A stretch of 64,000 bases of DNA, taken from the NCBI GenBank assembly GCA_963721815.1, contig CAVRLO010000024.1, positions 422,234 to 486,233 on the forward strand, given 5' to 3'. The stretch's first letter is position 1; each line of letters starts with the position of its first letter. Positions 1 to 64,000 of the stretch are shown here, one piece after another. The notes under the pieces are model-generated. The model was not told the DNA's origin and did not search any database. It was given only the letters and a program-made list of their open reading frames with translations. Source of the DNA: an uncultured Candidatus Rokubacteria bacterium (GTDB taxonomy: Bacteria; Methylomirabilota; Methylomirabilia; Rokubacteriales; CSP1-6). The position numbers were made by a program, and so were the translations under genes.

Positions 1-508
1 GACGTCGGCGCCGACACGGGTCGCGTCGCCGTGGCCGGTGATTCGGCCGGCGGCAATCTCTCGGCCGTCGTCTCGCAGCTCGCCGCATCCGGCGGCGTGC
101 CGGCTCCGACGTGTCAGGTGCTGATCTACCCGGCCGTCGACTTCTCGCTCGACACCGGCTCGCACAAGGACCTGGCCGACGGCCACGTGATCCCCCGCGA
201 CCGGATCCTCTGGTACATGGAGCAGTATCTGCGGAACGACGGCGGACAAGTCGGATCTCAGGGCGTCTCCGCTGCGCGCCGCCAGTCTGAAGGGCCAGCC
301 GCCGGCCATGATCGTCACCGCCGGCTTCGATCCGCTCCGCGACGAGGGCCGGGCCTACGGCGATCGGCTGCGCGAGGCCGGCGTCGACGTCGTCTACCGC
401 GAGTACCCCGGGCAGATCCACGCGTTCGTGTCCCTGACCAAGGCGATCCCGCAGGGCATGGCGTGCACGCTCGAGATCGCGGAGTTTCTGCGCCGGCGTC
501 TGGGCTGA
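1..508 (+). CDS. alpha/beta hydrolase, HSL-family esterase/lipase (5' partial; apparent frameshift near 255)
   Basis: GDSAGGNL nucleophile-elbow motif in frame 1; C-terminal 'SPLRA..LKGQPPAMIVTAGFDPLRDEG...HAF' continues in frame 2 (ORF 308..508). Confidence 0.6.
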
Positions 509-515
509 GCCGGCG

Positions 516-1202
516 ATGACCTTCTCGCTCATCGGCCGCTGTGAGCGCACCGGCATGTTCGGCATCGCGATCTCGACCAGCGAGATGGCGGTCGGCTCGC
601 GATGCATCCACGTGGCGCCGGGAGTCGGCGCGATCGTCACCCAGGCCAGCACCAATCCGCGACTCGGCCACCTCGGCCTGAATCTTCTGCGCGCCGGCCA
701 CTCGGCGCCGCGCGTGCTGGACGAGATCGCGGCGAGCGATCAGTTCGTCGAGCGCCGGCAGCTCGGCTGTCTCGACGTGACCGGCCTCGGCGCCGGCCGC
801 ACGGGCTCCGGGAACAAGCCGTGGGCCGGCCATCGCGTCGATCGCAACGTGGTCGTCACCGCCAACGCGGTCGTCGGCGAAAAGGTCGCCGACGCGATGT
901 TCGAGACGTTCCGGCTCGGCGCCGATCTCACCTTGTGGGAGCGGCTGCTGCGATCGCTCGAGGCCGGGAAGGCGGCGGGAGGCCAGCCCGACGGCGAAAC
1001 GTCCGGCGGGCTCTACGTGGTCGACCGCGAGCCGTACCCGATGGTCGATCTGCGCGTCGATCTGCATCCGTCACCGGTCGCCGAGCTCCGGCGACTGGCC
1101 GCCGCGTACTTTCCGCTGGTCAAGTACTACCAGCTGCGCCCGCGCGACCCGAACGTGCCTCCGGCGGCCGAATGGCTGGCCGCGCAGGGCCGCGGCGGCT
1201 AG
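516..1202 (+). CDS. DUF1028-family (Ntn-hydrolase-like) protein
   Basis: N-terminus 'MTFSLIGRC' typical of DUF1028; 228 aa intact ORF. Confidence 0.55.
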   Translation: MTFSLIGRCERTGMFGIAISTSEMAVGSRCIHVAPGVGAIVTQASTNPRLGHLGLNLLRAGHSAPRVLDEIAASDQFVERRQLGCLDVTGLGAGRTGSGNKPWAGHRVDRNVVVTANAVVGEKVADAMFETFRLGADLTLWERLLRSLEAGKAAGGQPDGETSGGLYVVDREPYPMVDLRVDLHPSPVAELRRLAAAYFPLVKYYQLRPRDPNVPPAAEWLAAQGRGG

Positions 1203-1217
1203 CGCTCGCCCGGCCGA

Positions 1218-1832
1218 TCACGCGAGCATCGCCAGAGCTTGCTGCAAGGTGCGGACGCGCGAGTACATCTTCATCGACTTGTCCAGGCTGTAGGCGTGGG
1301 CCGTGGCGTCGCCGCCCCAGCAGCACTCGCGTACGACGACGGTGTCGAGGTCCATGCTGAAGGCCTCGCGCACGCTCGTCTCGACGCCGCGATTGGTCGC
1401 GCCGCCGCCGATCACGATCGCGCCGCGGCGGAGCAGGCGCAAGAGCTCGGCCACCCCGGTGCCGTAGAACGCGCTCGGCCGGCGCTTGAGGAAGACGTAG
1501 TCCTCAGGTCGCGGCGCGATCTCGTCCGGGAAGCCCGCGTCGGGTGTGCCCTCGACACAATTCGTGAGCGACGGCACGCCCGTCTCGACGCTGAGGTCGG
1601 TCGGCAGCAGCACGACGTCGGCCCCGTCGGCGCGGCTGACCGGGGTGGTATAGATGATGGGCATCGCCCTTGCTCGGCAAGCCCCGATCAGGGCGATCCA
1701 GGCGTCGAGAACCGGCCGCATCGCCGCACGTCGGGCGGGATCGGCGGGCGTCAGGGCACGGCGGCAGGCGTCGTAGACGATCAGGGCGGCTCGCGAGGCG
1801 TCGACACGATCGGGTTTGGCTGTGGTATTCAT
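1218..1832 (-). CDS. isochorismatase-family cysteine hydrolase
   Basis: ORF 1218..1904; internal Met 'MNTTAKP' at 1832 is the likely start; 'VIGGGATNRGVETSVREA...RVRTLQQ' isochorismatase-like. Confidence 0.6.
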   Translation of the reverse strand: MNTTAKPDRVDASRAALIVYDACRRALTPADPARRAAMRPVLDAWIALIGACRARAMPIIYTTPVSRADGADVVLLPTDLSVETGVPSLTNCVEGTPDAGFPDEIAPRPEDYVFLKRRPSAFYGTGVAELLRLLRRGAIVIGGGATNRGVETSVREAFSMDLDTVVVRECCWGGDATAHAYSLDKSMKMYSRVRTLQQALAMLA

Positions 1833-1888
1833 GGGTCGAATTCTAATCCGGTCCGGGTTCACATCCCGGTCCGAGACGAGGTGATCCG

Positions 1889-2692
1889 ATGACAGAGTCC
1901 GCACGAGTGCACCTCATCGCCGGCGGCTTCCCTCCGGGATCGCTGGCCGGGCACGATCAGGACTACGCGCGCCTGCGCCTCCTCGGGCTCCTGGCGGAGC
2001 GCGAGATCCAGGCGTCCGTCGCCAACGACTTCAGCGATGTGGAGAAGTGGCTGGCGGTGAGCCGCTCGCTGATCACCTACGTGGCCGGCCCATACCCCGA
2101 CGCCGCCCAGTGCCGCGCCATCCAGCAGTGGCTCGAGGCCGGCGGACACTGGCTCGGCCTGCACGGCACGAGCGGCGGCCGCGCCGACCGCGTGGAGGGC
2201 GCGCGTCAGCGCCGGACGGTGAAGACCGAGCACCACGCGCTGCTCGGGAGCTATTTCCTGACCCACCCGCCGATCTGCAAGATCCGGGTCGACGTGACCG
2301 GCGGCGACTCGAGCCTGACGCGCGGGCTCGGCCCCTCGTTCGTCGTCGAGGACGAGCCCTACTTCATCGAGCTGCAGGATCCGAAGTCGACGCGGATCCT
2401 CCTGACCGCGGACTATGGCCCCACCGCGACGTCGCCGGCGATCGGCACCTTGTATCCATCGGACACCTCGCTGCAGCCGGACGGAAGGACCCGCGTGCTC
2501 GGCTACACGCGCACGGTCGGCCAGGGCGGCGTGGCCTACTTCGCACTCGGCCACTGCCATAACCCCGCGATCAGAGCGGCGCGCGCGGTCGATCCGACGG
2601 ACACGACGCCGCTCACGTTCCGTGGCTCGTGGGAGAGCGACGCGTTCATCACCTTGCTGCGCAACGCGATCACGTGGGGGGTGGGGGCGTAG
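1889..2692 (+). CDS. ThuA-like (trehalose utilisation / class-I glutamine amidotransferase-like) protein
   Basis: 267 aa ORF; 'HLIAGGFPPGS..HDQDYARLRLL' ThuA-type pattern. Confidence 0.5.
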   Translation: MTESARVHLIAGGFPPGSLAGHDQDYARLRLLGLLAEREIQASVANDFSDVEKWLAVSRSLITYVAGPYPDAAQCRAIQQWLEAGGHWLGLHGTSGGRADRVEGARQRRTVKTEHHALLGSYFLTHPPICKIRVDVTGGDSSLTRGLGPSFVVEDEPYFIELQDPKSTRILLTADYGPTATSPAIGTLYPSDTSLQPDGRTRVLGYTRTVGQGGVAYFALGHCHNPAIRAARAVDPTDTTPLTFRGSWESDAFITLLRNAITWGVGA

Positions 2693-2880
2693 TGCGCTTC
2701 GCTCCGCGGCGTCTGAATTCGGATACGTGTGTCGGATCTCGCGCTGCCAGCCGAGAATCTTCTTCTTTCGCGATTTGTGCTTGACAGCGCTCGGCGCGCG
2801 CGCTCGTTGACGCTCGCGCCTCGTTGTGAATCGCGCGCCTAAGCGCCCCAACGGCGCCGAGACGACAGCGATATCAGGTC

Positions 2881-3484
2881 GTGGTCCATGTGGACGCTCC
2901 GGTGCTGGCGGACCCGGAAGCTCCGGGGCAGTCGGCCCTCGAGGACGGGACGTGCGTTTCCGCGGAAACGTCTCAGAGGCTGGCATGCGAGGCGAGCCGG
3001 GTGGTAATGGCGCACGGGCCCGACGGCCGGGTGGTGGAGGTCGCCGCCCGGAGTCGCACTACTTCCTCGGCGTTACGGCGCGCGCTCCATCATCGAGATC
3101 ACGGGTGCCGGTTCCCGGGCTGCACCGTGCGCTTCGGGCAGGGCCATCACATTCGACACTGGGCTCAGGGCGGGCCCACCACGCTCTCGAATCTGGCCAT
3201 GCTCTGTCGCCGGCACCATCGGGCGGTTTCACGAGGAGGGCTATCAGGTCGAGCGACAGCCCGACGGCGCACTGCAGTTCCGCCGGCCGGACGGCGAGCT
3301 CTTGCCAGAGATCCCGCGCTCTCCTGCAATGCCCGCCGATCCGATGGCAACGATACGAAAGCGAAACGAAGCGGCAGGACTGATCGTGCACCCGCGCACC
3401 GCCATGCCGGGTTGGCGAGGCGAGCGCTTGGACGTCGGCTGGGCAATCGACGTGTTGTACCCTTTCGAGAATCCGGGCGCGTGA
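2881..3484 (+). pseudogene. HNH endonuclease (13E12-repeat type) C-terminal remnant; N-terminally truncated with a +1 frameshift near 3227
   Basis: 'CRFPGCTVRF..HHIRHWAQGGPTTLSNLAMLCRRHHRAV' in frame 1, then 'HEEGYQVERQPDGALQFRRPDGELLPEIP...RTAMPGWRGERLDVGWAIDVL' in frame 2; no DUF222 N-domain upstream; lower-GC flank 2693..2880. Confidence 0.6.
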
Positions 3485-3549
3485 AGATTGAGCACGATAG
3501 TTCCACGTCTGAAACTCGTGTGAGATCCTGACTGGGGAGGAGAGCGACG

Positions 3550-3795
3550 ATGGCTGAAGACGTGCACGCGGAGATGGAGCGGCTCAAGGCGGAGAATGCC
3601 GCGCTGAAGGCTCAGGCGACGCGCGGCGTTTCGCTGAAGGTCAGCGAGAAGGGCGGAGTCTCGGTCTATGGTCTCGGCCGGTTTCCGGTCACCCTCTACA
3701 AGGAGCAGTGGACGAAGCTGCTCGACCTGGCCGAGGACATCCGCGCCTTCATCAAGGCGAACGACGCGCAGCTGAAGGCCAAGGAGCCGCGCTAA
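3550..3795 (+). CDS. small conserved hypothetical protein (81 aa, coiled-coil N-terminus)
   Basis: strong SD 'GGGGAGGAG' 8 nt upstream of ATG; hairpin CCCGCC-N9-GGGCGG just after the stop. Confidence 0.45.
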   Translation: MAEDVHAEMERLKAENAALKAQATRGVSLKVSEKGGVSVYGLGRFPVTLYKEQWTKLLDLAEDIRAFIKANDAQLKAKEPR

Positions 3796-3856
3796 CCCGC
3801 CAACGACAACGGGCGGCGGAGCGCCCAGGCAGGATTTTGCTATTGTCGGCGACGCG

Positions 3857-5047
3857 ATGGGCGAGAGCGACGCGATCGTCGACGGGCACTGCGAGCCCGC
3901 GTTCAGGGCAGTGCGAGCCGCGCTAGGCGAGGTGCTCGCCTCCGGGTTCGAAGTGGGCGCGGCCCTGACGGTCTATGTCCACGGTCATGCCGCGGTCGAT
4001 CTGTGGGGCGGCCACGCCGACGCCGCGCGCACCCGACCATGGCAGCGCGACACCATCGTCAACCTCTACTCGGTCGGCAAGGCGATCAGCGCGGTCTGTG
4101 CGCTGCGCCTGGTCGACGCGGGCGTGCTCGATCTCGACGCGCCGGTGGCCAGCTACTGGCCCGAATTCGGCCAGGTGAACAAGGCGCGTATTCCCGTGCG
4201 CCATCTCTTGACCCATCAGGCGGGCTTGCCGGCCATCGCGCAGCCGCTGCCCTCGGGCGCGTGGCGCTCGTGGGACGTCATGACCGAGGCGCTGGCGGCG
4301 CAGGCGCCCTGGTGGGAGCCAGGTGCCGGCCACGGGTATCACGTCAACATGCAGGGATTCCTGATCGGCGAGCTCGTCCGACGCGTGACCGGTAAGAGCC
4401 TCGGCGCCTACCTGCGCGATAGCATCACGGGGCCCGCGGGCATCGACTTCTTCATCGGCTTCGGGCCCGAGCTCGACGCACGCTGCGCCGACGTGCTTCC
4501 AGCGAAGCCGAGCGCCGAGACGGCCGAGCTTCAGCGGCAGCTGAGCGTCGCTCCGGGCGGGCTGAGCGGGCTGCCTCTGATGCGCGTGAACGCCTACCGC
4601 AATCCGCCGGAGATTTCCGGGACCGGTGTCGTCAATACTCGACCGTGGCGTGCGGCCGAGGTGCCGTCGACGAATGGCCACGGCAACGCGCGGGCCGTCG
4701 CGCGCCTCTACTCGGCGCTGGCCGGCGACGGCGAGGTCGACGGAGTTCACGTGCTCTCGCCGGAAATCATCGCGCGCGCGAGCGCCGAGCACGTGTACGG
4801 CGACGACCTCGTGCTGCAGCGGCCGACGCGATTCGGCCTGGGCTTTCAGCTCACGATGGCCGAGCGCCGTCTCGGGCCGAGCCCGCGGGCCTTCGGACAT
4901 TTCGGCGCCGGCGGCTCGCTCGGATTCGCGGACCCCGATGCGCGCGTCGCCTTCGGCTACGCCATGAATCAAGGGCGGGGCGGATGGCAGCACAAGCACG
5001 TGCGCCACCTGATCGATCTCGTCTATGCGGCGCTCGGGCGACGGTAG
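3857..5047 (+). CDS. serine hydrolase (beta-lactamase/esterase family)
   Basis: 'SVGK' SxxK motif; 396 aa intact ORF. Confidence 0.75.
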   Translation: MGESDAIVDGHCEPAFRAVRAALGEVLASGFEVGAALTVYVHGHAAVDLWGGHADAARTRPWQRDTIVNLYSVGKAISAVCALRLVDAGVLDLDAPVASYWPEFGQVNKARIPVRHLLTHQAGLPAIAQPLPSGAWRSWDVMTEALAAQAPWWEPGAGHGYHVNMQGFLIGELVRRVTGKSLGAYLRDSITGPAGIDFFIGFGPELDARCADVLPAKPSAETAELQRQLSVAPGGLSGLPLMRVNAYRNPPEISGTGVVNTRPWRAAEVPSTNGHGNARAVARLYSALAGDGEVDGVHVLSPEIIARASAEHVYGDDLVLQRPTRFGLGFQLTMAERRLGPSPRAFGHFGAGGSLGFADPDARVAFGYAMNQGRGGWQHKHVRHLIDLVYAALGRR

Positions 5048-5120
5048 TTGTCATGCCCATCCGCCGGGTGCAGTATCAGGACGCCATGAGCGCCGTTAGA
5101 CGCGAACAGGAGACAGAGCG

Positions 5121-5684
5121 ATGAGCACCACCCCGACGTTTGGACGCTATGCCGAGATTCCCGTCGACCAGATGACCGCCGAGCAGAAGGAAGGCTACCG
5201 CTTCCTCGTCGACGGCCCGCGCGGCCGGCTCCCGGGCCCGTACAAGGTGTGGGTTCACAATCCCAAGCTGCTGCGCGCGGCCGCCCCACTCGGCGAGCAT
5301 TTCACGCCGGGCCATTCGTCGTTGACGGAGCGCGAGCGCGAGATCGCCGTGATCGTCATCACCAGCAAGTGGCACTCGGCCTACCCTGCCGCCGCTCACG
5401 AGAAACGAGGCAAGGAAGTCGGGCTGCCCGTTCCCGCCGTCGAGGCGATGATGGCCGGCCTTTCGGCCTCGTTCGCGGATCTGCGCGAGCAAGTTGTTTA
5501 CGAGCTGGCGACCACGCTCGCCGACGGCCGGCTGGTCTCCCAGGGGCTCTATGACCGCGCGGTCAAGGCGCTGGGCCACGAGAGCATCACCGACGTGGTC
5601 GTGCTGATGGGCTACTACACGGCCGTCTCGCTGACGATGAACGTCTACGCGGTGGCGGCCGGTACTCCCGGTCTGGCGCGCTGA
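5121..5684 (+). CDS. carboxymuconolactone decarboxylase (CMD/AhpD-like) family protein
   Basis: 187 aa; CMD-family pattern. Confidence 0.65.
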   Translation: MSTTPTFGRYAEIPVDQMTAEQKEGYRFLVDGPRGRLPGPYKVWVHNPKLLRAAAPLGEHFTPGHSSLTEREREIAVIVITSKWHSAYPAAAHEKRGKEVGLPVPAVEAMMAGLSASFADLREQVVYELATTLADGRLVSQGLYDRAVKALGHESITDVVVLMGYYTAVSLTMNVYAVAAGTPGLAR

Positions 5685-5697
5685 GGGAGGCAGCATC

Positions 5698-6519
5698 ATG
5701 GCGGCAGTCAAGATCACGGCGCTCCATCCGTCGCTCGGAGCCGAAGTCACCGGCGTCGACCTGAGCCACTCGATCGACGCGCCGACTCGCGAGGCGCTGT
5801 CGCACGCGCTGGCGGATCATCTGGCGCTCGTGTTCAGGGAACAGACCTTGACGCCGGCACAGTACCTCGCCGCCGCATCGGCGTTCGGCCCGCCGATGGA
5901 GCAGCACTACTCGCAGCACAACATGCCCGACTTTCCGCTGATCGGCCTGATCTGGCACCGGAACGGCCAGCAGCCCGCGGAGCAGTGGCACACCGACCAC
6001 ACCAACCGCGAGCGCCCGCCGGCCGCGACCATCCTGTACGGCGTGGAGATTCCATCCGCCGGCGGTGGCACGAGCGTGGCGAGCATGCGCGCGGCCTACG
6101 TCGCGCTTGCCGAGAGCGAACGGAGGCGCCTCGAGTCGCTGACGACGTTCAACAGCCTGGACCGCGATCGCGGCGACACGCGTCAGGACGATCTGGACAA
6201 GTACGGCAAGCCCATCGAGCACCCGATGGTGCGTACTCATCCCGTGCACGGCTCGCGGGCCGTGTACTTCCACATCACCAAGGCGACTCACATCGACGGA
6301 ATGACGCCCGAAGCAAGCCGGGCTTACATGGCCGACCTCCTCGACCGCATGATCCGGCCGGAGATCGTCTATCACCACGTGTGGCGCAAGGGCGACGTGC
6401 TGGTCATCGACGACCGCGCGACGATGCACCGGGCGCACGGGGATTACGATCGCCGCCAGAGCCGCATCCTCTGGCGGATCATCGTCGAGGGCGATCGGCC
6501 GCGGCTGGTGCTTGGTTAG
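5698..6519 (+). CDS. TauD/TfdA-family Fe(II)/2-oxoglutarate-dependent dioxygenase
   Basis: 'WHTDHTNRERPPAATILYGVEIPSAGGGTSVASM...RATMHRA' His/Asp facial triad pattern; SD GGGAGG. Confidence 0.8.
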   Translation: MAAVKITALHPSLGAEVTGVDLSHSIDAPTREALSHALADHLALVFREQTLTPAQYLAAASAFGPPMEQHYSQHNMPDFPLIGLIWHRNGQQPAEQWHTDHTNRERPPAATILYGVEIPSAGGGTSVASMRAAYVALAESERRRLESLTTFNSLDRDRGDTRQDDLDKYGKPIEHPMVRTHPVHGSRAVYFHITKATHIDGMTPEASRAYMADLLDRMIRPEIVYHHVWRKGDVLVIDDRATMHRAHGDYDRRQSRILWRIIVEGDRPRLVLG

Positions 6520-6545
6520 TCCGTTACGATCCGAAGAGGCGACAC

Positions 6546-6920
6546 ATGATCGAATACCGACTCGACACAGCGCATTCGATCTTGTACGTGCGGCTGAAGG
6601 CTGCGCTCGAGGAGAGCGACTTCGTGAAGCTGGCACGAGAGGTCGATCCGCACATCGAAGCCACGGGCGCGCTCGCGGGCCTCATCGTCGAGCTCTCCGG
6701 GTTTCCTGGCTGGGAAAGTCTTGGCGCGATGGCGGCGCACTTCCGCTTCGTTCGAGGTCACCACAAGCGCATCGGTAAGGTTGCCGTTGTCACGGACTCG
6801 GCGCTGGGCAACGTCGCAGAACATCTGGCATCGCACTTCGTGTCGGCGGCGATCAGGCATTTCTCGGCAGGAGAGCTCGCGGCCGCGCGACAGTGGATCA
6901 TGGGTTCAGCGCGGCCCTAG
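6546..6920 (+). CDS. STAS/SpoIIAA-like (DUF3478) protein
   Basis: 124 aa; 'GWESLGAMAAHFRFVRGHHKRIGKVAVVTD'. Confidence 0.5.
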   Translation: MIEYRLDTAHSILYVRLKAALEESDFVKLAREVDPHIEATGALAGLIVELSGFPGWESLGAMAAHFRFVRGHHKRIGKVAVVTDSALGNVAEHLASHFVSAAIRHFSAGELAAARQWIMGSARP

Positions 6921-7056
6921 GTCTCGCTCAGCGTCCGCCAGCAGATCGTCGAACGACGACGGCAGCTCGAGCGTGCGCCCCACGACGCCGGGGCTGTAGC
7001 CCTGGAGCCAGTAGCTGTTAGTCGGATGGCCGCCGCCCGCGACGACGATCACGAAG

Positions 7057-8619
7057 TTGTCAGGCGCTCGCGGTGATCGGCCACGGGTCGAGCGCGATGC
7101 TCTCGCGTACGACTTTGCTCGAGTCGATCTCCAGCCACGCCGGGCATCCGGAGCGCCGGAGATGCTCGGTCGGAATGCGCGAGTGCTCCCAGAGGAACTC
7201 GCGGATCGACGCTTTCGTCCAGCCCAGGCCGGCCATCGTGTTCGCCACGACGCCCGGGATCATCAGGATGCCCGGGGTGCCGTGCTCGTAGCCGGCGAGG
7301 CCCGGCATGTTGGGCACGCGCATGAAATCGGCCATGCGGTACATGCCCTGGAGCGCGTCCTCTTCGGGCGTCTCTTTCTTCGCTCCGCGGCGGCGGATGT
7401 TGGTGGCGCCGTTGGCGAACGTGAGCGAGATCGAATTCTTCCCCGGCGCGAAGGCGTGCCGCTCGGTGGCGTGCGGCGCCCAGCCCGGCGGCAGGTTCGC
7501 CTCGTCCTCGGCGAAGACGACGTTCGTGTAACGCACGCCGCCGTAGTTGGCCATCGTGCCGATGCCGGGCAGGGCGCCCCCGGCGTTCTGCTGCAGGAGA
7601 CGCAGCGCGCGGCCTATGCTGGCCCCGGCCGGTCGCTGCGGGTCAGGACCGAGGCAGCCGAAGCCGGCGTTGAGCCGGATCTGGGCGCCGATGGCTCCGT
7701 TGACGATCACCACGGGGAAGGCACTGCCTGACGCGGCCTGAAGCTGCGCGCTGCCGGACTCGGGATCGAGGAACGCATCGACCGCGCCGACGAGCACCGG
7801 CAGGTACTCGGGCCGCCCTCCGGCCATCGCGAGCGCGATCGCGCACGTCTCGATCGTCGTCACGCCGCCGCGGGGCGGAAAGATGCCGACCCGATGGCGC
7901 CGAGGGAGGGTGGCCCCGCGCAGGATCCAGTCCACTCGCTCGCGCGTCGGGGGCCAGAGCGGGAGACCGTCGCCCCAGCGATTCGCGAGCATCAGATGAT
8001 TCGCGCGGGCGAACGTGTCCTCCATGCTCGCGCCCTCGACCTTGATCATCGGCGCTTCGGCCGCGCCGTCGCCGCCGAAGGCCGAGCGCCATCGCGTCAG
8101 CCCGTCGTAGAACTCGCGCTTACGCGCTTCCACGGGGGAGATGTCGCTGCCCGGGAGGAACATCTCGATGGGGAATGTGACCATCGCCGCGTCGGGTGCC
8201 AGCCCGAGCCCGGCGACGGCGTTCGTCATGACGCCGACGAAGTCTGCACGGGTCAGGGTGACAGTCGGAATCCCGTGTGCTTCGAGCCTAGCGGCCGCCC
8301 GGCCGCATGCAGTGGCGCAGGACCCTCAGGCGGCGTTGCCGATGATGACGGCGTCGACCCCGCTGTGCTTGACCTGGGCCGCGGTCTCCTCCGAGCCGAT
8401 CAGCGCGTTGCCCTGAGGAAACGCGTCGAGCGGCAGCACCTCGATCCCCGGGAAGTCGGCCTCGAGCAGCTTTTTCAGGAGCGGCAGCATCCGGAAGGCC
8501 TGCCACTGGTCGTTGCTGACGAAGCCGACGCGCTTGCCGTCGAGGGCGGCGACGCGCGGCGCGAACGGTTGCTTCACCTCGATCGCGCCTGACGGATCGT
8601 GGAACTCGAGCGTGACCAT
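7057..8619 (-). CDS. UGSC-family selenoprotein: GrdB-C-terminal-like domain fused in frame to a ~390 aa uncharacterised domain; UGA (Sec) at 8326..8328
   Basis: ORFs 8326..8619 and 7060..8229 are in the same frame, separated only by TGA in the context 'GVDAVIIGNAA-U-GSCATACGRAAARLEAHGIPTVTLT'; the context parallels GrdB-like 'GVDAVILTST-U-GTSTRCGAAITRELERAGLPTV'; AGGAGG RBS before ATG 8619. Confidence 0.65.
8326..8328 (-). other. in-frame UGA, predicted selenocysteine codon (UGSC motif)
   Basis: followed by GCGGCC-GGGC-GGCCGC hairpin (SECIS-like). Confidence 0.6.
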
Positions 8620-8711
8620 CGCGTGCCTCCTGCACGAGTCATGCGTGCGTGTCGATTATATCCATCCGGCGACATTGACGCGTCGTGCATTGCGCCGATA
8701 CGATTGCCGTG

Positions 8712-9290
8712 ATGGTCGACTACGAGATCAGGACGCGCCGCTTCACCCGGGTGGAGTACGAGAGGCTCATCGACCTGGGCGTGTTCCAGCCGGGCGAGGC
8801 CATCGAGCTCATCGGCGGCGAGCTCATGGTCGCGGAGCCGCAAGGCGCTCCACACTACACGGCGATCCGTAAGACTGCGAAGGCGCTCGAGGCTGCGTTC
8901 GGGCCGGGGTGGGAAGTCCGGACGCAGGGTCCCATCGGGCTCGACGATGAATCGGAGCCCGAGCCCGACGTCGCCGTCGTCCCCGGAGCGCCGGACGACT
9001 ATGTTCGCGTGCATCCCGCGCGTCCGGTGCTCACGGTAGAAGTGGCCGAGACGAGCCTCGTCCTTGATCGGCAGCGCAAGGGCAGTCTCTACGCCCGGGC
9101 CGGCCTCCCGGACTACTGGGTGCTCAACCTGGTCGACCGCGTCCTCGAGGTGTACCGAGGGCCGGTCGTCGATTCCGCGGCGCCCTTCGGCTGGCGTTAC
9201 GGTCGCGCCGATGTGCTCGATGCCTCCGCTGAGGTTGCGCCTCTGATCGCGCCGGAAACGCGCATCCCGGTCTCCCGGCTTCTGCCCTGA
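8712..9290 (+). CDS. Uma2-family (DUF820) putative endonuclease
   Basis: 'EPEPDVAVVPG...PDYWVLNLVDRVLEVYR' Uma2 pattern; tandem paralog of the next gene. Confidence 0.6.
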   Translation: MVDYEIRTRRFTRVEYERLIDLGVFQPGEAIELIGGELMVAEPQGAPHYTAIRKTAKALEAAFGPGWEVRTQGPIGLDDESEPEPDVAVVPGAPDDYVRVHPARPVLTVEVAETSLVLDRQRKGSLYARAGLPDYWVLNLVDRVLEVYRGPVVDSAAPFGWRYGRADVLDASAEVAPLIAPETRIPVSRLLP

Positions 9291-9295
9291 CTCCC

Positions 9296-9871
9296 ATGCA
9301 GCAAGCGGAGCGGCTGCGTCGCTGGACCCGGCACGAGTACGAGCGGCTGATCGATCTCGGGTTCCTGGACGAGGACGACCCGATCGAGCTACTCGATGGG
9401 TTGCTGTTCGTCAAGGAGCTACAGCACAGCCGACACAGGACGGCGGTGCTTCTCGTGGCGAGAGCATTGGAGCGAGCGTTCGGGGAGGGCTGGTTCGTTC
9501 AGACCCAGAGCCCGATCATTCTCGACGACCGGTCGGAGCCGGAGCCGGACGTCTGCGCCGTGCGCGGCTCGCCGCGCGACTACGTCGATGCGCACCCGAC
9601 GCGCCCGGCGCTCGTCGTCGAGGTCGCCCTGTCAGGCTTGCGGCTGGCGCGAGGGCGAAAGGCCGCGGCGTACGCCCGCGCCCGAATCGCGGACTACTGG
9701 ATCGTCAACCTGATCGATCGGGTGCTCGAGGTTCATCGCGAACCGTCGAGACCAGGTCCGGCTCGGCGGCAGTGGACCTACACGGCCTTCGAGACGCTCG
9801 GCGCCGACGCGACGATCACCCCGCTCGCCGCGCCAGCCGCCCGCATCCGCGTCGCCGATCTTCTGCCGTAG
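9296..9871 (+). CDS. Uma2-family (DUF820) putative endonuclease
   Basis: 'EPEPDVCAVRG...ADYWIVNLIDRVLEVHR'; 5 bp after the previous paralog. Confidence 0.65.
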   Translation: MQQAERLRRWTRHEYERLIDLGFLDEDDPIELLDGLLFVKELQHSRHRTAVLLVARALERAFGEGWFVQTQSPIILDDRSEPEPDVCAVRGSPRDYVDAHPTRPALVVEVALSGLRLARGRKAAAYARARIADYWIVNLIDRVLEVHREPSRPGPARRQWTYTAFETLGADATITPLAAPAARIRVADLLP

Positions 9872-9880
9872 GCGACCCCG

Positions 9881-10810
9881 CTAGAGCTTGATCCGCAGCA
9901 GCTTCGCCGCCGTCTCGCTCAGCATCGCCCGGCGATCCGCGTCACTGAAGCCCGGAGCTTTCAAGATGTGATCGATCGACTTGTCCTGCCAGGGGATCGG
10001 ATGGTCGGTCCCGATGACGAGCTGACTCACGCCGACTTCCGCCGCCAGGTGACGCAGTGCCTCCGAGGTGAAGACCAGGGTGTCGTAGTACATCTGGCGG
10101 AGATACTCGGTCGGCTTCTTCTTCAGCTTGACGCCGGTGTCCATGTCCGGCGCGACCCGCAGGCTGTTGTCCGAGCGCGGCGCGTAGGACGGCAGGAAGC
10201 CGCCGCCGTGGGCCGAGCAGATCTTGAGCCGCGGGAAGCGATCCAAGGTGCCCTCGAAGATCAGGTGCGAGAGCGCGATGGTCGTGTCCAGCGGGTTGCC
10301 GATCGTGTTCGCGAGCCAGCCGTTGCCCTGGAATCGCTTGGCCAGATCCGGCGTGCTCTGCGGATGAATGAAGATGAGCACGCCGAGCTCCTCGGCCTTG
10401 GCCCAGAACGGATGAAACTTCGCGTCGGAGAACTCGTCCCCGGCGACGCTCGCGCCGACGGCGGCGCCGCGCAGCCCGAGCCTTTTCACGCCGTCGACGA
10501 GCTGTTCGACCGCGAGATCCGGATACTGGAGCGCGACCGATGCGAAGGCCACGAAGCGGTCCGGGTACTTCCCGCAGAACTCCGCGAGCCGCGTCGTTCT
10601 GGATCTTGATCACCTGGGTCACCAGATCGCGCTCGGCCCGATACCACGCCGGGTTGATACTGAGCGCCTCCATGTCGATGCCCTGCGCGTCCATCTCCCG
10701 GATGCGCCGAGGGCCGACCTCGTCGATCCCGGGCCCGCGATGGTCTTGCACCTTGAGCCCCAGCAGCGCGTACGCCTCCGGGATCACGCAGTGCGCGTGC
10801 ACGTCGATCG
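9881..10810 (-). CDS. amidohydrolase-2 family (ACMSD-like metal-dependent hydrolase); apparent frameshift near 10590; start uncertain
   Basis: N-terminus 'KTIDVHAHCV' in the frame of ORF 9942..11003; remainder 'FVAFASVALQYPD...GTDHPIP' in the frame of ORF 9881..10552. Confidence 0.55.
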
Positions 10811-11042
10811 TCTTCACCCGGCGGCCGCCGACGACCACCTCCCGACGCCGGCCCGGCGCGGGCGCCTGGCCGCGCCGTTCGGCCGTCCGCGCGGGCGCCT
10901 TGCCTCTCGCAGCCGATCGAGCCGAGGGGCGCGCCGCGCCGCGCGCGGCAGTGACCACCTCGCAGGTCGTGAAGGAGATGTCGAATGCTGTGCTCACACT
11001 CATCGCTGTCCCCCTGGAGTCGGTCTCTTCCCGAAGCGCCGC

Positions 11043-12335
11043 CTATGATAGTCGATTCGCCCGGCTCTGCCGCGGCGACATGGCGAGCTCCGCCGGCTTG
11101 CGCTGGCACACGTCGACCGCGGTCGCGGCCAGCACACGCGTGACCCTCTCCATCTCGCTCACGAGTACGCAGGCGTCGTCCTCGTCGGCGTTGCCGCGGA
11201 TCGTCGCCGGGCCGTACAGGAGGCACGGGATGCCGGCCTTCCAGAGATGGCAGGTGTCGTCCGCGCTGTACGAGTGTGGCAGCACGGTGCCGATGGCCTT
11301 CGGCTCCGCACCGGTCACGGCGCGATAGCTCCGTGCCACCGCCTGTACGATCGGCGCGTCGGTCGGCATGTCGAACGGGTCCATCACGAGGCGCCGGCGC
11401 CCTTTGAAGCTGGCGGGCGGCGGGATCTCGATCTCGTAGCGGAGATCGGGATCCTGCGCGGCGACCGGGTCGAGCGCGCGGCGGATGTCCGCGACAATGC
11501 CGTCGACTGTTTGACCCGGCAGGAAGTGCACGTCCACCAGGATCGTGCACAGGTCCGGCACGTACGGCGGCTCGACGAGCACATAGTCCCGACCGCGGCC
11601 GCCGAGAATGCTCCCGACGTTGAGACGCGGGAATGCGGGCAGATCGGGCCGGGGCGTGTAGCGAAACTTCACGTGCTCGAGCGCTTGCACGATGGCCGTC
11701 ATCTTCTGCACGGCGTTCACGGTGCCTTCGAGCCGCCCGATGTGCCCGGTGACACCGTGCGCGTGAATTGCCATGTGCACGATGCCCGAATGCACCGTGA
11801 CGAGGTGGTCGGCGCCGAACGGCTCCGCGACCACCGCGGCGTCGGTGCGCAAGCCGCTCTGCATCAGGTAGTGCGTGCCCTCGCCGCCCTGGGTCTCGCC
11901 CGCGACACAGGCGACCATCAGGTCTCCGGCGAGCCGGACGCCGGCGCGACGGATGGCCTCGGCCGTCATGATGATGCTCGCCAGACCGCCCTTCATGTTC
12001 TGCACGCCGTGGCCGTAGAGGCGATCGCCTTCGAGGCTCGGCGTCCACGGATCACGCCGCCACCGGCGCGTGAGCGCGTTGATATCGGTGTGGCCGTTGA
12101 GCATGAGGCTGGCACCGCCGCCCGTGCCGCGCAGGGTGGCGATCGTCTGGAAGCGGCCGGGCTCGATCTCCTGCAGATCGACCTCGTAGCCGCGCCCGCG
12201 AAAGAACTCCTCGAGAAACAGGGCGACGGGCGTTTCCTCGGTCTTGAAGCTCGGGATGCGGATGAGGGCGCTGGCCAGGTCGACCAGCGCGCGCGGATCG
12301 ACGTGCGCCAGCACCGCGCGCGTCGACTCGTCCAT
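11043..12335 (-). CDS. M20-family metallopeptidase (ArgE/DapE/acetylornithine deacetylase-like)
   Basis: 430 aa from 'MDESTRAV'; 'LMLNGHTDIN...GVQNMKGG' M20 motifs; ATG overlaps the upstream stop (TGATG). Confidence 0.75.
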   Translation of the reverse strand: MDESTRAVLAHVDPRALVDLASALIRIPSFKTEETPVALFLEEFFRGRGYEVDLQEIEPGRFQTIATLRGTGGGASLMLNGHTDINALTRRWRRDPWTPSLEGDRLYGHGVQNMKGGLASIIMTAEAIRRAGVRLAGDLMVACVAGETQGGEGTHYLMQSGLRTDAAVVAEPFGADHLVTVHSGIVHMAIHAHGVTGHIGRLEGTVNAVQKMTAIVQALEHVKFRYTPRPDLPAFPRLNVGSILGGRGRDYVLVEPPYVPDLCTILVDVHFLPGQTVDGIVADIRRALDPVAAQDPDLRYEIEIPPPASFKGRRRLVMDPFDMPTDAPIVQAVARSYRAVTGAEPKAIGTVLPHSYSADDTCHLWKAGIPCLLYGPATIRGNADEDDACVLVSEMERVTRVLAATAVDVCQRKPAELAMSPRQSRANRLS

Positions 12336-13510
12336 CAGACGAAGGTGAGGGGCTCGACGTTGGCTTCGCCGCGCGCGAAGCGGCCGATGTCGAGGGGGCC
12401 GGCGTCCATGGTCACGGCGTGGCCGTGCCCGAGCATCTCGGCCATGAGCTGGCCGGCGATCGGCCCGTGCATGAAGCCGTGGCCGCTGAAGCCGGCGATG
12501 ACGTGAAGCCCGGTGACGCCGGGTACGGCGCTCACGATGCCGGTCTGGTCCGGCGTCATCTCGTAGAGGCCCGCCCACGCCCGCATCAGCTCGGCGTCGG
12601 CCAGGGCCGGCGCCCGGTGAATTGCGCGCTCGATCAGCGCGGGCTCGAGGCTCCGGTCGATCTCGGTGCTGAAGCCGTCGGGCTCGTCGCGCCGCCCGTG
12701 GCCGAGCAGGAGCCCGGGGCCCTCGCGGCGCAGGGAGAAGTTCGTGTGCGGGTCGATGATGAACGGGGTGGCCGCCGGGATGCGCGATGGCGGAAACGGC
12801 GCGGTCATGAACTTGTGGCGCCGGTGCGGGCTCACCGGGATGTCGACGCCGGCGAGCCGGCCGACGACGCCCGACCAGGCCCCGGTCGCGATGACGGTGG
12901 CGCGCGCCTCGAACGAGCCGGCTGCGGTGGCGACGCCGCGCACGCGCTCGCCGTCGCGGAGAAAGCCGTGCACCTCGTGCTGCTGCTTGATCGTCACGCC
13001 GAGATCGCGCGCGCGGGCCGCGATCGCGGTCGCGCACAGGTACGGGTCGGCGTAGCCGTCGCGTGGCGTATAGGTGGCGCCGAGGAGATCGTCGGTGTTG
13101 AGATACGGGCACAGCGAGCGAGTCGCCGCGGCGTCGAGCAGCTCGACCTGCACACCCAGGCTTCGCTGGAGCGCGACGCTGCGCCGCGCGACCGCCAGCT
13201 CGTCCTCGCTCCCGATCAGGATCAGGTAGCCGTGCTGCCGAAAGTTGGGATCGACGCCGAACTCGTCCTTGAAGCGCTCGTAGGTGACGATGCTGTGCGT
13301 CGTCAGCTCCACGCCCAGACGGTTCGCGTACTGGTGACGGATGCCGCCGCTCGCGAGCGCCGTCGAGCCCGAGCAGACGGTGTCGCGCTCGAGGACGATC
13401 ACCGGGCCCACGCCGAGCCGGGCCAGATGGTACGCCGTGCTCACGCCCATGATGCCGGCGCCGACGATCACGACTTCCGCAGTTTGCGCCACGCCGCCAC
13501 CATACGGCAA
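12335..13510 (-). CDS. FAD-dependent amine oxidoreductase (glycine oxidase / sarcosine oxidase beta / DadA-like)
   Basis: 'VVIVGAGIMGVSTAY' dinucleotide-binding motif; 391 aa. Confidence 0.75.
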   Translation of the reverse strand: MPYGGGVAQTAEVVIVGAGIMGVSTAYHLARLGVGPVIVLERDTVCSGSTALASGGIRHQYANRLGVELTTHSIVTYERFKDEFGVDPNFRQHGYLILIGSEDELAVARRSVALQRSLGVQVELLDAAATRSLCPYLNTDDLLGATYTPRDGYADPYLCATAIAARARDLGVTIKQQHEVHGFLRDGERVRGVATAAGSFEARATVIATGAWSGVVGRLAGVDIPVSPHRRHKFMTAPFPPSRIPAATPFIIDPHTNFSLRREGPGLLLGHGRRDEPDGFSTEIDRSLEPALIERAIHRAPALADAELMRAWAGLYEMTPDQTGIVSAVPGVTGLHVIAGFSGHGFMHGPIAGQLMAEMLGHGHAVTMDAGPLDIGRFARGEANVEPLTFV

Positions 13511-13624
13511 GCCTGAGCCGGGCTCAACGGCTGGTTCGAAGCCGCTTGAATCGGCACGCCAACGCGGTGATCATGGCGCGCGGCGGAGCCGGGAGATCCC
13601 GGCCCGGCGAGGGAGGGCACTTCG

Positions 13625-15022
13625 ATGGCGACGATAGATCCTGTGTGGGCAACGGTCGCGGAGCTGTCCCGCGCATTCGAGGCGCGCACCTTGTCGCCGG
13701 TCGACGCCGTCGAGGCGCTGCTCGGGCGTATCAAGCGGCGCAATCCGGCTCTCCAAGCGTTCATCGCGGTCTACGACGCCGAGGCGCGGCTGGCGGCCGA
13801 GGCCGCCGACAAGGCCATCCGCGCTGGCCATCGCGTCGGGCCGCTCCATGGCGTCCCGATCGCGCTCAAGGACCTCGTCGATCTCGAGGGCCGTGTCACC
13901 ACCGGCGGCTCGAAGGTGTGGGCCGAGCGCGTGTCGCCAGTCACCGCGACCTTGGCGCGCCGGCTCATCGCCGCCGGGATGATCGTCCTCGGCAAGACGC
14001 ACACGGTCGAGTTCGCCATGGGCAGCTGGGGCACCAACACGCACATGGGCACGCCGCGCAATCCGTGGGATCTCGCGGTCCATCGCACACCCGGCGGCTC
14101 GTCCAGCGGCTCGGGTGTTGCCGTCTCCGCCGGGCTCGCGCCGGTCGCGATCGGCACCGATACCGGCGGCTCCGTCAGGATTCCTGCGGCGTGGTGCGGC
14201 ATCGTGGGGCTCAAGGTGACGGCGGGGAGGATCAGCACGTACGGCGTCCTTCCGCTCAGCTCGACGCTCGACACGCCGGGCCCCCTCGCGCGCTCGGTCG
14301 AGGACGCGGCGTTGATCTATCGCGTACTGAACGGGGCCGATCCGCAAGACCCGCAGACCCTCGCGTGGACTCCGGTCGATCCGATGGCGACGCTCCGGCG
14401 CGGCATCGCGGGCCTGCGGCTCGCGGTCTTGCCCGACGTCGAGCGGACGGGTGTCGAGAAGGAAGTGCTCGCCGCGTACGACACCGCGGTGAACGCGCTG
14501 GCCGGGCTCGGCGCCGATATCGTGCGCGTCGAGTTTCCGCGCCGCCTGAGCGACTACGCCGCGGCCACGGGCACGATCATCGGCGCGGAGGGCTATCGAT
14601 TCGTCGGCCACCTCGTCGACGACACGGCGCTTCCCACGGACCCGCACGTGCGGCCACGCATCCAGCTCGGGAAGACCATCTCCGCGCGTGACTACTTGCT
14701 CGCCCTGGCGCAGCGAGAAGAGCACAAGCGCGAGTTCGTGGCAGCGCTGGGCAGTGTCGACGCGATCCTGACGCCGACCGCGCAGACCGCGGCGATTCCG
14801 ATCGATCGAGCGGATCAGGCGGGCACGGCGGCCCACTTCACGCGCCCCGGCAACTATCTCGGCCTCTGCGGCCTCGCGATCCCCTGCGGCTTTTCCACGC
14901 ACGACCTGCCGCTCTCTCTCCAGATCCTCTGCCATCCCGGCGAGGAAGCGACGGCGCTGCGCATCGGCTGGGCCTACGAGCAGGCCACGAGCTGGAAAGC
15001 GCGTAGACCTCCCGAGCCGTAA
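13625..15022 (+). CDS. amidase (amidase-signature family)
   Basis: 'GGSSSGSGVAVSAG...GTDTGGSVRIPAAWCG' AS-family signature. Confidence 0.8.
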   Translation: MATIDPVWATVAELSRAFEARTLSPVDAVEALLGRIKRRNPALQAFIAVYDAEARLAAEAADKAIRAGHRVGPLHGVPIALKDLVDLEGRVTTGGSKVWAERVSPVTATLARRLIAAGMIVLGKTHTVEFAMGSWGTNTHMGTPRNPWDLAVHRTPGGSSSGSGVAVSAGLAPVAIGTDTGGSVRIPAAWCGIVGLKVTAGRISTYGVLPLSSTLDTPGPLARSVEDAALIYRVLNGADPQDPQTLAWTPVDPMATLRRGIAGLRLAVLPDVERTGVEKEVLAAYDTAVNALAGLGADIVRVEFPRRLSDYAAATGTIIGAEGYRFVGHLVDDTALPTDPHVRPRIQLGKTISARDYLLALAQREEHKREFVAALGSVDAILTPTAQTAAIPIDRADQAGTAAHFTRPGNYLGLCGLAIPCGFSTHDLPLSLQILCHPGEEATALRIGWAYEQATSWKARRPPEP

Positions 15023-15125
15023 GCGGCGGCACGCGCGCTCGCGCGATCGGGCGTATCGCCCGATGTTCTCGCCCGTTGACTGATCGCCAGCGACATCCGA
15101 ACCCGCGCCTCGCCCGTAGCTTTCG

Positions 15126-15488
15126 GTGAGGAGGGCACATGCAATGAGTGCTCGCGGGACGATCGGAGCGGGGAGCGCGCTGGCGGTGGTGATGGCCGCG
15201 CTGGTCTCGGCGGCCGAGCCGACGACAGCCGTCGGCGTTCAAGTCTTCCAGTTCCAACCTGGCGCCGTCGAGATCAAGGTGGGGACCGCGGTCACGTGGA
15301 CCAACCGCGACGACATCGAGCACACGGTGACGTCCGGCGATCTCGAGCATCGCACCGGCCGCTTCGATCTTCGTCTGCGCGGCCGCGATACCACGACGAC
15401 GGTCGGCTTCAACGAACCGGGTGTCTATCCGTACTTCTGCGACCGGCACCCGTCGATGCGCGGCGAGATCCGCGTCAACCCTTCGTAA
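15126..15488 (+). CDS. cupredoxin (plastocyanin/pseudoazurin-like blue copper protein), secreted
   Basis: signal peptide; 'YFCDRHPSMRGEI' Cys-His-Met copper ligands; start could be Met 15144. Confidence 0.6.
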   Translation: MRRAHAMSARGTIGAGSALAVVMAALVSAAEPTTAVGVQVFQFQPGAVEIKVGTAVTWTNRDDIEHTVTSGDLEHRTGRFDLRLRGRDTTTTVGFNEPGVYPYFCDRHPSMRGEIRVNPS

Positions 15489-15535
15489 CCGTGTACCGCA
15501 ACACAACCGAGGTCAACCAACGAAAGGAGCGAGTG

Positions 15536-16204
15536 ATGAAAAAGCAGATGATCGCGTGGGTGGGGGCAGCGAGCGTGATGATGCTAACGGGCTGCACGCA
15601 GTCGATGGCGCAGTCGCCCGGGCACGGTGCCATGGCGGCGCCGATGTCGACGACGTCGGGCACCAAGGCGGCGCAGCTGCGCGCCGGCCTCAACAACCTT
15701 CTCTCGGAGCACGTGTACCTCGCGGGCGCGGCCACGAACGCGGCGCTCGGCGGGCGCGAGGCGGAGTTCAAGGCGGCGGCCGGAGCGCTCGACGCCAACT
15801 CCGTGGCGATCTCCAAGGCGATCGGCTCCGTGTATGGCGAGGGCGCCGAGAAGGCGTTCCTGCCGCTGTGGCGCCGCCACATCGGCTTCGTCGTCGACTA
15901 CACGGTCGGGGTCGCCAGCAACGACAAGGGCAAGCAGGACAAGGCGGTCGCCGATCTCGTGGCCTACACGCAGGACTTCGGGGCGTTCCTGAGCTCGGCC
16001 AACCCGAATCTACCCAAGTCGGTCGTCGCCGACCTGGTGAAGCATCACGTGGTCACGCTCAAGGACGTCATCGACGCGCAGGCGTCGAAGGATCCCGCGC
16101 GTGCCTACACCGCGCTGCGTAACGCGGCCGGCCACATGCAGATGATCGCCGACCCGCTGGCGGAGGCGATCGTGAAGCAGTTCCCGGACAAATTCGCCGG
16201 CTAG
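15536..16204 (+). CDS. hypothetical lipoprotein
   Basis: SD AAAGGAG; 'MMLTGC' lipobox; internal Met of ORF 15296..16204. Confidence 0.5.
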   Translation: MKKQMIAWVGAASVMMLTGCTQSMAQSPGHGAMAAPMSTTSGTKAAQLRAGLNNLLSEHVYLAGAATNAALGGREAEFKAAAGALDANSVAISKAIGSVYGEGAEKAFLPLWRRHIGFVVDYTVGVASNDKGKQDKAVADLVAYTQDFGAFLSSANPNLPKSVVADLVKHHVVTLKDVIDAQASKDPARAYTALRNAAGHMQMIADPLAEAIVKQFPDKFAG

Positions 16205-16241
16205 CAGACGGCCGATAAAGGCCCATCCGCAACGTTCATTC

Positions 16242-16262
16242 GGGGGGCCCCGACGGCCCCCT
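16242..16262 (+). terminator. GC-rich hairpin (GGGGGCC-N5-GGCCCCC) after the lipoprotein gene
   Basis: inverted repeat seen directly; no U-tract. Confidence 0.35.
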
Positions 16263-16363
16263 CCGAATCCGTCCAGAAGGTTGCGCGGGCAAAGCCCACG
16301 GTCGAAATCGGGCGCCGCCTCGCGTCTGGACCTTTCTCGGCCGCCTGCGGGCCTTTCGGCGGA

Positions 16364-16885
16364 TCAGGCCTTGGCGGGCGGGCGCGGCGTGACGTGGCCG
16401 CAGCGGCTACACGTGCGATTCGCTTCCGAGCCGTAGAATTCCTCGTAGGCGCGCGACACCGGATCCTCGCGATAGTCGGCCACCTGCTTGACGCTTTGAT
16501 GCAGCTGCGTGCCGCACTTCTCGCAGAACCACGTGAAGCGATCGCTCTCGTCCGGCCGGCGCTTGCGCTCGAGAACCAGGACGAACGCGTCGGGTGAGAA
16601 ACGCGGCGAGTGTGGCGTGCCGGCGGGACAATAGACGATCTGCCCTTCGCGGATCACCGCGATCTTCTCGTCGCCCTCCGGCGTCCGGTAGTGCAGGTTC
16701 ATGTCGCCCTTGATCATATACATCACCTCGTCGCTCGGATCGCTGTGGAACTCGCTGCGGAACTCGCGGCCCCTCGCGACGAAGGCGATGCTGTCGGGCG
16801 CCTGCCACAGGACCGTGTTGGGACGGCCCGAGGCGCGGATGGTGCTCATGACCTGACCGAGGTCGACGGCCTTCATCTCGTCCAT
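16364..16885 (-). CDS. 3-hydroxyanthranilate 3,4-dioxygenase (cupin with C-terminal rubredoxin-like CxxC..CxxC)
   Basis: 173 aa from 'MDEMKAV'; 'WFCEKCG...CSRCGH'; AAGGAG RBS. Confidence 0.65.
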   Translation of the reverse strand: MDEMKAVDLGQVMSTIRASGRPNTVLWQAPDSIAFVARGREFRSEFHSDPSDEVMYMIKGDMNLHYRTPEGDEKIAVIREGQIVYCPAGTPHSPRFSPDAFVLVLERKRRPDESDRFTWFCEKCGTQLHQSVKQVADYREDPVSRAYEEFYGSEANRTCSRCGHVTPRPPAKA

Positions 16886-16887
16886 GA

Positions 16888-18441
16888 CTACTCCTTGGTC
16901 ACGTTCTCGACGCGCAGATCGAAGCCGCTGGGATGGAGGCTGAAGCCCTTCACGTTGGCGCGTGTCGCGACCACCTGGATCTCGTGGTCCACGAAGACCC
17001 ACGGCGCGTCCTCGACGATGAGGCGTTGCGCCTTCTTGTAGAGCTCGGCGCGCCGGCCTCGGTCCGTGATCTGTCGCGCCTGGACGAGGAGCTGGTCGAC
17101 CTCGGGATTACTGTAGTTCGAGCGGTTCGGCATGGGCTGGTTCTTGGAAAAGAAAAGCGGGTACATGGACAGGTCGGGATCCTCGGACTTCAAGAACCAG
17201 GACAGCGCGAACATCGCCGGCGCATCGGAGCGCACCTTGCCGAGATAGGAGCCCCACTCGAAGGTCTTGAGCTGCGCCTTGACGCCCACCGCCGCCAGAT
17301 TCGCCTGGATCACCGTCGACATCTCGACCGGCGCCTGCATCCCGGAGCCCGACTCCGGCACCCAGAAATCCACCTCCAGGCCGTTGGGGAAGCCGGCCTC
17401 CGCGAGAAGCTTTCGGGCCGCTCCGGGGTCGTACGCGTACTTGCGGACGTTCGGCTCGAACGCCCAGGTGCCCGGGAGCAGGGGACCGACCGCCGGGATC
17501 CCGGTGCCCTTGAGGATGTCGCGGACGATCGCGTCCTTGTTCACCGCGTGGTTGAAGGCCTGGCGGACCCGGCGATCCGTGAACGGCTTCTTCTCGACGT
17601 TGAAGCCGGCGTACCACACGGTGAGGCCGGTGGCCTTGTGGACGGTGACGCCGGACGTCTTCTCCAGGCGGCCGACGAAATCGGGCGGGATCGGCAGGAT
17701 GAGATCGACGCCGCCCGTCAAGAGCTCGGACACGCGCGTGTTGGCCTCCGCGATGCCGCGATAGACGAGGACCTGGGGCTTGCCCTTGACGCCCCAGTAG
17801 TCGTCGTGACGGCGCAGCACGAGCCGGCTGCCCCGCTCCCACGACTCGAACCGGTACCGGCCGCTTCCCACCGGCTTGGTGTCGAAGTCGGCGGGCGACT
17901 TCGTGAAGGCCGTCGGGCTGACGATCGCGCAGTTCGGCAGGGCGAGCAGCGCCAGCAAGGAGCCCGTCGGGTACTTCAGGTGCAGCTGCACGGTTTGAGG
18001 ATCGAGCACCTCGACCGCTTTCACGCTCGAGAGATAGCCCGTGACGAACGTCCACTTGCCGCTCTTCGCGTGCGGGTGGGACGGGTCGATGATCCGGTCG
18101 AAGGTGAACTTGACCGCCGCGGCGTCGAGCGGCGTGCCGTCGTGGAAGCGGACGCCCTTGCGCAGCTTGAACGTCCACGTCATCCCATCGGCCGACGTGG
18201 TCCAGGACTCGGCGAGCCCTGGGATCACCTCGGTGCTGTCGGCGCGCGTGGCGACGAGCGTCTCGAAGATCTCGGCGGTGACGCGCAAGGTGTGAAGTCC
18301 GAGCGCCTGTCCGGGATCGAGGCCCGGCGGCTCGGCCTCCATGCCGACCACGAGCACGTCGCGGGGCACCTGCGCGACGGCGGGAGACGTCAGCAGCACG
18401 ACCGCGAGCAAGGTTGCGAGCACAGAAATGAAGGTCGTCAT
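16888..18441 (-). CDS. ABC transporter substrate-binding protein, family 5 (peptide/nickel/opine type)
   Basis: 517 aa with signal peptide; SBP_bac_5 pattern. Confidence 0.8.
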   Translation of the reverse strand: MTTFISVLATLLAVVLLTSPAVAQVPRDVLVVGMEAEPPGLDPGQALGLHTLRVTAEIFETLVATRADSTEVIPGLAESWTTSADGMTWTFKLRKGVRFHDGTPLDAAAVKFTFDRIIDPSHPHAKSGKWTFVTGYLSSVKAVEVLDPQTVQLHLKYPTGSLLALLALPNCAIVSPTAFTKSPADFDTKPVGSGRYRFESWERGSRLVLRRHDDYWGVKGKPQVLVYRGIAEANTRVSELLTGGVDLILPIPPDFVGRLEKTSGVTVHKATGLTVWYAGFNVEKKPFTDRRVRQAFNHAVNKDAIVRDILKGTGIPAVGPLLPGTWAFEPNVRKYAYDPGAARKLLAEAGFPNGLEVDFWVPESGSGMQAPVEMSTVIQANLAAVGVKAQLKTFEWGSYLGKVRSDAPAMFALSWFLKSEDPDLSMYPLFFSKNQPMPNRSNYSNPEVDQLLVQARQITDRGRRAELYKKAQRLIVEDAPWVFVDHEIQVVATRANVKGFSLHPSGFDLRVENVTKE

Positions 18442-18475
18442 GGCCCCTTATAGCGCCGTCGTCCGCACGGCGCAA

Positions 18476-19132
18476 TCACCGCCGCCGCAGCCGTCGCAGC
18501 TCGCCGATGGTCATGGCCGGAATGGTCACGCCGTTACCGGCCATCCACCCAGCCATCGATTGGCTGTCCGGCCACGGCGCGGTCCTGGCCATCACCCAGT
18601 CGCCTTCGAGCACGTGGTCGGGCCCCGTCACGCGAAAGACGAACGAGTCGCTCGTGATGCGCCGGGCCGACACGTCGAAGCTCGTCCGGTCCATCTCCAC
18701 CTTGCGCGAATCCCACGTCGTGGGCAAGGCACTCGCGCCGTCCGGGAACCCCTTGGCCATCAAGCTCAGCACGAGGATCACGAGGCGCGCGACCCGCGTC
18801 TGGTATTTGGCCTGGAACGCCTCGGCGTCCTGGGCGTCGTGCACGCCGAGGAACAAGAACGTGGAGTCCGGCTCGGTCATGTGCAGGAGCTTGCGCGTAC
18901 GGGAGCTGGAGAGGTCCTCGAAATAGACTTCGTAGTTCGAGAAGACCGTGAAGTTATAGGTTCCCGCGGCGTCCTCGCGGGCCGCCCTCGTCGCGCGGAG
19001 CTTGACCTGCCCGATGCAGCCCAGATCGGAGCAGGTCTTCCACGTGACGAGCGGCGGCTGCGCCACCGCGTCGGCGGCGCTCGCGAGCAGACACCCGAGC
19101 ACGACGAGCGCCTTCGGTAGTCTCGCCGGCAC
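18476..19132 (-). CDS. hypothetical secreted protein
   Basis: GTG start; signal peptide 'PARLPKALVVLGCLLASAADAVAQP'; C-terminal part of ORF 18476..19819. Confidence 0.4.
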   Translation of the reverse strand: MPARLPKALVVLGCLLASAADAVAQPPLVTWKTCSDLGCIGQVKLRATRAAREDAAGTYNFTVFSNYEVYFEDLSSSRTRKLLHMTEPDSTFLFLGVHDAQDAEAFQAKYQTRVARLVILVLSLMAKGFPDGASALPTTWDSRKVEMDRTSFDVSARRITSDSFVFRVTGPDHVLEGDWVMARTAPWPDSQSMAGWMAGNGVTIPAMTIGELRRLRRR

Positions 19133-19137
19133 TCGTG

Positions 19138-19713
19138 CTACTTGGTCGCGAAGCAGTAGAAGAAGCCGTTGCCCCCGGTGCTCTTCAGATCGTTCTGGCT
19201 GCAGCCACCGTCGGGGCCGCGCGAGGGATGCGAGGAGTTCCAGGATTTCGACGCGTCGTCGTCGCGCAACCCCTGCCGGTCGTGGTGGCCGACCATCGCC
19301 GCGCCCTGGCCGCTCTTCGTCCAGTTGCCGCAGGTGCGATCCTCGGCGGCCGCGAACGCGGTGCCGTCGGGCTGCGAGCCCGTCAGGATGTCGTGCATGT
19401 TCGGCGTGTCGCCGCGCCCGTTCACCGGCTCGCCCTTCTCGGTCAGCGCGGTCTGCTTGGTGACGTTGTTCTGGCCGTGCAGCTCGGCCAGGCTCTTCGC
19501 GACGACGGCGCCTTTCGCGTTCTGCCAGGGGCCGCTGCCGATGCGGTCGCGCGCGTTGACGGCGCCGGGGTCCTGGGTGCTGAGATACGCACGCCAGGTC
19601 TTGCCGCCGGCGCCCGCCGCCTGAGCGAGCATCTGGCACTGCTTGTCCGCGCCGGCGAGGCCGCCGAGGTCCCCGCCCTTTCCGGAGCCGGCGCTGGTGA
19701 CGAAGAACGTCAT
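19138..19713 (-). CDS. hypothetical protein ('MTFFVTSAGSGKGGDLGGLAGAD' family); a likely signal peptide is encoded in the adjacent frame up to 19806 (possible frameshift)
   Basis: 'MSDRIALSILQALSLLSF' signal-peptide-like sequence ends one frame away from '..AHAQQAD-MTFFVTS'. Confidence 0.4.
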   Translation of the reverse strand: MTFFVTSAGSGKGGDLGGLAGADKQCQMLAQAAGAGGKTWRAYLSTQDPGAVNARDRIGSGPWQNAKGAVVAKSLAELHGQNNVTKQTALTEKGEPVNGRGDTPNMHDILTGSQPDGTAFAAAEDRTCGNWTKSGQGAAMVGHHDRQGLRDDDASKSWNSSHPSRGPDGGCSQNDLKSTGGNGFFYCFATK

Positions 19714-19815
19714 GTCCGCCTGCTGCGCGTGCGCGGCGCTGCCGAGCGAACGACAGCAGCGAGAGTGCCTGCAGGATCGACAGGGCGATTCGGTCGCTCA
19801 TCGTGAATCCTCCAA

Positions 19816-20283
19816 TCAAGTCGTAGCCGCGGCGCGCCTCGCCTCGCGCAGCCCGGCGAGGATCGCATCGCGATCGAGGCTCATTTCCATCAGCGCGACC
19901 TGGGCCTCGTACACGTCCGCCGGCACCTGGTCACGCACCTCGGGCTCGAACACGTGAAACACAGGGAGCCCCAACGGGACTCCGGCCAACGGGCCCGCGT
20001 AGGAAGGATCGCCGGCGACGACGGTCTGGGCGAGCGTCTGCGTGCTCTCGGCGTCGGGGGTCCCGAGCAGGACCACCACGCCGCTGCCGTGCTCGTCCGC
20101 GATTCGCTTCACCGCCGCTTGATCCTCCAGGCCCATGGCGCCCGCCGCCGTTCAGACGTAGCAAGCGGTCAGGGTCAGCACGACGTCGGCGCCAGCGCGG
20201 CTCGCGCATTCCGCGACCGCGGGGCCCGGCACGCCGTCGCGCTCGCCGAGCGCGATGACCTTCTTGCCTCGGAGATCCATCAT
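19816..20283 (-). CDS. grdA: glycine/sarcosine/betaine reductase complex selenoprotein A (GrdA); UGA (Sec) at 20152..20154
   Basis: '[61 protein letters not shown]' matches the GrdA CxxU context; ATG overlaps the GrdC-like stop (ATGATG/TGA). Confidence 0.8.
20152..20154 (-). other. in-frame UGA, predicted selenocysteine codon of GrdA
   Basis: conserved position 44 in the 'CYVU' motif. Confidence 0.75.
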
Positions 20284-21734
20284 GTCGCTCCTTTCGCTCC
20301 GTTGCGCTCCAGGACGAGCGAGAGCCCGTCGGGGAGCTGCGTCATCCGTCCAAGAAACAGACTACCCTTGCCCGCGAACATCGTGCGGGTGAGGCGGCCC
20401 TCCGTGAGCCCGCGCCGCGCGTGGCCGAGGTACGGGATCGCCGAGGCGATGTGCCCCTGGGTCGGCGAGAATCCCGGCATGCCGCGCGTACGAACGAAAT
20501 CGTCGATGCCCTCGCGAGCGATCAGCTTCTCGACGACGGCCAGGCTCGCCAGGGTCCGGTAGTTGTTGAGCGGGACGTTGCCGCTGCCGGCGGGCTCGGT
20601 CGCTTCGGGGTTGTGCAGCTCGAGCGAGAAGCGGTCGACGTCGAGCAACGTGAGGCCGACCCGCCCGAGCGGCTCGCTGTAGAGCGATTTCACCACCGCG
20701 AGCGGGGCGGAGCCCGAGCCGACCTCGTGGCGGCCGATCGCGTCGAGCCGCAGGGTGGGCGAGACGCCGTCGTCGCGCGAGACGTGAACGGCGAAGCCGG
20801 CCAGGACGTCCTCGACGATCGGCATCGCGTGCTTCAGGTGGCCCTGGAACTTCATCCCCAGCTTGGCCAGCGAGCCGCCCGCCACCACGACCACGTCGTC
20901 GTGCAGGCCGCTGCGGACGAGCGCGCCGGCCAGCATCAGCGCGTGCATCGGCCCGCAGCAAAACGCCTTGATGTCGCTGCCGGTCGCGCGCGCGCAGCCG
21001 GCCCACTCCGCGACCGCCTTGGCGACGTTGCCGCCGCCCCGCTGATAGCGGTCGCCGACCGCCTCCTCACCGCAGTTCATGACGTAGCGCACGTCGGCGG
21101 CGGCGATCGCGCCGGGGCGCGCGAGCAGGTGACGCAGCGCCATCGCCGCGGTCGCCTTGCACGCGAGGTTCTCCAGCAGGACCTGGCCGGTCAAGGTGTC
21201 GTCCTCGTCGTGGCCCGGCAGCATGGCACCCAGGAGCCGTCCGTCCACCCCGACGATCGGCAGCGCCCGATGCCTCGCGATGCGCTCGTCGAGCAGGGCC
21301 TCGGTGACCCCGGCGCGCACCGGAGGGCGGCCGGACTCGCGACCAACTATGGGATGCGCGTCGAGCGCCGCGCGCGCGCGGTCGGCCAGGTCACGCTCGA
21401 GGGCCAAAAGGTCGAAGCCATCCGAGGCCGCCAGCAGGCCGAAGAACTCGTGCTCGGGCATGATCTCGCCGTCGGGCCCGAAGCGGCTCGCGGCTTCGAT
21501 GGGATGGCGATGCCACGGGACCGGCCGGGCGGCGAGGTCGTCCACGCCGACATTGCCGATGAATACCTGATTGGGCGCGTAGGTGCGCGCGGCGTCCCAG
21601 TCGCGCAGATGGGGCCGCAAGTACTCGATCGGTTTCTCGACCTCGCGCAGCACGCGCAGCGGCTTCGAGCCCAGGCGCACGAGGCTCGGCACGTGCGCCA
21701 GCACGAGGGAGACCGCGCGGACAACGGGCATGTC
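20280..21734 (-). CDS. GrdC-like protein (glycine reductase complex component C beta-subunit-like, thiolase/FabH-fold)
   Basis: ~485 aa; coupled to grdA; start chosen at '[18 protein letters not shown]' (ORF runs to 21767). Confidence 0.55.
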
Positions 21735-21763
21735 GCTCGAAGGCATGCGAGTCACGCGAGGCA

Positions 21764-22629
21764 TCATACCCTCTGGCCGGCTCGCAGCGCACGGTAGCGG
21801 GCAGGCGTGAGGCCAAAAGCCGATTTGAACGTTCGGGTGAGGTGCGCCTGGTCGGCGAAGCCCACCTCGTACGCGACCTCGATCAGCGGACGCCCGCGAT
21901 GAATCAGCTCGCGCGCGGCATCGAGGCGGCGCATGAGCAGATACCGGTAAGGGCTCGTGCCGAACATGAGCCTGAACTGGCGGGCCAGGTCGTAGCGGGT
22001 CAATCCCGTGACCGACTCCAGCTCGTCCGAGCGAACCACGCGCGTTTTCGCGGCGTCCAGAAACCGGCGCGCGCGCTCGGCGGCGACGGCGTCGACCCGT
22101 CTCGAGGCCCCGGGAGGTTCCCCTGCGTGCTCCGCGGCGAGCAGGCCGTCGGCCAGATCGACGACGAGACTGGTCGCCGCCAGCGATTCCAGCGGGAGCC
22201 GGAAGGCGGCGTCGAGCGCGCGGGCCAACCGGGTGTTCGCGGACACCGGGTCACGTACGAACGGCAACGGACCGGGACGTCCACGGAGGGTCCGCACCGC
22301 CTCGGCCAGGTGGGCGGGCTCGACGTAGACGATGCGGTATCCGAACCCCTCCTCGGTGCCCGCGCGGCCGTCGTGGGCTTCGTCGGGGTAGAGCACGACG
22401 ATCTGTCCCGGGGTACTGACCCGTGTGGCGCCCCGGTAGTCGAAGACTTGGGCTCCGCGGTCGGTCAGGCCGATCGCGTACGTGTCGTGGCGGTGCTTCT
22501 GGTAGGCGACGCCGCCGAACCAGGCGCGAAACAGCTCGACGCCCTCGGCCGGGTTCGTGCTGGTGACCCAGCTTCGGGTCGCGCGCGTGCACGATCGTTC
22601 AAGACCCTCGCCGCCCGATGTGGTCTCCT
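21764..22629 (-). CDS. AraC-family transcriptional regulator (cupin N-domain + HTH)
   Basis: C-terminal 'YRYLLMRRLDAARELI...EVAYEVGFADQAHLTRTFKSAFGLTPARYR'; GTG start proposed at 22629. Confidence 0.6.
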
Positions 22630-22649
22630 GGATGCGCACTGGAGACAGA

Positions 22650-23248
22650 GTACGACTACAGAGCAGCTCGCCGCGTTCCTTCTGTTCGCCGTGGTGGCCG
22701 CGGTCACACCCGGACCCAGCAACGTCATGGTGATGGCCGCCGGCGCGAATGCCGGCCTCGTGAAAGGGCTTCCGTGCCTCCTCGGTGTCGCGACCGGCAT
22801 GGGGCTCATGATGTTCCTGGTGCCGCTCGGGCTGGGGAGCGTCGTGCTCCAGCATCCCATCGGGATGAAGGCGCTCAACTGGGGCGGCGCCGGCTATCTA
22901 CTCTGGCTCTCGTGGAAGATCGCAACCGCGAGGGGTATCGAATCGGCTCCCGGGTCGCGGACGGTCGGCTATCTTCAGGCCGCGGCGTTTCAGTGGGTCA
23001 ACCCAAAGGCGTGGCTCGTGAGCGCGAGCGCCGCGGGAACGTTTCTCAGCGCGCAGGCGGGCAGCCCGGCCGTGCAGTCCGTCTATCTCGGCGGGCTCTT
23101 CTTCCTGGCGGCACTGCCGAGCGGCTTTGTCTGGCTGGCGTTCGGGGCCACGATCCAACGCTTTCTCGGGAGCCCACGGAGACTCAGGATCTTCAACGTC
23201 GCGATGGGGGCCCTCCTCGCCGTCTCGATCGCCCTCATCGTCGCGTAG
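22650..23248 (+). CDS. LysE/RhtB-family amino-acid exporter (start codon unresolved)
   Basis: 'FLLFAVVAAVTPGPSNVMVMAAG' LysE N-terminus; no canonical start in frame upstream; divergent from the AraC gene. Confidence 0.55.
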
Positions 23249-23263
23249 ACCAGTCTGCGCGCG

Positions 23264-23944
23264 CTACCGGCTCCCCACCGGGCTTTGGCCGGCGATCTGC
23301 GCCGTCTCGGGCGACAGCGGAATCACACCGCCGGGCTCGCCGGCCAGGATCCAGTCGATGAGCAGGCGATAGCGATCCGTCGGCACGGCGCCCACCAGCG
23401 AGAGCTTCTCGTTGAGGACGACGGTCGGCAGGCCCGACACGCCGAACCACGCGGCGCCCTCGGCGCAGTCGCGCAGCACGGCTTCGTAGGCCTCGCCGGC
23501 GTAGTCGGCCTCGAAGCGCGTCGGATCGAGCGCCGTTTCGCGGATGAGGCTGCGCAGCACCTCCGGGCGCGAGATGTCGAGGTTGTCGCGGAAGTGCGCG
23601 GTGAAGAGCCGCTCGTGGAATCGCTCGAACGCCGCGTCACCCTGGAGCTCGGCGCACTTGGCGGCCGTCAGCGCCGGCACGCTCGAGGACGGCAGCGGCG
23701 TGTCGATCTCCGGCGGCACGAAGACGGCGCGAGGCTCCTCGGCGCCGACGCGCTGCCGCCCTTCGCGCGTCTTCTGGGTGACGCGCCGGTCGGGCTGCTC
23801 GCCCGGGATCAGCGGGAAGGTCCGCCAGTGGAGCCGGATACGATCGCCGTAGGTCTGCTGGATCTCGCGCAGGCGCACCGCGGCGTTGTAACACCAGGGA
23901 CACAAGTAGTCAGAGAAGACGTCCACGCGGACCGGCGCGGTCAT
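23264..23944 (-). CDS. DsbA-like (FrnE-type) thioredoxin-fold oxidoreductase with CPWC motif
   Basis: 'VDVFSDYLCPWCY'; ATG overlaps the GrdB-like stop (ATGA). Confidence 0.7.
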   Translation of the reverse strand: MTAPVRVDVFSDYLCPWCYNAAVRLREIQQTYGDRIRLHWRTFPLIPGEQPDRRVTQKTREGRQRVGAEEPRAVFVPPEIDTPLPSSSVPALTAAKCAELQGDAAFERFHERLFTAHFRDNLDISRPEVLRSLIRETALDPTRFEADYAGEAYEAVLRDCAEGAAWFGVSGLPTVVLNEKLSLVGAVPTDRYRLLIDWILAGEPGGVIPLSPETAQIAGQSPVGSR

Positions 23945-25264
23945 TCGCGCGTGAACACCGTGGGCCGCGCCACCTCGGTGCGCAGCGCCTGGAGCGCCTG
24001 CTCGACGATGCGCCGCCGCAGCGCCTTCTCGTCCTCGGGCGAAAGATCCGCGCTGCCCAGGGGATGGATGATCCCCGCGGCCGACACGATGCGATTGGCG
24101 CCGACCATCACCGCCACCGGCGTCATGGTCGAGACCTGCACCGTCGGTAACCCCGCGCGCTCGAGCTCTCGCGTGATCGCTGCGCCGCAGCGAGTGCTCG
24201 TCCCTCAGGTGGAGGTGAGGATGACGGCGTCGACGCCGGCGGCGCGCAGCTTCTCCGCGATCTCCCGCCCCATGCGCGCGCTCTGGGCCAGGGTGGTCGC
24301 GACGCCGACGGTCGAATAGACCGTCTCGTGGAGCTTGCCGATCGCGCCGCTCTGCTCGAGCTCGCGCGCGACGTCCACGGGCACCAGCCGATGCGGATCC
24401 TGCTTTACCCACGTGGTGTCGTAGCCGCGATGCGGATTGTCGTACTGGGTCGCGTCGAGGCTCGACTTGCCCTCGATGCTGTAGGCGCCGTAGCGGGTCG
24501 CGTTCAGGGCCTCGATCCCGTCGGGGTTGCCTTGCGGGACGAGACCGCCGTCGGTGACGAGCGCGATCGTCGCGCCCTCGAGCGTCTTGATGAGCCGCGG
24601 CGCCGCGACGGGCGGGAACGCCGGCCTCGGCACCTCCGTCGCGAAGGCCCGGCCGCCGAGCTTGTCGAGCAGCATGGCCACGGCGCGATCGGCGGCGCTG
24701 GCGCCGGCGACGACGTTGCGGGTGACGCCACGGGCGAAGTAGCCGTGAGCGGCCGGGCTGCCGAGCGCCTCGCCGCGCGCGAGCTTCAATCCGAGCCCCA
24801 CGAGCCGCTGCACCTCCGGGAGCATCCGCGTGGCTTCCGCGCCGGTCTGGACGACGTAGACCTGGCGGCGATAGAGCTCGACGCCGGGATTCTCGGCGTG
24901 CATGCCGGTCACGGTCGGAATCTTCAGCTCGGCTTGCACCGCGGCGCAGAGCGCGCCGCACGCGACGCCGTAGCGGCCGGCCAGGAACGCCGGGCCCGGC
25001 CACCAGGAGATCGGGCCGCGCCGCGGCCACCAGGCGCACCAGCTCGGCGGTCGCGCGCTCGGCCTGCTCGGCCGCGTAGTTGTCGCCGCAGATCACCGTC
25101 GCGACGACCGTGCCCGCGTCGCCGAGCGCCTGCTGGACGGCGCGCGCGGCCCCGACGGCCCCGTCCGCGACCTGGGGCCCGACGCCGGCCTTCTCCTCGC
25201 CGCCGAGCTGGCCGAAGAACTGGTTGAGGTAGCAGACGACTCGCAACGTCTCGGCCGCCATCAC
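23941..25264 (-). CDS. GrdB-like selenoprotein (glycine/sarcosine/betaine reductase component B family), paralog 1; UGA (Sec) at 24205..24207; apparent +1 frameshift near 24990
   Basis: N-terminus 'LRVVCYLNQFFGQLGGEEKAG' (ORF 23264..25264 frame); middle 'AFLAGRYGVACG...GVDAVILTST' then TGA then 'GTSTRCGAAITRELERAGLPTVQVSTMTPVAVMVGANRIV' (ORFs 24205..24939 and 23941..24141 share a frame). Confidence 0.7.
24205..24207 (-). other. in-frame UGA, predicted selenocysteine codon of GrdB-like paralog 1
   Basis: 'ILTST-U-GTSTRC' context; CGCTGC-GGC-GCAGCG hairpin downstream. Confidence 0.7.
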
Positions 25265-26523
25265 CGCACCTCCGCCATCACTCTGGTTGTCCCGACCTGC
25301 TCGATCGCGCCGCAGAGCCCGCCGTACGTGACGCGAGTCTCGCCCAGGAGCTTCGGCGCCAGATCATCGGCGCCGATCACACGGTCCATCGCCGGCAAGG
25401 TGAGCGGCTCCTGGCTGCTCCCGACGTTCACGAGCGCGTCGACCCCTGGAAAATCGAAGAGCAGCATGCCCTCGGCGCTGCCGTCGGTCGACATGTCCTC
25501 GACGACCGCCGTCGTCTTCACGCCCAGCGCCTCGCACTGCGAGGCCGCCTGCGCCATGTCGACGTGCGGGGCGCCGCCGCCGATCTTGGTGAGGACGGCG
25601 CCGTCGGCGCCGAGCGTGTGCGCGACGAGCCCGGCGGTGAGGAACGCCGAGCGTACGCGCTCGGGCTCGGTCGCCTGCGCGACGGTGACGACCACGCCCG
25701 CGAACCAGAGCGTGCGGCCGTGCTGCGCGTAGAGCGCCCTGATCATCGGATGATTCTGGGTCGCCCACGTGGTCACGCTGCGGCCCATGAAGCCCCGGAG
25801 CACGGCGCCGTCGAGGACTTCGTTCGGGTGCACGATCGTCGGCAGCATGCGACGCACCGGATCGCCGTAGAGGATTCCCTCGTCGAGGCCCGTCGGGCGC
25901 TGGTGCGAGTGGATCTGGAAGACGTAGGCCACGCGCGGCAGATGCGCGAGCTCGGCGGGAACGCGCGGCGAGGGCGGCAGCTCGAACACCTCCACCCGAT
26001 CGGGCGCGGCCTCGTGCGCGGCCCGGGCGAGGTGCACCGCGGCCTTCAGCGCGGCGAGCCGCACGGCGGCCAGATAGTCGGAGCGCTCGGTGCCCGGCGA
26101 GGGCCAGGCCGAAATTACGAGGTTGTGCGTGCGGCCGAACGCCGAGAGCGCCGCGTTGGGGCCGGCCATGTCGATCACGGCCAAGGTGCCGACGTTGTCC
26201 GTCTGCTGATCCGTCGCGACGACCGCCACGCCGGCCAGCGCCGTCGTCCGCCCGTGGCCGGCGCGCCCGACGCCGCCCAGGACGCCCGGGAAATCCTCGC
26301 CGCCGTCGACCTTCGCCCGCGGCGCGATCACGTCGAACACCCGACCGATGCGGCAGCGCTCGCCCGGATGCGCGAGGTCGAGGCGAATCCGGGCGAGGCG
26401 CGAGTCGGCGGACAGGAGCTCGCGCAGCTCGTCGAGATCGACCTCGAGCCGCTTGCCCACCAGACGCGTGACGGGCGCGGCCACGAGGGCGTCCACGTCG
26501 GACCAGCGTAGCTCGAGTCGCAT
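25261..26523 (-). CDS. GrdE-like proprotein (component B alpha/beta subunit family), paralog 1
   Basis: 420 aa from 'MRLELRW'; homologous to the 41055..42395 product; the longer ORF extension to 27126 is an artifact. Confidence 0.6.
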   Translation of the reverse strand: MRLELRWSDVDALVAAPVTRLVGKRLEVDLDELRELLSADSRLARIRLDLAHPGERCRIGRVFDVIAPRAKVDGGEDFPGVLGGVGRAGHGRTTALAGVAVVATDQQTDNVGTLAVIDMAGPNAALSAFGRTHNLVISAWPSPGTERSDYLAAVRLAALKAAVHLARAAHEAAPDRVEVFELPPSPRVPAELAHLPRVAYVFQIHSHQRPTGLDEGILYGDPVRRMLPTIVHPNEVLDGAVLRGFMGRSVTTWATQNHPMIRALYAQHGRTLWFAGVVVTVAQATEPERVRSAFLTAGLVAHTLGADGAVLTKIGGGAPHVDMAQAASQCEALGVKTTAVVEDMSTDGSAEGMLLFDFPGVDALVNVGSSQEPLTLPAMDRVIGADDLAPKLLGETRVTYGGLCGAIEQVGTTRVMAEVR

Positions 26524-26531
26524 GGCGGCGG

Positions 26532-27509
26532 CTACGCGAGCAGGCTGCGCAGCTCGGGGACGACCCAGAGCGGCGACCGCCCGGCTTCCATGCGCTGGAT
26601 GTTGTCGAAGCCGTTTCGATATGCCTTCGTCCAGTTGTCCCACGTCGGTCCGGCGCTGTGCGGCGTGAGCGTGACGTTCGGCAGCGAGAACAGCGGGTGA
26701 TTCTGCTTGGGCGGCTCTTCGACCATCACGTCGAGGCCGGCGGCGGCGATCGTGCCCGACGTGAGCGCCCGGTGCAGCGCGTCCTCGTCGACGACCGGGC
26801 CGCGGCAGGTGTTGATGAGGATCGCGCTCTTCTTCATCATCCCGAGCTCGCGCGTCGAGATCATCTTGCGGGTGACGTCGTTCAGGGGCACATGCAGGGT
26901 CACCACGTCGGACGTGCGGAGCAGCTCGGTGAACAAGGTGAAGCGCACGCCGAGCGCGTCTTCCTGGTCCTCGGTGAGCCGGAGGATGTCGTAGTAGCGC
27001 ACGTCCATGTCGAAGCCCTGGACGCGTCGCGCGACCTTCTTGCCGATGTTGCCGAGGCCGACGATGCCCAGGCGCTTGCCCTCGACCTCGTAGGTGCGGT
27101 TCTCGGCGAAGTCGGCGACGCGCCACTTGCCGGCGGCGACGTTGTTGTGGTGGTACACGAGCTTCTTGAGCACGGCGAGCATGAGCATGACGGCGTGCTC
27201 GGCGACGGCCACCGAGTTGGCGCCGCCGTTGTTGGCGACGGGGACCTTGGCCTTGCGCGCGGCCTCGACGTCGACCCGGTCGTAGCCCGCGCTGGTCAGC
27301 TGGATCAGCTTGAGCTTGGGCGCGGCGCGGAAGAACTCGTTGCCGATGCCGGTGCGCGGCGAGCCCAGATAGTACTCGGCGTCGGCGGCCTTGTCGTAGA
27401 ACTCGGGCTTACCCGGATCGACGACGACCAGCTCCATGCCGGGCGGGAGCAGCTCGCGCGCGATGTCCATGACCGGGGCGGGTTGGGGCGGCGTGAGGAT
27501 CTTGGTCAC
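26532..27509 (-). CDS. D-isomer-specific 2-hydroxyacid dehydrogenase (NAD-binding)
   Basis: 'GIVGLGNIGKKVARR' Rossmann motif; 325 aa; first gene of the grdE/grdB-like operon. Confidence 0.8.
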   Translation of the reverse strand: MTKILTPPQPAPVMDIARELLPPGMELVVVDPGKPEFYDKAADAEYYLGSPRTGIGNEFFRAAPKLKLIQLTSAGYDRVDVEAARKAKVPVANNGGANSVAVAEHAVMLMLAVLKKLVYHHNNVAAGKWRVADFAENRTYEVEGKRLGIVGLGNIGKKVARRVQGFDMDVRYYDILRLTEDQEDALGVRFTLFTELLRTSDVVTLHVPLNDVTRKMISTRELGMMKKSAILINTCRGPVVDEDALHRALTSGTIAAAGLDVMVEEPPKQNHPLFSLPNVTLTPHSAGPTWDNWTKAYRNGFDNIQRMEAGRSPLWVVPELRSLLA

Positions 27510-27568
27510 GATCTCCTCCTGAGGATTGGGTGCCGAGCCGCCAGTAGTATAGTCGCTTCGACAACCCC

Positions 27569-28904
27569 ATGGCCGACGAGGACTCCTCGGATCTCGGCGC
27601 CCGCGCGCGGCTGGAGGCGGCCTTCGCGCGGGAGGAGCGCCGCGGATTGATGCTCGCCGCCGCGGCGCGCTCGGCGGCGGTGGCGGTGATCATCGTCTGG
27701 CTCGCGCTGGCGAACCCCGACACCGGCCGGGCCTATCTGTGGACCCTCGGCACGGCGTGCTTCCTTCTCGTCACCGGCCTGGCGCAGTTCTGGCTCTACT
27801 GGCGACAGCTGGCGCCTCCGATCGTTCCCTACGCCTTCGTCCTCGTCGACTCGCTGGCGCTGGCGGCGGCCATCCTCCTTCCGAATCCGTTCGACACGAT
27901 GAACCTGCCGCCGGCCCTGCCGCTGCGGTACGCCTCCTTCATGTACTTCTTCGTCCTCCTCATGCAGGCCGCCTTCTCGTTCCGGCCGCGACTGCTGCTC
28001 TGGACGGGGTTGAGCGGCGTCGTCGCCTGGACGCTCGGCTTTCTCTGGATCGTCACCCGGCCCGAGACCATCGTCCTTCCGGGCCGCGGCCGCGCCGCCC
28101 AGCTCCCCGTGTACTTCGATCGCAACTTCGCCTCGCTGATCAAGTTCGAGAACGAGATCATCGTGTTCTTACTGGTGAGCGCCGGGCTGGCGCTCCTCGT
28201 CCGGCGCTCGCGCTCGCTAGTGGCCGAGCGGGCGGCGGCCGAGCGCGCCCGCGGCAACCTGGCCCGTTACTTCTCGCCCAAGGTCGTGGACACCCTGGCC
28301 GAGCGCGACGAGCCGCTGGGCCGCGTGCGCCGCCAGGCGGTCGGCGTGCTCTTCGCCGATCTCGTGGGGTTCACGACCATGGCCGAGGACATGACCCCTG
28401 AAGAGGTCATGGCGTTGCTGCGCGATTTCCACGGCCGGATGGAAGAGGTGGTGTTTCGCCACAACGGCTGCCTGGAGAAGTTCATCGGCGACGCCCTGCT
28501 GGCGACGTTCGGTGTCCCCGAGATCGGCCCGCGCGACGCCACCGACACGCTCGCCTGCGCGCGCGCCATGCTGGCCGCGCTGCATGCGTGGAATCAGGAG
28601 CGGACGGCGGCTGGGCTATCGGGTCTGCACATGGGGCTCGGCCTGCATTACGGCCAGGTGGTAGCCGGCGACATCGGCAGCCGACGGAGCATGGCCTTCG
28701 CGACGGTGGGCGACACCACCAACGTCACCAGCCGCCTGCAGGCGCTCACCCGGGACTTGCGCACGAGCATCGTGGCCAGCGGCGCGCTCGTCGCCGCCAT
28801 CGAGCGGGAGGCCGCCGACGTGAAGCTGCTCGCAGGGACTGACCTCCCGCGGCCCGCACGCCCTGCGCGGGCGCGACACGCTCATCGAGCTGTGGGCGGA
28901 GTGA
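27569..28904 (+). CDS. membrane-anchored class III adenylate/guanylate cyclase; apparent frameshift near 28850
   Basis: multiple TM segments then 'VLFADLVGFTTMAE...FIGDALLATFG'; native C-terminus 'HALRGRDTLIELWAE*' lies in another frame. Confidence 0.65.
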
Positions 28905-28933
28905 GGGAAGCTCTGTCCGGGGGAGGAGCTGCC

Positions 28934-30052
28934 GTGGTCTCGACGTTCGCCGCGCTCGTGCTGGTGGCGGTGGTCGCATTCGCCGGGGAGGCGCCGCGAT
29001 CGCCGAACCCGAAGCACAGCCGGCTGCCCGCGCGTCAGGTCGATGTCGCGCAAGGGCTCGAGCACCCCTGGGGACTGGCGTTTCTTCCCGACGGTGGCCT
29101 GCTCGTCACCGAGCGCGCGGGCCGGCTCCGGGTCGTGGACCGCAACGGTGTGCTGTCGGAGCCGCTCGCCGGCGTCCCCCAGGTCCGCGCCGGCGGCCAG
29201 GGCGGGTTACTCGACGTCGCGCTGAGTCCCACGTTCGCTCAAGATCGGCTCGTCTATCTCTCGTTCTCCGAGCCGGGCGAGGGCGGTGCCGGCACCGCTG
29301 TGGCGCGTGGGCGGCTCGGCGAGCGCGGGCTCGAGGACGCCCAGACGATCTGGCGCCAGCACCCGAAGGTGGGCGGAGGCCTTCACTGGGGCTCTCGGCT
29401 GATGTTCCGCTCGGACGGCACGCTCTTCGTCACGCTCGGAGACCGGGGCTCGCGCGACTACGCTCAGGATCTCTCCACCACCATCGGCAAGATCGTCCGG
29501 ATCAACGGCGATGGTACGATCCCGCGCGACAACCCGTTCATCGGTCGCTACGGCGTCCGGCCGGAGATCTGGTCGTACGGCCATCGCAACGCGCAGGGGG
29601 CCGCGCTCGACGCGCGCGGACAGCTGTGGACCATCGAGCACGGCGCCCGCGGCGGGGACGAGGTGAACCACCCGGAGCCCGGCCGCAACTACGGCTGGCC
29701 CATCATCAGCTACGGCGTCGACTATTCCGGCGCCAAGATCGGCGTCGGCACCACGCGGCCGGGCATGGAGCAGCCGGTCTACTACTGGGATCCGGTCATC
29801 GCGCCCTCGGGCGCGACGTTCTACAGCGGCGACGCGTTTCCCGACTGGCGAGGCGACCTGCTGATTGGCTCGCTGAATCCCGGCGGCCTCGTGCGCCTGA
29901 GACTCACCAACGGTCGCGTCGCCGGTGAGAGCCACTACGTGATCGATCCCGGCGAGCGCGTCCGCGATGTACGGCAAGGGCCGGACGGGATGATCTACGT
30001 CCTGACCGACAATTCCCGCGGTCGCATCGTCCGTCTCGAACCGTCGCGATAA
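28934..30052 (+). CDS. PQQ-dependent soluble sugar (aldose/sorbosone) dehydrogenase, secreted
   Basis: SD GGGGGAGGAG then GTG; signal peptide; 'HPWGLAFLPDGGLLVTERAGRLRVV'; previously merged into an 827 aa ORF. Confidence 0.65.
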   Translation: MVSTFAALVLVAVVAFAGEAPRSPNPKHSRLPARQVDVAQGLEHPWGLAFLPDGGLLVTERAGRLRVVDRNGVLSEPLAGVPQVRAGGQGGLLDVALSPTFAQDRLVYLSFSEPGEGGAGTAVARGRLGERGLEDAQTIWRQHPKVGGGLHWGSRLMFRSDGTLFVTLGDRGSRDYAQDLSTTIGKIVRINGDGTIPRDNPFIGRYGVRPEIWSYGHRNAQGAALDARGQLWTIEHGARGGDEVNHPEPGRNYGWPIISYGVDYSGAKIGVGTTRPGMEQPVYYWDPVIAPSGATFYSGDAFPDWRGDLLIGSLNPGGLVRLRLTNGRVAGESHYVIDPGERVRDVRQGPDGMIYVLTDNSRGRIVRLEPSR

Positions 30053-30246
30053 GCGCGCGCTACTGGCGAAGATCCTTACAGTCAGCTCGCGTGCTCTTTA
30101 TCTTGGCCCTTGCTTCTGCCCATGCGCCGTTCATGAACTCATCGTGGGATTGTGAATTCCTGGGAACTCGGGGCTCGATCGGAAGTCTGGTCCTTTTCTT
30201 GCGCATATAGTATGGTTTGCCCATCTTCGATCGGAGGGAGACGCGA

Positions 30247-30894
30247 ATGCGGCCTGCTTTTGTTTCCTCGTTGCTCGGTGTCCTGACTTCCGCGGTGCTC
30301 TTGTTCGGCGTGCATGGGAACGCTGGCGCCGCCCTGCTGTTCACGGATAATTTCGACGCCGAGCCGCCGGTGTCCTCGCAGCTCAACTACAACGCGTTCG
30401 CCAACTGGAACGTCAGCAACGGGACCGTCGACCTCATCGTCAGCGGCCAGTTCAGCATCGATTGCGTTGGCGGCGTGGGCAAGTGCGTCGACATGGACGG
30501 CAGTATGTCGAATGCCGGGCGAATCGACACGAAGACCACGTTCAATCTGGCGCCGGGCGACTATGTGCTGAGTTTCAGCGCCTCGGGCAATCAGCGTCTC
30601 ACCACCGCGGTCAACGACTCGATGACGTTCGGGTTCGACGCCATCACCGGCTCCGTCGCGATCCCCGACCCGAACGCGCCGTTCGCGACGTTCACCCTGC
30701 CGTTTACGCTTTCCGGCACCACGTCAGGCACGGTCTTCTTCGAGCATGACGGCGGCGACAACTTCGGGATCATCCTCGACAACGTCGTGCTCGAATCTCG
30801 CGGGGCTCAGGGCGTGCCCGAGCCATCGGTGTTCTTGCTGATGGGCGCGGCCGCGGCGGCAGGCGCGATCGGCTTTCGGCGCCGCCGAGGCTGA
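30247..30894 (+). CDS. PEP-CTERM sorting-domain protein (secreted/exosortase substrate)
   Basis: signal peptide; C-terminal 'VPEPSVFLLMGAAAAAGAIGFRRRRG'. Confidence 0.7.
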   Translation: MRPAFVSSLLGVLTSAVLLFGVHGNAGAALLFTDNFDAEPPVSSQLNYNAFANWNVSNGTVDLIVSGQFSIDCVGGVGKCVDMDGSMSNAGRIDTKTTFNLAPGDYVLSFSASGNQRLTTAVNDSMTFGFDAITGSVAIPDPNAPFATFTLPFTLSGTTSGTVFFEHDGGDNFGIILDNVVLESRGAQGVPEPSVFLLMGAAAAAGAIGFRRRRG

Positions 30895-31025
30895 TCGCGG
30901 TCGTATCCCGCCACCTGTTGCGCCGTTCTGGCGCGCGTAGGCGGCGTCAGGGCGGGGCCTCTCGGGCGGCGCTCGATCCAAAGACCACACGTTGAGGTAA
31001 GCTGTGGCCCGGGAGGTAGCGGGCC

Positions 31026-31862
31026 ATGCTGATCGTCGACTCGCAGATCCACCTCTGGCAGAACGGCAAGATGAGCGGGCACCATCGCCAGATCCCGACC
31101 TATTCGGTCGACGATGCGCTGGCCGAGATGGCCTCGGCCGGCGTCGACTGCGCGGTGATTCATCCGCCCAGCTCGCTCGGCGAGCCCGTCAACGTGCTGG
31201 CGGTCGACGCCGTGCGCCGCCACCCCGACAAGTTCTGCATCCTCGGGCATTTCGACCTCCAGAGCCCGGATCGCGAGCGTATCGTCTCCCACTGGCGCGA
31301 GCGGCCGGGAATGCTCGGCTTTCGGTTCACGTTCAACCAGCCGCACCAGAAGGCCTGGTGGACGGACGGCTCGCTCGACTGGTTCTGGGCGATGTCGGAG
31401 CGGGCCGGACTGCCCATCGGGCTCCTGGCGGGCGGACAGATGCCGGCCCTGGCGAACATCGCCGAGCGGCATCCGCGGCTGAAGCTTCACATCGATCACC
31501 TCGGACGTCACGGCGGCGGCACCGGGATCACCGACGACGCGGCCTTCGCCGATCTCAAGGACACGCTCGCGCTGGCGAAGTATCCCAATGTCGCGATCAA
31601 GATGTCGGGGGCGCCGAGCTACTCGAGCCAGCCCTATCCGTACAAGAACATCCACGGCTATCTGCGGCAGATCTTCGAGGCGTTCGGGCCGGAACGCTCG
31701 TTCTGGGGCACCGACATCACGCGCATGCCGTGCTCGTATCGTGAGTGCGTGACGATGTTCACCGAAGAGCTGCCGTGGCTGAAGGGTCGCGACCTCGAGC
31801 GCGTAATGGGCGGCGCCGTCGTCGATTGGCTCGGCTGGAAGCGGCCGGGAGGGCGGGCATGA
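31026..31862 (+). CDS. amidohydrolase-2 family metal-dependent hydrolase
   Basis: 'MLIVDSQIHLW' N-terminus; 278 aa. Confidence 0.6.
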   Translation: MLIVDSQIHLWQNGKMSGHHRQIPTYSVDDALAEMASAGVDCAVIHPPSSLGEPVNVLAVDAVRRHPDKFCILGHFDLQSPDRERIVSHWRERPGMLGFRFTFNQPHQKAWWTDGSLDWFWAMSERAGLPIGLLAGGQMPALANIAERHPRLKLHIDHLGRHGGGTGITDDAAFADLKDTLALAKYPNVAIKMSGAPSYSSQPYPYKNIHGYLRQIFEAFGPERSFWGTDITRMPCSYRECVTMFTEELPWLKGRDLERVMGGAVVDWLGWKRPGGRA

Positions 31863-33022
31863 TCACGAAGTTCGGCAGCCTGTTCGCGGGCCACGTCGAT
31901 CTGGACAACGAGGGGCTGGACGGGACCGCGGCGAACGACCGCTGGCTTTCCGACGAGGAGCTGGCGGGCGTGTTCCCGAAGAGCGAGGCGATCGCGAAGC
32001 TGATGGACCGGACCGGCTACGATACCTTCTGGCTGGCCGAGCACCACTTCCAGCGCGAAGGCTACGAGTGCATCCCGAACATCCTGATGCTCGCCCTGCA
32101 CCTCTGCCACATCACCAAGCAGATCAAGATCGGCTGCGGCTTCAACATCGCGCCGATGTGGCACCCGCTCAGGATGGCCGAGGACTACGCCACCGCCGAC
32201 TGGCTGACCGGCGGCCGGGTCATCTTCGGCGTCGGACGCGGCTATCACACGCGTGAGGTCGAGGTCTTCGGCGCCCCGCTGCTCGACCAGGAAGCCAACC
32301 GGGAGCTGTTCGAGGAGCAGGTCGAGGTCATCTTCAAATCGTTCAACCAGCGCGCGTTCTCGCACCAGGGCAAGTACTACACGCTCCCGCCCCAGGTGCC
32401 CTATCGGGGCTACGAGCTCCGGGACATCAGCCTGGTCCCGCGCCCGAAGACGTTGCCGGTCGAGTGCTGGCAGCCGGTCGTGAGCGCCAGCCCGCGAGCA
32501 CTCGATTTCATGGCCAAGCACGGCATCAAGGGCATCATCGGCGGCGGCGCGGCGCAGGGCGGCGCCAACGAGAAGGTCGTGCACGCGTTCCGCGAGGCGC
32601 GCGCGCGGGCCGGCCGCGAGACCCAGCTCGGTGGCGATCTCTGCATCGGTTTTTCGTTCTACATCGCCGACAGCGTCGAGCAGGGGATCAAGGAAGCGAC
32701 GCCGTTCTTCGAGGAGAACATCAAGATGTTCGCGCCGCTCGGCTTTGTGCCGGGTCTGACGCCCGAGCAGATCGACGCGGTCGCCGATCCCAAGCGCGCG
32801 CGGCAGGCCGGGCTGCCGACCCTGCGCAACGCGATCAAGGCGGGTACCTGGCTGATCGGACCGCCGGAGCAGATCACCGAGCAGCTGATGGAGGTCCAGC
32901 ACAAGTATCCCGGCCTGGAGGTCGTCAACGTCGGCCAGCCCGTCGGCACGCCGGAGGCGGTGATTCTCGAGCAGCTCGAGCGCTTCGCGAAGCAGGTGAT
33001 GCCGGCGTTCAAGCGCGCGTAG
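31859..33022 (+). CDS. LLM-class flavin-dependent oxidoreductase (luciferase-like monooxygenase)
   Basis: 'MITKFGSLFAG...DTFWLAEHHF'; ATGA overlap with the upstream gene. Confidence 0.75.
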   Translation: MITKFGSLFAGHVDLDNEGLDGTAANDRWLSDEELAGVFPKSEAIAKLMDRTGYDTFWLAEHHFQREGYECIPNILMLALHLCHITKQIKIGCGFNIAPMWHPLRMAEDYATADWLTGGRVIFGVGRGYHTREVEVFGAPLLDQEANRELFEEQVEVIFKSFNQRAFSHQGKYYTLPPQVPYRGYELRDISLVPRPKTLPVECWQPVVSASPRALDFMAKHGIKGIIGGGAAQGGANEKVVHAFREARARAGRETQLGGDLCIGFSFYIADSVEQGIKEATPFFEENIKMFAPLGFVPGLTPEQIDAVADPKRARQAGLPTLRNAIKAGTWLIGPPEQITEQLMEVQHKYPGLEVVNVGQPVGTPEAVILEQLERFAKQVMPAFKRA

Positions 33023-33078
33023 TCCGGGTAGCGCGCCGGCGAGCCAGGTCTGGCCGCCGCCGGCGCGCCACCGCGCGT

Positions 33079-33546
33079 TTAGGCCGGTGCGGGCAGCCTG
33101 AATCCCTGCCGCGCCAGCAGCTTCCAACCGCCGTTCTGTTTTTGCCAGACCTGGAGCGCGCCGATCCTGGTGGTCGTCGCCTTGCCCTCGAGCTCGGATT
33201 CGGCCAGGAAGATGTGACGCGCGATGGCCGCGTCGCCCACCACCGCCACCTTGAGCTCGGGGAACGCGAGCGACTTGACCGTCTGCTTGCGGGTCATCAC
33301 CGCGTTGACGAATTGCTCCTTGGTCTCGACCCGTCCGTCCGAGTGGCCGTAGCTGATCTGCGCGGCCGTGACCTGCTCGAGCTTGGCCTTGTCGGCCTGG
33401 AGCAAAGCCTTGCGCAGGACCTCCACGTTCTCGGTGACCGCCGCCTCGTCGGCGGCCTGGGCGTCGGCAACGCCGCTGAGCAAGAGGCCGGGTGCGCTGA
33501 GAGCGAGTGCGCCTACAACCGCCAGGTCACGTCGCGATACGTCCAT
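33079..33546 (-). CDS. SnoaL/NTF2-like (DUF4440) protein with Tat signal
   Basis: 'SRRDLAVVGALALSAPG' twin-arginine signal; GAGGAGG RBS. Confidence 0.55.
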   Translation of the reverse strand: MDVSRRDLAVVGALALSAPGLLLSGVADAQAADEAAVTENVEVLRKALLQADKAKLEQVTAAQISYGHSDGRVETKEQFVNAVMTRKQTVKSLAFPELKVAVVGDAAIARHIFLAESELEGKATTTRIGALQVWQKQNGGWKLLARQGFRLPAPA

Positions 33547-33707
33547 GGTGTTCCTCCTCGACAGGCTGGGCCGACGCCCGATTTCGGTGCAGCGTAGCGC
33601 TCTCCGGTCCGCTTGTCGAAGGGCATTTCTCGCGCTGGACAAGGTCGCTCAGGTGCATGAGATAGGAGGGACCGGCGCGCACCCGAGCATGTGAGGAGGA
33701 GACGGCA

Positions 33708-34535
33708 ATGGACATCGGCAGTGGCAAGATCGCCTGTGGCCCGATCGGCTTCGCCCTTCAGTATCGCGACATCGACGGAGGCGCACCGCACCGCCAGGGC
33801 GCGGGAGGCGGGGGCGGCAACCATGCCGATCAGGGCGTGTGTCTGCAAGTGCTGGGCAAGGTGGACGACGCCGAGCGCGAGCTACTCCGGTTCGAGTGCC
33901 TCGACAATCATCCGCACTATCACTACGACCCGGCGGGGACCAACGTCCGCGTCATGCTCGACCCCACGGTCACCGGCAATCCGCTTCGATGGACGATGAC
34001 CCAGCTGCGCCGCAAGCTGCCGGCGATGCTCGGCCGCGCCGGATATGAGCAGATCGCGTTGCAGATCGACCCCTCGCAGCTCCTGCCCGTGCTGGACGAG
34101 GTGGAGGCCAAGGCGTGCGAGATGGCGATCCGCAAGCGCCGCACGGTCCGCCACAACCGGGGAACCGACGTGATCGAAGCGGGCAACGTCCGGTTCGGCC
34201 TCGAGATGCGCGTCGCGGGCCAAGGGGACGGTGGCATCGCCATTCACGTCCTCGGCGACATCGCCGGCCAGGAGGTCGAGCTGCTCGCCTTCGACTGCTT
34301 CCGCATCTACCCGCACTATCATTACGGGCCGATGTACAAGAACGAGCGCATCTACCTGGACAAGACCCTGGTGCCGGATCCCTTCAAGTGGGCGCTCGAT
34401 CAGTTCAAGGGCGGGAAGCTTCCGGCCATGCTGACGCGTGCGGGCTATCCGACGGTTGCGGCCGCTCTCGACGAGGGACTCGTCGCCCAGAAACTCCTCG
34501 AAGTCGACGCGAGGGCGCAGGCCATGCTCGGCTAG
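33708..34535 (+). CDS. hypothetical protein with an internally duplicated ~90 aa domain ('PHYHY' motif)
   Basis: two repeats: 'ELLRFECLDNHPHYHYDP...LPAMLGRAGY' and 'ELLAFDCFRIYPHYHYGP...LPAMLTRAGY'. Confidence 0.45.
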   Translation: MDIGSGKIACGPIGFALQYRDIDGGAPHRQGAGGGGGNHADQGVCLQVLGKVDDAERELLRFECLDNHPHYHYDPAGTNVRVMLDPTVTGNPLRWTMTQLRRKLPAMLGRAGYEQIALQIDPSQLLPVLDEVEAKACEMAIRKRRTVRHNRGTDVIEAGNVRFGLEMRVAGQGDGGIAIHVLGDIAGQEVELLAFDCFRIYPHYHYGPMYKNERIYLDKTLVPDPFKWALDQFKGGKLPAMLTRAGYPTVAAALDEGLVAQKLLEVDARAQAMLG

Positions 34536-34545
34536 GCAGCTCGCC

Positions 34546-35484
34546 TCAGGCGAGGTGCTTTTTGAAGAAGGTGATCGTCCGCTCCCAGGCCAGCTTGGCC
34601 GCGGCTTCGTTGTAGCGCGGCGTCGAGTTGTTGTGGAACCCATGCTGGGTCCCGGGATACATGTGCATCTCGTACGGGACGCCGCTCGCCTTCAACGCCG
34701 CCTCGTAGGCCGGCCACAGCGCGTTGATCCGCTCGTCGCTCTCGGCGTACTGGATCAGCAGCGGCGCCTTGATCTCCGGTACGCGCGCCGTCTCGGCCGC
34801 CGCGCCGTAGAACGGGACGCCCGCTTTCAGATCCGCGCCGAGCGTGACCGCCAGGAAGTTGGTGGTGCTGCCACCCCAGCAGAAGCCAGTGACGCCGAGC
34901 TTGCCGGTAGACAGCGCATGCGCCTTCACGAAGCGCGCCCCGTTGACCATGTCCGTGCGCAGCTTGCCCTGGTCGAGACCGGCCTGGAGCGTACGGCCGT
35001 CGTCGTCATTGCCCGGGTAGCCGCCCACGGGCGATAGCCCGTCCGGAGCCAGCGCCAGGAAGCCCTCGGTCGCGGCACGGCGCGCGACATCTTCGATGTA
35101 GGGATTGAGCCCGCGGTTCTCGTGGATCACCAGGACGGCGGGAAACGGCCCCTGGCCAGTCGGCTGCACCAGGTATCCGCGCATGGTGCCCGACGTACCG
35201 CCCGGCGACGGGTAGGTCACGTAGCGAGCTTTGATTCGCGTGTCGGTGAAGGAGATCGTCTGGGCCAGCGCATAGCGGGGCAACAGCGCCTGCGCCATCG
35301 CTAGCGCCGACACGCCGCCGATCGTCAGCAGGCTGGCCCGCTGCAGGAACTCACGCCGGTCGATGGTCCCGTGGCAGTACTCGTCGTAGAGATCGAACAC
35401 GCGCTGGTCGATCTCGGTCTGCCTCAGCGTCGGCGGCGCCTCCGGTGCGATGAGTGCCCGATCCGTCTTCGAGTCTTCAGCCAT
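34546..35484 (-). CDS. dienelactone hydrolase family protein with Tat signal
   Basis: 'RREFLQRASLLTIGGVSALA'; 'GVTGFCWGG' nucleophile motif. Confidence 0.7.
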   Translation of the reverse strand: MAEDSKTDRALIAPEAPPTLRQTEIDQRVFDLYDEYCHGTIDRREFLQRASLLTIGGVSALAMAQALLPRYALAQTISFTDTRIKARYVTYPSPGGTSGTMRGYLVQPTGQGPFPAVLVIHENRGLNPYIEDVARRAATEGFLALAPDGLSPVGGYPGNDDDGRTLQAGLDQGKLRTDMVNGARFVKAHALSTGKLGVTGFCWGGSTTNFLAVTLGADLKAGVPFYGAAAETARVPEIKAPLLIQYAESDERINALWPAYEAALKASGVPYEMHMYPGTQHGFHNNSTPRYNEAAAKLAWERTITFFKKHLA

Positions 35485-35527
35485 GGTTCGATCTCCTCCG
35501 TTGCGATCCACCGAGCCCAGGGGACCG

Positions 35528-36248
35528 CTACGCTTCGCCGTGGAAGAGGCGGCCGAGGCCCGCGATGGGCTCGGTGATCTCGAGCCGGCGAAGGGCCGCC
35601 CAGAGCACGGCTTGATTGCTGTTCACGACCGGCTTGTCGAGGCGCCCCTCGACGTCCTCGATGGCGTCGATCATGCTCGTGGCCGTGCAGCTCAGGAAAT
35701 AGCCGTCAGCCTCGGCCCGGCGGTTTTCCACAGTGAGGTCGGCCCATTGCCGTCGGGGTGATCCGGAGATACTCGTCGCCGCCGCCCTTGAGCCCGAGCC
35801 CGAGGTCGTGAACGACCTCGTAGCCCGCCTCGCCCAGGAACTCGATCTCGTGCTCGTTGGTGGCCTTCACGTATGGGCTGATGAGCACGACCTTCCGGAG
35901 CCGGAGCTTCGCGAGTGCTTCCTTGACGGCGAGTCCCGTGGTCAGGGCGCGACAGCCGCTGGCCTTCTCGACGAGCTCAAGGATGCGGGCTTCCCCGGCT
36001 TGGCCCTCGGCCATGGAGTTAGCGGTGCAGTGGAAGACGATCACGCCCGGGCTCGTGTCGGAGAGCGCCTCGGCAGCGCGGGTGATGTCGTCGGCGAGCT
36101 CGCGCAGCGGTCGCGACCACTGGCCGGTCATGCGCAGGCGCGTGGTGTGCACGCCGACGCCCACGGGGGCGTAGCGCTGGAACTGCACCTCGGCGGCGGT
36201 GTTGCTGGCCGGGACGATGAGACCGATACGCGGTGTCGGCGTCGTCAT
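35528..36248 (-). CDS. Asp/Glu/hydantoin racemase superfamily (maleate isomerase / arylmalonate decarboxylase-like); apparent frameshift near 35745
   Basis: ORF 35706..36272 and ORF 35528..35731 are consecutive in different frames; GGAGGAGG RBS. Confidence 0.5.
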
Positions 36249-36430
36249 GGTGATCCTCCTCCGCGCCACCAACCGTCAGGGCGCCCGTACGCTGCAGGCA
36301 TCGCCGGAGAGCATATCTCCCTCGACCTCGGCGGAACAGCCCCGGGGCAGTGTCGCGCCGCCCTTGCTCACTCGTTGTGTTGGCGCTACGGTTGCCCCAC
36401 GATTCGGGCCGGCGGTTCGCGGGAGGCGCA

Positions 36431-37189
36431 CGCATGAGGATGCGTCGAGGAAGCCCCGAACGAGGCGAGAGGTCACGGCGCGACCACCACGACTGGGCCT
36501 CGGAGCCGTACGTGGACGAGTGGGTGAGACGGCAGCAGGCCGAGGACCCGAGCCGAGCCGAGCGGTTTCAGTTGATCTGTGACCTCTTCCCATTCCCCAC
36601 CGACGCAACCGTCACCATCCTGGATGTCGGTGCGGGTTACGGTCCGGTGAGCATGTTCATCCTCGACCGGTACCCTCACGCGACGTGTGTAGCGCAGGAC
36701 GGGTCTGAGCCGATGCTGAATCGCGCACGTCACCTCGTCGCGAAGTACGGAGAGCGCGTCGAGCTGCATCGGTCCGACCTCTTCGACACGGGTTGGCTGC
36801 CCGCGCAATTCGGCCCGTTCGACGCAGCCGTGTCGTCCAGTTGCTTGCACAACCTGCGCGACTTCAAGCGCATCCGCGAAATCTACGGCGAGATCCGGAC
36901 GCACTTGAAGCCCGGCGGCGCCTTCTTGAACGCGGACCTGGTCAACGCCCCGACCGCCGGGCTGCGCCAGCGGTATGACAGGGTGACAGCCGCGCGACGA
37001 CACCGCGAAGGCGCCGCCGCCGAGGATCTGACGGCGCTGGTGCGCCATGGGACACCAGCGACCGCGACCCGGGAGCCCTTTCCGGCGACCTTGGACCAGC
37101 ACCTCGCGGCGTTGAAGGCGGTCGGGTTCAAGGACGTCGACTGCTTTTGGAAAGAGCTGCGACGGGCCGTCTTCGGTGGTTACGCATAG
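36431..37189 (+). CDS. class I SAM-dependent methyltransferase
   Basis: 'ILDVGAGYGP' motif I; start chosen at Met after GGGAGG. Confidence 0.55.
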   Translation, partial: RMRMRRGSPERGERSRRDHHDWASEPYVDEWVRRQQAEDPSRAERFQLICDLFPFPTDATVTILDVGAGYGPVSMFILDRYPHATCVAQDGSEPMLNRARHLVAKYGERVELHRSDLFDTGWLPAQFGPFDAAVSSSCLHNLRDFKRIREIYGEIRTHLKPGGAFLNADLVNAPTAGLRQRYDRVTAARRHREGAAAEDLTALVRHGTPATATREPFPATLDQHLAALKAVGFKDVDCFWKELRRAVFGGYA

Positions 37190-37416
37190 AGGACGGCCCC
37201 GATGAGCGGGGCAGGTATTGAAGCGCTTGACAACGCCACGGCGGAGACTACCATCCGCCACGAAGGGTAGGGTAACTCTCCACGCATCGACGGCTGATCG
37301 CTTGAGGTGTCCCGATGCGATCAGGTGCTTGTTCCTGCAGATCTGACACCTTTCCCGCGCCTGTGAGCGGGCAAGGTCCCTCCGCGAAAGGTCCCTCCGC
37401 GAAAGGAGAACCTGCG

Positions 37417-39015
37417 ATGCGAGCTCTCAAGGTGGGCGCGATTCTCTTGAGTGTCGTGATGCTCGTGGGCCTCTGCGCTGCTGCCCAGGCCATGGCCCAG
37501 GAACAGCCTCGTCGCGGAGGGGTCTTGCGGGTGGCCCTGGCCGCCGATCCCCCCAGCCTGGACGCGCACCAGGAGCAAACCTTCGCGGTGACCCAGCCGA
37601 TGAGCGCCATCTACAACAACCTGATCGTCATCGACCCTCACAACTATCCCAAGGTCGTCGGGGATGTGGCGAAGTCCTGGAAGGCCTCGGGCGATTACCT
37701 GACCTACACCTTTACGCTACACGAAGGGATAAAGTTCCACGACGGCAGTGAGTTGACCGCGGCGGACGTCAAGGCCAGCTGGGACAAGGTGGTGTTTCCC
37801 GCGGGGGGCGTGATCAGCCCACGGCGGGGGAACTATCAGATGATCAAGAGCATCGAGGCCCCCGACCGCTCCACCGTGATCTTCCGCCTGCACCACGCCT
37901 CGCCGCCGTTCCTGACGCACATGGCCCACCCGGCCAATTTCATCTATCCGAAGAAGTATCTCGACACGGATCCCAACTACTTCAAGACCAAGGCCGTGGG
38001 GAGCGGGCCGTTCAAGCTGAAGAGCTACGTGCGGGGCTCCTACGTCGAGATGGAGCGCAACCCCGACTATTGGAAGAAGGGGTTGCCCTACCTGGACGGG
38101 ATCACGTACTTCATCATCACCGACACCTCGGCCCGGACCACCGCCTTGCGATCGAGTCGCGTCGACACGGAATTGCGCTTTCTTCCCCCCGTGGACGTCG
38201 ACGCCATCAAGCAACAGCTGGGCGACAAGATCGTGGCCGCCAAGATTCAGAACATCGGGACGTTCGGCGTCACGGTGAACGCGAGCAAGAAGCCATTCGA
38301 CGACGAACGGGTCCGCAAGGCCCTGACGCTGGCCATCGATCGCTACGACGCGGTCAAGACGCTGTCCCCGATCACCAACCTGGAATTGATCGGGGGCATC
38401 ATGCACCCGGACAGCCAGTGGTCGTTGAGCCCGGCGGAGCTGGAAAAGCTCCCGGGCTTCGGCCGGGACCACGCCGCCAATCTGCGCGAAGCCAAGCGAT
38501 TGCTGGCGGAGGCCGGCTTTCCCAATGGCTTCAGGACCGTGCTGACCAACCGCAACATCAAGATGCCGTACATCGATCTCGCGGTCTACGTGATCTCGTC
38601 GTGGAAGAAGATCGGTGTGGAGGCCGAGCACAAGGTCGAGGAGACGGCCACCTGGAGTCAGAGCCGGTTGAACCGGGAGTTCGCGCTCCTCGTGGACCCC
38701 TACGGCTCCACGACGGTGGGAGACCCCGACGAGATGCTGGACAAGTTCGTCACCGGGCAGCCGGAGAACTGGGGCCGCATGAGCGATCCCGTGGTCGACG
38801 ACCTCTTCGCGCTGCAGTCGAAGGAGATGAACGAAACGAAGCGCATCCAGCTGGTGAAGCAGATGTCCAAACGCCTTCTGGAGAAAGCCTGGCGGATCGA
38901 GGGGTTGTGGACGACTCGCCTCGAGGTGCGCACGGCCCGCCTGCGCAACTACGAGCCACTGCCCAGCCACTGGAACAATCGACGCTTCGAGGATGCGTGG
39001 CTGGCGTCCAAGTGA
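37417..39015 (+). CDS. ABC transporter substrate-binding protein, family 5
   Basis: signal peptide; SD AAAGGAGAA; 533 aa. Confidence 0.8.
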   Translation: MRALKVGAILLSVVMLVGLCAAAQAMAQEQPRRGGVLRVALAADPPSLDAHQEQTFAVTQPMSAIYNNLIVIDPHNYPKVVGDVAKSWKASGDYLTYTFTLHEGIKFHDGSELTAADVKASWDKVVFPAGGVISPRRGNYQMIKSIEAPDRSTVIFRLHHASPPFLTHMAHPANFIYPKKYLDTDPNYFKTKAVGSGPFKLKSYVRGSYVEMERNPDYWKKGLPYLDGITYFIITDTSARTTALRSSRVDTELRFLPPVDVDAIKQQLGDKIVAAKIQNIGTFGVTVNASKKPFDDERVRKALTLAIDRYDAVKTLSPITNLELIGGIMHPDSQWSLSPAELEKLPGFGRDHAANLREAKRLLAEAGFPNGFRTVLTNRNIKMPYIDLAVYVISSWKKIGVEAEHKVEETATWSQSRLNREFALLVDPYGSTTVGDPDEMLDKFVTGQPENWGRMSDPVVDDLFALQSKEMNETKRIQLVKQMSKRLLEKAWRIEGLWTTRLEVRTARLRNYEPLPSHWNNRRFEDAWLASK

Positions 39016-39038
39016 GCCGGCGGGGCTAGGTAATCGCC

Positions 39039-40016
39039 ATGTGGCGATACATCCTCAAACGTCTCCTCCTGATGATTCCGACCTTGCTCGGGGTGGCCCT
39101 GGTGGTCTTCCTGCTCATGCACGTCGTGCCCGGGGATATCGCCCTGTTGATCCTGGGCGCGGGGGAGCAAGGCGGCGACGTCAACCTGTTCGAGCTCGAG
39201 CGCCTGCGAGCCAAGCTGGGGCTCGACCGCCCGCTGTACGCACAGTTCTTCTCCTGGGTCTGGGGCATCGTCTGCCTGGACTTCGGCAACTCCCTGTGGA
39301 CCGGGGCGCCGGTGATCGAGGAGCTGTGGATTCGTCTCCCCTTGACCCTCGAGATCGCCCTCTTTGCGACGCTGGTTTCCACGGTGATCGCCATCCCGCT
39401 GGGCACACTGGCGGCCATCCGTCAGGACACCTGGGTGGACTACGGCGTGCGCCTCGTCAGCATCGGCGGCCTGGCGATCCCGAACTTCTGGACCGGCATC
39501 CTGCTCATCCTCTTTCTCGTCATCTACTTCCAGTGGAGCCCGCCGCTGGTGTTCGTCCCCCTCTGGGCGGACCCGTGGGAGAACTTCAAGCAACTGTTCT
39601 GGCCCATCGTCACCGTGGGCTACCGCAATGCGGCGGTGAGCACGCGCCTGACCCGCTCGGCGGTGCTGGAGATCATGCGGGAGGACTACATTCGCACGGC
39701 CTGGGCGAAGGGCTTGCGCGAGTTCATCGTGGTGGCCAAACACAGCCTGAAGAACGCCATGCTGCCGGTCATTACCATCATCGGCGCGGAGCTGGCCTTC
39801 CTGATGGGCGGTCTGGTGGTCACCGAGACCGTCTTCACCCTGAACGGGCTGGGCCGCTTCATCGTCGAAGCCATCCTGCGTCGAGATATCCCGGTGGTGC
39901 AGACGATGGTGCTGCTGACCGCGTTCTTCATCGTGTTCGTCAATCTGATCGTCGATCTACTCTATGCCTGGCTGGACCCCCGGATCAGCTACAGCACCGC
40001 GAAGACCGGTCGCTGA
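39039..40016 (+). CDS. ABC transporter permease (DppB/OppB type)
   Basis: 325 aa with 6 TM pattern and EAA-like loop. Confidence 0.8.
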   Translation: MWRYILKRLLLMIPTLLGVALVVFLLMHVVPGDIALLILGAGEQGGDVNLFELERLRAKLGLDRPLYAQFFSWVWGIVCLDFGNSLWTGAPVIEELWIRLPLTLEIALFATLVSTVIAIPLGTLAAIRQDTWVDYGVRLVSIGGLAIPNFWTGILLILFLVIYFQWSPPLVFVPLWADPWENFKQLFWPIVTVGYRNAAVSTRLTRSAVLEIMREDYIRTAWAKGLREFIVVAKHSLKNAMLPVITIIGAELAFLMGGLVVTETVFTLNGLGRFIVEAILRRDIPVVQTMVLLTAFFIVFVNLIVDLLYAWLDPRISYSTAKTGR

Positions 40017-40028
40017 GGAGATAGACAG

Positions 40029-40952
40029 ATGGCCGTCATCCGTGAGGGGCCGCTACCGTTCACGACCCCGCAGCTGAAGGCCGCTACGGGCGGGAGGCGC
40101 TGGGCCGGCGCGCAGGCCGCGGTCCGCAAGTTTGTCGTCACAAAACCGCTGGGGGCAGCCGGTGGCGCCATCATTCTCTTGATGGTGCTCATCGCCATCT
40201 TTGCCGATGTCCTCGCCCCCTACGATCCGCATGCGATCAATCAGCGCCTACAGTTCACGGCCCCGAGCCTGAACCACTGGTTCGGCACCGACGAGTTCGG
40301 TCGGGATCTGTTCACGCGTATCGTCTACGGCGCGCGCATCGCCCTGTTCATCGGCCTGACCGCCGCCTTCGTCGGCGCGACCTGTGGAGCCATCCTGGGC
40401 GTCGTCAGCGCGTATCTCGGAGGCAGAGTGGACCTGTACCTGCAGCGCATCATCGACGTGTTGCTCGCGTTTCCGCTGCTCATCCTCGCGCTGGCGATCG
40501 TCACCGTGCTGGGCCGTTCGGTTCCCAACGTGGTGATGGCCATCGCTATCCCCATCATTCCGCGCACCGCTCGCATCGTCCGCTCCAACGCGCTGAGCAT
40601 CAAAGAGAACATGTACGTCGAAGCGGCCCGCTCCGTGGGGAGCTCGCATCCGAAGGTGATCCTGCGCCATATCATCCCCAACGTCATGGCGCCGTACTTG
40701 ATCATGCTGACCGCCCAGTTCGGGAACGCCATCCTCGTGGAAGCCTCGTTGAGCTTCCTGGGGCTGGGGACCGCCGAGCCCACGCCGTCGTGGGGGCTGA
40801 TGCTCTCCGGCAGCGCGCTGTCGTATGCCGAGAGGGCGCCGTGGGTGGCCGTCTTCCCCGGCATCGCCATCAGCCTGGCGGTGTTCGGCTTCAACCTCTT
40901 CGGCGATTCGATCCGGGACGCCCTCGACCCCAAGCTCCGCCACCACAAGTGA
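40029..40952 (+). CDS. ABC transporter permease (DppC/OppC type)
   Basis: 307 aa. Confidence 0.8.
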   Translation: MAVIREGPLPFTTPQLKAATGGRRWAGAQAAVRKFVVTKPLGAAGGAIILLMVLIAIFADVLAPYDPHAINQRLQFTAPSLNHWFGTDEFGRDLFTRIVYGARIALFIGLTAAFVGATCGAILGVVSAYLGGRVDLYLQRIIDVLLAFPLLILALAIVTVLGRSVPNVVMAIAIPIIPRTARIVRSNALSIKENMYVEAARSVGSSHPKVILRHIIPNVMAPYLIMLTAQFGNAILVEASLSFLGLGTAEPTPSWGLMLSGSALSYAERAPWVAVFPGIAISLAVFGFNLFGDSIRDALDPKLRHHK

Positions 40953-41054
40953 GGGCATCGCATCAGCAGAAGTTCTCGCCCGAGAGCGTGATCTCGACGA
41001 AGCTCCTGGAGGAGGCCGATCCCGCGCTCGTGAAGTGGAACTCGAAGACCGAGG

Positions 41055-42395
41055 TCAGGTGAGCGGCGCTCGGGGGCCGTCTACTCGATGCAGCTCAAGC
41101 TGCTGAAGCCATAGTGGTCGTCGTACCGCCACGGCGGCGGGAGCGGCCCCGCCGTCGGCAGCGCGGCGCCGTCCACGCCGCCATGAAGCCCGATGGTCGA
41201 GCCCCGCCGCACGATCTTCGTGGGCGCGCCGATCACGCGCGAGACCGCGGGCGCTTCGGGCACGGCCAGGGTGACGTTCTTGAAGAAGCTCGTGCTCACG
41301 ATCGCGTCGGCCTCGGGCAGGGGCTCGAGCATGGTGGGCGCGCCGTCGGTCGCGTCGTCCTCGCTGGTGAGGAACACGGTCTTGATGCCGAGGCGCTCGC
41401 ACGCCTGGATGCTGCGCACCACCTCGATGAACTCGTTGCCTCCCGCGTCCCACGTGACCACGGCGCCCTGCGCGCCGAGCTGGCTGGGCGAGCTTGGCCG
41501 TCTGATTGGCCATCAGCTGCTTCTCGGTTTGCGTGGTCCACTCCGTGCGGAGCGAGATGACGCCGAGGAAGTTCCAGTCGCGGCCGTGGCGGCGGTAGAG
41601 GTCGAGGAAGAGCGGATTGTTGGCGACGGTCCATGACATCGCGAACGCGGTGCGGTAGGGGCCGGTGAGCGCGCCGTCCAGGATCTCGTTCGGGTGCAGA
41701 TACCACGGCGGCGTGAGCTGGGTCAGGCCGTACGTCGCCGTGCAGAACGCCGAGGGTGATGCCGACATCGCCTGCGGCGAGTGCACGCACCAGATGTAGA
41801 CCACCTTCGGGAGCTCCGGATCCACCGGCGTCAGCTCGAAGACCTCGCGCTCGGGCGGCGTGAGCGCGCGCACCGCTTCGCCGAGCTGGTCGGCGACGGT
41901 GAGCGCCGCCTTGTGCACGGCGTAGTTCTTGACCTCTTCGTTCAGGCTCGAATCGGGCTCGACGACCAGGCAGAGGTTCAGGAGCTTCTGGTAGGGGTAC
42001 ATCTCGCCGTAGTGGCCGGACATGTCGAGGTACGTCTCGACGAAGTCGCCGCCGGCGTCGTGCCAGTTGACGCTCGACACCTCGACGACGCCCATGCCGG
42101 CGAGGCGATGCGTGCGGCCGTCGCCCACCGTGGCGATCTCGCGCCCGCAGATGCCGGGATAGCAGACGCCGGGCCCCTCGACCTTGACGCGCGGCTCGAT
42201 CACGTCGCGCACCGGCCAGATCCGGACCGACTCGCCCGGCTTCGCGATCTCGAGCCCGGCGCTCGCGATCCGCGGATCCTGGCGCACCGCCTCCAGCACC
42301 GCCTCGCGGTCCACCGTGAGCCGGCCCGCGTCGTAGCGCGTCGTTCGCCCGAAGACGATGTCCGTGACCGGGAAGGTGCCCATCTCAAGACGCAT
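41055..42395 (-). CDS. GrdE-like proprotein, paralog 2; apparent +1 frameshift near 41495
   Basis: N-terminal ~320 aa in the ORF 41055..42395 frame; C-terminal '[27 protein letters not shown]...' in the ORF 41081..41461 frame; homologous to paralog 1. Confidence 0.55.
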
Positions 42396-43734
42396 GAGCC
42401 GCCTCCTCAGTCTTACCTGGCGCCATAGGGTCGAAGAGCGTCGGCCCGGGCACGGCGATCGTCAGGGTCTGGAGCGCGGTGGTCACGATGCGCATACCGA
42501 AGGCGTAGTCCTTCTCCGGGCTCAAGGTCGGGTCGCCGCACACGTGCTCGATGCGCGCGCCGCGGATCACGCGGTTCGCGCCGGTCGTGAGGGCGAAATT
42601 GTAGATGGCCGAGATCATGCCGACGGGGATGCCGACTCGCTCGATCTCCTTGGCTATCGTTGCGCCGCAACGATTGCAGGTTCCTCAGGTGGCGACCAGC
42701 AGGGCCCCGTCGACGCCGCCGGCCTTGAGGTCCTGGGCGATGCTGCGGCCGTGCCCGGCCGACACCGCCACCGGCGTGCTCACGCCGGGCAGCGCGTAGA
42801 TGTGCTCGTGGACGCGGCCCACCTTGCCCTGGCGCTCGAGATCGCGCAGGAACGAGAGCGGCAGGATGTAGTTCGGGTTGCTGTTGACGAGATGGTTGAA
42901 GTAGCCGGCGTGGTAGGCCTCCCATTCGGCCGGCGAGAGCGACTCGAGCTCGGTCACCGTGTGCCGGTGATAGCGCACGGCGTTCGCCGAGACCTGCCGG
43001 TCGGGGTTGCCTTTGCGGACGAGCCCGCCGGTCGTGACCATCGCGATGCGCGCGCGCGAGAGGTCGGCGATCGGCGCCGCCGGGGCCACGCGCTCCGGCG
43101 CCGCGTAAGGCACTTCCGACCGAAAGGGCCGGCCGTGGAGCTTGTCGAGCAGCATGTCGAGCGCGCGCTGATAGCCCGGTCGCCCGCGGTCGTGCACGCG
43201 GCGCGTGCCGCGAGGCATGTAGCCCTCCACCTCGGACGGCCCCAGCGACTCACCGCGGCCCAGGCGCCGCGCGAGCGGGGCCAGCGCGTCGAGCGCGGCC
43301 TGCATCGACGTCGTCGACGAGCCCGAGGGCACGATGTAGATCCCGCGCCGCGCGCCCGAGGCGCCCGGATTTTCCGGATGCATCGCCGTGATCGCGGCAA
43401 TGCGCAGCCCCTGGGCCACCTTGCAGGCGAGCGCGCAAGCCAGGCCGTATCGCCCCGATCCGAACGCCGGACCGGCGACCAGCACGTCGGGCTTGATGCG
43501 CTCGAGCTCGGCTGCGATCGCGCGCGCGGCTTCGGCTTCGCTTTCGCTCGCGAAGTTGTCGCCGCAGACGATGGTCGCCTCGACTCGCGCGCCGTCGCCG
43601 AGCGCCTTCTCGAGCACGCGCCCCGGGCCGACGGCTCCGGCTTGCACGGACACGCCGACGTGCGCCTGATCCTCGCCGCCGATGCCCCCGAAGAACTGGT
43701 TCACGTAGTGCACGACGCGAAGCGGACTGCTCAT
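42385..43734 (-). CDS. GrdB-like selenoprotein, paralog 2; UGA (Sec) at 42685..42687; frame intact
   Basis: '[18 protein letters not shown]' N-terminus; '[10 protein letters not shown]' then TGA then '[30 protein letters not shown]' (ORFs 42685..43734 and 42385..42618 share a frame). Confidence 0.75.
42685..42687 (-). other. in-frame UGA, predicted selenocysteine codon of GrdB-like paralog 2
   Basis: 'VAT-U-GTCNRC'; ATCGTTGC-GGC-GCAACGAT hairpin starting 13 nt downstream. Confidence 0.75.
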
Positions 43735-43812
43735 GGTGTCGCCCCTCCCGAGCCGATCTGTCGCTGGGGGATTCTAACTCCGCCCGGGGTGGCCGTGTCG
43801 TATTCTCGACCC

Positions 43813-44907
43813 ATGGGCAACACCTGGGGGCAATTGTTTCGCGTGACCACCTGGGGGGAGTCGCACGGGGGCGCCACCGGCGCCGTCGTCGACGGCTGCC
43901 CGTCGCGGCTGCCCCTGTCCGCGGAGGACATCCAGCCGGACCTGGACCGCCGCGCACCGGGGCAGAGTGCTCTGGTGTCCCAGCGCAAGGAGTCCGACAC
44001 GGTGCAAATCCTCTCCGGTGTCTTCGAGGGACGGACGCTCGGCACGCCGATCAGCCTCCTGATCCCGAACGAAGACATGCGGCCGGGCGACTATCGCGAG
44101 GTTCGCGAGAAGTACCGGCCGAGCCACGCCGATTTCACCTACGACGCGAAGTACGGGGTCCGCGACTGGCGGGGCGGGGGGCGGACCAGCGCGCGCGAGA
44201 CCGCCGGCCGCGTGGCCGCCGCCGCCATCGCGCGCAAGCTCCTCAGCGTGCGCTTCAACGTGACGGTTGTGGCCTGGGTGTCGAAGGTCGGGCGGCTCGT
44301 CGCGGACTGCGACCACGAAAAGGTGACGCGGGAGCAGGTCGATACGACGCCGATCCGCTGCCCCGACCTCGCCGTGGCCGAGCGCATGATCGCGGCGGTC
44401 GAAGCCGCGCGCAAGGACGGCAACTCGCTAGGCGGCGTCGTCACCTGCGCCGTGCGCGGCTGTCCGGCCGGCTGGGGCGAGCCGGTGTTCGACCGTCTGG
44501 AGGCCGACCTCGCCAAGGCCGTGATGAGCCTGCCGGCGTCCAAAGGCTTCGAGATCGGCTCGGGCTTCGCCGGGACCGATCTCACGGGCGCCGAGCACAA
44601 CGACGAATTCTACGTGGAAGGCGGACGGATTCGGACGCGCACCAACCGCTCGGGCGGTGTGCAGGGCGGCATCACCAACGGCGAGACGATCTACTTCCGG
44701 GTGGCGTTCAAGCCGACGGCCACGATCATGCGCGAGCAGAACACGGTCGACATCCATCTTGAAGAAACGACCATCCAGGGGCGCGGCCGCCACGACCCGT
44801 GCGTGCTGCCGCGCGCCGTGCCCATGGTCGAGGCGATGGCCGCCCTGGTCATGGCGGACCACGCCCTGCGCCACCAGGCGGTGACGGAGCCGAATCCGCG
44901 CGTATGA
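43813..44907 (+). CDS. aroC: chorismate synthase
   Basis: '[30 protein letters not shown]' canonical AroC N-terminus; 364 aa. Confidence 0.85.
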
Positions 44908-44923
44908 TCCGCGGCGGCGTCGC

Positions 44924-47900
44924 TCAGGTCCGACCGGCGAGGTTGGCCACGACGATCGTCAGCTCGGTGGGATCGACGGGCTTGGGCACGTGCATGCTGA
45001 AGCCCGCGGACAAGGTGCGTAGCCGGTCCTCGACGCGGCCGTACGCGGTGAGCGCGACGGCCGGGAGCCGGGCGAATGCGCCGCCCTCGAGCGCGCGCAC
45101 CCGGCGGATGAACGTGTAGCCGTCCTCGCCGGGCATCTCGATGTCGGAGATCAGCACGTCCGGCCGCCAGGTCCGAACTGTTTCGAGGCCCGCGGCAGCC
45201 GAGGCGCACGTCCGCACCTTAGCGCCCGCGTTGATCAGCATCGTCGCGACCATCTCGAGCCCATCGCGATCGTCGTCCACCACGAGAACACGCAGCCCGG
45301 GGAGCGCCGGGCCGTGGCCGGCTGCCGCGACCGCCGGCTGGCCGCGCCCGCGCGACGGTCGCGCCTGCGCGGGCTCGCCGGCGCGAGCGATGGCGATCGG
45401 CAGCTTCACGGTGAAGGTGGCTCCGCGGCCCTCGCCGGCGCTTGATGCCTCCACGCTGCCGCCGTGTAGCTCCACCAGGTGGCGGACGAGCGCCAGGCCG
45501 AGTCCGAGACCGGTATGGCGGCGGGTCGACGTGCTGTCGCCTTGCTGGAACCGCTCGAACACATGGGGGAGCACGTCCGGCGCGATGCCTTGCCCCGTAT
45601 CGCCCACGCTGATCTCGACGTGCGAGTTCTGGTGCTGCAGGAGCACCTGAATGCGCCCGCCGCGGGGCGTGAACTTCACCGCGTTGATCAAGAGGTTCCA
45701 GACGACCTGCTGCAGGCGGTCGGGATCGCCTGTGATGCCGAACGCCTGAGGGTCGAGCACCGCTTGCAGCCGGAGGTCCTTGGCGTCGGCTGCCGGGCGC
45801 ACGGCGTCGATCGCCGCTTCCACCACCGCCTGCAGATCGACCGGACGAACGTCCAGGCGCATCTTGCCGGTCACGATGCGGGAGACGTCCAGCATGTCGT
45901 CGATGAGCTGCACCTGTGCGTTCGCGTTGCGCATGATGATGTCCAGAGCCCGCGTGACCGCCTCGCCGCGCAGGTCGCCGGCGCGCAGGATGTGGGCCCA
46001 GCCGTAGACGGCGTTCAGCGGCGTGCGCAGCTCGTGCGAGAGCACCGCCAGGAACTCGTCCTTCGCCCGGCTGGCCGCCTCGGCCGCCGCGCGCGCCCGC
46101 TGCTCTTCGTCGAGCAGGCGCGTATTGTCGATGGCGATCGCGAGCTGCGCCGCGATGCCCGCCATGATGGGCTCCAGACGCTCCGCGAACACGCCGGGCT
46201 TTTCGTGTCCGAGGAAGAGCCCGCCGATGACCCCGCTGGTGCGCGACACGACCGGTACCGCGAGGTAGCTCGTCACCGGCAGGTGGCCCCGCGGCATCCC
46301 GTAGTGCGGCACGTTCTGTCCGTAGCGCGGGTCCTTCCGGACGTCGTCCAGGCGGATGATGCCTTCCCCGCGGAACGTGGGTCCGAACATCGCGGTGTTG
46401 CGCGGCAGCGGGAACTTCTCGAACTCCGCCCGCGGCACGCCCGAGATCGTGTACAGCATGTACGACTCGCCCTTGTCATCGACGACGTTGTAGAAGAAGG
46501 CGCCGAACTGCGCGCCGGCCAGCTTCGTGGCCTCGTCGGTGAACGACTGCACGAGCGACGTGAGATCGGTCTGAGCAGCCAGCCGCCGGCCGATGCGATT
46601 GACCGTCTCGAGGATCTCAGTTTTCTCTTCCGCCTCGCGGCGCGCTGCCTGCTCGCGACCGAGGAGCGCCCGCCGATCCGCGTCGGCGCGCTCGCGCAGC
46701 TCCTTCATCTTGAGGTGCGTCTCGACCCGGGCGACGAGCTCGCGCGCCGAGAACGGCTTGATCACGTAGTCGTCGGCGCCCGCCTCCAGCCCCTCGACGC
46801 GAGACTCCTCGCCCGCGCGCGCCGACACGAGGATGACGGGCACGCCGCGCGTGGCCGGATCCGCGCGCAGCGCCCGGAGCAGTCCGAAGCCGTCCAGACC
46901 AGGCATCATGACGTCGGCCAGGACCAAATCGGCCGGCCGCGCGCGCAGCGCCGCGAGTGCCGCCTGGCCATCGCCCACGGTCTCGACATCCCAGTGCGAG
47001 CGGAGCAGGCGCGTGACGTACTGACGCATGTCCGCGTTGTCGTCGGCGAGCACGATCCGGAAGCGCCGACGCGTCTCGCCCGAGGCGCCGCCGCGCTCGA
47101 GCACTGCCGGGGCCGCCAGCACGTCGACGGAATCCTCGGCGCCCGGCAGCCACCCGAGCGCCTCGTCGACGAAGGGCTGGCCCACGACGGAGGCCGGTGT
47201 CCTCGCGGATTCCGCGGCGATCCGATCGGCCGGCAGATGCGCGAGCCCGCGGGGAAGGGTGACGGTGAACGCGCTGCCGCGGCCGGGCTGGCTCTCCACC
47301 CGCACCTCGCCGCCATGCAGGCGCACGAGCTCCTGGACCAGCGCCAGGCCGATGCCCGAGCCTTCGTGCGTCCGGGCGCGCGCGTTCTCCACGCGATGGA
47401 ATCGGTCGAAGACGCGGTCGATCTGGCTCGGCGCGATGCCGATGCCCGTATCGCGGACGACCAGCGACACCGACGAGCCGTGCTCTGTGAGCTCGACGGC
47501 GATGCCCCCGTCGAAGGTGAACTTGAAGGCGTTGGACAGGAGATTGAGAACGATCTTCTCCCACATGCCGTGATCGACGTAGACCGGCTCGAGGCCGGCC
47601 GGAGATCGCACCTCGAACATGAGCCCCGCCTGCTCGATCGACGACCGGAACACGCCGGCCAGCTCCGCTGTGAAGGCCCCGAGATCGGTGGGCTCGTACT
47701 TCGCCTCGTGTCGCCCGGCCTGGATGCGCGAGAAGTCGAGCAGCGAGTTGACGAGCTTGAGCAGCCGCCGGCCGTTGCGGCCGATCACCTCGAGTGTCTC
47801 GTGATCGCCGGAGCTCAGCGAGGCCGGCGCGCGGGCGATCAGGTCTTCGAGCGGGCCCAGCATCAAGGTCAGCGGCGTCCGAAACTCGTGGCTGATGTTG

Positions 47901-48955
47901 CTGAAGAACGTGGTCTTGGCCCGGTCGAGCTCGGCGAGCGCTTCGGCGCGCTTGCGCTCCTCCTCGTACGAGGACGCCTGGGTGACCGCCGTCCCGATCT
48001 GCGCGGCGACGAGATCGAAGAAGTCGCGATAGTCGCCCTCGAGCGCGAGCGAGCGGCTCGTGCCGGCGACCATGAATCCGGCGCATTGCCCGCTCTGGAG
48101 GATCGGATGGATCAAGGTCCGGTCGGGCGCGGCCCCTTCGGGCAGCTCGCGCGCGGCGTCGGCGGGCAGTGACGACTGCACGAGCGGGCGGCCGCTCCGA
48201 GCGACCGCAGCGAACGGCCACCGCGAGTCGTCGAGCGCGACCTCCGCCGGGGTCAGCGCGCCGCCCGCGGCAACACCGACCGAGCCGATGGAGCGCGCGG
48301 CCTTGCCGTCGCCGTCGACGAGATAGAGGCTCCCGAACGGAATGTCTTGCCGATTGGCGGCGAGTGCGGGCAGGGCCAGGCGACAGGCCTCCTCCGCCGA
48401 TCGGCTCTCCTTGGCGCGGGCCAGGTCACGCAAGGTGCGGAGCCGGCGCTCGCTCAGCACTCGGCCGGTGGTCTCGCTGACGATGCAGAACACGCCGCCG
48501 ACCTGGCCGGTCTCGTCGCGGACCGGATCGTAGGAGACGTCGAAGTAGGTCTCCTCGGCGAACCCGTGACGCACGAGGTAGAAGAGATGATCGGTCGCTC
48601 GGAACGCCTCACCTGTGGCGATGACCCCGTTCAGCAGCGGGCCGAGCACGTCCCAGATCTCGCTCCACACCTCACGAGCCGGGCGGCCGAGGACCCCCGC
48701 GTGCTTGTTGCCCAGCACCGGGATGTAGGCGTCGTTGTAGAGCTTGATCAGCTCCGGCCCCCAGAAGAGGCAGATCTGCGCCTTCGACGGGAGCAGGATG
48801 CTGACGGCGCTGCGCAGACTCTGCGGCCAGGACGTGGTGGGGCCGAGAGGGGTCGAGGCCCAGTCCAGCGCGCGAATACGCCCGGCCATCTCGCCCCCGC
48901 CTGCGAGCCAGGTTGCCGCCGCGCCGTCGGTGAGGCCGGGCCGATCGTCGCTCAT
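44924..48955 (-). CDS. hybrid sensor histidine kinase / response regulator (PAS-GAF-HisKA-HATPase-REC, duplicated kinase and receiver modules)
   Basis: 1343 aa; 'SHEFRTPL' and 'SHELRTPLN' H-boxes; two REC domains with 'LADVMMPGLDG' and 'DIEMPGEDG'. Confidence 0.8.
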   Translation of the reverse strand: MSDDRPGLTDGAAATWLAGGGEMAGRIRALDWASTPLGPTTSWPQSLRSAVSILLPSKAQICLFWGPELIKLYNDAYIPVLGNKHAGVLGRPAREVWSEIWDVLGPLLNGVIATGEAFRATDHLFYLVRHGFAEETYFDVSYDPVRDETGQVGGVFCIVSETTGRVLSERRLRTLRDLARAKESRSAEEACRLALPALAANRQDIPFGSLYLVDGDGKAARSIGSVGVAAGGALTPAEVALDDSRWPFAAVARSGRPLVQSSLPADAARELPEGAAPDRTLIHPILQSGQCAGFMVAGTSRSLALEGDYRDFFDLVAAQIGTAVTQASSYEEERKRAEALAELDRAKTTFFSNISHEFRTPLTLMLGPLEDLIARAPASLSSGDHETLEVIGRNGRRLLKLVNSLLDFSRIQAGRHEAKYEPTDLGAFTAELAGVFRSSIEQAGLMFEVRSPAGLEPVYVDHGMWEKIVLNLLSNAFKFTFDGGIAVELTEHGSSVSLVVRDTGIGIAPSQIDRVFDRFHRVENARARTHEGSGIGLALVQELVRLHGGEVRVESQPGRGSAFTVTLPRGLAHLPADRIAAESARTPASVVGQPFVDEALGWLPGAEDSVDVLAAPAVLERGGASGETRRRFRIVLADDNADMRQYVTRLLRSHWDVETVGDGQAALAALRARPADLVLADVMMPGLDGFGLLRALRADPATRGVPVILVSARAGEESRVEGLEAGADDYVIKPFSARELVARVETHLKMKELRERADADRRALLGREQAARREAEEKTEILETVNRIGRRLAAQTDLTSLVQSFTDEATKLAGAQFGAFFYNVVDDKGESYMLYTISGVPRAEFEKFPLPRNTAMFGPTFRGEGIIRLDDVRKDPRYGQNVPHYGMPRGHLPVTSYLAVPVVSRTSGVIGGLFLGHEKPGVFAERLEPIMAGIAAQLAIAIDNTRLLDEEQRARAAAEAASRAKDEFLAVLSHELRTPLNAVYGWAHILRAGDLRGEAVTRALDIIMRNANAQVQLIDDMLDVSRIVTGKMRLDVRPVDLQAVVEAAIDAVRPAADAKDLRLQAVLDPQAFGITGDPDRLQQVVWNLLINAVKFTPRGGRIQVLLQHQNSHVEISVGDTGQGIAPDVLPHVFERFQQGDSTSTRRHTGLGLGLALVRHLVELHGGSVEASSAGEGRGATFTVKLPIAIARAGEPAQARPSRGRGQPAVAAAGHGPALPGLRVLVVDDDRDGLEMVATMLINAGAKVRTCASAAAGLETVRTWRPDVLISDIEMPGEDGYTFIRRVRALEGGAFARLPAVALTAYGRVEDRLRTLSAGFSMHVPKPVDPTELTIVVANLAGRT

Positions 48956-49041
48956 GCCCTACCGAGTCAGGATATATGCACCACGGTGGGCGCGCCATTT
49001 AACGGCAGGGAGGGCGGCGCCGGGCGCGCCGCCGAGCGGCC

Positions 49042-50373
49042 CTAGCGGTCGGCCGCGATCCCGGCCAGGGTCTCGTCGAGGACCGGGGCCAGCTCCGCCA
49101 CGATCGCCTCGAGCGAGAACACGTCGTCGATCTGCCCGGCGAGCGAGGGCCGCGCGGCGACGGCGACGTCCTTCAGATGCCGGTGCTCCTTGACCGCGAG
49201 CGCGGCCCAGTCGTCGACGAGCGCCATCGCGCTCGCACGATCGGTGTCGCGCGCGAGCACGCGGGCCAGGCGCTCGGAGAACACGAGCCCCTGAAGCGAT
49301 TCGAGATTGGCTTTCATGCGCTCGGCGTTCACGACGAGGCCGCCGGCGATCCGCTCGAGCGCATCCAGCGCGCCGCCGGCGGCGTCGACCAGCTCGGGAA
49401 TGGTCACGAGCTCGGCCTGCCAGCCGCCGAGCGCGCGCTCGTGCTCGCCGACCGCGCCGGCGAGGAGGGTCGCCATCAGGCCGGGCACGCGCGCGGCGGC
49501 GGTCAGCGCCTGAAGGCAGGCGACCGGGTTGCGCTTGTGAGGCATCGCGCTCGAGCCGCCGACACCCTTCACGGGCGCGGACTCGAGCATCTCGCCGACC
49601 TCGGCCTGCGAGAGGAGCGACAGATCGCGCGCGATCTTGCCCACGGTTGCCGTGACGATCGCGAGCTCGCCCATCAGGCGCGTGAGCTCGTCGCGGTGGT
49701 CGTGCCAGACGCGCGCCTCGTGCAGGCGCAGGCGCATGGCCAGGCCGTTGCGCACCATGGCGCGCTTGCTGCCGATCGCGTCGAGCGTGCCGACCGCGCC
49801 GCCGAGCTGGATGCAGAGCGCGCGCTCGCGCGCTTCGGCGAGGCGAAGCCGGCAGCGATGGAGCGCCGCCGCCCAGCGCGCGATCTTCAGCCCGGCGGTG
49901 ATCGGCGTGGCCGGCTGCATGAGCGTTCGGCCGAGCATCACGGCGCGAGCGTGGCGCCGCGCGTGGCCGGCCAGGCGGCTCACCGCCGCGTCGAGCACGA
50001 GGTCGGCGTCGGCGAGACACGGCTTCAGGCAGAGCACCAGCGCCGTGTCGAGCACGTCCTGGCTCGTCGAGCCGTAGTGCACGAAGGCCGCCGCGTGCGC
50101 GTCGATTCGGCCGACGTGCTCGGTCAGCGCCTTGACCAGCGGCACCGCGAGCGAGCCCGAGCGCTTGGCCTCGGCGGCGAGCGCGTCGGGCTGAAGGCTC
50201 AGCTCCGCGCAGGCCCGGGCAATGACGTCCGCGGCGTGCCGCGGGACGAGGCCGGCGTCGGCCTCGGCGCCGGCCAGCGCGCGCTCGAAGTCGAGCATCG
50301 CCCGCACGAACGCCTCGGCGGACAGCGCCTGGGTGAAGGCGTCGCGGGCGAAGCCGCGGCCGACGAGGTTCAC
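49042..50373 (-). CDS. pcaB: 3-carboxy-cis,cis-muconate cycloisomerase (fumarate-lyase superfamily)
   Basis: 'GSSAMPHKRNP' lyase-1 signature; located downstream of pcaHG. Confidence 0.65.
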   Translation of the reverse strand: MNLVGRGFARDAFTQALSAEAFVRAMLDFERALAGAEADAGLVPRHAADVIARACAELSLQPDALAAEAKRSGSLAVPLVKALTEHVGRIDAHAAAFVHYGSTSQDVLDTALVLCLKPCLADADLVLDAAVSRLAGHARRHARAVMLGRTLMQPATPITAGLKIARWAAALHRCRLRLAEARERALCIQLGGAVGTLDAIGSKRAMVRNGLAMRLRLHEARVWHDHRDELTRLMGELAIVTATVGKIARDLSLLSQAEVGEMLESAPVKGVGGSSAMPHKRNPVACLQALTAAARVPGLMATLLAGAVGEHERALGGWQAELVTIPELVDAAGGALDALERIAGGLVVNAERMKANLESLQGLVFSERLARVLARDTDRASAMALVDDWAALAVKEHRHLKDVAVAARPSLAGQIDDVFSLEAIVAELAPVLDETLAGIAADR

Positions 50374-50389
50374 ACTCGGCGCCCGCGCG

Positions 50390-50938
50390 CTAGAATTCGA
50401 GGAAGACCGTTTCGCCCGCGCCGCGCAGCCGAACGTCCCAGCGGTAGAGCTTGGGGTCTCTCGTGTCCGGCGTCGCGATCAAGGTGCGGAGCCGATCCGG
50501 ATCGCCGACAGCGCGGGTCAGGGGATCGTCCTTGATCAGCTCGAGCGGGGCCAGGAACACGCGCGTGTGCAGCGCCTTCAGGAGCCCGCGCGCGCAGATG
50601 GCGACGCTGATCTGGGGCGCATAAGTCTCGCCGTCCGGGCCCTTGAACCGGCCGGGCATGACCGTCTCGATCGCGTAGCGGCCGTCGGTGTCGGTCGAGA
50701 CGCGGCCGTAGCCGTACGGTCTCGTTCCGTCGTCGCCCACGGAAAACTTGCCGCTCGGGTCCGCCTGCCAGGTCTCGAAGAGGGCGTCGAAGATCGGCGC
50801 CCCGGCGCCGTCGAACACGCACCCGGTCAAGGTGATGCGCTCGCCGCGGCCGGGGAACAACACCGTGCCGCCGTCCTTCCACAGAAGCTCGCGGGCGAAG
50901 AAGGGCCCGACCGTCTGCGAGGGCGTGGGCTTCGGCAT
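50390..50938 (-). CDS. pcaG: protocatechuate 3,4-dioxygenase alpha subunit
   Basis: 'MPKPTPSQTVGPFF' characteristic N-terminus; 182 aa. Confidence 0.75.
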   Translation of the reverse strand: MPKPTPSQTVGPFFARELLWKDGGTVLFPGRGERITLTGCVFDGAGAPIFDALFETWQADPSGKFSVGDDGTRPYGYGRVSTDTDGRYAIETVMPGRFKGPDGETYAPQISVAICARGLLKALHTRVFLAPLELIKDDPLTRAVGDPDRLRTLIATPDTRDPKLYRWDVRLRGAGETVFLEF

Positions 50939-50940
50939 GG

Positions 50941-51627
50941 CTACACCCCCATCGGCGTCGCGCGCGGCCCGCGCAGCACCATGTCCCAGCGGTAGCCGAG
51001 CGCCACGCCCTCGATGCCGTGCTCGAGGTCGAGCTCGGCGACGAGCAGATTGCGCCCGGCCTCGGGCACGCTCTGGAAGATCGGGTCGATGGCCAGCAGG
51101 GGATCGCCAGGGAAGAACATCTGCGTGATGAGCCGCTGCGCGAACGCGTTGCCGAACAGCGAGAAGTGGATGTGCGCCGGCCGCCAGCCGAAGGCGTGGT
51201 TCTGCCACGGGTACGCGCCGGGCTTGACCGTCACCAGCCGATAGCGGCCCTCGTCGTCTGTCAGCAGCTGGCCCTTGCCGAGAAAATTGGGATCGAGCGG
51301 GGCGTCGTGATCGTCCACGGGGTGCGGGTACTTTCCGGACGCGTTGGCCTGCCACACCTCGACGAGCGAGCGCCGCACCGGCCGGCCGTCCTCGTCGAGC
51401 ACGCGGCCGACGAGCACCATCTTCTCGCCCAGCGGCGCGCTCTTGCCCCACGTCGTCAGATCGGCCTCGCTCTCCTTCACGAACTGCTTCGGGAACGCGG
51501 GCCCGGCCGCCTCGAGCGGGCTCGGCGCCACGCGCACCAGCGGCTGCTCCGGCGCGCGCAGGCGCGTGCTCTTGTAGTCGGGATAGAGGTAGGGCGGATG
51601 GACGTCCACTGGGTGTGTCTGGGCCAT
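50941..51627 (-). CDS. pcaH: protocatechuate 3,4-dioxygenase beta subunit
   Basis: 228 aa from 'MAQTHPV'; 'YPWQNHAFGWRPAHIHFS' iron-ligand region; GGGAGG RBS. Confidence 0.75.
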   Translation of the reverse strand: MAQTHPVDVHPPYLYPDYKSTRLRAPEQPLVRVAPSPLEAAGPAFPKQFVKESEADLTTWGKSAPLGEKMVLVGRVLDEDGRPVRRSLVEVWQANASGKYPHPVDDHDAPLDPNFLGKGQLLTDDEGRYRLVTVKPGAYPWQNHAFGWRPAHIHFSLFGNAFAQRLITQMFFPGDPLLAIDPIFQSVPEAGRNLLVAELDLEHGIEGVALGYRWDMVLRGPRATPMGV

Positions 51628-51649
51628 CGGGTTCTCTGCCTCCCGGGAG

Positions 51650-51671
51650 ATTCTAGCGGAAATGCTAGAAT
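51650..51671. promoter_or_regulatory. perfect 8-bp inverted repeat ATTCTAGC-N6-GCTAGAAT between divergent pcaH and the livK-like gene (candidate operator)
   Basis: palindrome seen directly in an AT-richer intergenic region. Confidence 0.35.
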
Positions 51672-51727
51672 CCCTCCGCGCTTTGGGCCGAGACGTGACT
51701 GCTGCATCCGCGAGCATCGAGAGGAGA

Positions 51728-53015
51728 GCGAAGGTCATGAGGCATACGACGTGGTCCGCGGTCGTGCTGGGAGTCGTCGCCGTGGCGCTCGGCGCCGGGG
51801 TTGTCGGCGGCCAGCAGCCGCTCAGCGGGGAGTACAAGATCGGCGTGCTCGAGCCGCTCACCGGCAATCTCGCCGTGCAGGGCAAGCTGCACGTCGAAGG
51901 CTACGAGATCATGCGCGACCTCATCAACACCCGCTTCGGCGGCGTGATGGGCAAGAAGCTAGTCTTCGCCGTCGGGGACGCCGTCGATCCCACGGCGGCC
52001 GCGTCCGAGGCCACCCGACTGGCCACGCGGGAGGGCGTGAAGATCATCACCGGCACGTTCTCCTCTACGCTCTGCGGCGCGGCCAGCGAGGCGGCGGCCC
52101 GACAGAACGTCATCTACTGGGAGACGTCGTGCGTCGATCCGCGCCTGACGCGGCGCAATCTGAAGAACGTGTTCCGCACCGAGATCGACGGCACCGGGTT
52201 CGGCTGGTACAACGTCGAGTTCATCGCCAAGCATCTGGCGCACCGTCTCGGCAAGAAGACGAGCGAGCTCAAGATCGCCTATCTCTCGGAAGACTCGTCC
52301 TACGGCCAGAGCGTGACCGAGTCCGCCCGCCAGCGCGCCAAGCAGGAGTTCGGCATGCAGGAGGTCGGGCCCGAGTACTACACGTTCACCACCAACGACC
52401 TGACGCCGGTCATCCTGAAGCTCAAGGCCGCGAATCCGGACATCCTGCACCACATCGCGCGCGACCAGGACGCCATCCTGTTCTGGCGCCAGGCGCGGGA
52501 GCAGGACTTCCAGGTCAAGGCGGTCGTGCACGCCGGCGCGACCGGCTACGGCAACCCGGGCTTCGGCAAGGCATTCGGCAACGACGCCAACGGGCCCTTC
52601 GCGCTGCTCGAGCCCGGGCCCGGGTCTGGTCATGGAGAAGTTCCGGCCGGAGGGCCAGGCGGTCGAGCGCGCGTTCCGCGAGGCGGTGAAGGCCAAGACG
52701 GGCTCCGACGTGCTGGCGGGCGGGCATCAGCTCGCGGGCGGCGGCCTCTGGGTGCTGAAGCTGGCGCTCGACGCCGCGAAGACGGACGACCTCGACAAGT
52801 TCCGGACGGCGGTCCTGTCGCTCGACCTGCCGGTCGGCTCCGCCGTCAACGGCTGGGGCGTGAAGTTCGACGAGACGGGCCAGAACTCGAACGCGCGCGT
52901 GCAGCACTACATGCTGCAGTGGCAGAACGGCGCGCTCGTCACGGTGTGGCCGGAAGAGTTCACGACCAATCGCGCCAAGTGGATTCCGCTCGGCCCCTGG
53001 GACCAGCGGAAGTAG
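51728..53015 (+). CDS. branched-chain amino-acid ABC transporter substrate-binding protein (LivK-like); apparent frameshift near 52600
   Basis: signal peptide; ORF 51662..53128 frame up to ~52620, then ORF 52632..53015 frame. Confidence 0.55.
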
Positions 53016-53132
53016 CTATGGAGATGGGGGGCCCCGGCATGGCCCCCCATACCGCCCAGCGCTCGCGCCGCCCCTGGCGCAGCAGCCGTGGCGCGCCTCG
53101 ATCCGACCTCGCGGTAGCTCGGCGCTGAAGCG

Positions 53133-54019
53133 ATGACGCGCTACGATCCCGCAGCTGATCGTCTCGACGCTCTTGCTCGGGCGGCGTCTACGCGCTCATC
53201 GCCGTGGGGCTCACGCTCATCTTCGGCGTCATGCGCGTCGTGAACTTCGCGCACGGCGAGTTCCTGATGCTCGGGATGTACCTCGCGTTCTGGGCGTTCG
53301 CGCTGCTCCACTTCGACCCGTACCTGACGCTTCTCGTGTCGCTGCCGATCTCGTTCGTCGTGGGCTGGGCCAGCTATCGCGGCGTGATGCGCCCGATCAT
53401 CGGCGCCTCGCACAACGTGCAGGTCTTCACGACGGTCGGGCTGTCGATCGCGCTGCAGAACCTCGCGCTCGTCCTGTTCACGGCCGACGCCCGTTTCGTC
53501 CGGACGGACTACTACGCGGTCGTCGTGCGGATCGGCGGCGCCGCGTTCAACGTGGCGCAGATCGTCGCGTTCGCCATCGCCGTCGTCCTGACCGCCGGGC
53601 TCTTCGCCTTCATGCGCTGGTCGTACGCCGGCAAGGTGATGCGCGCGACCGCGCAGGACCGCGACGCCTCCGCGCTCATGGGGATCGACACCGACCGCGT
53701 CTATGCGCTCACCTGGGCGGTGGGCATCGCCTGCGTCGGCGCCGCCGGCGTGCTGCTGGCGCCGATCTATCCGGTCTACCCGACCGCCGGCCTGCAGTTC
53801 GTCCTGATCGCCTACGTCGCGGTCGTGCTGGGCGGCCTCGGCGACATGGCCGGCGCGCTGATCGCCGCGCTCGTAGTCGCGGCGGTCGAGGTGATGGGCT
53901 CGTACACGATCGGCACGGCGTGGAAGGAAGTGCTCTACCTGTTGCTGTTCATCGGCGTGCTCGTGGTGCGCCCCGCCGGACTCTTCGGCCAGCGCGGCGC
54001 CGAGGCGCTCGGCACGTGA
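53133..54019 (+). CDS. livH: branched-chain amino-acid ABC transporter permease LivH; N-terminus needs two frame changes within 50 bp (53135-53182)
   Basis: 'IPQLIVSTLLLG' (frame 1) then 'GVYALIAVGLTLIFGVMRVVNFAHGEF' (frame 2); intact from GTG 53204. Confidence 0.55.
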
Positions 54020-54990
54020 AGGCGATCGCGCCCGCCGTCGTCTTCTTCGCGGTCGCCGGCCTGGCGCCCCTCGTGGTGCGCGACGCGTTCCTGCTCGACA
54101 GCCTCGTCCTGATCCTGCTCTGGGGCAGCGCCGCGGCGGCCTGGAACGTGGCGGGCGGCTACGCCGGCCAGATCTCGCTCGGCCACTCCGCGTTCTTCGG
54201 GCTCGGCGCCTACGCCGCCGCGCTCTTGGTCACGCGCTGGGACGTCTCGCCGTGGATCGGCCTCGCGGTCGGCGCCGTCGTGGCGAGCGCGATCGGGCTG
54301 GTCGTCGGCTATCTGTCCAATCGCCTGCGCGGCCCGTACTTCGTGCTGGCGACGATCGCGTTCTCCCAGGTGCTGCTGATCGTCGGCAGCCGCTGGCGCG
54401 GCTTCACCGCCGGCTCCGAAGGCATTCCCGTTCCGTTCCGCCCCGGGTTCTGGACCCTCGGCATCGCGGACAAGCGGATTTGGGTCTGGATCGCCCTGGC
54501 CCTCGCGCTGATCGCCTATCTCTTCCAGCTCTACCTCGATCGGTCGCGCCGCGGCTATCAGCTGGTGGCGGTGCGCGAGGACGAGGATGCCGCGCTGTCG
54601 CTCGGCGTGCCCGCGCGGTGGCTGAAGGTGGCCGCGATCTGCGTCAGCGCCGCGCTCACGGCCGCGTGCGGCGCCTTGTGGGCCCAGTACATCGGCTTCG
54701 TCGATCCGTTCTACGTGTTCTCGGTGGACCTCTCGGTCAAGTTCGCTCTGGCGGCGATCATCGGCGGCCTCGGCACGGCACTGGGGCCGTTCCTCGGCGC
54801 CGCCCTCGTGACGACGGTCGAGACCTACCTGCGCGCCCAGTTCGGCGGCATCGGCGCCGGCCTCGTCGGCATCTACCTGATCGTGTACGGCTGCGCGCTC
54901 ATCGTGATGGTGCGATGGGTGCCGCACGGCCTCGTCGGGTGGATCGGCGAGCGGTGGCGCGGGCGCGCCGCCGCGGAGACGGCCTCGTGA
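54015..54990 (+). CDS. livM: branched-chain amino-acid ABC transporter permease LivM
   Basis: GTG start overlapping the livH stop (GTGA); C-terminal part of ORF 53173..54990. Confidence 0.7.
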
Positions 54991-55710
54991 GCCTCCTGTC
55001 GGTCGCCGGCGTCTCCAAGCGCTTCGGCGGCATCGTCGCCAATCGCGGGATCTCGTTCGACGTTGAGCCGGGCGAGCTGGTGGGCATCATCGGGCCGAAC
55101 GGCGCCGGCAAGTCGACCTTGTTCGAGATCATCACGGGCTTCTACCATCCGGACGAGGGCGAGGTGCGGCTGGACGGGGCCCGACTCACCGGCCTGTCGC
55201 CCGACGTCGTGTGCCGGCGCGGAGTGGCCCGCACCTTCCAGAAGCTGCGACCGTTTCAGGGGCTCAGCGTCCTCGACAACGTCATGGTCGGTGCCTTGAC
55301 CCGCACGAGGGACGTGCGGCACGCGCGCGACCGGGCGCGCGAGCTGGTCGACAAGGTGGGGCTCTCCGAGAAGGCCGAGGCTCACGCTCGCACGCTCTCG
55401 ACCGGACAGCGCAAGCGCCTGGAGCTCGCGCGCGCGCTCGCCACCGAGCCGCGCCTCCTGCTGCTGGACGAGGTCACCGGCGGCGTGGACCAGCGGACGA
55501 TCCCGGAGCTGGTGCGCCTGGTCCGAGCGCTGCACGCGCGGCGGCCTCACCCTGCTGGTGATCGAGCACAACATGCGCGTGATCACCGCGGTGGCGCAGC
55601 GGATCGTCGCGCTTCAGCTCGGCGAGGTCATCGCCGACGGCCCGCCCGACGCGGTGGCGCGCGATCGGCGGGTGGTGGAGGCGTATCTGGGGCAGGCGTA
55701 TGCCGGGTGA
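54987..55710 (+). CDS. livG: ABC transporter ATP-binding protein LivG; apparent frameshift near 55545
   Basis: Walker A 'GPNGAGKST'; 'LSTGQRKRLELARAL' signature; C-terminus '...LTLLVIEHNMRVITAVAQRIVALQLGEVIADG...YLGQAYAG*' in another frame. Confidence 0.6.
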
Positions 55711-56440
55711 GCCGGCGCCGTCCATGCTGAAGGTCGAGGGGCTCGACGTCGCCTACGGCGATTTCCAGGTGCTGTGGGGCGCCGAGATGCGGGTGGGCCA
55801 GGGCGAGATCGTGTGCGTGCTGGGCCCCAACGGCGCCGGCAAGTCGACCATGATGAACACGATCTCGGGCCTGGTGCGCCCCCGCGCCGGCAGCATCACC
55901 TTTCTCGACCGTCGCGTCGACGGGCTGCCCGCGCATCAGGCGGCCGGCCACGGCCTGGCGCACGTGCTCGAGCGGAGGCGGCTCTTTCCGTTCCTGACCG
56001 TGCTCGACAACGTGCTGCTGGGCGCCCACAATCCGCGCGCCCGTCCCCATCGCGCCGAGACGCTCGCGCGGGTGGAAGCCTTGTTTCCCGTGGTGCGGGC
56101 GCGGCGCGCGCAGCTCGCGCACACCTTGTCGGGCGGCGAGCAGCAGATGGTGGCGATCGCCCGCGGCCTCATGGCGCGTCCGCGCTTGCTCATGATCGAC
56201 GAGCCGTTCCTGGGGCTGGCGCCGCAGATCGCGCAGGAGATCGGGCGCCTCATCCGCCGGGTCCGGGAGGAAGAGGGCATCAGCGTCGTGTTCATCGAGC
56301 AGAACGTCGAGGTGGCGCTGCGCCTGGCCGATCGAGGCTACGTCCTCGAGTCTGGCCGGACCATCCTCGAGGGCCCTTCGGCGGAGCTCCTGCGATCCTC
56401 GGAGGTCAAGCGCATCTTCCTGGGCGACGTGGCGCTCTGA
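55700..56440 (+). CDS. livF: ABC transporter ATP-binding protein LivF
   Basis: 'GPNGAGKST', 'LSGGEQQMVAIARGL'; ATG overlaps the livG stop. Confidence 0.8.
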   Translation: MPGEPAPSMLKVEGLDVAYGDFQVLWGAEMRVGQGEIVCVLGPNGAGKSTMMNTISGLVRPRAGSITFLDRRVDGLPAHQAAGHGLAHVLERRRLFPFLTVLDNVLLGAHNPRARPHRAETLARVEALFPVVRARRAQLAHTLSGGEQQMVAIARGLMARPRLLMIDEPFLGLAPQIAQEIGRLIRRVREEEGISVVFIEQNVEVALRLADRGYVLESGRTILEGPSAELLRSSEVKRIFLGDVAL

Positions 56441-56588
56441 TTTTCGCGGTCGCGCCGGGCCGGGCGAAGCGTCCGACCGCGTCGATGGTGTTCCGGAAAT
56501 CGGCTTGGCACCCGGTACAAGGTGGACTAAAGTGGCGCTGAAAAGCAGCGATGAGTGGCTCATCCGGTAGCCCCTGGGAGGAGAGGAC

Positions 56589-58058
56589 ATGAGCGCGAAT
56601 GGGCATCTGTCGGCGGCGCAGATCCGGTCTAGCCTGGACCACCCGGTGATCGACGGTGACGGCCACTGGGTCGAGTTTGACCCCGTCTTCGCCGAGCGCA
56701 TGCGAAAGGTGGGCGGCGACCTTGCCGCTGAGGGGTTCCTCGCCGCGTTGAAGACCACGCAGGACGCGCTGAGCATGTCGCTCGCCGAGCGCCGGCGCCG
56801 GCGCGTCGCCCAGCCAGGCTTCTGGACCCGTCAGGCGGGCAATACCCTCGATCGCGCGACCGCGATGATGCCGCGCCTGCTCTACGAGCGCCTCGACGAG
56901 TTTGGCTGTGACTTCGCGATCATCTACCCGACTGCGGGCCTGCGCGTGCCGCGCATCGGTGACGACGCTACCCGGCGCGCCGTCGTGCGCGCCCACAACA
57001 TCGTCACTGCGGACTACTTCCGCAAGCTGAGCGACCGGATGACGCCGGCCGCGATCATTCCGATGCACACACCGGAAGAGGCCATCGAAGAGCTCGAGTT
57101 CGTGACGAGAGAGCTCGGCTCGAAGGTCGGCATGTTCGGGAGCGGCATGTCGCGCAAGGTGTCATCGACGCCGCAGAACGACCCGGACGGCAACCGTCTC
57201 GCGGTCTGGTACGACGTGCTGGCGATCGACAGCGACTACAACTACGACCCGGTGTGGGCGAAATGCCGGGAGCTCGGCATCGCGCCGACCTTCCACAGCG
57301 CGGGCAGCAACCAGGGTCTCCGGAACTCGCCGTCGAACTTCGTCTACAACCACATCGGTCACTTCGCCGCCGCCGGCCACGCGGTCTCCAAGGCGATCTT
57401 CCTGGGCGGCGTCACGCGGCGCTTCCCGGAGCTTCGCTTCGCCTTCCTCGAGGGCGGCGTGGGCTGGGCCTGCCAGCTGTTCGGCGATCTGATGGAGCAC
57501 TGGGAGCGGCGCAATCGCAAGGCGCTGGAGAACATGGACCCGCGCAAGCTGGATCGCGCCCTGCTGATGAGCCTGGCCGAAAAGTATGGCGATCCCGACG
57601 TGGCCGAGTCGTTGAGGAAGACGGACGGCTGGCCGGACCACGACCCGAGCCTGACGGGCGGCATCGAGGATCTCGACGACTTCTCCGCCTGCAAGATCTC
57701 CAGGAAGCAGGACTGGATCGATCTCTACGCCAAGCCGTTCTTCTTCGGCTGCGAGGCCGACGACCGGGCTACCGCGTGGGCGTTCAGCAAGCACAATCCG
57801 TTCGGCACCAAGCTCAACGCACTCTACAGCTCGGACATCGGCCACTTCGACGTGATCGACATGCGCCACCCGCTGCCGGAGGCGTACGAGCTGGTTGAGG
57901 ACGGGTCCATCACGCCGGACCACTTCCGCGACTTCGTCTTCGCGAACACCGTGCATCTCTGGGGCACGCAGAATCCGAAGTTCTTCGAGGGCACGAGGGT
58001 GGCCACGGCGGCCGCGGCAGAGCTGGCCCGCGGGCAGCAGGTCGTGACAGTGAACTAG
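56589..58058 (+). CDS. amidohydrolase-family metal-dependent hydrolase (TIM-barrel)
   Basis: 489 aa; GGGAGGAGAGG RBS. Confidence 0.6.
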   Translation: MSANGHLSAAQIRSSLDHPVIDGDGHWVEFDPVFAERMRKVGGDLAAEGFLAALKTTQDALSMSLAERRRRRVAQPGFWTRQAGNTLDRATAMMPRLLYERLDEFGCDFAIIYPTAGLRVPRIGDDATRRAVVRAHNIVTADYFRKLSDRMTPAAIIPMHTPEEAIEELEFVTRELGSKVGMFGSGMSRKVSSTPQNDPDGNRLAVWYDVLAIDSDYNYDPVWAKCRELGIAPTFHSAGSNQGLRNSPSNFVYNHIGHFAAAGHAVSKAIFLGGVTRRFPELRFAFLEGGVGWACQLFGDLMEHWERRNRKALENMDPRKLDRALLMSLAEKYGDPDVAESLRKTDGWPDHDPSLTGGIEDLDDFSACKISRKQDWIDLYAKPFFFGCEADDRATAWAFSKHNPFGTKLNALYSSDIGHFDVIDMRHPLPEAYELVEDGSITPDHFRDFVFANTVHLWGTQNPKFFEGTRVATAAAAELARGQQVVTVN

Positions 58059-58074
58059 CAGTCTGCGTTCGGGT

Positions 58075-58108
58075 GGGCGCCCTGAGACGTCCCTGCTTCA
58101 GGGCGCCC
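58075..58108 (+). terminator. 11-bp perfect stem hairpin GGGCGCCCTGA-N12-TCAGGGCGCCC
   Basis: 17 nt after the stop at 58058; no U-tract. Confidence 0.4.
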
Positions 58109-58316
58109 GCCGTCAGTCCGATGTCTCGGGTTTTCCCCACCAGGAGTCCAGCGACGAGCCGTAGAGTCTAGTTCGGTATCCCCGAGAATCGCTACGCCTG
58201 GGCGCCGGCCTTGACACTGCGCTTGGCGCAGGGCTAGATGTGGCCCTCGGAGCGCGCCGGCCTACGGCGCTTCACCGGAGGTGGCCCCCACACGACCCGA
58301 CTCGAGGAGATCAACC

Positions 58317-59852
58317 GTGAGCAGAAAGGTACTCGTCTCCTTCCTGTTCTTCGTCGTTGGACTTTCGGGTGGAACGGTCAGCGGTCAGAGTCAGCCGGAT
58401 GGCCAGCTCACGATCGCGTTCGACGCATCGATCGCGACGTCGTTTCTCGATCCGGCCGAGACACCGGGTATCGGCACTCCCTTCGTGTTCCTGTACGCGA
58501 TGCACGATGCGTTGATCAAGCCGCTGCCCGGCAACAGCATGGCGCCTTGCCTCGCGGAATCGTGGACGGAAAGCGCCGATGGGCTCGTGTACGAGTTCAA
58601 GCTGCGCGAGGGACTCAAGTTCCACAACGGCGATCCGTTCACGGCCGAAGATGTGAAGTTCAGCTTCCAGCGTTACAAGGGTACGGCCGCGAAGCTGCTG
58701 CACGATCGTGTGAAGTCGGTGGACATCGTCGATCCGCATCGCATCCGCTTCGTTCTGAGCGTGCCGTGGCCCGACTTCCTCGTGTTCTACGCGACGCCCG
58801 CGACCGGCGCCGCCTGGGTCGTGCCGAAGAGGTACATCGAGAAGGTGGGCGAGGATGGTTTCAAGCGTCACCCCATCGGGCTCGGGCCCTATCGATTCGT
58901 GCGGATGACGCCCGGCGTCGAGCTCGTGCTCGAGGCGAACGAGCAGTACTGGCGCAAGAAGACAACGATCAAGAGCATCACGATCAAGGGCATTCCCGAT
59001 CGCACGACGCGCCTGGCGATGCTGAAGACCGGCGAGGCGGATCTCGCCTACCTGATGATCGGCGTCGAGGCGGCGACGGTGAAAGCGGACCCAAAGCTCC
59101 GACTGGCCAAGGTGATCGCCGCGGCCACCTGGTGGCTCGAATTCCCCGAACAGTGGAATCCCAAGTCTCCGTGGCACGATCGCCGCGTACGGCTGGCGGC
59201 GACGTTGGCCGTGAACGCGCAAGCGATCAACGAAGCCGAGCGCATGGGCTTCTCGCGCCTGACGGGATCGATCATCCCGAGCGTGCTCGACTACGCGCTG
59301 CGCATCGAGCCGTATCCCCACGATCCGGCCCAGGCCAAGCGGCTCCTCTCCGAGGCGGGCTATCCCAACGGATTCGATGCCGGCGAGTTCCGTACGACGA
59401 GCGAGTTCAGCTCGTTCGGTGAAGCCGTGGCCAACTCGCTCGCCACGGTCGGCATCCGCACGCGCGTCCGCCCGCTGGAGCGCGCGACGTTCTTCGAGGT
59501 CTGGAAAGCGAAGAAACCGACGGGCGTGATCCTGGCCGCGACGGCCGCCCTTGGTAACGCGGCGACCCGCCTGGAAGCGTTCGTCATCAGCGGGGCGACC
59601 TACGCGTACGGCGGCTATCCCGACATCGACGACCTGTTTCTGCAACAGGCGCGCGAGCGCGACCGCAAGCGGCGCGAGGCCCTGCTGTATCAGATCCAGA
59701 AGCTGATGCACGAGCGTGTCATGCACGCGCCGATCTTCGAGCCGGCCACGCTGCACGGCGTCGGCCCGCGGCTCGAAGAGCCGGCGGTAGGCTTGAACTC
59801 GCTCCTCTACTTCGCCGCGCCGTACGAGGAGATGCGGCTGAGAAAGCAGTGA
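58317..59852 (+). CDS. ABC transporter substrate-binding protein, family 5
   Basis: GTG start with signal peptide '[15 protein letters not shown]'; ORF 58281..59852. Confidence 0.75.
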
Positions 59853-59880
59853 CCCGCTACAGAGTGGAAGGAGCAATCAA

Positions 59881-61406
59881 ATGGCGAGCGCGAAGCTTCC
59901 GACCCCTGACGAGCTCAAGGCCGTCGGCCGGCAGATGGGGATGAGCCTCTCCGACGCCGACATCGCGTTCTTTCTGGAGACCATGGGCGGAACCGTGGCG
60001 GCCTATCACGCGATCGAGGCGATGGCCGATCCGATGCCGCCGGTGAAGTATCCGCGCACGCCCGGCTATCGCCCGGAGGGCGCGGAGAACAAGTACAACG
60101 CCTGGTACTACAAGAGCGAGGTGCAGGGCGCGCCCTCGGGTAAGCTGCGCGGCAAGCGGATCGCGCTGAAGGACAACGTCTGCCTGGCCGGCGTGCCCAT
60201 GATGAACGGCGCCTCGACCCTGGAGGGCTACGTCCCCGACGTCGACGCGACCATCGTGACGCGCATGCTCGACGCCGGCGGCACGATCATGGGCAAGGTG
60301 CACTGCGAGTATTTCTGCTTCTCCGGCGGCAGCCACACGAGCGCGGCGGGCCCAGTGCAGAATCCGCGGAAGCCGGGCTACTCGGCGGGCGGCTCGTCGT
60401 CGGGCAGCGCGGCCGTCGTGGCGGCGGGCGAGGTCGACATGGCGATCGGCGGCGACCAGGGCGGCTCGATCCGCATCCCCGCCGCGTACTGCGGCGTGTA
60501 CGGCCTCAAGCCCACGCACGGCCTCGTGCCGTACACCGGGCATCTTTCCCATCGAGACGACGCTCGATCACACCGGCCCGATGACGGCCACGGTGGCCGA
60601 CAACGCGCTGCTGCTCGAGGTGCTCGCAGGGCCCAGACGGGCTCGATCCGCGGCAGATCGACGTGAAGACCGCCGCCTACACGAACGCGCTGACGGCTGA
60701 CGCGCGGGGCATGAAGATCGCGGTCGTGAAGGAAGGCTTCGGCCACGCGACCTCGGAGGCGGACGTGGACGCGCTGGTTCGCAAAGGCGCGGCGACGCTT
60801 AGGCAGCTCGGCGCTCAGGTGGACGAGGTGTCGATCCCGCTACACCTGGCCGGCCCCGCCATCTGGACGCCGATCGCCGTCGAGGGCGCGACCTGGCAGA
60901 TGCTGAACGGCAACGGCTTCGGCTTCAACTGGAAGGGCCTCTACGTGACGAGCCTCATCGACGCGCATGCGGCGTGGCGTCAGCGCGCCGACGAGTTCTC
61001 CGACACGTTGAAGACGACGATCCTGTTCGGTCAGTACGCGCTCAACAAGTACCGCGGCCACTACTACGCGAAATCGCAGAACCTCGCGCGCTCGCTGCGC
61101 GCGGCGTACGACGCGGTGCTGAAGGACTACGACTTGCTGCTTATGCCGACACTACCTTTGAAGGCGACACCGCTGCCGGCGCCGGGGGCGCCGCGTATGG
61201 AGATCATCCAGCGGGCGTTCGAGATGTTGCACAACACCGCGCCGTTCGATGTCACCGGCCACCCGGCGATGAGCGTGCCGTGTGGGCTCAGCGACGGGCT
61301 GCCGGCGGGGATGATGCTGATCGCGAAACACTTCGACGAGGTGTCGATCTACCGGGCGGCGTCGGCGTTCGAGAAGGCAGGGGACTGGAAGGGGATCCGG
61401 CCGTAG
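59881..61406 (+). CDS. amidase (amidase-signature family); two apparent frameshifts near 60545 and 60640
   Basis: '[30 protein letters not shown]' then '[14 protein letters not shown]' then '[13 protein letters not shown]...' in three successive frames. Confidence 0.55.
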
Positions 61407-61421
61407 GCCGGGTCAGGCCTA

Positions 61422-62332
61422 CTGCCAGGCTCGGTTGTCGACGGTGTTCTCGTAGGTCGCGCCGGGCACGGTCATGTTCCACTTGACCGTCCAGGCGTAG
61501 GTGTCGTCGAAGCGCTCGCGGGTGTAGGGCTGCGGCGCGGCGTGGAGCAGGCGCCAGGTCTGTAGCTCGTGCGGCTCGAGCAGGCCGCCCGTCTCGCGCG
61601 CGAGATAGTGGACGAACGGCGTCGGGTCCTTCTCGAGCAGCTCGACGGCCCGTGCCTGCGCCCGGAACATCTTCGCGCCAGGGTCGGGCCGTCGAGGTCG
61701 TCACCCGCGGCCTCGCTGCGCGTCGAGTGCGACTCGATAAGGATGCGCAGCCCCCACTTCTGCGCCACGCTGATCCACGGCTCCATCAGGCTCGCCGCCG
61801 CGACCTTGCCGTCGCGCACCGCCTCCAGGCGCTTGAGCATCGAGCCGGCGGTGATCCGCTTGACGTGCTCGGGCGCCAGGAAGCCTTCCATCATCTTGAG
61901 CGTGGTGAACTCCGAGCCGTTGTTCGGTGTCACCGCGATCGGCTTGTCCTTCAGCATCTCGGGCTCGTAGATCTTCGAGTCGCGCGCGACGACGATGGCG
62001 AACTTCGACATGGAGGCGCCCAGCGCCACGATCTTGCGGCCGCGCAGCCCCTGCGCGTTGGCCTCGACGGCGCGCTTCATGATGCCCCACTCGCACATCC
62101 GATAGCAGTCGATGCCGCCCTCGTTGTAGACGGAGTCGAGCGGACGCTCGAAGACAGAGTCGAACTTGACAGTGTGCGAGGTCGTGACCTGGGCCATGCC
62201 CGGCGTGGTCACGAACTCGAGATCAAGCCCTTCGTCGCGGAAGAACCCCTTGTCGCGCGCGACCAGGACCGGCAGGTCGTGGACCGCGTTCATGATCGCG
62301 ATCTGGGGCTTGGCCTTGGTCTCGGGAGCCAT
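61422..62332 (-). CDS. NMT1/THI5-like (periplasmic-binding-protein type II fold) protein with no signal peptide; apparent frameshift near 61690
   Basis: ORF 61472..62332 followed by C-terminus 'MFRAQARAVELLEKDPTPF...' in the frame of ORF 61419..61670. Confidence 0.45.
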
Positions 62333-62401
62333 GTACGCCTCCTGCGAGGTGCCGATTATAGTCTCGGTCTCGGTCCACGGAATTGGCAGGAGCCAGGGGC
62401 G

Positions 62402-63280
62402 TCAGTGCTTCAGGGCTCCCGCCGTCAACCCCTCCACGAACTGCTGCTGGAAGACGAAGTAGAGCACGAGCACCGGCACCGAGAACAGCACGAGCGAAGC
62501 CGCCAGAATCGGGTAGTTCCCGTAGAACTCGCTCGACAGCAGCGCGTAGATCCCCGTGGGGAGCGTGCGCATGCGCCCCTCGGTGATGAAGGTCAGCGCG
62601 AAGAGGAACTCGTTCCAGTTCTGCAAGAATAAGAAGATCGCGACCGTCGCGACCGCCGGGCGCGTGAGCGGCAGCATCACCCGCGCGAAGATCCTGAACT
62701 CGCCCGCGCCGTCGAGCCGTGCGGCTTCCTCGAGCTCCCGCGGCAACCCCTCGAAGAACCCTTTCATGATGAAGGTCCCGAAGGCCAGGCCGAACCCGGT
62801 GTACGGCCCGATCAGCGCGAAGGGCGTGTTGAGCAGGCCGAGTGTCCGGAGGTTCATGAAGAGCGGGATCAGCGCGATCTGAAGCGGGATGGTGAGACCG
62901 ATCAGCACGATCCCGTACACGATGCCGCGGCCGGCGAAGCGAATGCGGCCGAGACCGTAGCCGGCGAGCGCCGAGATCGCGACGGTCGCGACCATCGAGG
63001 CGGTCGAGACGTAGATGCTGTTCCAGTAGAGCCGGCCGATGTTGCTGGCCACCCACGCGCGCGGATAGTTCTCGGGATGCGGCGGCCACGCGACGAGCCG
63101 CCCGGCAAAGAGCTGCGGGTTGTCCATGAACGAGAGGCTCAGCATGTAGATGCCGGGCGCGACGGACAGGGCCAGCGCACCGAGGAGCACTACCCACACG
63201 CCGGCTCGGCCGGCGCGCGCCCCTCGGCCGAGCCGCGGTTGCCGACGCGCGACGGATGCGCTCGCGACGACGGTGCTCAC
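62402..63280 (-). CDS. carbohydrate ABC transporter permease (MalG/UgpE-like)
   Basis: GTG start overlapping the upstream stop (GTGA); 'ARLDGAGEFRIFARVMLPLTRPA' EAA loop. Confidence 0.7.
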   Translation of the reverse strand: MSTVVASASVARRQPRLGRGARAGRAGVWVVLLGALALSVAPGIYMLSLSFMDNPQLFAGRLVAWPPHPENYPRAWVASNIGRLYWNSIYVSTASMVATVAISALAGYGLGRIRFAGRGIVYGIVLIGLTIPLQIALIPLFMNLRTLGLLNTPFALIGPYTGFGLAFGTFIMKGFFEGLPRELEEAARLDGAGEFRIFARVMLPLTRPAVATVAIFLFLQNWNEFLFALTFITEGRMRTLPTGIYALLSSEFYGNYPILAASLVLFSVPVLVLYFVFQQQFVEGLTAGALKH

Positions 63281-64000
63281 GCCTTCCCGCCCTCCGGCGA
63301 CCTGTCCAGCACGAGCGTCTGGACGCGGGCGATCGACAGCACGAGGGCGACCAGGATCACCGCGACCGCGGAGGCGATGCCCATGTGGTTCAGCTCGAAG
63401 GCCTCGCGATACAGCATGGTCGCGAGCACCTCGGTGGAGTACGTCGGGCCCCCGCGGGTCATGATGAACACGAGGTCGAAGACCTTCAGCCCTCCGATGA
63501 TCGACAGGAGCGCCGTGAGCGCGAGGATCGGGCGCATGAGCGGCGTGATCACGCGGAGCGTGAGCTGCCAGGCGTTGGCGCCGTCCACCCGGGCGGCCTC
63601 CACGACGTCCTGCGGCAGACTCTGGAGCCCCGCCAGGAGGATCACGAGGCTGAATCCCACGTTCTTCCACACGCTGACCGCGATGACGGCCGGGAGCGCG
63701 GTGGTCGGGTCCCCGAGCCACGGATGCGTCCAGACGCCGAGCCCGACGGCGCGGAGAAACGTGTTGAGAAGGCCGGTGTTCGGCTCGAAGACACGCTGGA
63801 AGATGAGCGTGACGACGATCAACGACATGACGACCGGCACGAAGAACAGCGTCCGCAGCAGCGACCGCGCGACGAGCCGGCGGTTCAGCAGAAGGGCGAG
63901 CAGAAACCCGAGCCCCACCTCGAGCGGGGTTCGGACCGCGACGAAGACGATGGAATTGAGCGTGGCCCTCCAGAAGACCTCGTCACCGGCCAGGACGCGA
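63277..64000 (-). CDS. carbohydrate ABC transporter permease (MalF/UgpA-like), 5' partial at window edge
   Basis: 'EAARVDGANAWQLTLRVITPLMRP'; ORF continues beyond 64000. Confidence 0.7.
   Translation of the reverse strand, partial: RVLAGDEVFWRATLNSIVFVAVRTPLEVGLGFLLALLLNRRLVARSLLRTLFFVPVVMSLIVVTLIFQRVFEPNTGLLNTFLRAVGLGVWTHPWLGDPTTALPAVIAVSVWKNVGFSLVILLAGLQSLPQDVVEAARVDGANAWQLTLRVITPLMRPILALTALLSIIGGLKVFDLVFIMTRGGPTYSTEVLATMLYREAFELNHMGIASAVAVILVALVLSIARVQTLVLDRSPEGGKA

Follow-up and report, generated by a model that had tools for sequence, protein, structure and literature searches.

A second, divergent protein B-like gene pair of the Grd selenoenzyme family in a Rokubacteria contig

Grd-type selenoenzymes, known to act on glycine, sarcosine, betaine, D-proline, and, more recently, fluoroacetate, are the textbook Stickland enzymes of anaerobic Firmicutes. 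In the glycine reductase of Clostridium sticklandii and Peptoclostridium acidaminophilum, protein B consists of GrdB and GrdE, and GrdD is considered necessary for acetyl-phosphate formation in the clostridial system. The glycine reductase locus used here as a reference (L064) has the order grdX-trxB-trxA-grdE-grdA-grdB-grdC-grdD. FarB/FarE of Cloacibacillus porcorum form a Grd-family protein B pair for a non-amine X-CH2-COO- substrate and feed a shared GrdA and GrdC (PMC10838667; NCBIfam NF053623). Both FarE and GrdI, the E-type subunit of betaine reductase (GrdH/GrdI), lack the pyruvoyl cysteine and have been described as unprocessed (PMC10838667), which for GrdI fits a substrate that is unable to form a Schiff base.

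Here we analysed the second of two protein B-like gene pairs in a 64-kb stretch of Rokubacteria DNA, referred to as a whole as the window. Judging from sequence, we find it reasonably probable that this locus encodes the protein B module of a Grd-family selenoenzyme of an uncharacterised clade, with a non-imine substrate likelier than glycine or sarcosine. The original prediction for this DNA was right about the second pair, its selenocysteine (Sec) codon, the gene overlap, and the adjacent transporter; the 3′ end that it gave the E gene did not hold up, a peptide-derived substrate found no support, and the pyruvoyl cysteine, whose loss it had named as a ground for refutation, is absent.

The two gene pairs and the selenocysteine codon of GrdB2

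The Grd-related features of the window are the following.

43734 to 42385 (42385..43734), minus strand: GrdB2, selenoprotein B-like subunit, 449 aa, Sec350, stop TGA 42385-42387
42685..42687, minus strand: in-frame UGA read as Sec, motif U-G-T-C-N-R-C, UxxCxxC kept
42647..42684, minus strand: SECIS element, Rfam RF01990 SECIS_4, directly 3′ of the GrdB2 UGA
41484..42395, minus strand: GrdE2 N-terminal part, ~304 codons in the original frame, ATG 42393-42395
41482..41483, minus strand: site of an extra C in GrdE2, a frame-shifting single base read as an assembly error
41081..41483, minus strand: GrdE2 C-terminal part in the shifted frame, ~133 codons, stop TAG 41081-41083
23941..26523, minus strand: paralogue 1, GrdE1 (26523..25261) and then GrdB1 (25264..23941)
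20280..21767, minus strand: GrdC, protein C beta subunit (NCBIfam NF040746, 588 bits, cut-off 450)
19816..20283, minus strand: GrdA, selenoprotein A, Sec TGA 20152-20154 in C-Y-V-U (CxxU)

On translation, the minus-strand GrdB2 frame runs from the ATG at 43734 to its stop with the TGA at 42685-42687 as the sole interruption. It carries a full-length GRDB domain (Pfam PF07355, 381 bits, cut-off 22) and matches TIGR01918 with 421 bits (420.8, cut-off 65.45) over residues 6-434. Orthologues with 57-93% identity occur in four phyla, and every one retrieved (Rokubacteria, Binatia, Entotheonella, Dehalococcoidia) has the UGA within the motif LLVAT-U-GTCNRCG. The SECIS element scores 42.5 bits against a gathering threshold of 38 and is the sole gathering-level Rfam match in the 64 kb. 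Its core hairpin, AUCGUUGC-GGC-GCAACGAU, begins 13 nt after the UGA, and the consensus 8-bp helix is kept among GrdB2 orthologues, with one compensatory and one wobble change. Translation, SECIS, and orthologue conservation thus bear out the predicted reading of an intact GrdB-like frame through the UGA. A search of PDB chains with GrdB2 and GrdE2 found no homologue at E <= 0.01, and hence no structural template. No tRNA gene was found in the window when tRNA-Sec was sought, and a scan of 40900-43900 found no sigma-70 promoter or intrinsic terminator, a result that is uninformative in a high-GC lineage.

The GrdE-like gene follows the GrdB-like gene with an 11-nt overlap, as predicted: its start codon falls within GrdB2 and is preceded by a GAGGAGG ribosome-binding site. 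In paralogue 1, the Sec codon of GrdB1 (TGA 24205-24207) stands in U-G-T-S-T-R-C, in which the first Cys after Sec is lost, and its SECIS_4 match at 24165-24204 is sub-threshold. GrdA was recognised by Pfam GRDA (191 bits) and NF040748 (193 bits, cut-off 130). Within the window there are exactly one grdA and one grdC, in agreement with the proposal of a single copy of each, and both are presumed, by analogy, to be shared partners of the two pairs. Searches of the window by tblastn with the L064 proteins found no GrdD, TrxB/TrxA, or GrdX.

A recent duplication, or one created during assembly, can be practically discounted: nothing beyond common family membership speaks for it, and identity is 45% between GrdB1 and GrdB2 and 35% between GrdE1 and GrdE2, the pairs fall in different superclades with opposite gene order, and each has its own orthologues in other genomes. 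The predicted divergence of the paralogues is therefore confirmed by identity and phylogeny alike, and pair 2 is, on these comparisons, a genuine and ancient second protein B-like pair. It also seems quite unlikely that grdE2 and grdB1 are real pseudogenes of an organism that is losing its Grd systems. As given, both genes do carry a 1-nt insertion (in grdB1 a G near 24990); however, similar frameshifts of one base were counted at least 11 times in unrelated genes of the window, among them those for an esterase, an amidohydrolase, an adenylate cyclase, an Amdase, a LivK-like protein, LivG, an amidase (two), and an NMT1-like protein. Six proteins were tested after repair, covering seven junctions, and each gave one full-length Pfam domain across the junction. 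Moreover, the shifted C-terminal part of GrdE2 is undamaged, being ~98% identical to intact orthologues, and a contig 96-98% identical to the window (L085) has an intact grdE2, with no gap over 2.1 kb except the extra C.

The number of frameshifts in unrelated genes and the intact gene in the nearest relative are the reasons why we read the break in grdE2 as an assembly or sequencing error, although as sequenced a real mutation is formally possible. The extra C lies at ~41482/41483 in the context GCCCAG[C]CAGCTCGG and is missing from all orthologues. The predicted 3′ end at 41055 is a stop in the wrong frame; the ORF 41055..42395 is a chimera of two frames, out of frame and Arg-rich after codon ~304. 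With the extra C removed, the frame continues to the true stop, TAG 41081-41083, and encodes a 437-aa protein with a Gly_reductase domain (Pfam PF09338, 283 bits, residues 1-391) and 98% identity over 100% of its length to the intact protein P0001. Indeed, every orthologue itself free of frameshifts is an intact 437-aa E in B-then-E order. Programmed frameshifting was rejected, as the extra base is found in no orthologue and unrelated genes are similarly affected. At roughly one indel per 6 kb, gene calls and pseudogene claims from this window need frame repair.

A clade with B-then-E order and no pyruvoyl-site cysteine

The reversed order of the second pair is real. However, it is not a local rearrangement but is fixed across the whole clade to which the pair belongs. 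In a neighbour-joining tree, all B-then-E pairs are set apart from all E-then-B pairs, the latter including GrdB, GrdF, GrdH, and GrdB1 of the window. The clade is marked by grdB before grdE, TGPYRTAF in place of SGN/C, a usual position beside grdC and grdA, and the absence of adjacent grdD and thioredoxin genes. Its hosts are Rokubacteria, Binatia, Entotheonella, marine and groundwater Dehalococcoidia, and Acidobacteria. To our knowledge, none of them is known as a Stickland fermenter. Conservation is strong: the best 120 GrdE2 clusters are all at least 74% identical, and one of them has 755 members. When flanking ORFs were clustered all against all, the genes that recurred across phyla were B, E, C, and A alone. 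Elsewhere, the orthologues of pair 2 usually stand directly before grdC-grdA, with B2-E2-grdC-grdA operons in Binatia, Entotheonella, and metagenome contigs; complete MAG chromosomes with the operon are OZ244252.1, OZ250173.1, and OY761465.1. Co-occurrence with grdA/grdC in relatives, proposed as a check on the original prediction, was observed, with several B/E pairs around one grdC-grdA: three in Dehalococcoidia (L027/L045) and two in Acidobacteria (L038/L042). In Firmicute and Fusobacteria loci grdD directly follows grdC; it was not found within 10 kb of any non-Firmicute locus, so the downstream chemistry may differ.

Two positions in GrdE2 bear on pyruvoyl formation.

41643..41666, minus strand: GrdE2 residues 244-251, TGPYRTAF, Cys-free, aligned with the GrdE self-cleavage/pyruvoyl site SGN/CVSAC
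41742..41744, minus strand: GrdE2 Cys218, 26 residues ahead of the canonical site, in a conserved insertion specific to the clade

The original prediction named a loss of the conserved Sec and pyruvoyl-site residues as refuting it, and on this count it is partly refuted. Sec is present, but alignment to the Asn-Cys self-cleavage site showed that the pyruvoyl-precursor Cys is absent from both GrdE2 and GrdE1, which makes the classical glycine or sarcosine mechanism unlikely. In GrdE2, the processing site has neither of its conserved Cys, and 118 of the 120 best cluster representatives share the Cys-free motif. GrdE2 is coupled to GrdB2 in translation, as its partner, and judging from its sequence it is probably not self-cleaved. 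Cys218 could in principle serve as an alternative processing site; it is Cys in ~96% of the ~100 representatives matched by pattern, and a relocation of the pyruvoyl site to this residue was downgraded because the remaining 4 have Gly.

Pair 2 resembles glycine reductase in its two domains (PF07355 and PF09338), in a Sec in UxxCxxC that is followed directly by a SECIS, and in having GrdA (CxxU) and GrdC as presumed partners. It differs in being B then E, overlapping, rather than E-(A)-B, in the lack of an SGN/C site in GrdE2, in the lack of grdD, trxA/B, and grdX nearby, and in its hosts, which are Rokubacteria and allies rather than Firmicutes. GrdB2 also misses the glycine-specific model (TIGR01917, 366 bits, cut-off 602). 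The published glycine-type GrdB motif is GPxF[NF]AGRYG ... AHGGxD[QTAP] ... RV[IL]PxD ... TxGNxTxV (PMC9751293), and four of its six parts fail in GrdB2, which has HAGYF where the motif has HGGxD; the controls L064 and L067 pass. The GrdF motif from the same source likewise fails in GrdB2 and passes in the positive controls. GrdB2 is below the curated cut-offs for GrdF (NF040794, 404/800) and GrdH (NF040795, 375/775), which the control proteins exceed (L068 GrdF, 806 bits; L067 GrdH at 16986-18278, 796 bits).

As the pyruvoyl Cys is absent from both E proteins, the parallel drawn originally with Eubacterium acidaminophilum fits best for its betaine enzyme GrdH/GrdI and not for the glycine and sarcosine enzymes. 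Like pair 2, betaine reductase has an E-type subunit without the cleavage Cys and has GrdA and GrdC in common. However, GrdB2 and GrdH are in different superclades; the second Cys (MPC) has been retained in GrdI, but GrdE2 has no Cys and is 3 residues shorter at this place; and pair 2 has the opposite gene order and no adjacent betaine transporter. FarE, similar to GrdE2, lacks both processing cysteines, but GrdE2 falls well short of the cut-off of the FarE model (130 against 675 bits), FarB has no CxxC after Sec whereas GrdB2 keeps it, and the far operon, unlike pair 2, has its own antiporter and radical-SAM genes. PrdA and PrdB of D-proline reductase are distant homologues, with TIGR04483 giving 71 bits on GrdB2 and TIGR04480 27 bits on GrdE2, far below the cut-offs; PrdA forms a pyruvoyl group, PrdB is a far shorter protein, and neither GrdA nor GrdC takes part in the Prd system.

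Public annotations of the orthologues are inconsistent, the names given being glycine reductase or sarcosine reductase. Glycine reductases in Dehalococcoidia have been reported after filtering on the GrdB motif that GrdB2 fails (PMC9751293). In the literature on Rokubacteria, Entotheonella, SAR202, Tectomicrobia, Binatota, and Methylomirabilota, we found no paper linking them to Grd, nor any description of the B-then-E clade, an absence that is not proof.

Substrate, possible mechanism, and the adjacent transporter

Based on homology with the glycine, betaine, and fluoroacetate reductases, the selenolate of GrdB2 would attack the alpha-carbon of an X-CH2-COO- substrate and expel X. The carboxymethyl group would then pass to Sec44 of the single GrdA, and GrdC would take it on as an acetyl thioester. 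GrdE2 would offer no pyruvoyl (Schiff-base) carbonyl at the canonical site, which makes a substrate without imine activation likelier than glycine or sarcosine. By analogy, a betaine-like N-methylated glycine derivative, or another compound with a good leaving group, appears the more likely substrate. By score, GrdB2 shows no preference for GrdH (375 bits) over GrdF (404) or GrdB (366), and neither a betaine transporter of the BCCT or OpuD type nor a gene for methylamine utilisation was found conserved beside the pair.

The genes next to grdE2 include a transporter.

37417..39015, plus strand: family-5 substrate-binding protein (Pfam SBP_bac_5, 270 bits), functional link unsupported
39039..40016 and 40029..40952, plus strand: two Opp/Dpp-type ABC permeases (Pfam BPD_transp_1, BPD_transp_1_N, OppC_N)

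Pfam and a Walker A/signature motif scan of the window agree with the earlier description of these genes as lacking cognate ATPases: none was found near them, and the only ones in the window are LivG/LivF near 55-56 kb. The transporter genes converge with grdE2 at a distance of only ~130 nt, which could suggest that this system imports a peptide-derived substrate for the pair. The same arrangement recurs in L085 (96-98% nucleotide identity), the B-then-E pairs of L012, L033, L034, L043, and L049 have Opp-type components or a lone family-5 binding protein nearby, and in L080 an S9 peptidase gene stands between E2 and grdC. We nevertheless regard this explanation as improbable. L085 is the sole contig in which the transporter was seen beside the pair; in L002, L003, L004, L009, and L086, whose GrdE2 orthologues have 93-95% protein identity, a dienelactone hydrolase gene follows grdE2 instead, within the same aroC-B2-E2 synteny. 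No close homologue of the transporter was found at the retrieved Rokubacteria/Methylomirabilota loci (genome_contigs), and no transporter family is conserved near the pair across phyla. With three genes for family-5 binding proteins in the 64 kb of the window, the background is high enough to make chance adjacency likely. Furthermore, the genes are convergent and not co-transcribed, and an X-CH2-COO- substrate is needed if GrdA and GrdC are used. The proposal of a peptide-derived substrate is thus unsupported, the transporter being absent from this site in relatives at or below 95% protein identity.

The lack of a dedicated transporter would itself fit an intracellular metabolite such as glycine. 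Pair 2 could then be an ordinary glycine (or sarcosine) reductase protein B, serving glycine catabolism or a reductive-glycine route, with the carbonyl supplied from elsewhere, for example from Cys218 in its conserved insertion. The public annotations agree with this, as does the fact that the best NCBIfam scores are those for sarcosine GrdF and GrdG. However, the equivalog cut-offs are all missed widely (366/602, 404/800, and 226/780 bits), and the failed motif parts, the absence of both processing-site cysteines, and the replacement of Cys218 by Gly in some orthologue clusters all make this explanation unlikely, if less so than a peptide-derived substrate.

The preferred reading is a non-imine substrate. 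A more specific version, which we put forward tentatively, is that the B-then-E clade comprises Se-dependent carboxymethyl-transfer reductases for a substrate new to the family, working with GrdA and GrdC only, without GrdD or a dedicated thioredoxin system. Candidate substrates are N-methyl compounds, quaternary or tertiary, as well as sulfonium and other non-imine compounds. If this is true, both the end product and the way in which energy is coupled would be unlike those of Stickland-type acetyl-phosphate formation.

From a biological perspective, the second locus stands for a large sister clade whose hosts belong to uncultivated phyla of soil, groundwater, and sponge symbionts. As neither the pyruvoyl site nor a neighbouring grdD is present in this clade, scoring its members as evidence of glycine reduction or of the reductive glycine pathway is probably wrong, and the clade may yet yield a substrate or a downstream route that is new. 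Finally, in L021-L024 (Entotheonella, Binatia), a gene for S-(hydroxymethyl)mycothiol dehydrogenase, a formaldehyde-detoxifying enzyme, adjoins B2, which gives a weak hint of N-methyl or C1 metabolism.

Gene structure of the second pair

The second GrdB/GrdE-like pair of the window is real, and the break in its grdE gene is most probably an artefact. Three features define the locus.

43734 (ATG) to 42385-42387 (TGA), minus strand: GrdB2, 449 aa, a single frame whose sole break is TGA 42685-42687
42647-42684, minus strand, directly 3' of the UGA: SECIS element (Rfam SECIS_4, 42.5 bits against a gathering score of 38)
42393-42395 (ATG) to 41081-41083 (TAG, the true end), minus strand: GrdE2, matching Pfam Gly_reductase, to which GrdE, GrdG, and GrdI belong

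As the original prediction held, the GrdB-like frame is intact through the UGA, and the SECIS element next to it is the only gathering-level Rfam match in the 64 kb, where GC content is 63-73% (2-kb windows). Searching species-representative genomes with GrdB2 gave 79 loci, and all GrdB2 relatives found keep the in-frame TGA and the motif beginning [LI]LV[AS]. The SECIS hairpin, AUCGUUGC-GGN-GCAACGAU, is near-invariant among the orthologues, synonymous sites included, and its helix carries a compensatory U-A to C-G change in Dehalococcoidia.

The GrdE-like gene does follow the GrdB-like gene with an 11-nt overlap, its ATG lying inside grdB2 behind the ribosome-binding site GAGGAGG. The ORF first assigned to it (41055-42395) had to be corrected: past about codon 304 it is Arg-rich and out of frame, and the conserved C-terminus lies in another frame ending at TAG 41081-41083. 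DNA alignment to orthologues located an extra C (GCCCAG[C]CAGCTCGG, ~41482/41483), which is the only gap in 2.1 kb of alignment to L085, a relative's contig with 96-98% nucleotide identity and the same gene neighbourhood. Frame-repaired GrdE2 has 437 aa and matches, end to end and at 98% identity, an intact protein from a cluster of 755 members; in frameshift-free assemblies, grdE2 orthologues are single unbroken genes of 429-437 aa. At locus 1, GrdB1 is broken in the same way, by an additional G near 24990. Codon-usage Viterbi segmentation, counting same-strand frame switches without a stop codon at the junction, found at least 11 in the window, hence an indel rate of about 1 per 6 kb.

~243, ~10590, ~24990, ~28831, ~35742, ~41483, ~52612, ~55538, ~60537, ~60625, ~61679: single-base frameshifts

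Beyond grd, they affect genes for an esterase, an amidohydrolase, an adenylate cyclase, an Amdase-family protein, a LivK-like binding protein, LivG, an amidase (hit twice), and an NMT1-like protein. With frames merged in six genes (seven junctions), each protein showed one full-length Pfam domain spanning the junction. The frame break in grdE2, like the window's other frameshifts, is most probably an assembly error and not biology; the assembly looks error-prone and is probably long-read. An 827-aa adenylate cyclase/dehydrogenase "fusion" (27569-30052) is an artefact of ORF calling.

Two clades of pairs around one grdC and grdA

Identity of relatives to GrdB2, by host group
Candidatus Rokubacteria/Methylomirabilota: mostly 84-93%, a few divergent members 73-75%
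Binatia: 66-77%
Entotheonella: 64-70%
Dehalococcoidia/Chloroflexota: 57-59%

In all orthologous loci reaching beyond grdB2, grdB precedes grdE. A neighbour-joining tree of the GrdB-like proteins from all loci places every B-then-E pair in one superclade (hosts: Rokubacteria, Binatia, Entotheonella, Dehalococcoidia, other Chloroflexi, Acidobacteria, and Terriglobia) and every E-then-B pair in another, with canonical GrdB, one GrdF (806 bits), two GrdH (796 bits), and GrdB1 of the window. Because the tree sorts pairs by their order, that order is a clade character and no local rearrangement. The "reversed" order of the original prediction thus stands as B before E, shared by the whole superclade of GrdB2, and falls as a peculiarity of this locus. 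The proposed comparison of identity and phylogeny bore out divergent paralogues, 45% identical for GrdB1/GrdB2 and 35% for GrdE1/GrdE2, in different superclades.

Exactly one grdC and one grdA occur in the window, as had been claimed. Co-occurrence with grdC and grdA, one of the proposed checks, was also found: grdB2-grdE2-grdC-grdA form a contiguous operon in Binatia, in Entotheonella, and in several contigs from metagenomes, at times with one inserted gene such as rhodanese or S9 peptidase. Two Dehalococcoidia loci (L027, 4628-17922, and L045) carry three different B-then-E pairs around a single grdC-grdA, and two Acidobacteria loci (L038 and L042) carry two, so multiplicity of substrate modules is common inside the B-then-E clade. 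These multi-pair loci support a GrdA and GrdC shared by both pairs of the window. In four Rokubacteria loci (L010, L012, L033, and L034), the two pairs are adjacent, as B2-E2-(binding protein)-2-hydroxyacid dehydrogenase-E1-B1-DsbA. The same four keep the layout of locus 1 (23264-27509, minus strand): D-2-hydroxyacid dehydrogenase, GrdE1, GrdB1, and a DsbA-like CPWC protein. The GrdB1 motif, U-G-T-S-T-R-C, no longer has the first Cys of UxxCxxC, a loss also described for FarB, and the nearest relatives of this pair are deltaproteobacterial and Syntrophorhabdales pairs.

GrdD, TrxA/B, and GrdX were found neither in the window nor within 10 kb of grd in non-Firmicute loci. In Firmicute and Fusobacteria loci, grdD directly follows grdC; in non-Firmicute loci (e.g., L016, 12647-14734) and in the window (19816-21767), grdC is followed by grdA without grdD. 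Judging from these flanks, protein C may exist here as a GrdD-independent variant. The operons of metagenome relatives contain variable inserts (L080, 11308-13359 and 14914-16257; L081, 5339-8095 and 11374-12219). Between grdE2 and grdC there is an S9 prolyl-oligopeptidase-type or a rhodanese gene; a Pyr_redox_2 flavoprotein adjoins grdC, and a fusion of ADP-forming acetyl-CoA synthetase and acetyltransferase lies upstream. We speculate that the flavoprotein and the fusion could replace thioredoxin reductase and GrdD functions. A sub-threshold Guanidine-II riboswitch match inside grdC (21508-21549, minus strand; 18.8 bits against a gathering score of 32, E = 1.9) is most likely due to chance.

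The neighbouring transporter

Beside grdE2, the original prediction had placed a family-5 binding protein and two permeases without cognate ATPases. All three genes are indeed present, the permeases being of the Opp type, and no ATPase genes lie nearby. Their adjacency to grdE2 is common only to the window and L085. In four loci that keep the aroC-B2-E2 synteny (L002, L003, L004, and L009) and in L086 (GrdE2 95% identical as protein), grdE2 is followed by a dienelactone hydrolase gene (Tat-signal) that abuts or overlaps its end; in the window, this gene lies ~5.5 kb further on, at 34549-35536. Given this displacement, the intervening block looks like a lineage-specific insertion.

35537-41057, ~5.5 kb, in the window and L085: Amdase, SAM methyltransferase, binding protein, and two permeases

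When flank ORFs were clustered all against all, no transporter proved to be conserved across phyla, and family-5 binding-protein genes number three in the 64 kb of the window. With the adjacency lineage-restricted and the family-5 background high, the suggestion of a peptide-derived substrate is unsupported. The other two genes (17005-18357, minus strand; 58329-59717, plus strand) encode proteins 27-28% identical to that of 37417-39015, one of them lying ~1.5 kb downstream of grdA; the window has no Opp-type permease genes beyond the two beside grdE2. In the Rokubacteria loci L012, L033, and L034, a lone family-5 gene stands between the two Grd pairs.

Pyruvoyl site and putative substrate

Its domains, Sec, SECIS, and GrdA and GrdC partners place pair 2 in the Grd protein-B superfamily; cut-offs and motifs place it outside the GrdB, GrdF, GrdH, and FarB/E equivalogs. 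GrdB2 scores 381 bits with Pfam GRDB and 421 bits with the NCBIfam subfamily model, and is far under the cut-offs for glycine GrdB (366 against 602 bits), sarcosine GrdF (404 against 800), and betaine GrdH (375 against 775). Of the six parts of the glycine-type GrdB motif published in PMC9751293, it fails four, with HAGYF for HGGxD, for example; positive controls pass. That study of Dehalococcoidia glycine reductases filters on this motif. Our literature search found no paper describing the B-then-E clade, whose members are called glycine reductase in some public records and sarcosine reductase in others.

Canonical GrdE (reference loci L064, L067, and L060) reads DGAIISGN followed by CVSACDKNPTY, and the Cys after Asn becomes the pyruvoyl group (Bednarski et al. 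2001, as cited in PMC10838667). GrdI, the partner of bona fide GrdH, has SGSFMPC at this site and is no proprotein; neither is FarE of fluoroacetate reductase (PMC10838667). GrdE2 and all its orthologues are three residues shorter here and have no Cys, and GrdE1 (LRGFMGRSVTTW) also lacks it; the Cys-free motif occurs in 118 of the best 120 cluster representatives. Lack of the conserved Sec and pyruvoyl-site residues had been named as evidence against the pair: the Sec is kept, and the pyruvoyl Cys is absent from GrdE2. Given the strong conservation, this absence does not argue for loss of function. Cys218 of GrdE2, well conserved in a clade-specific insertion, is unlikely to substitute, as it is Gly in 4 of ~100 clusters matched.

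In one respect, the probably unprocessed E-type partner, pair 2 comes closest to betaine reductase (GrdH/GrdI) and fluoroacetate reductase (FarB/FarE). The missing pyruvoyl residue speaks against glycine or sarcosine being attacked through a Schiff base, and our best guess is a betaine-like substrate, or one with some other good leaving group, that does not depend on imine activation. On the model of the homologous glycine, betaine, and fluoroacetate reductases, Sec350 of GrdB2 would attack the alpha-carbon of an X-CH2-COO- compound bound in the B2/E2 complex, X would be expelled, and the carboxymethyl-selenoether would be handed to Sec44 of GrdA, after which GrdC would act on the carboxymethyl product.

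A gene for S-(hydroxymethyl)mycothiol dehydrogenase, an enzyme of formaldehyde detoxification, adjoins grdB2 in four loci, three from Entotheonella and one from Binatia (TIGR03451, 658 bits against a cut-off of 513), and lies 5 kb from the grdB2 orthologue in one rokubacterium.

S-(hydroxymethyl)mycothiol dehydrogenase genes in relatives' loci
L021: 5821-6975
L022: 2-979
L023: 8666-9982
L024: 7273-8388
L001: 3656-4750

The only clue from gene context, this neighbour is a weak hint that the pair may be tied to N-methyl or C1 metabolism.
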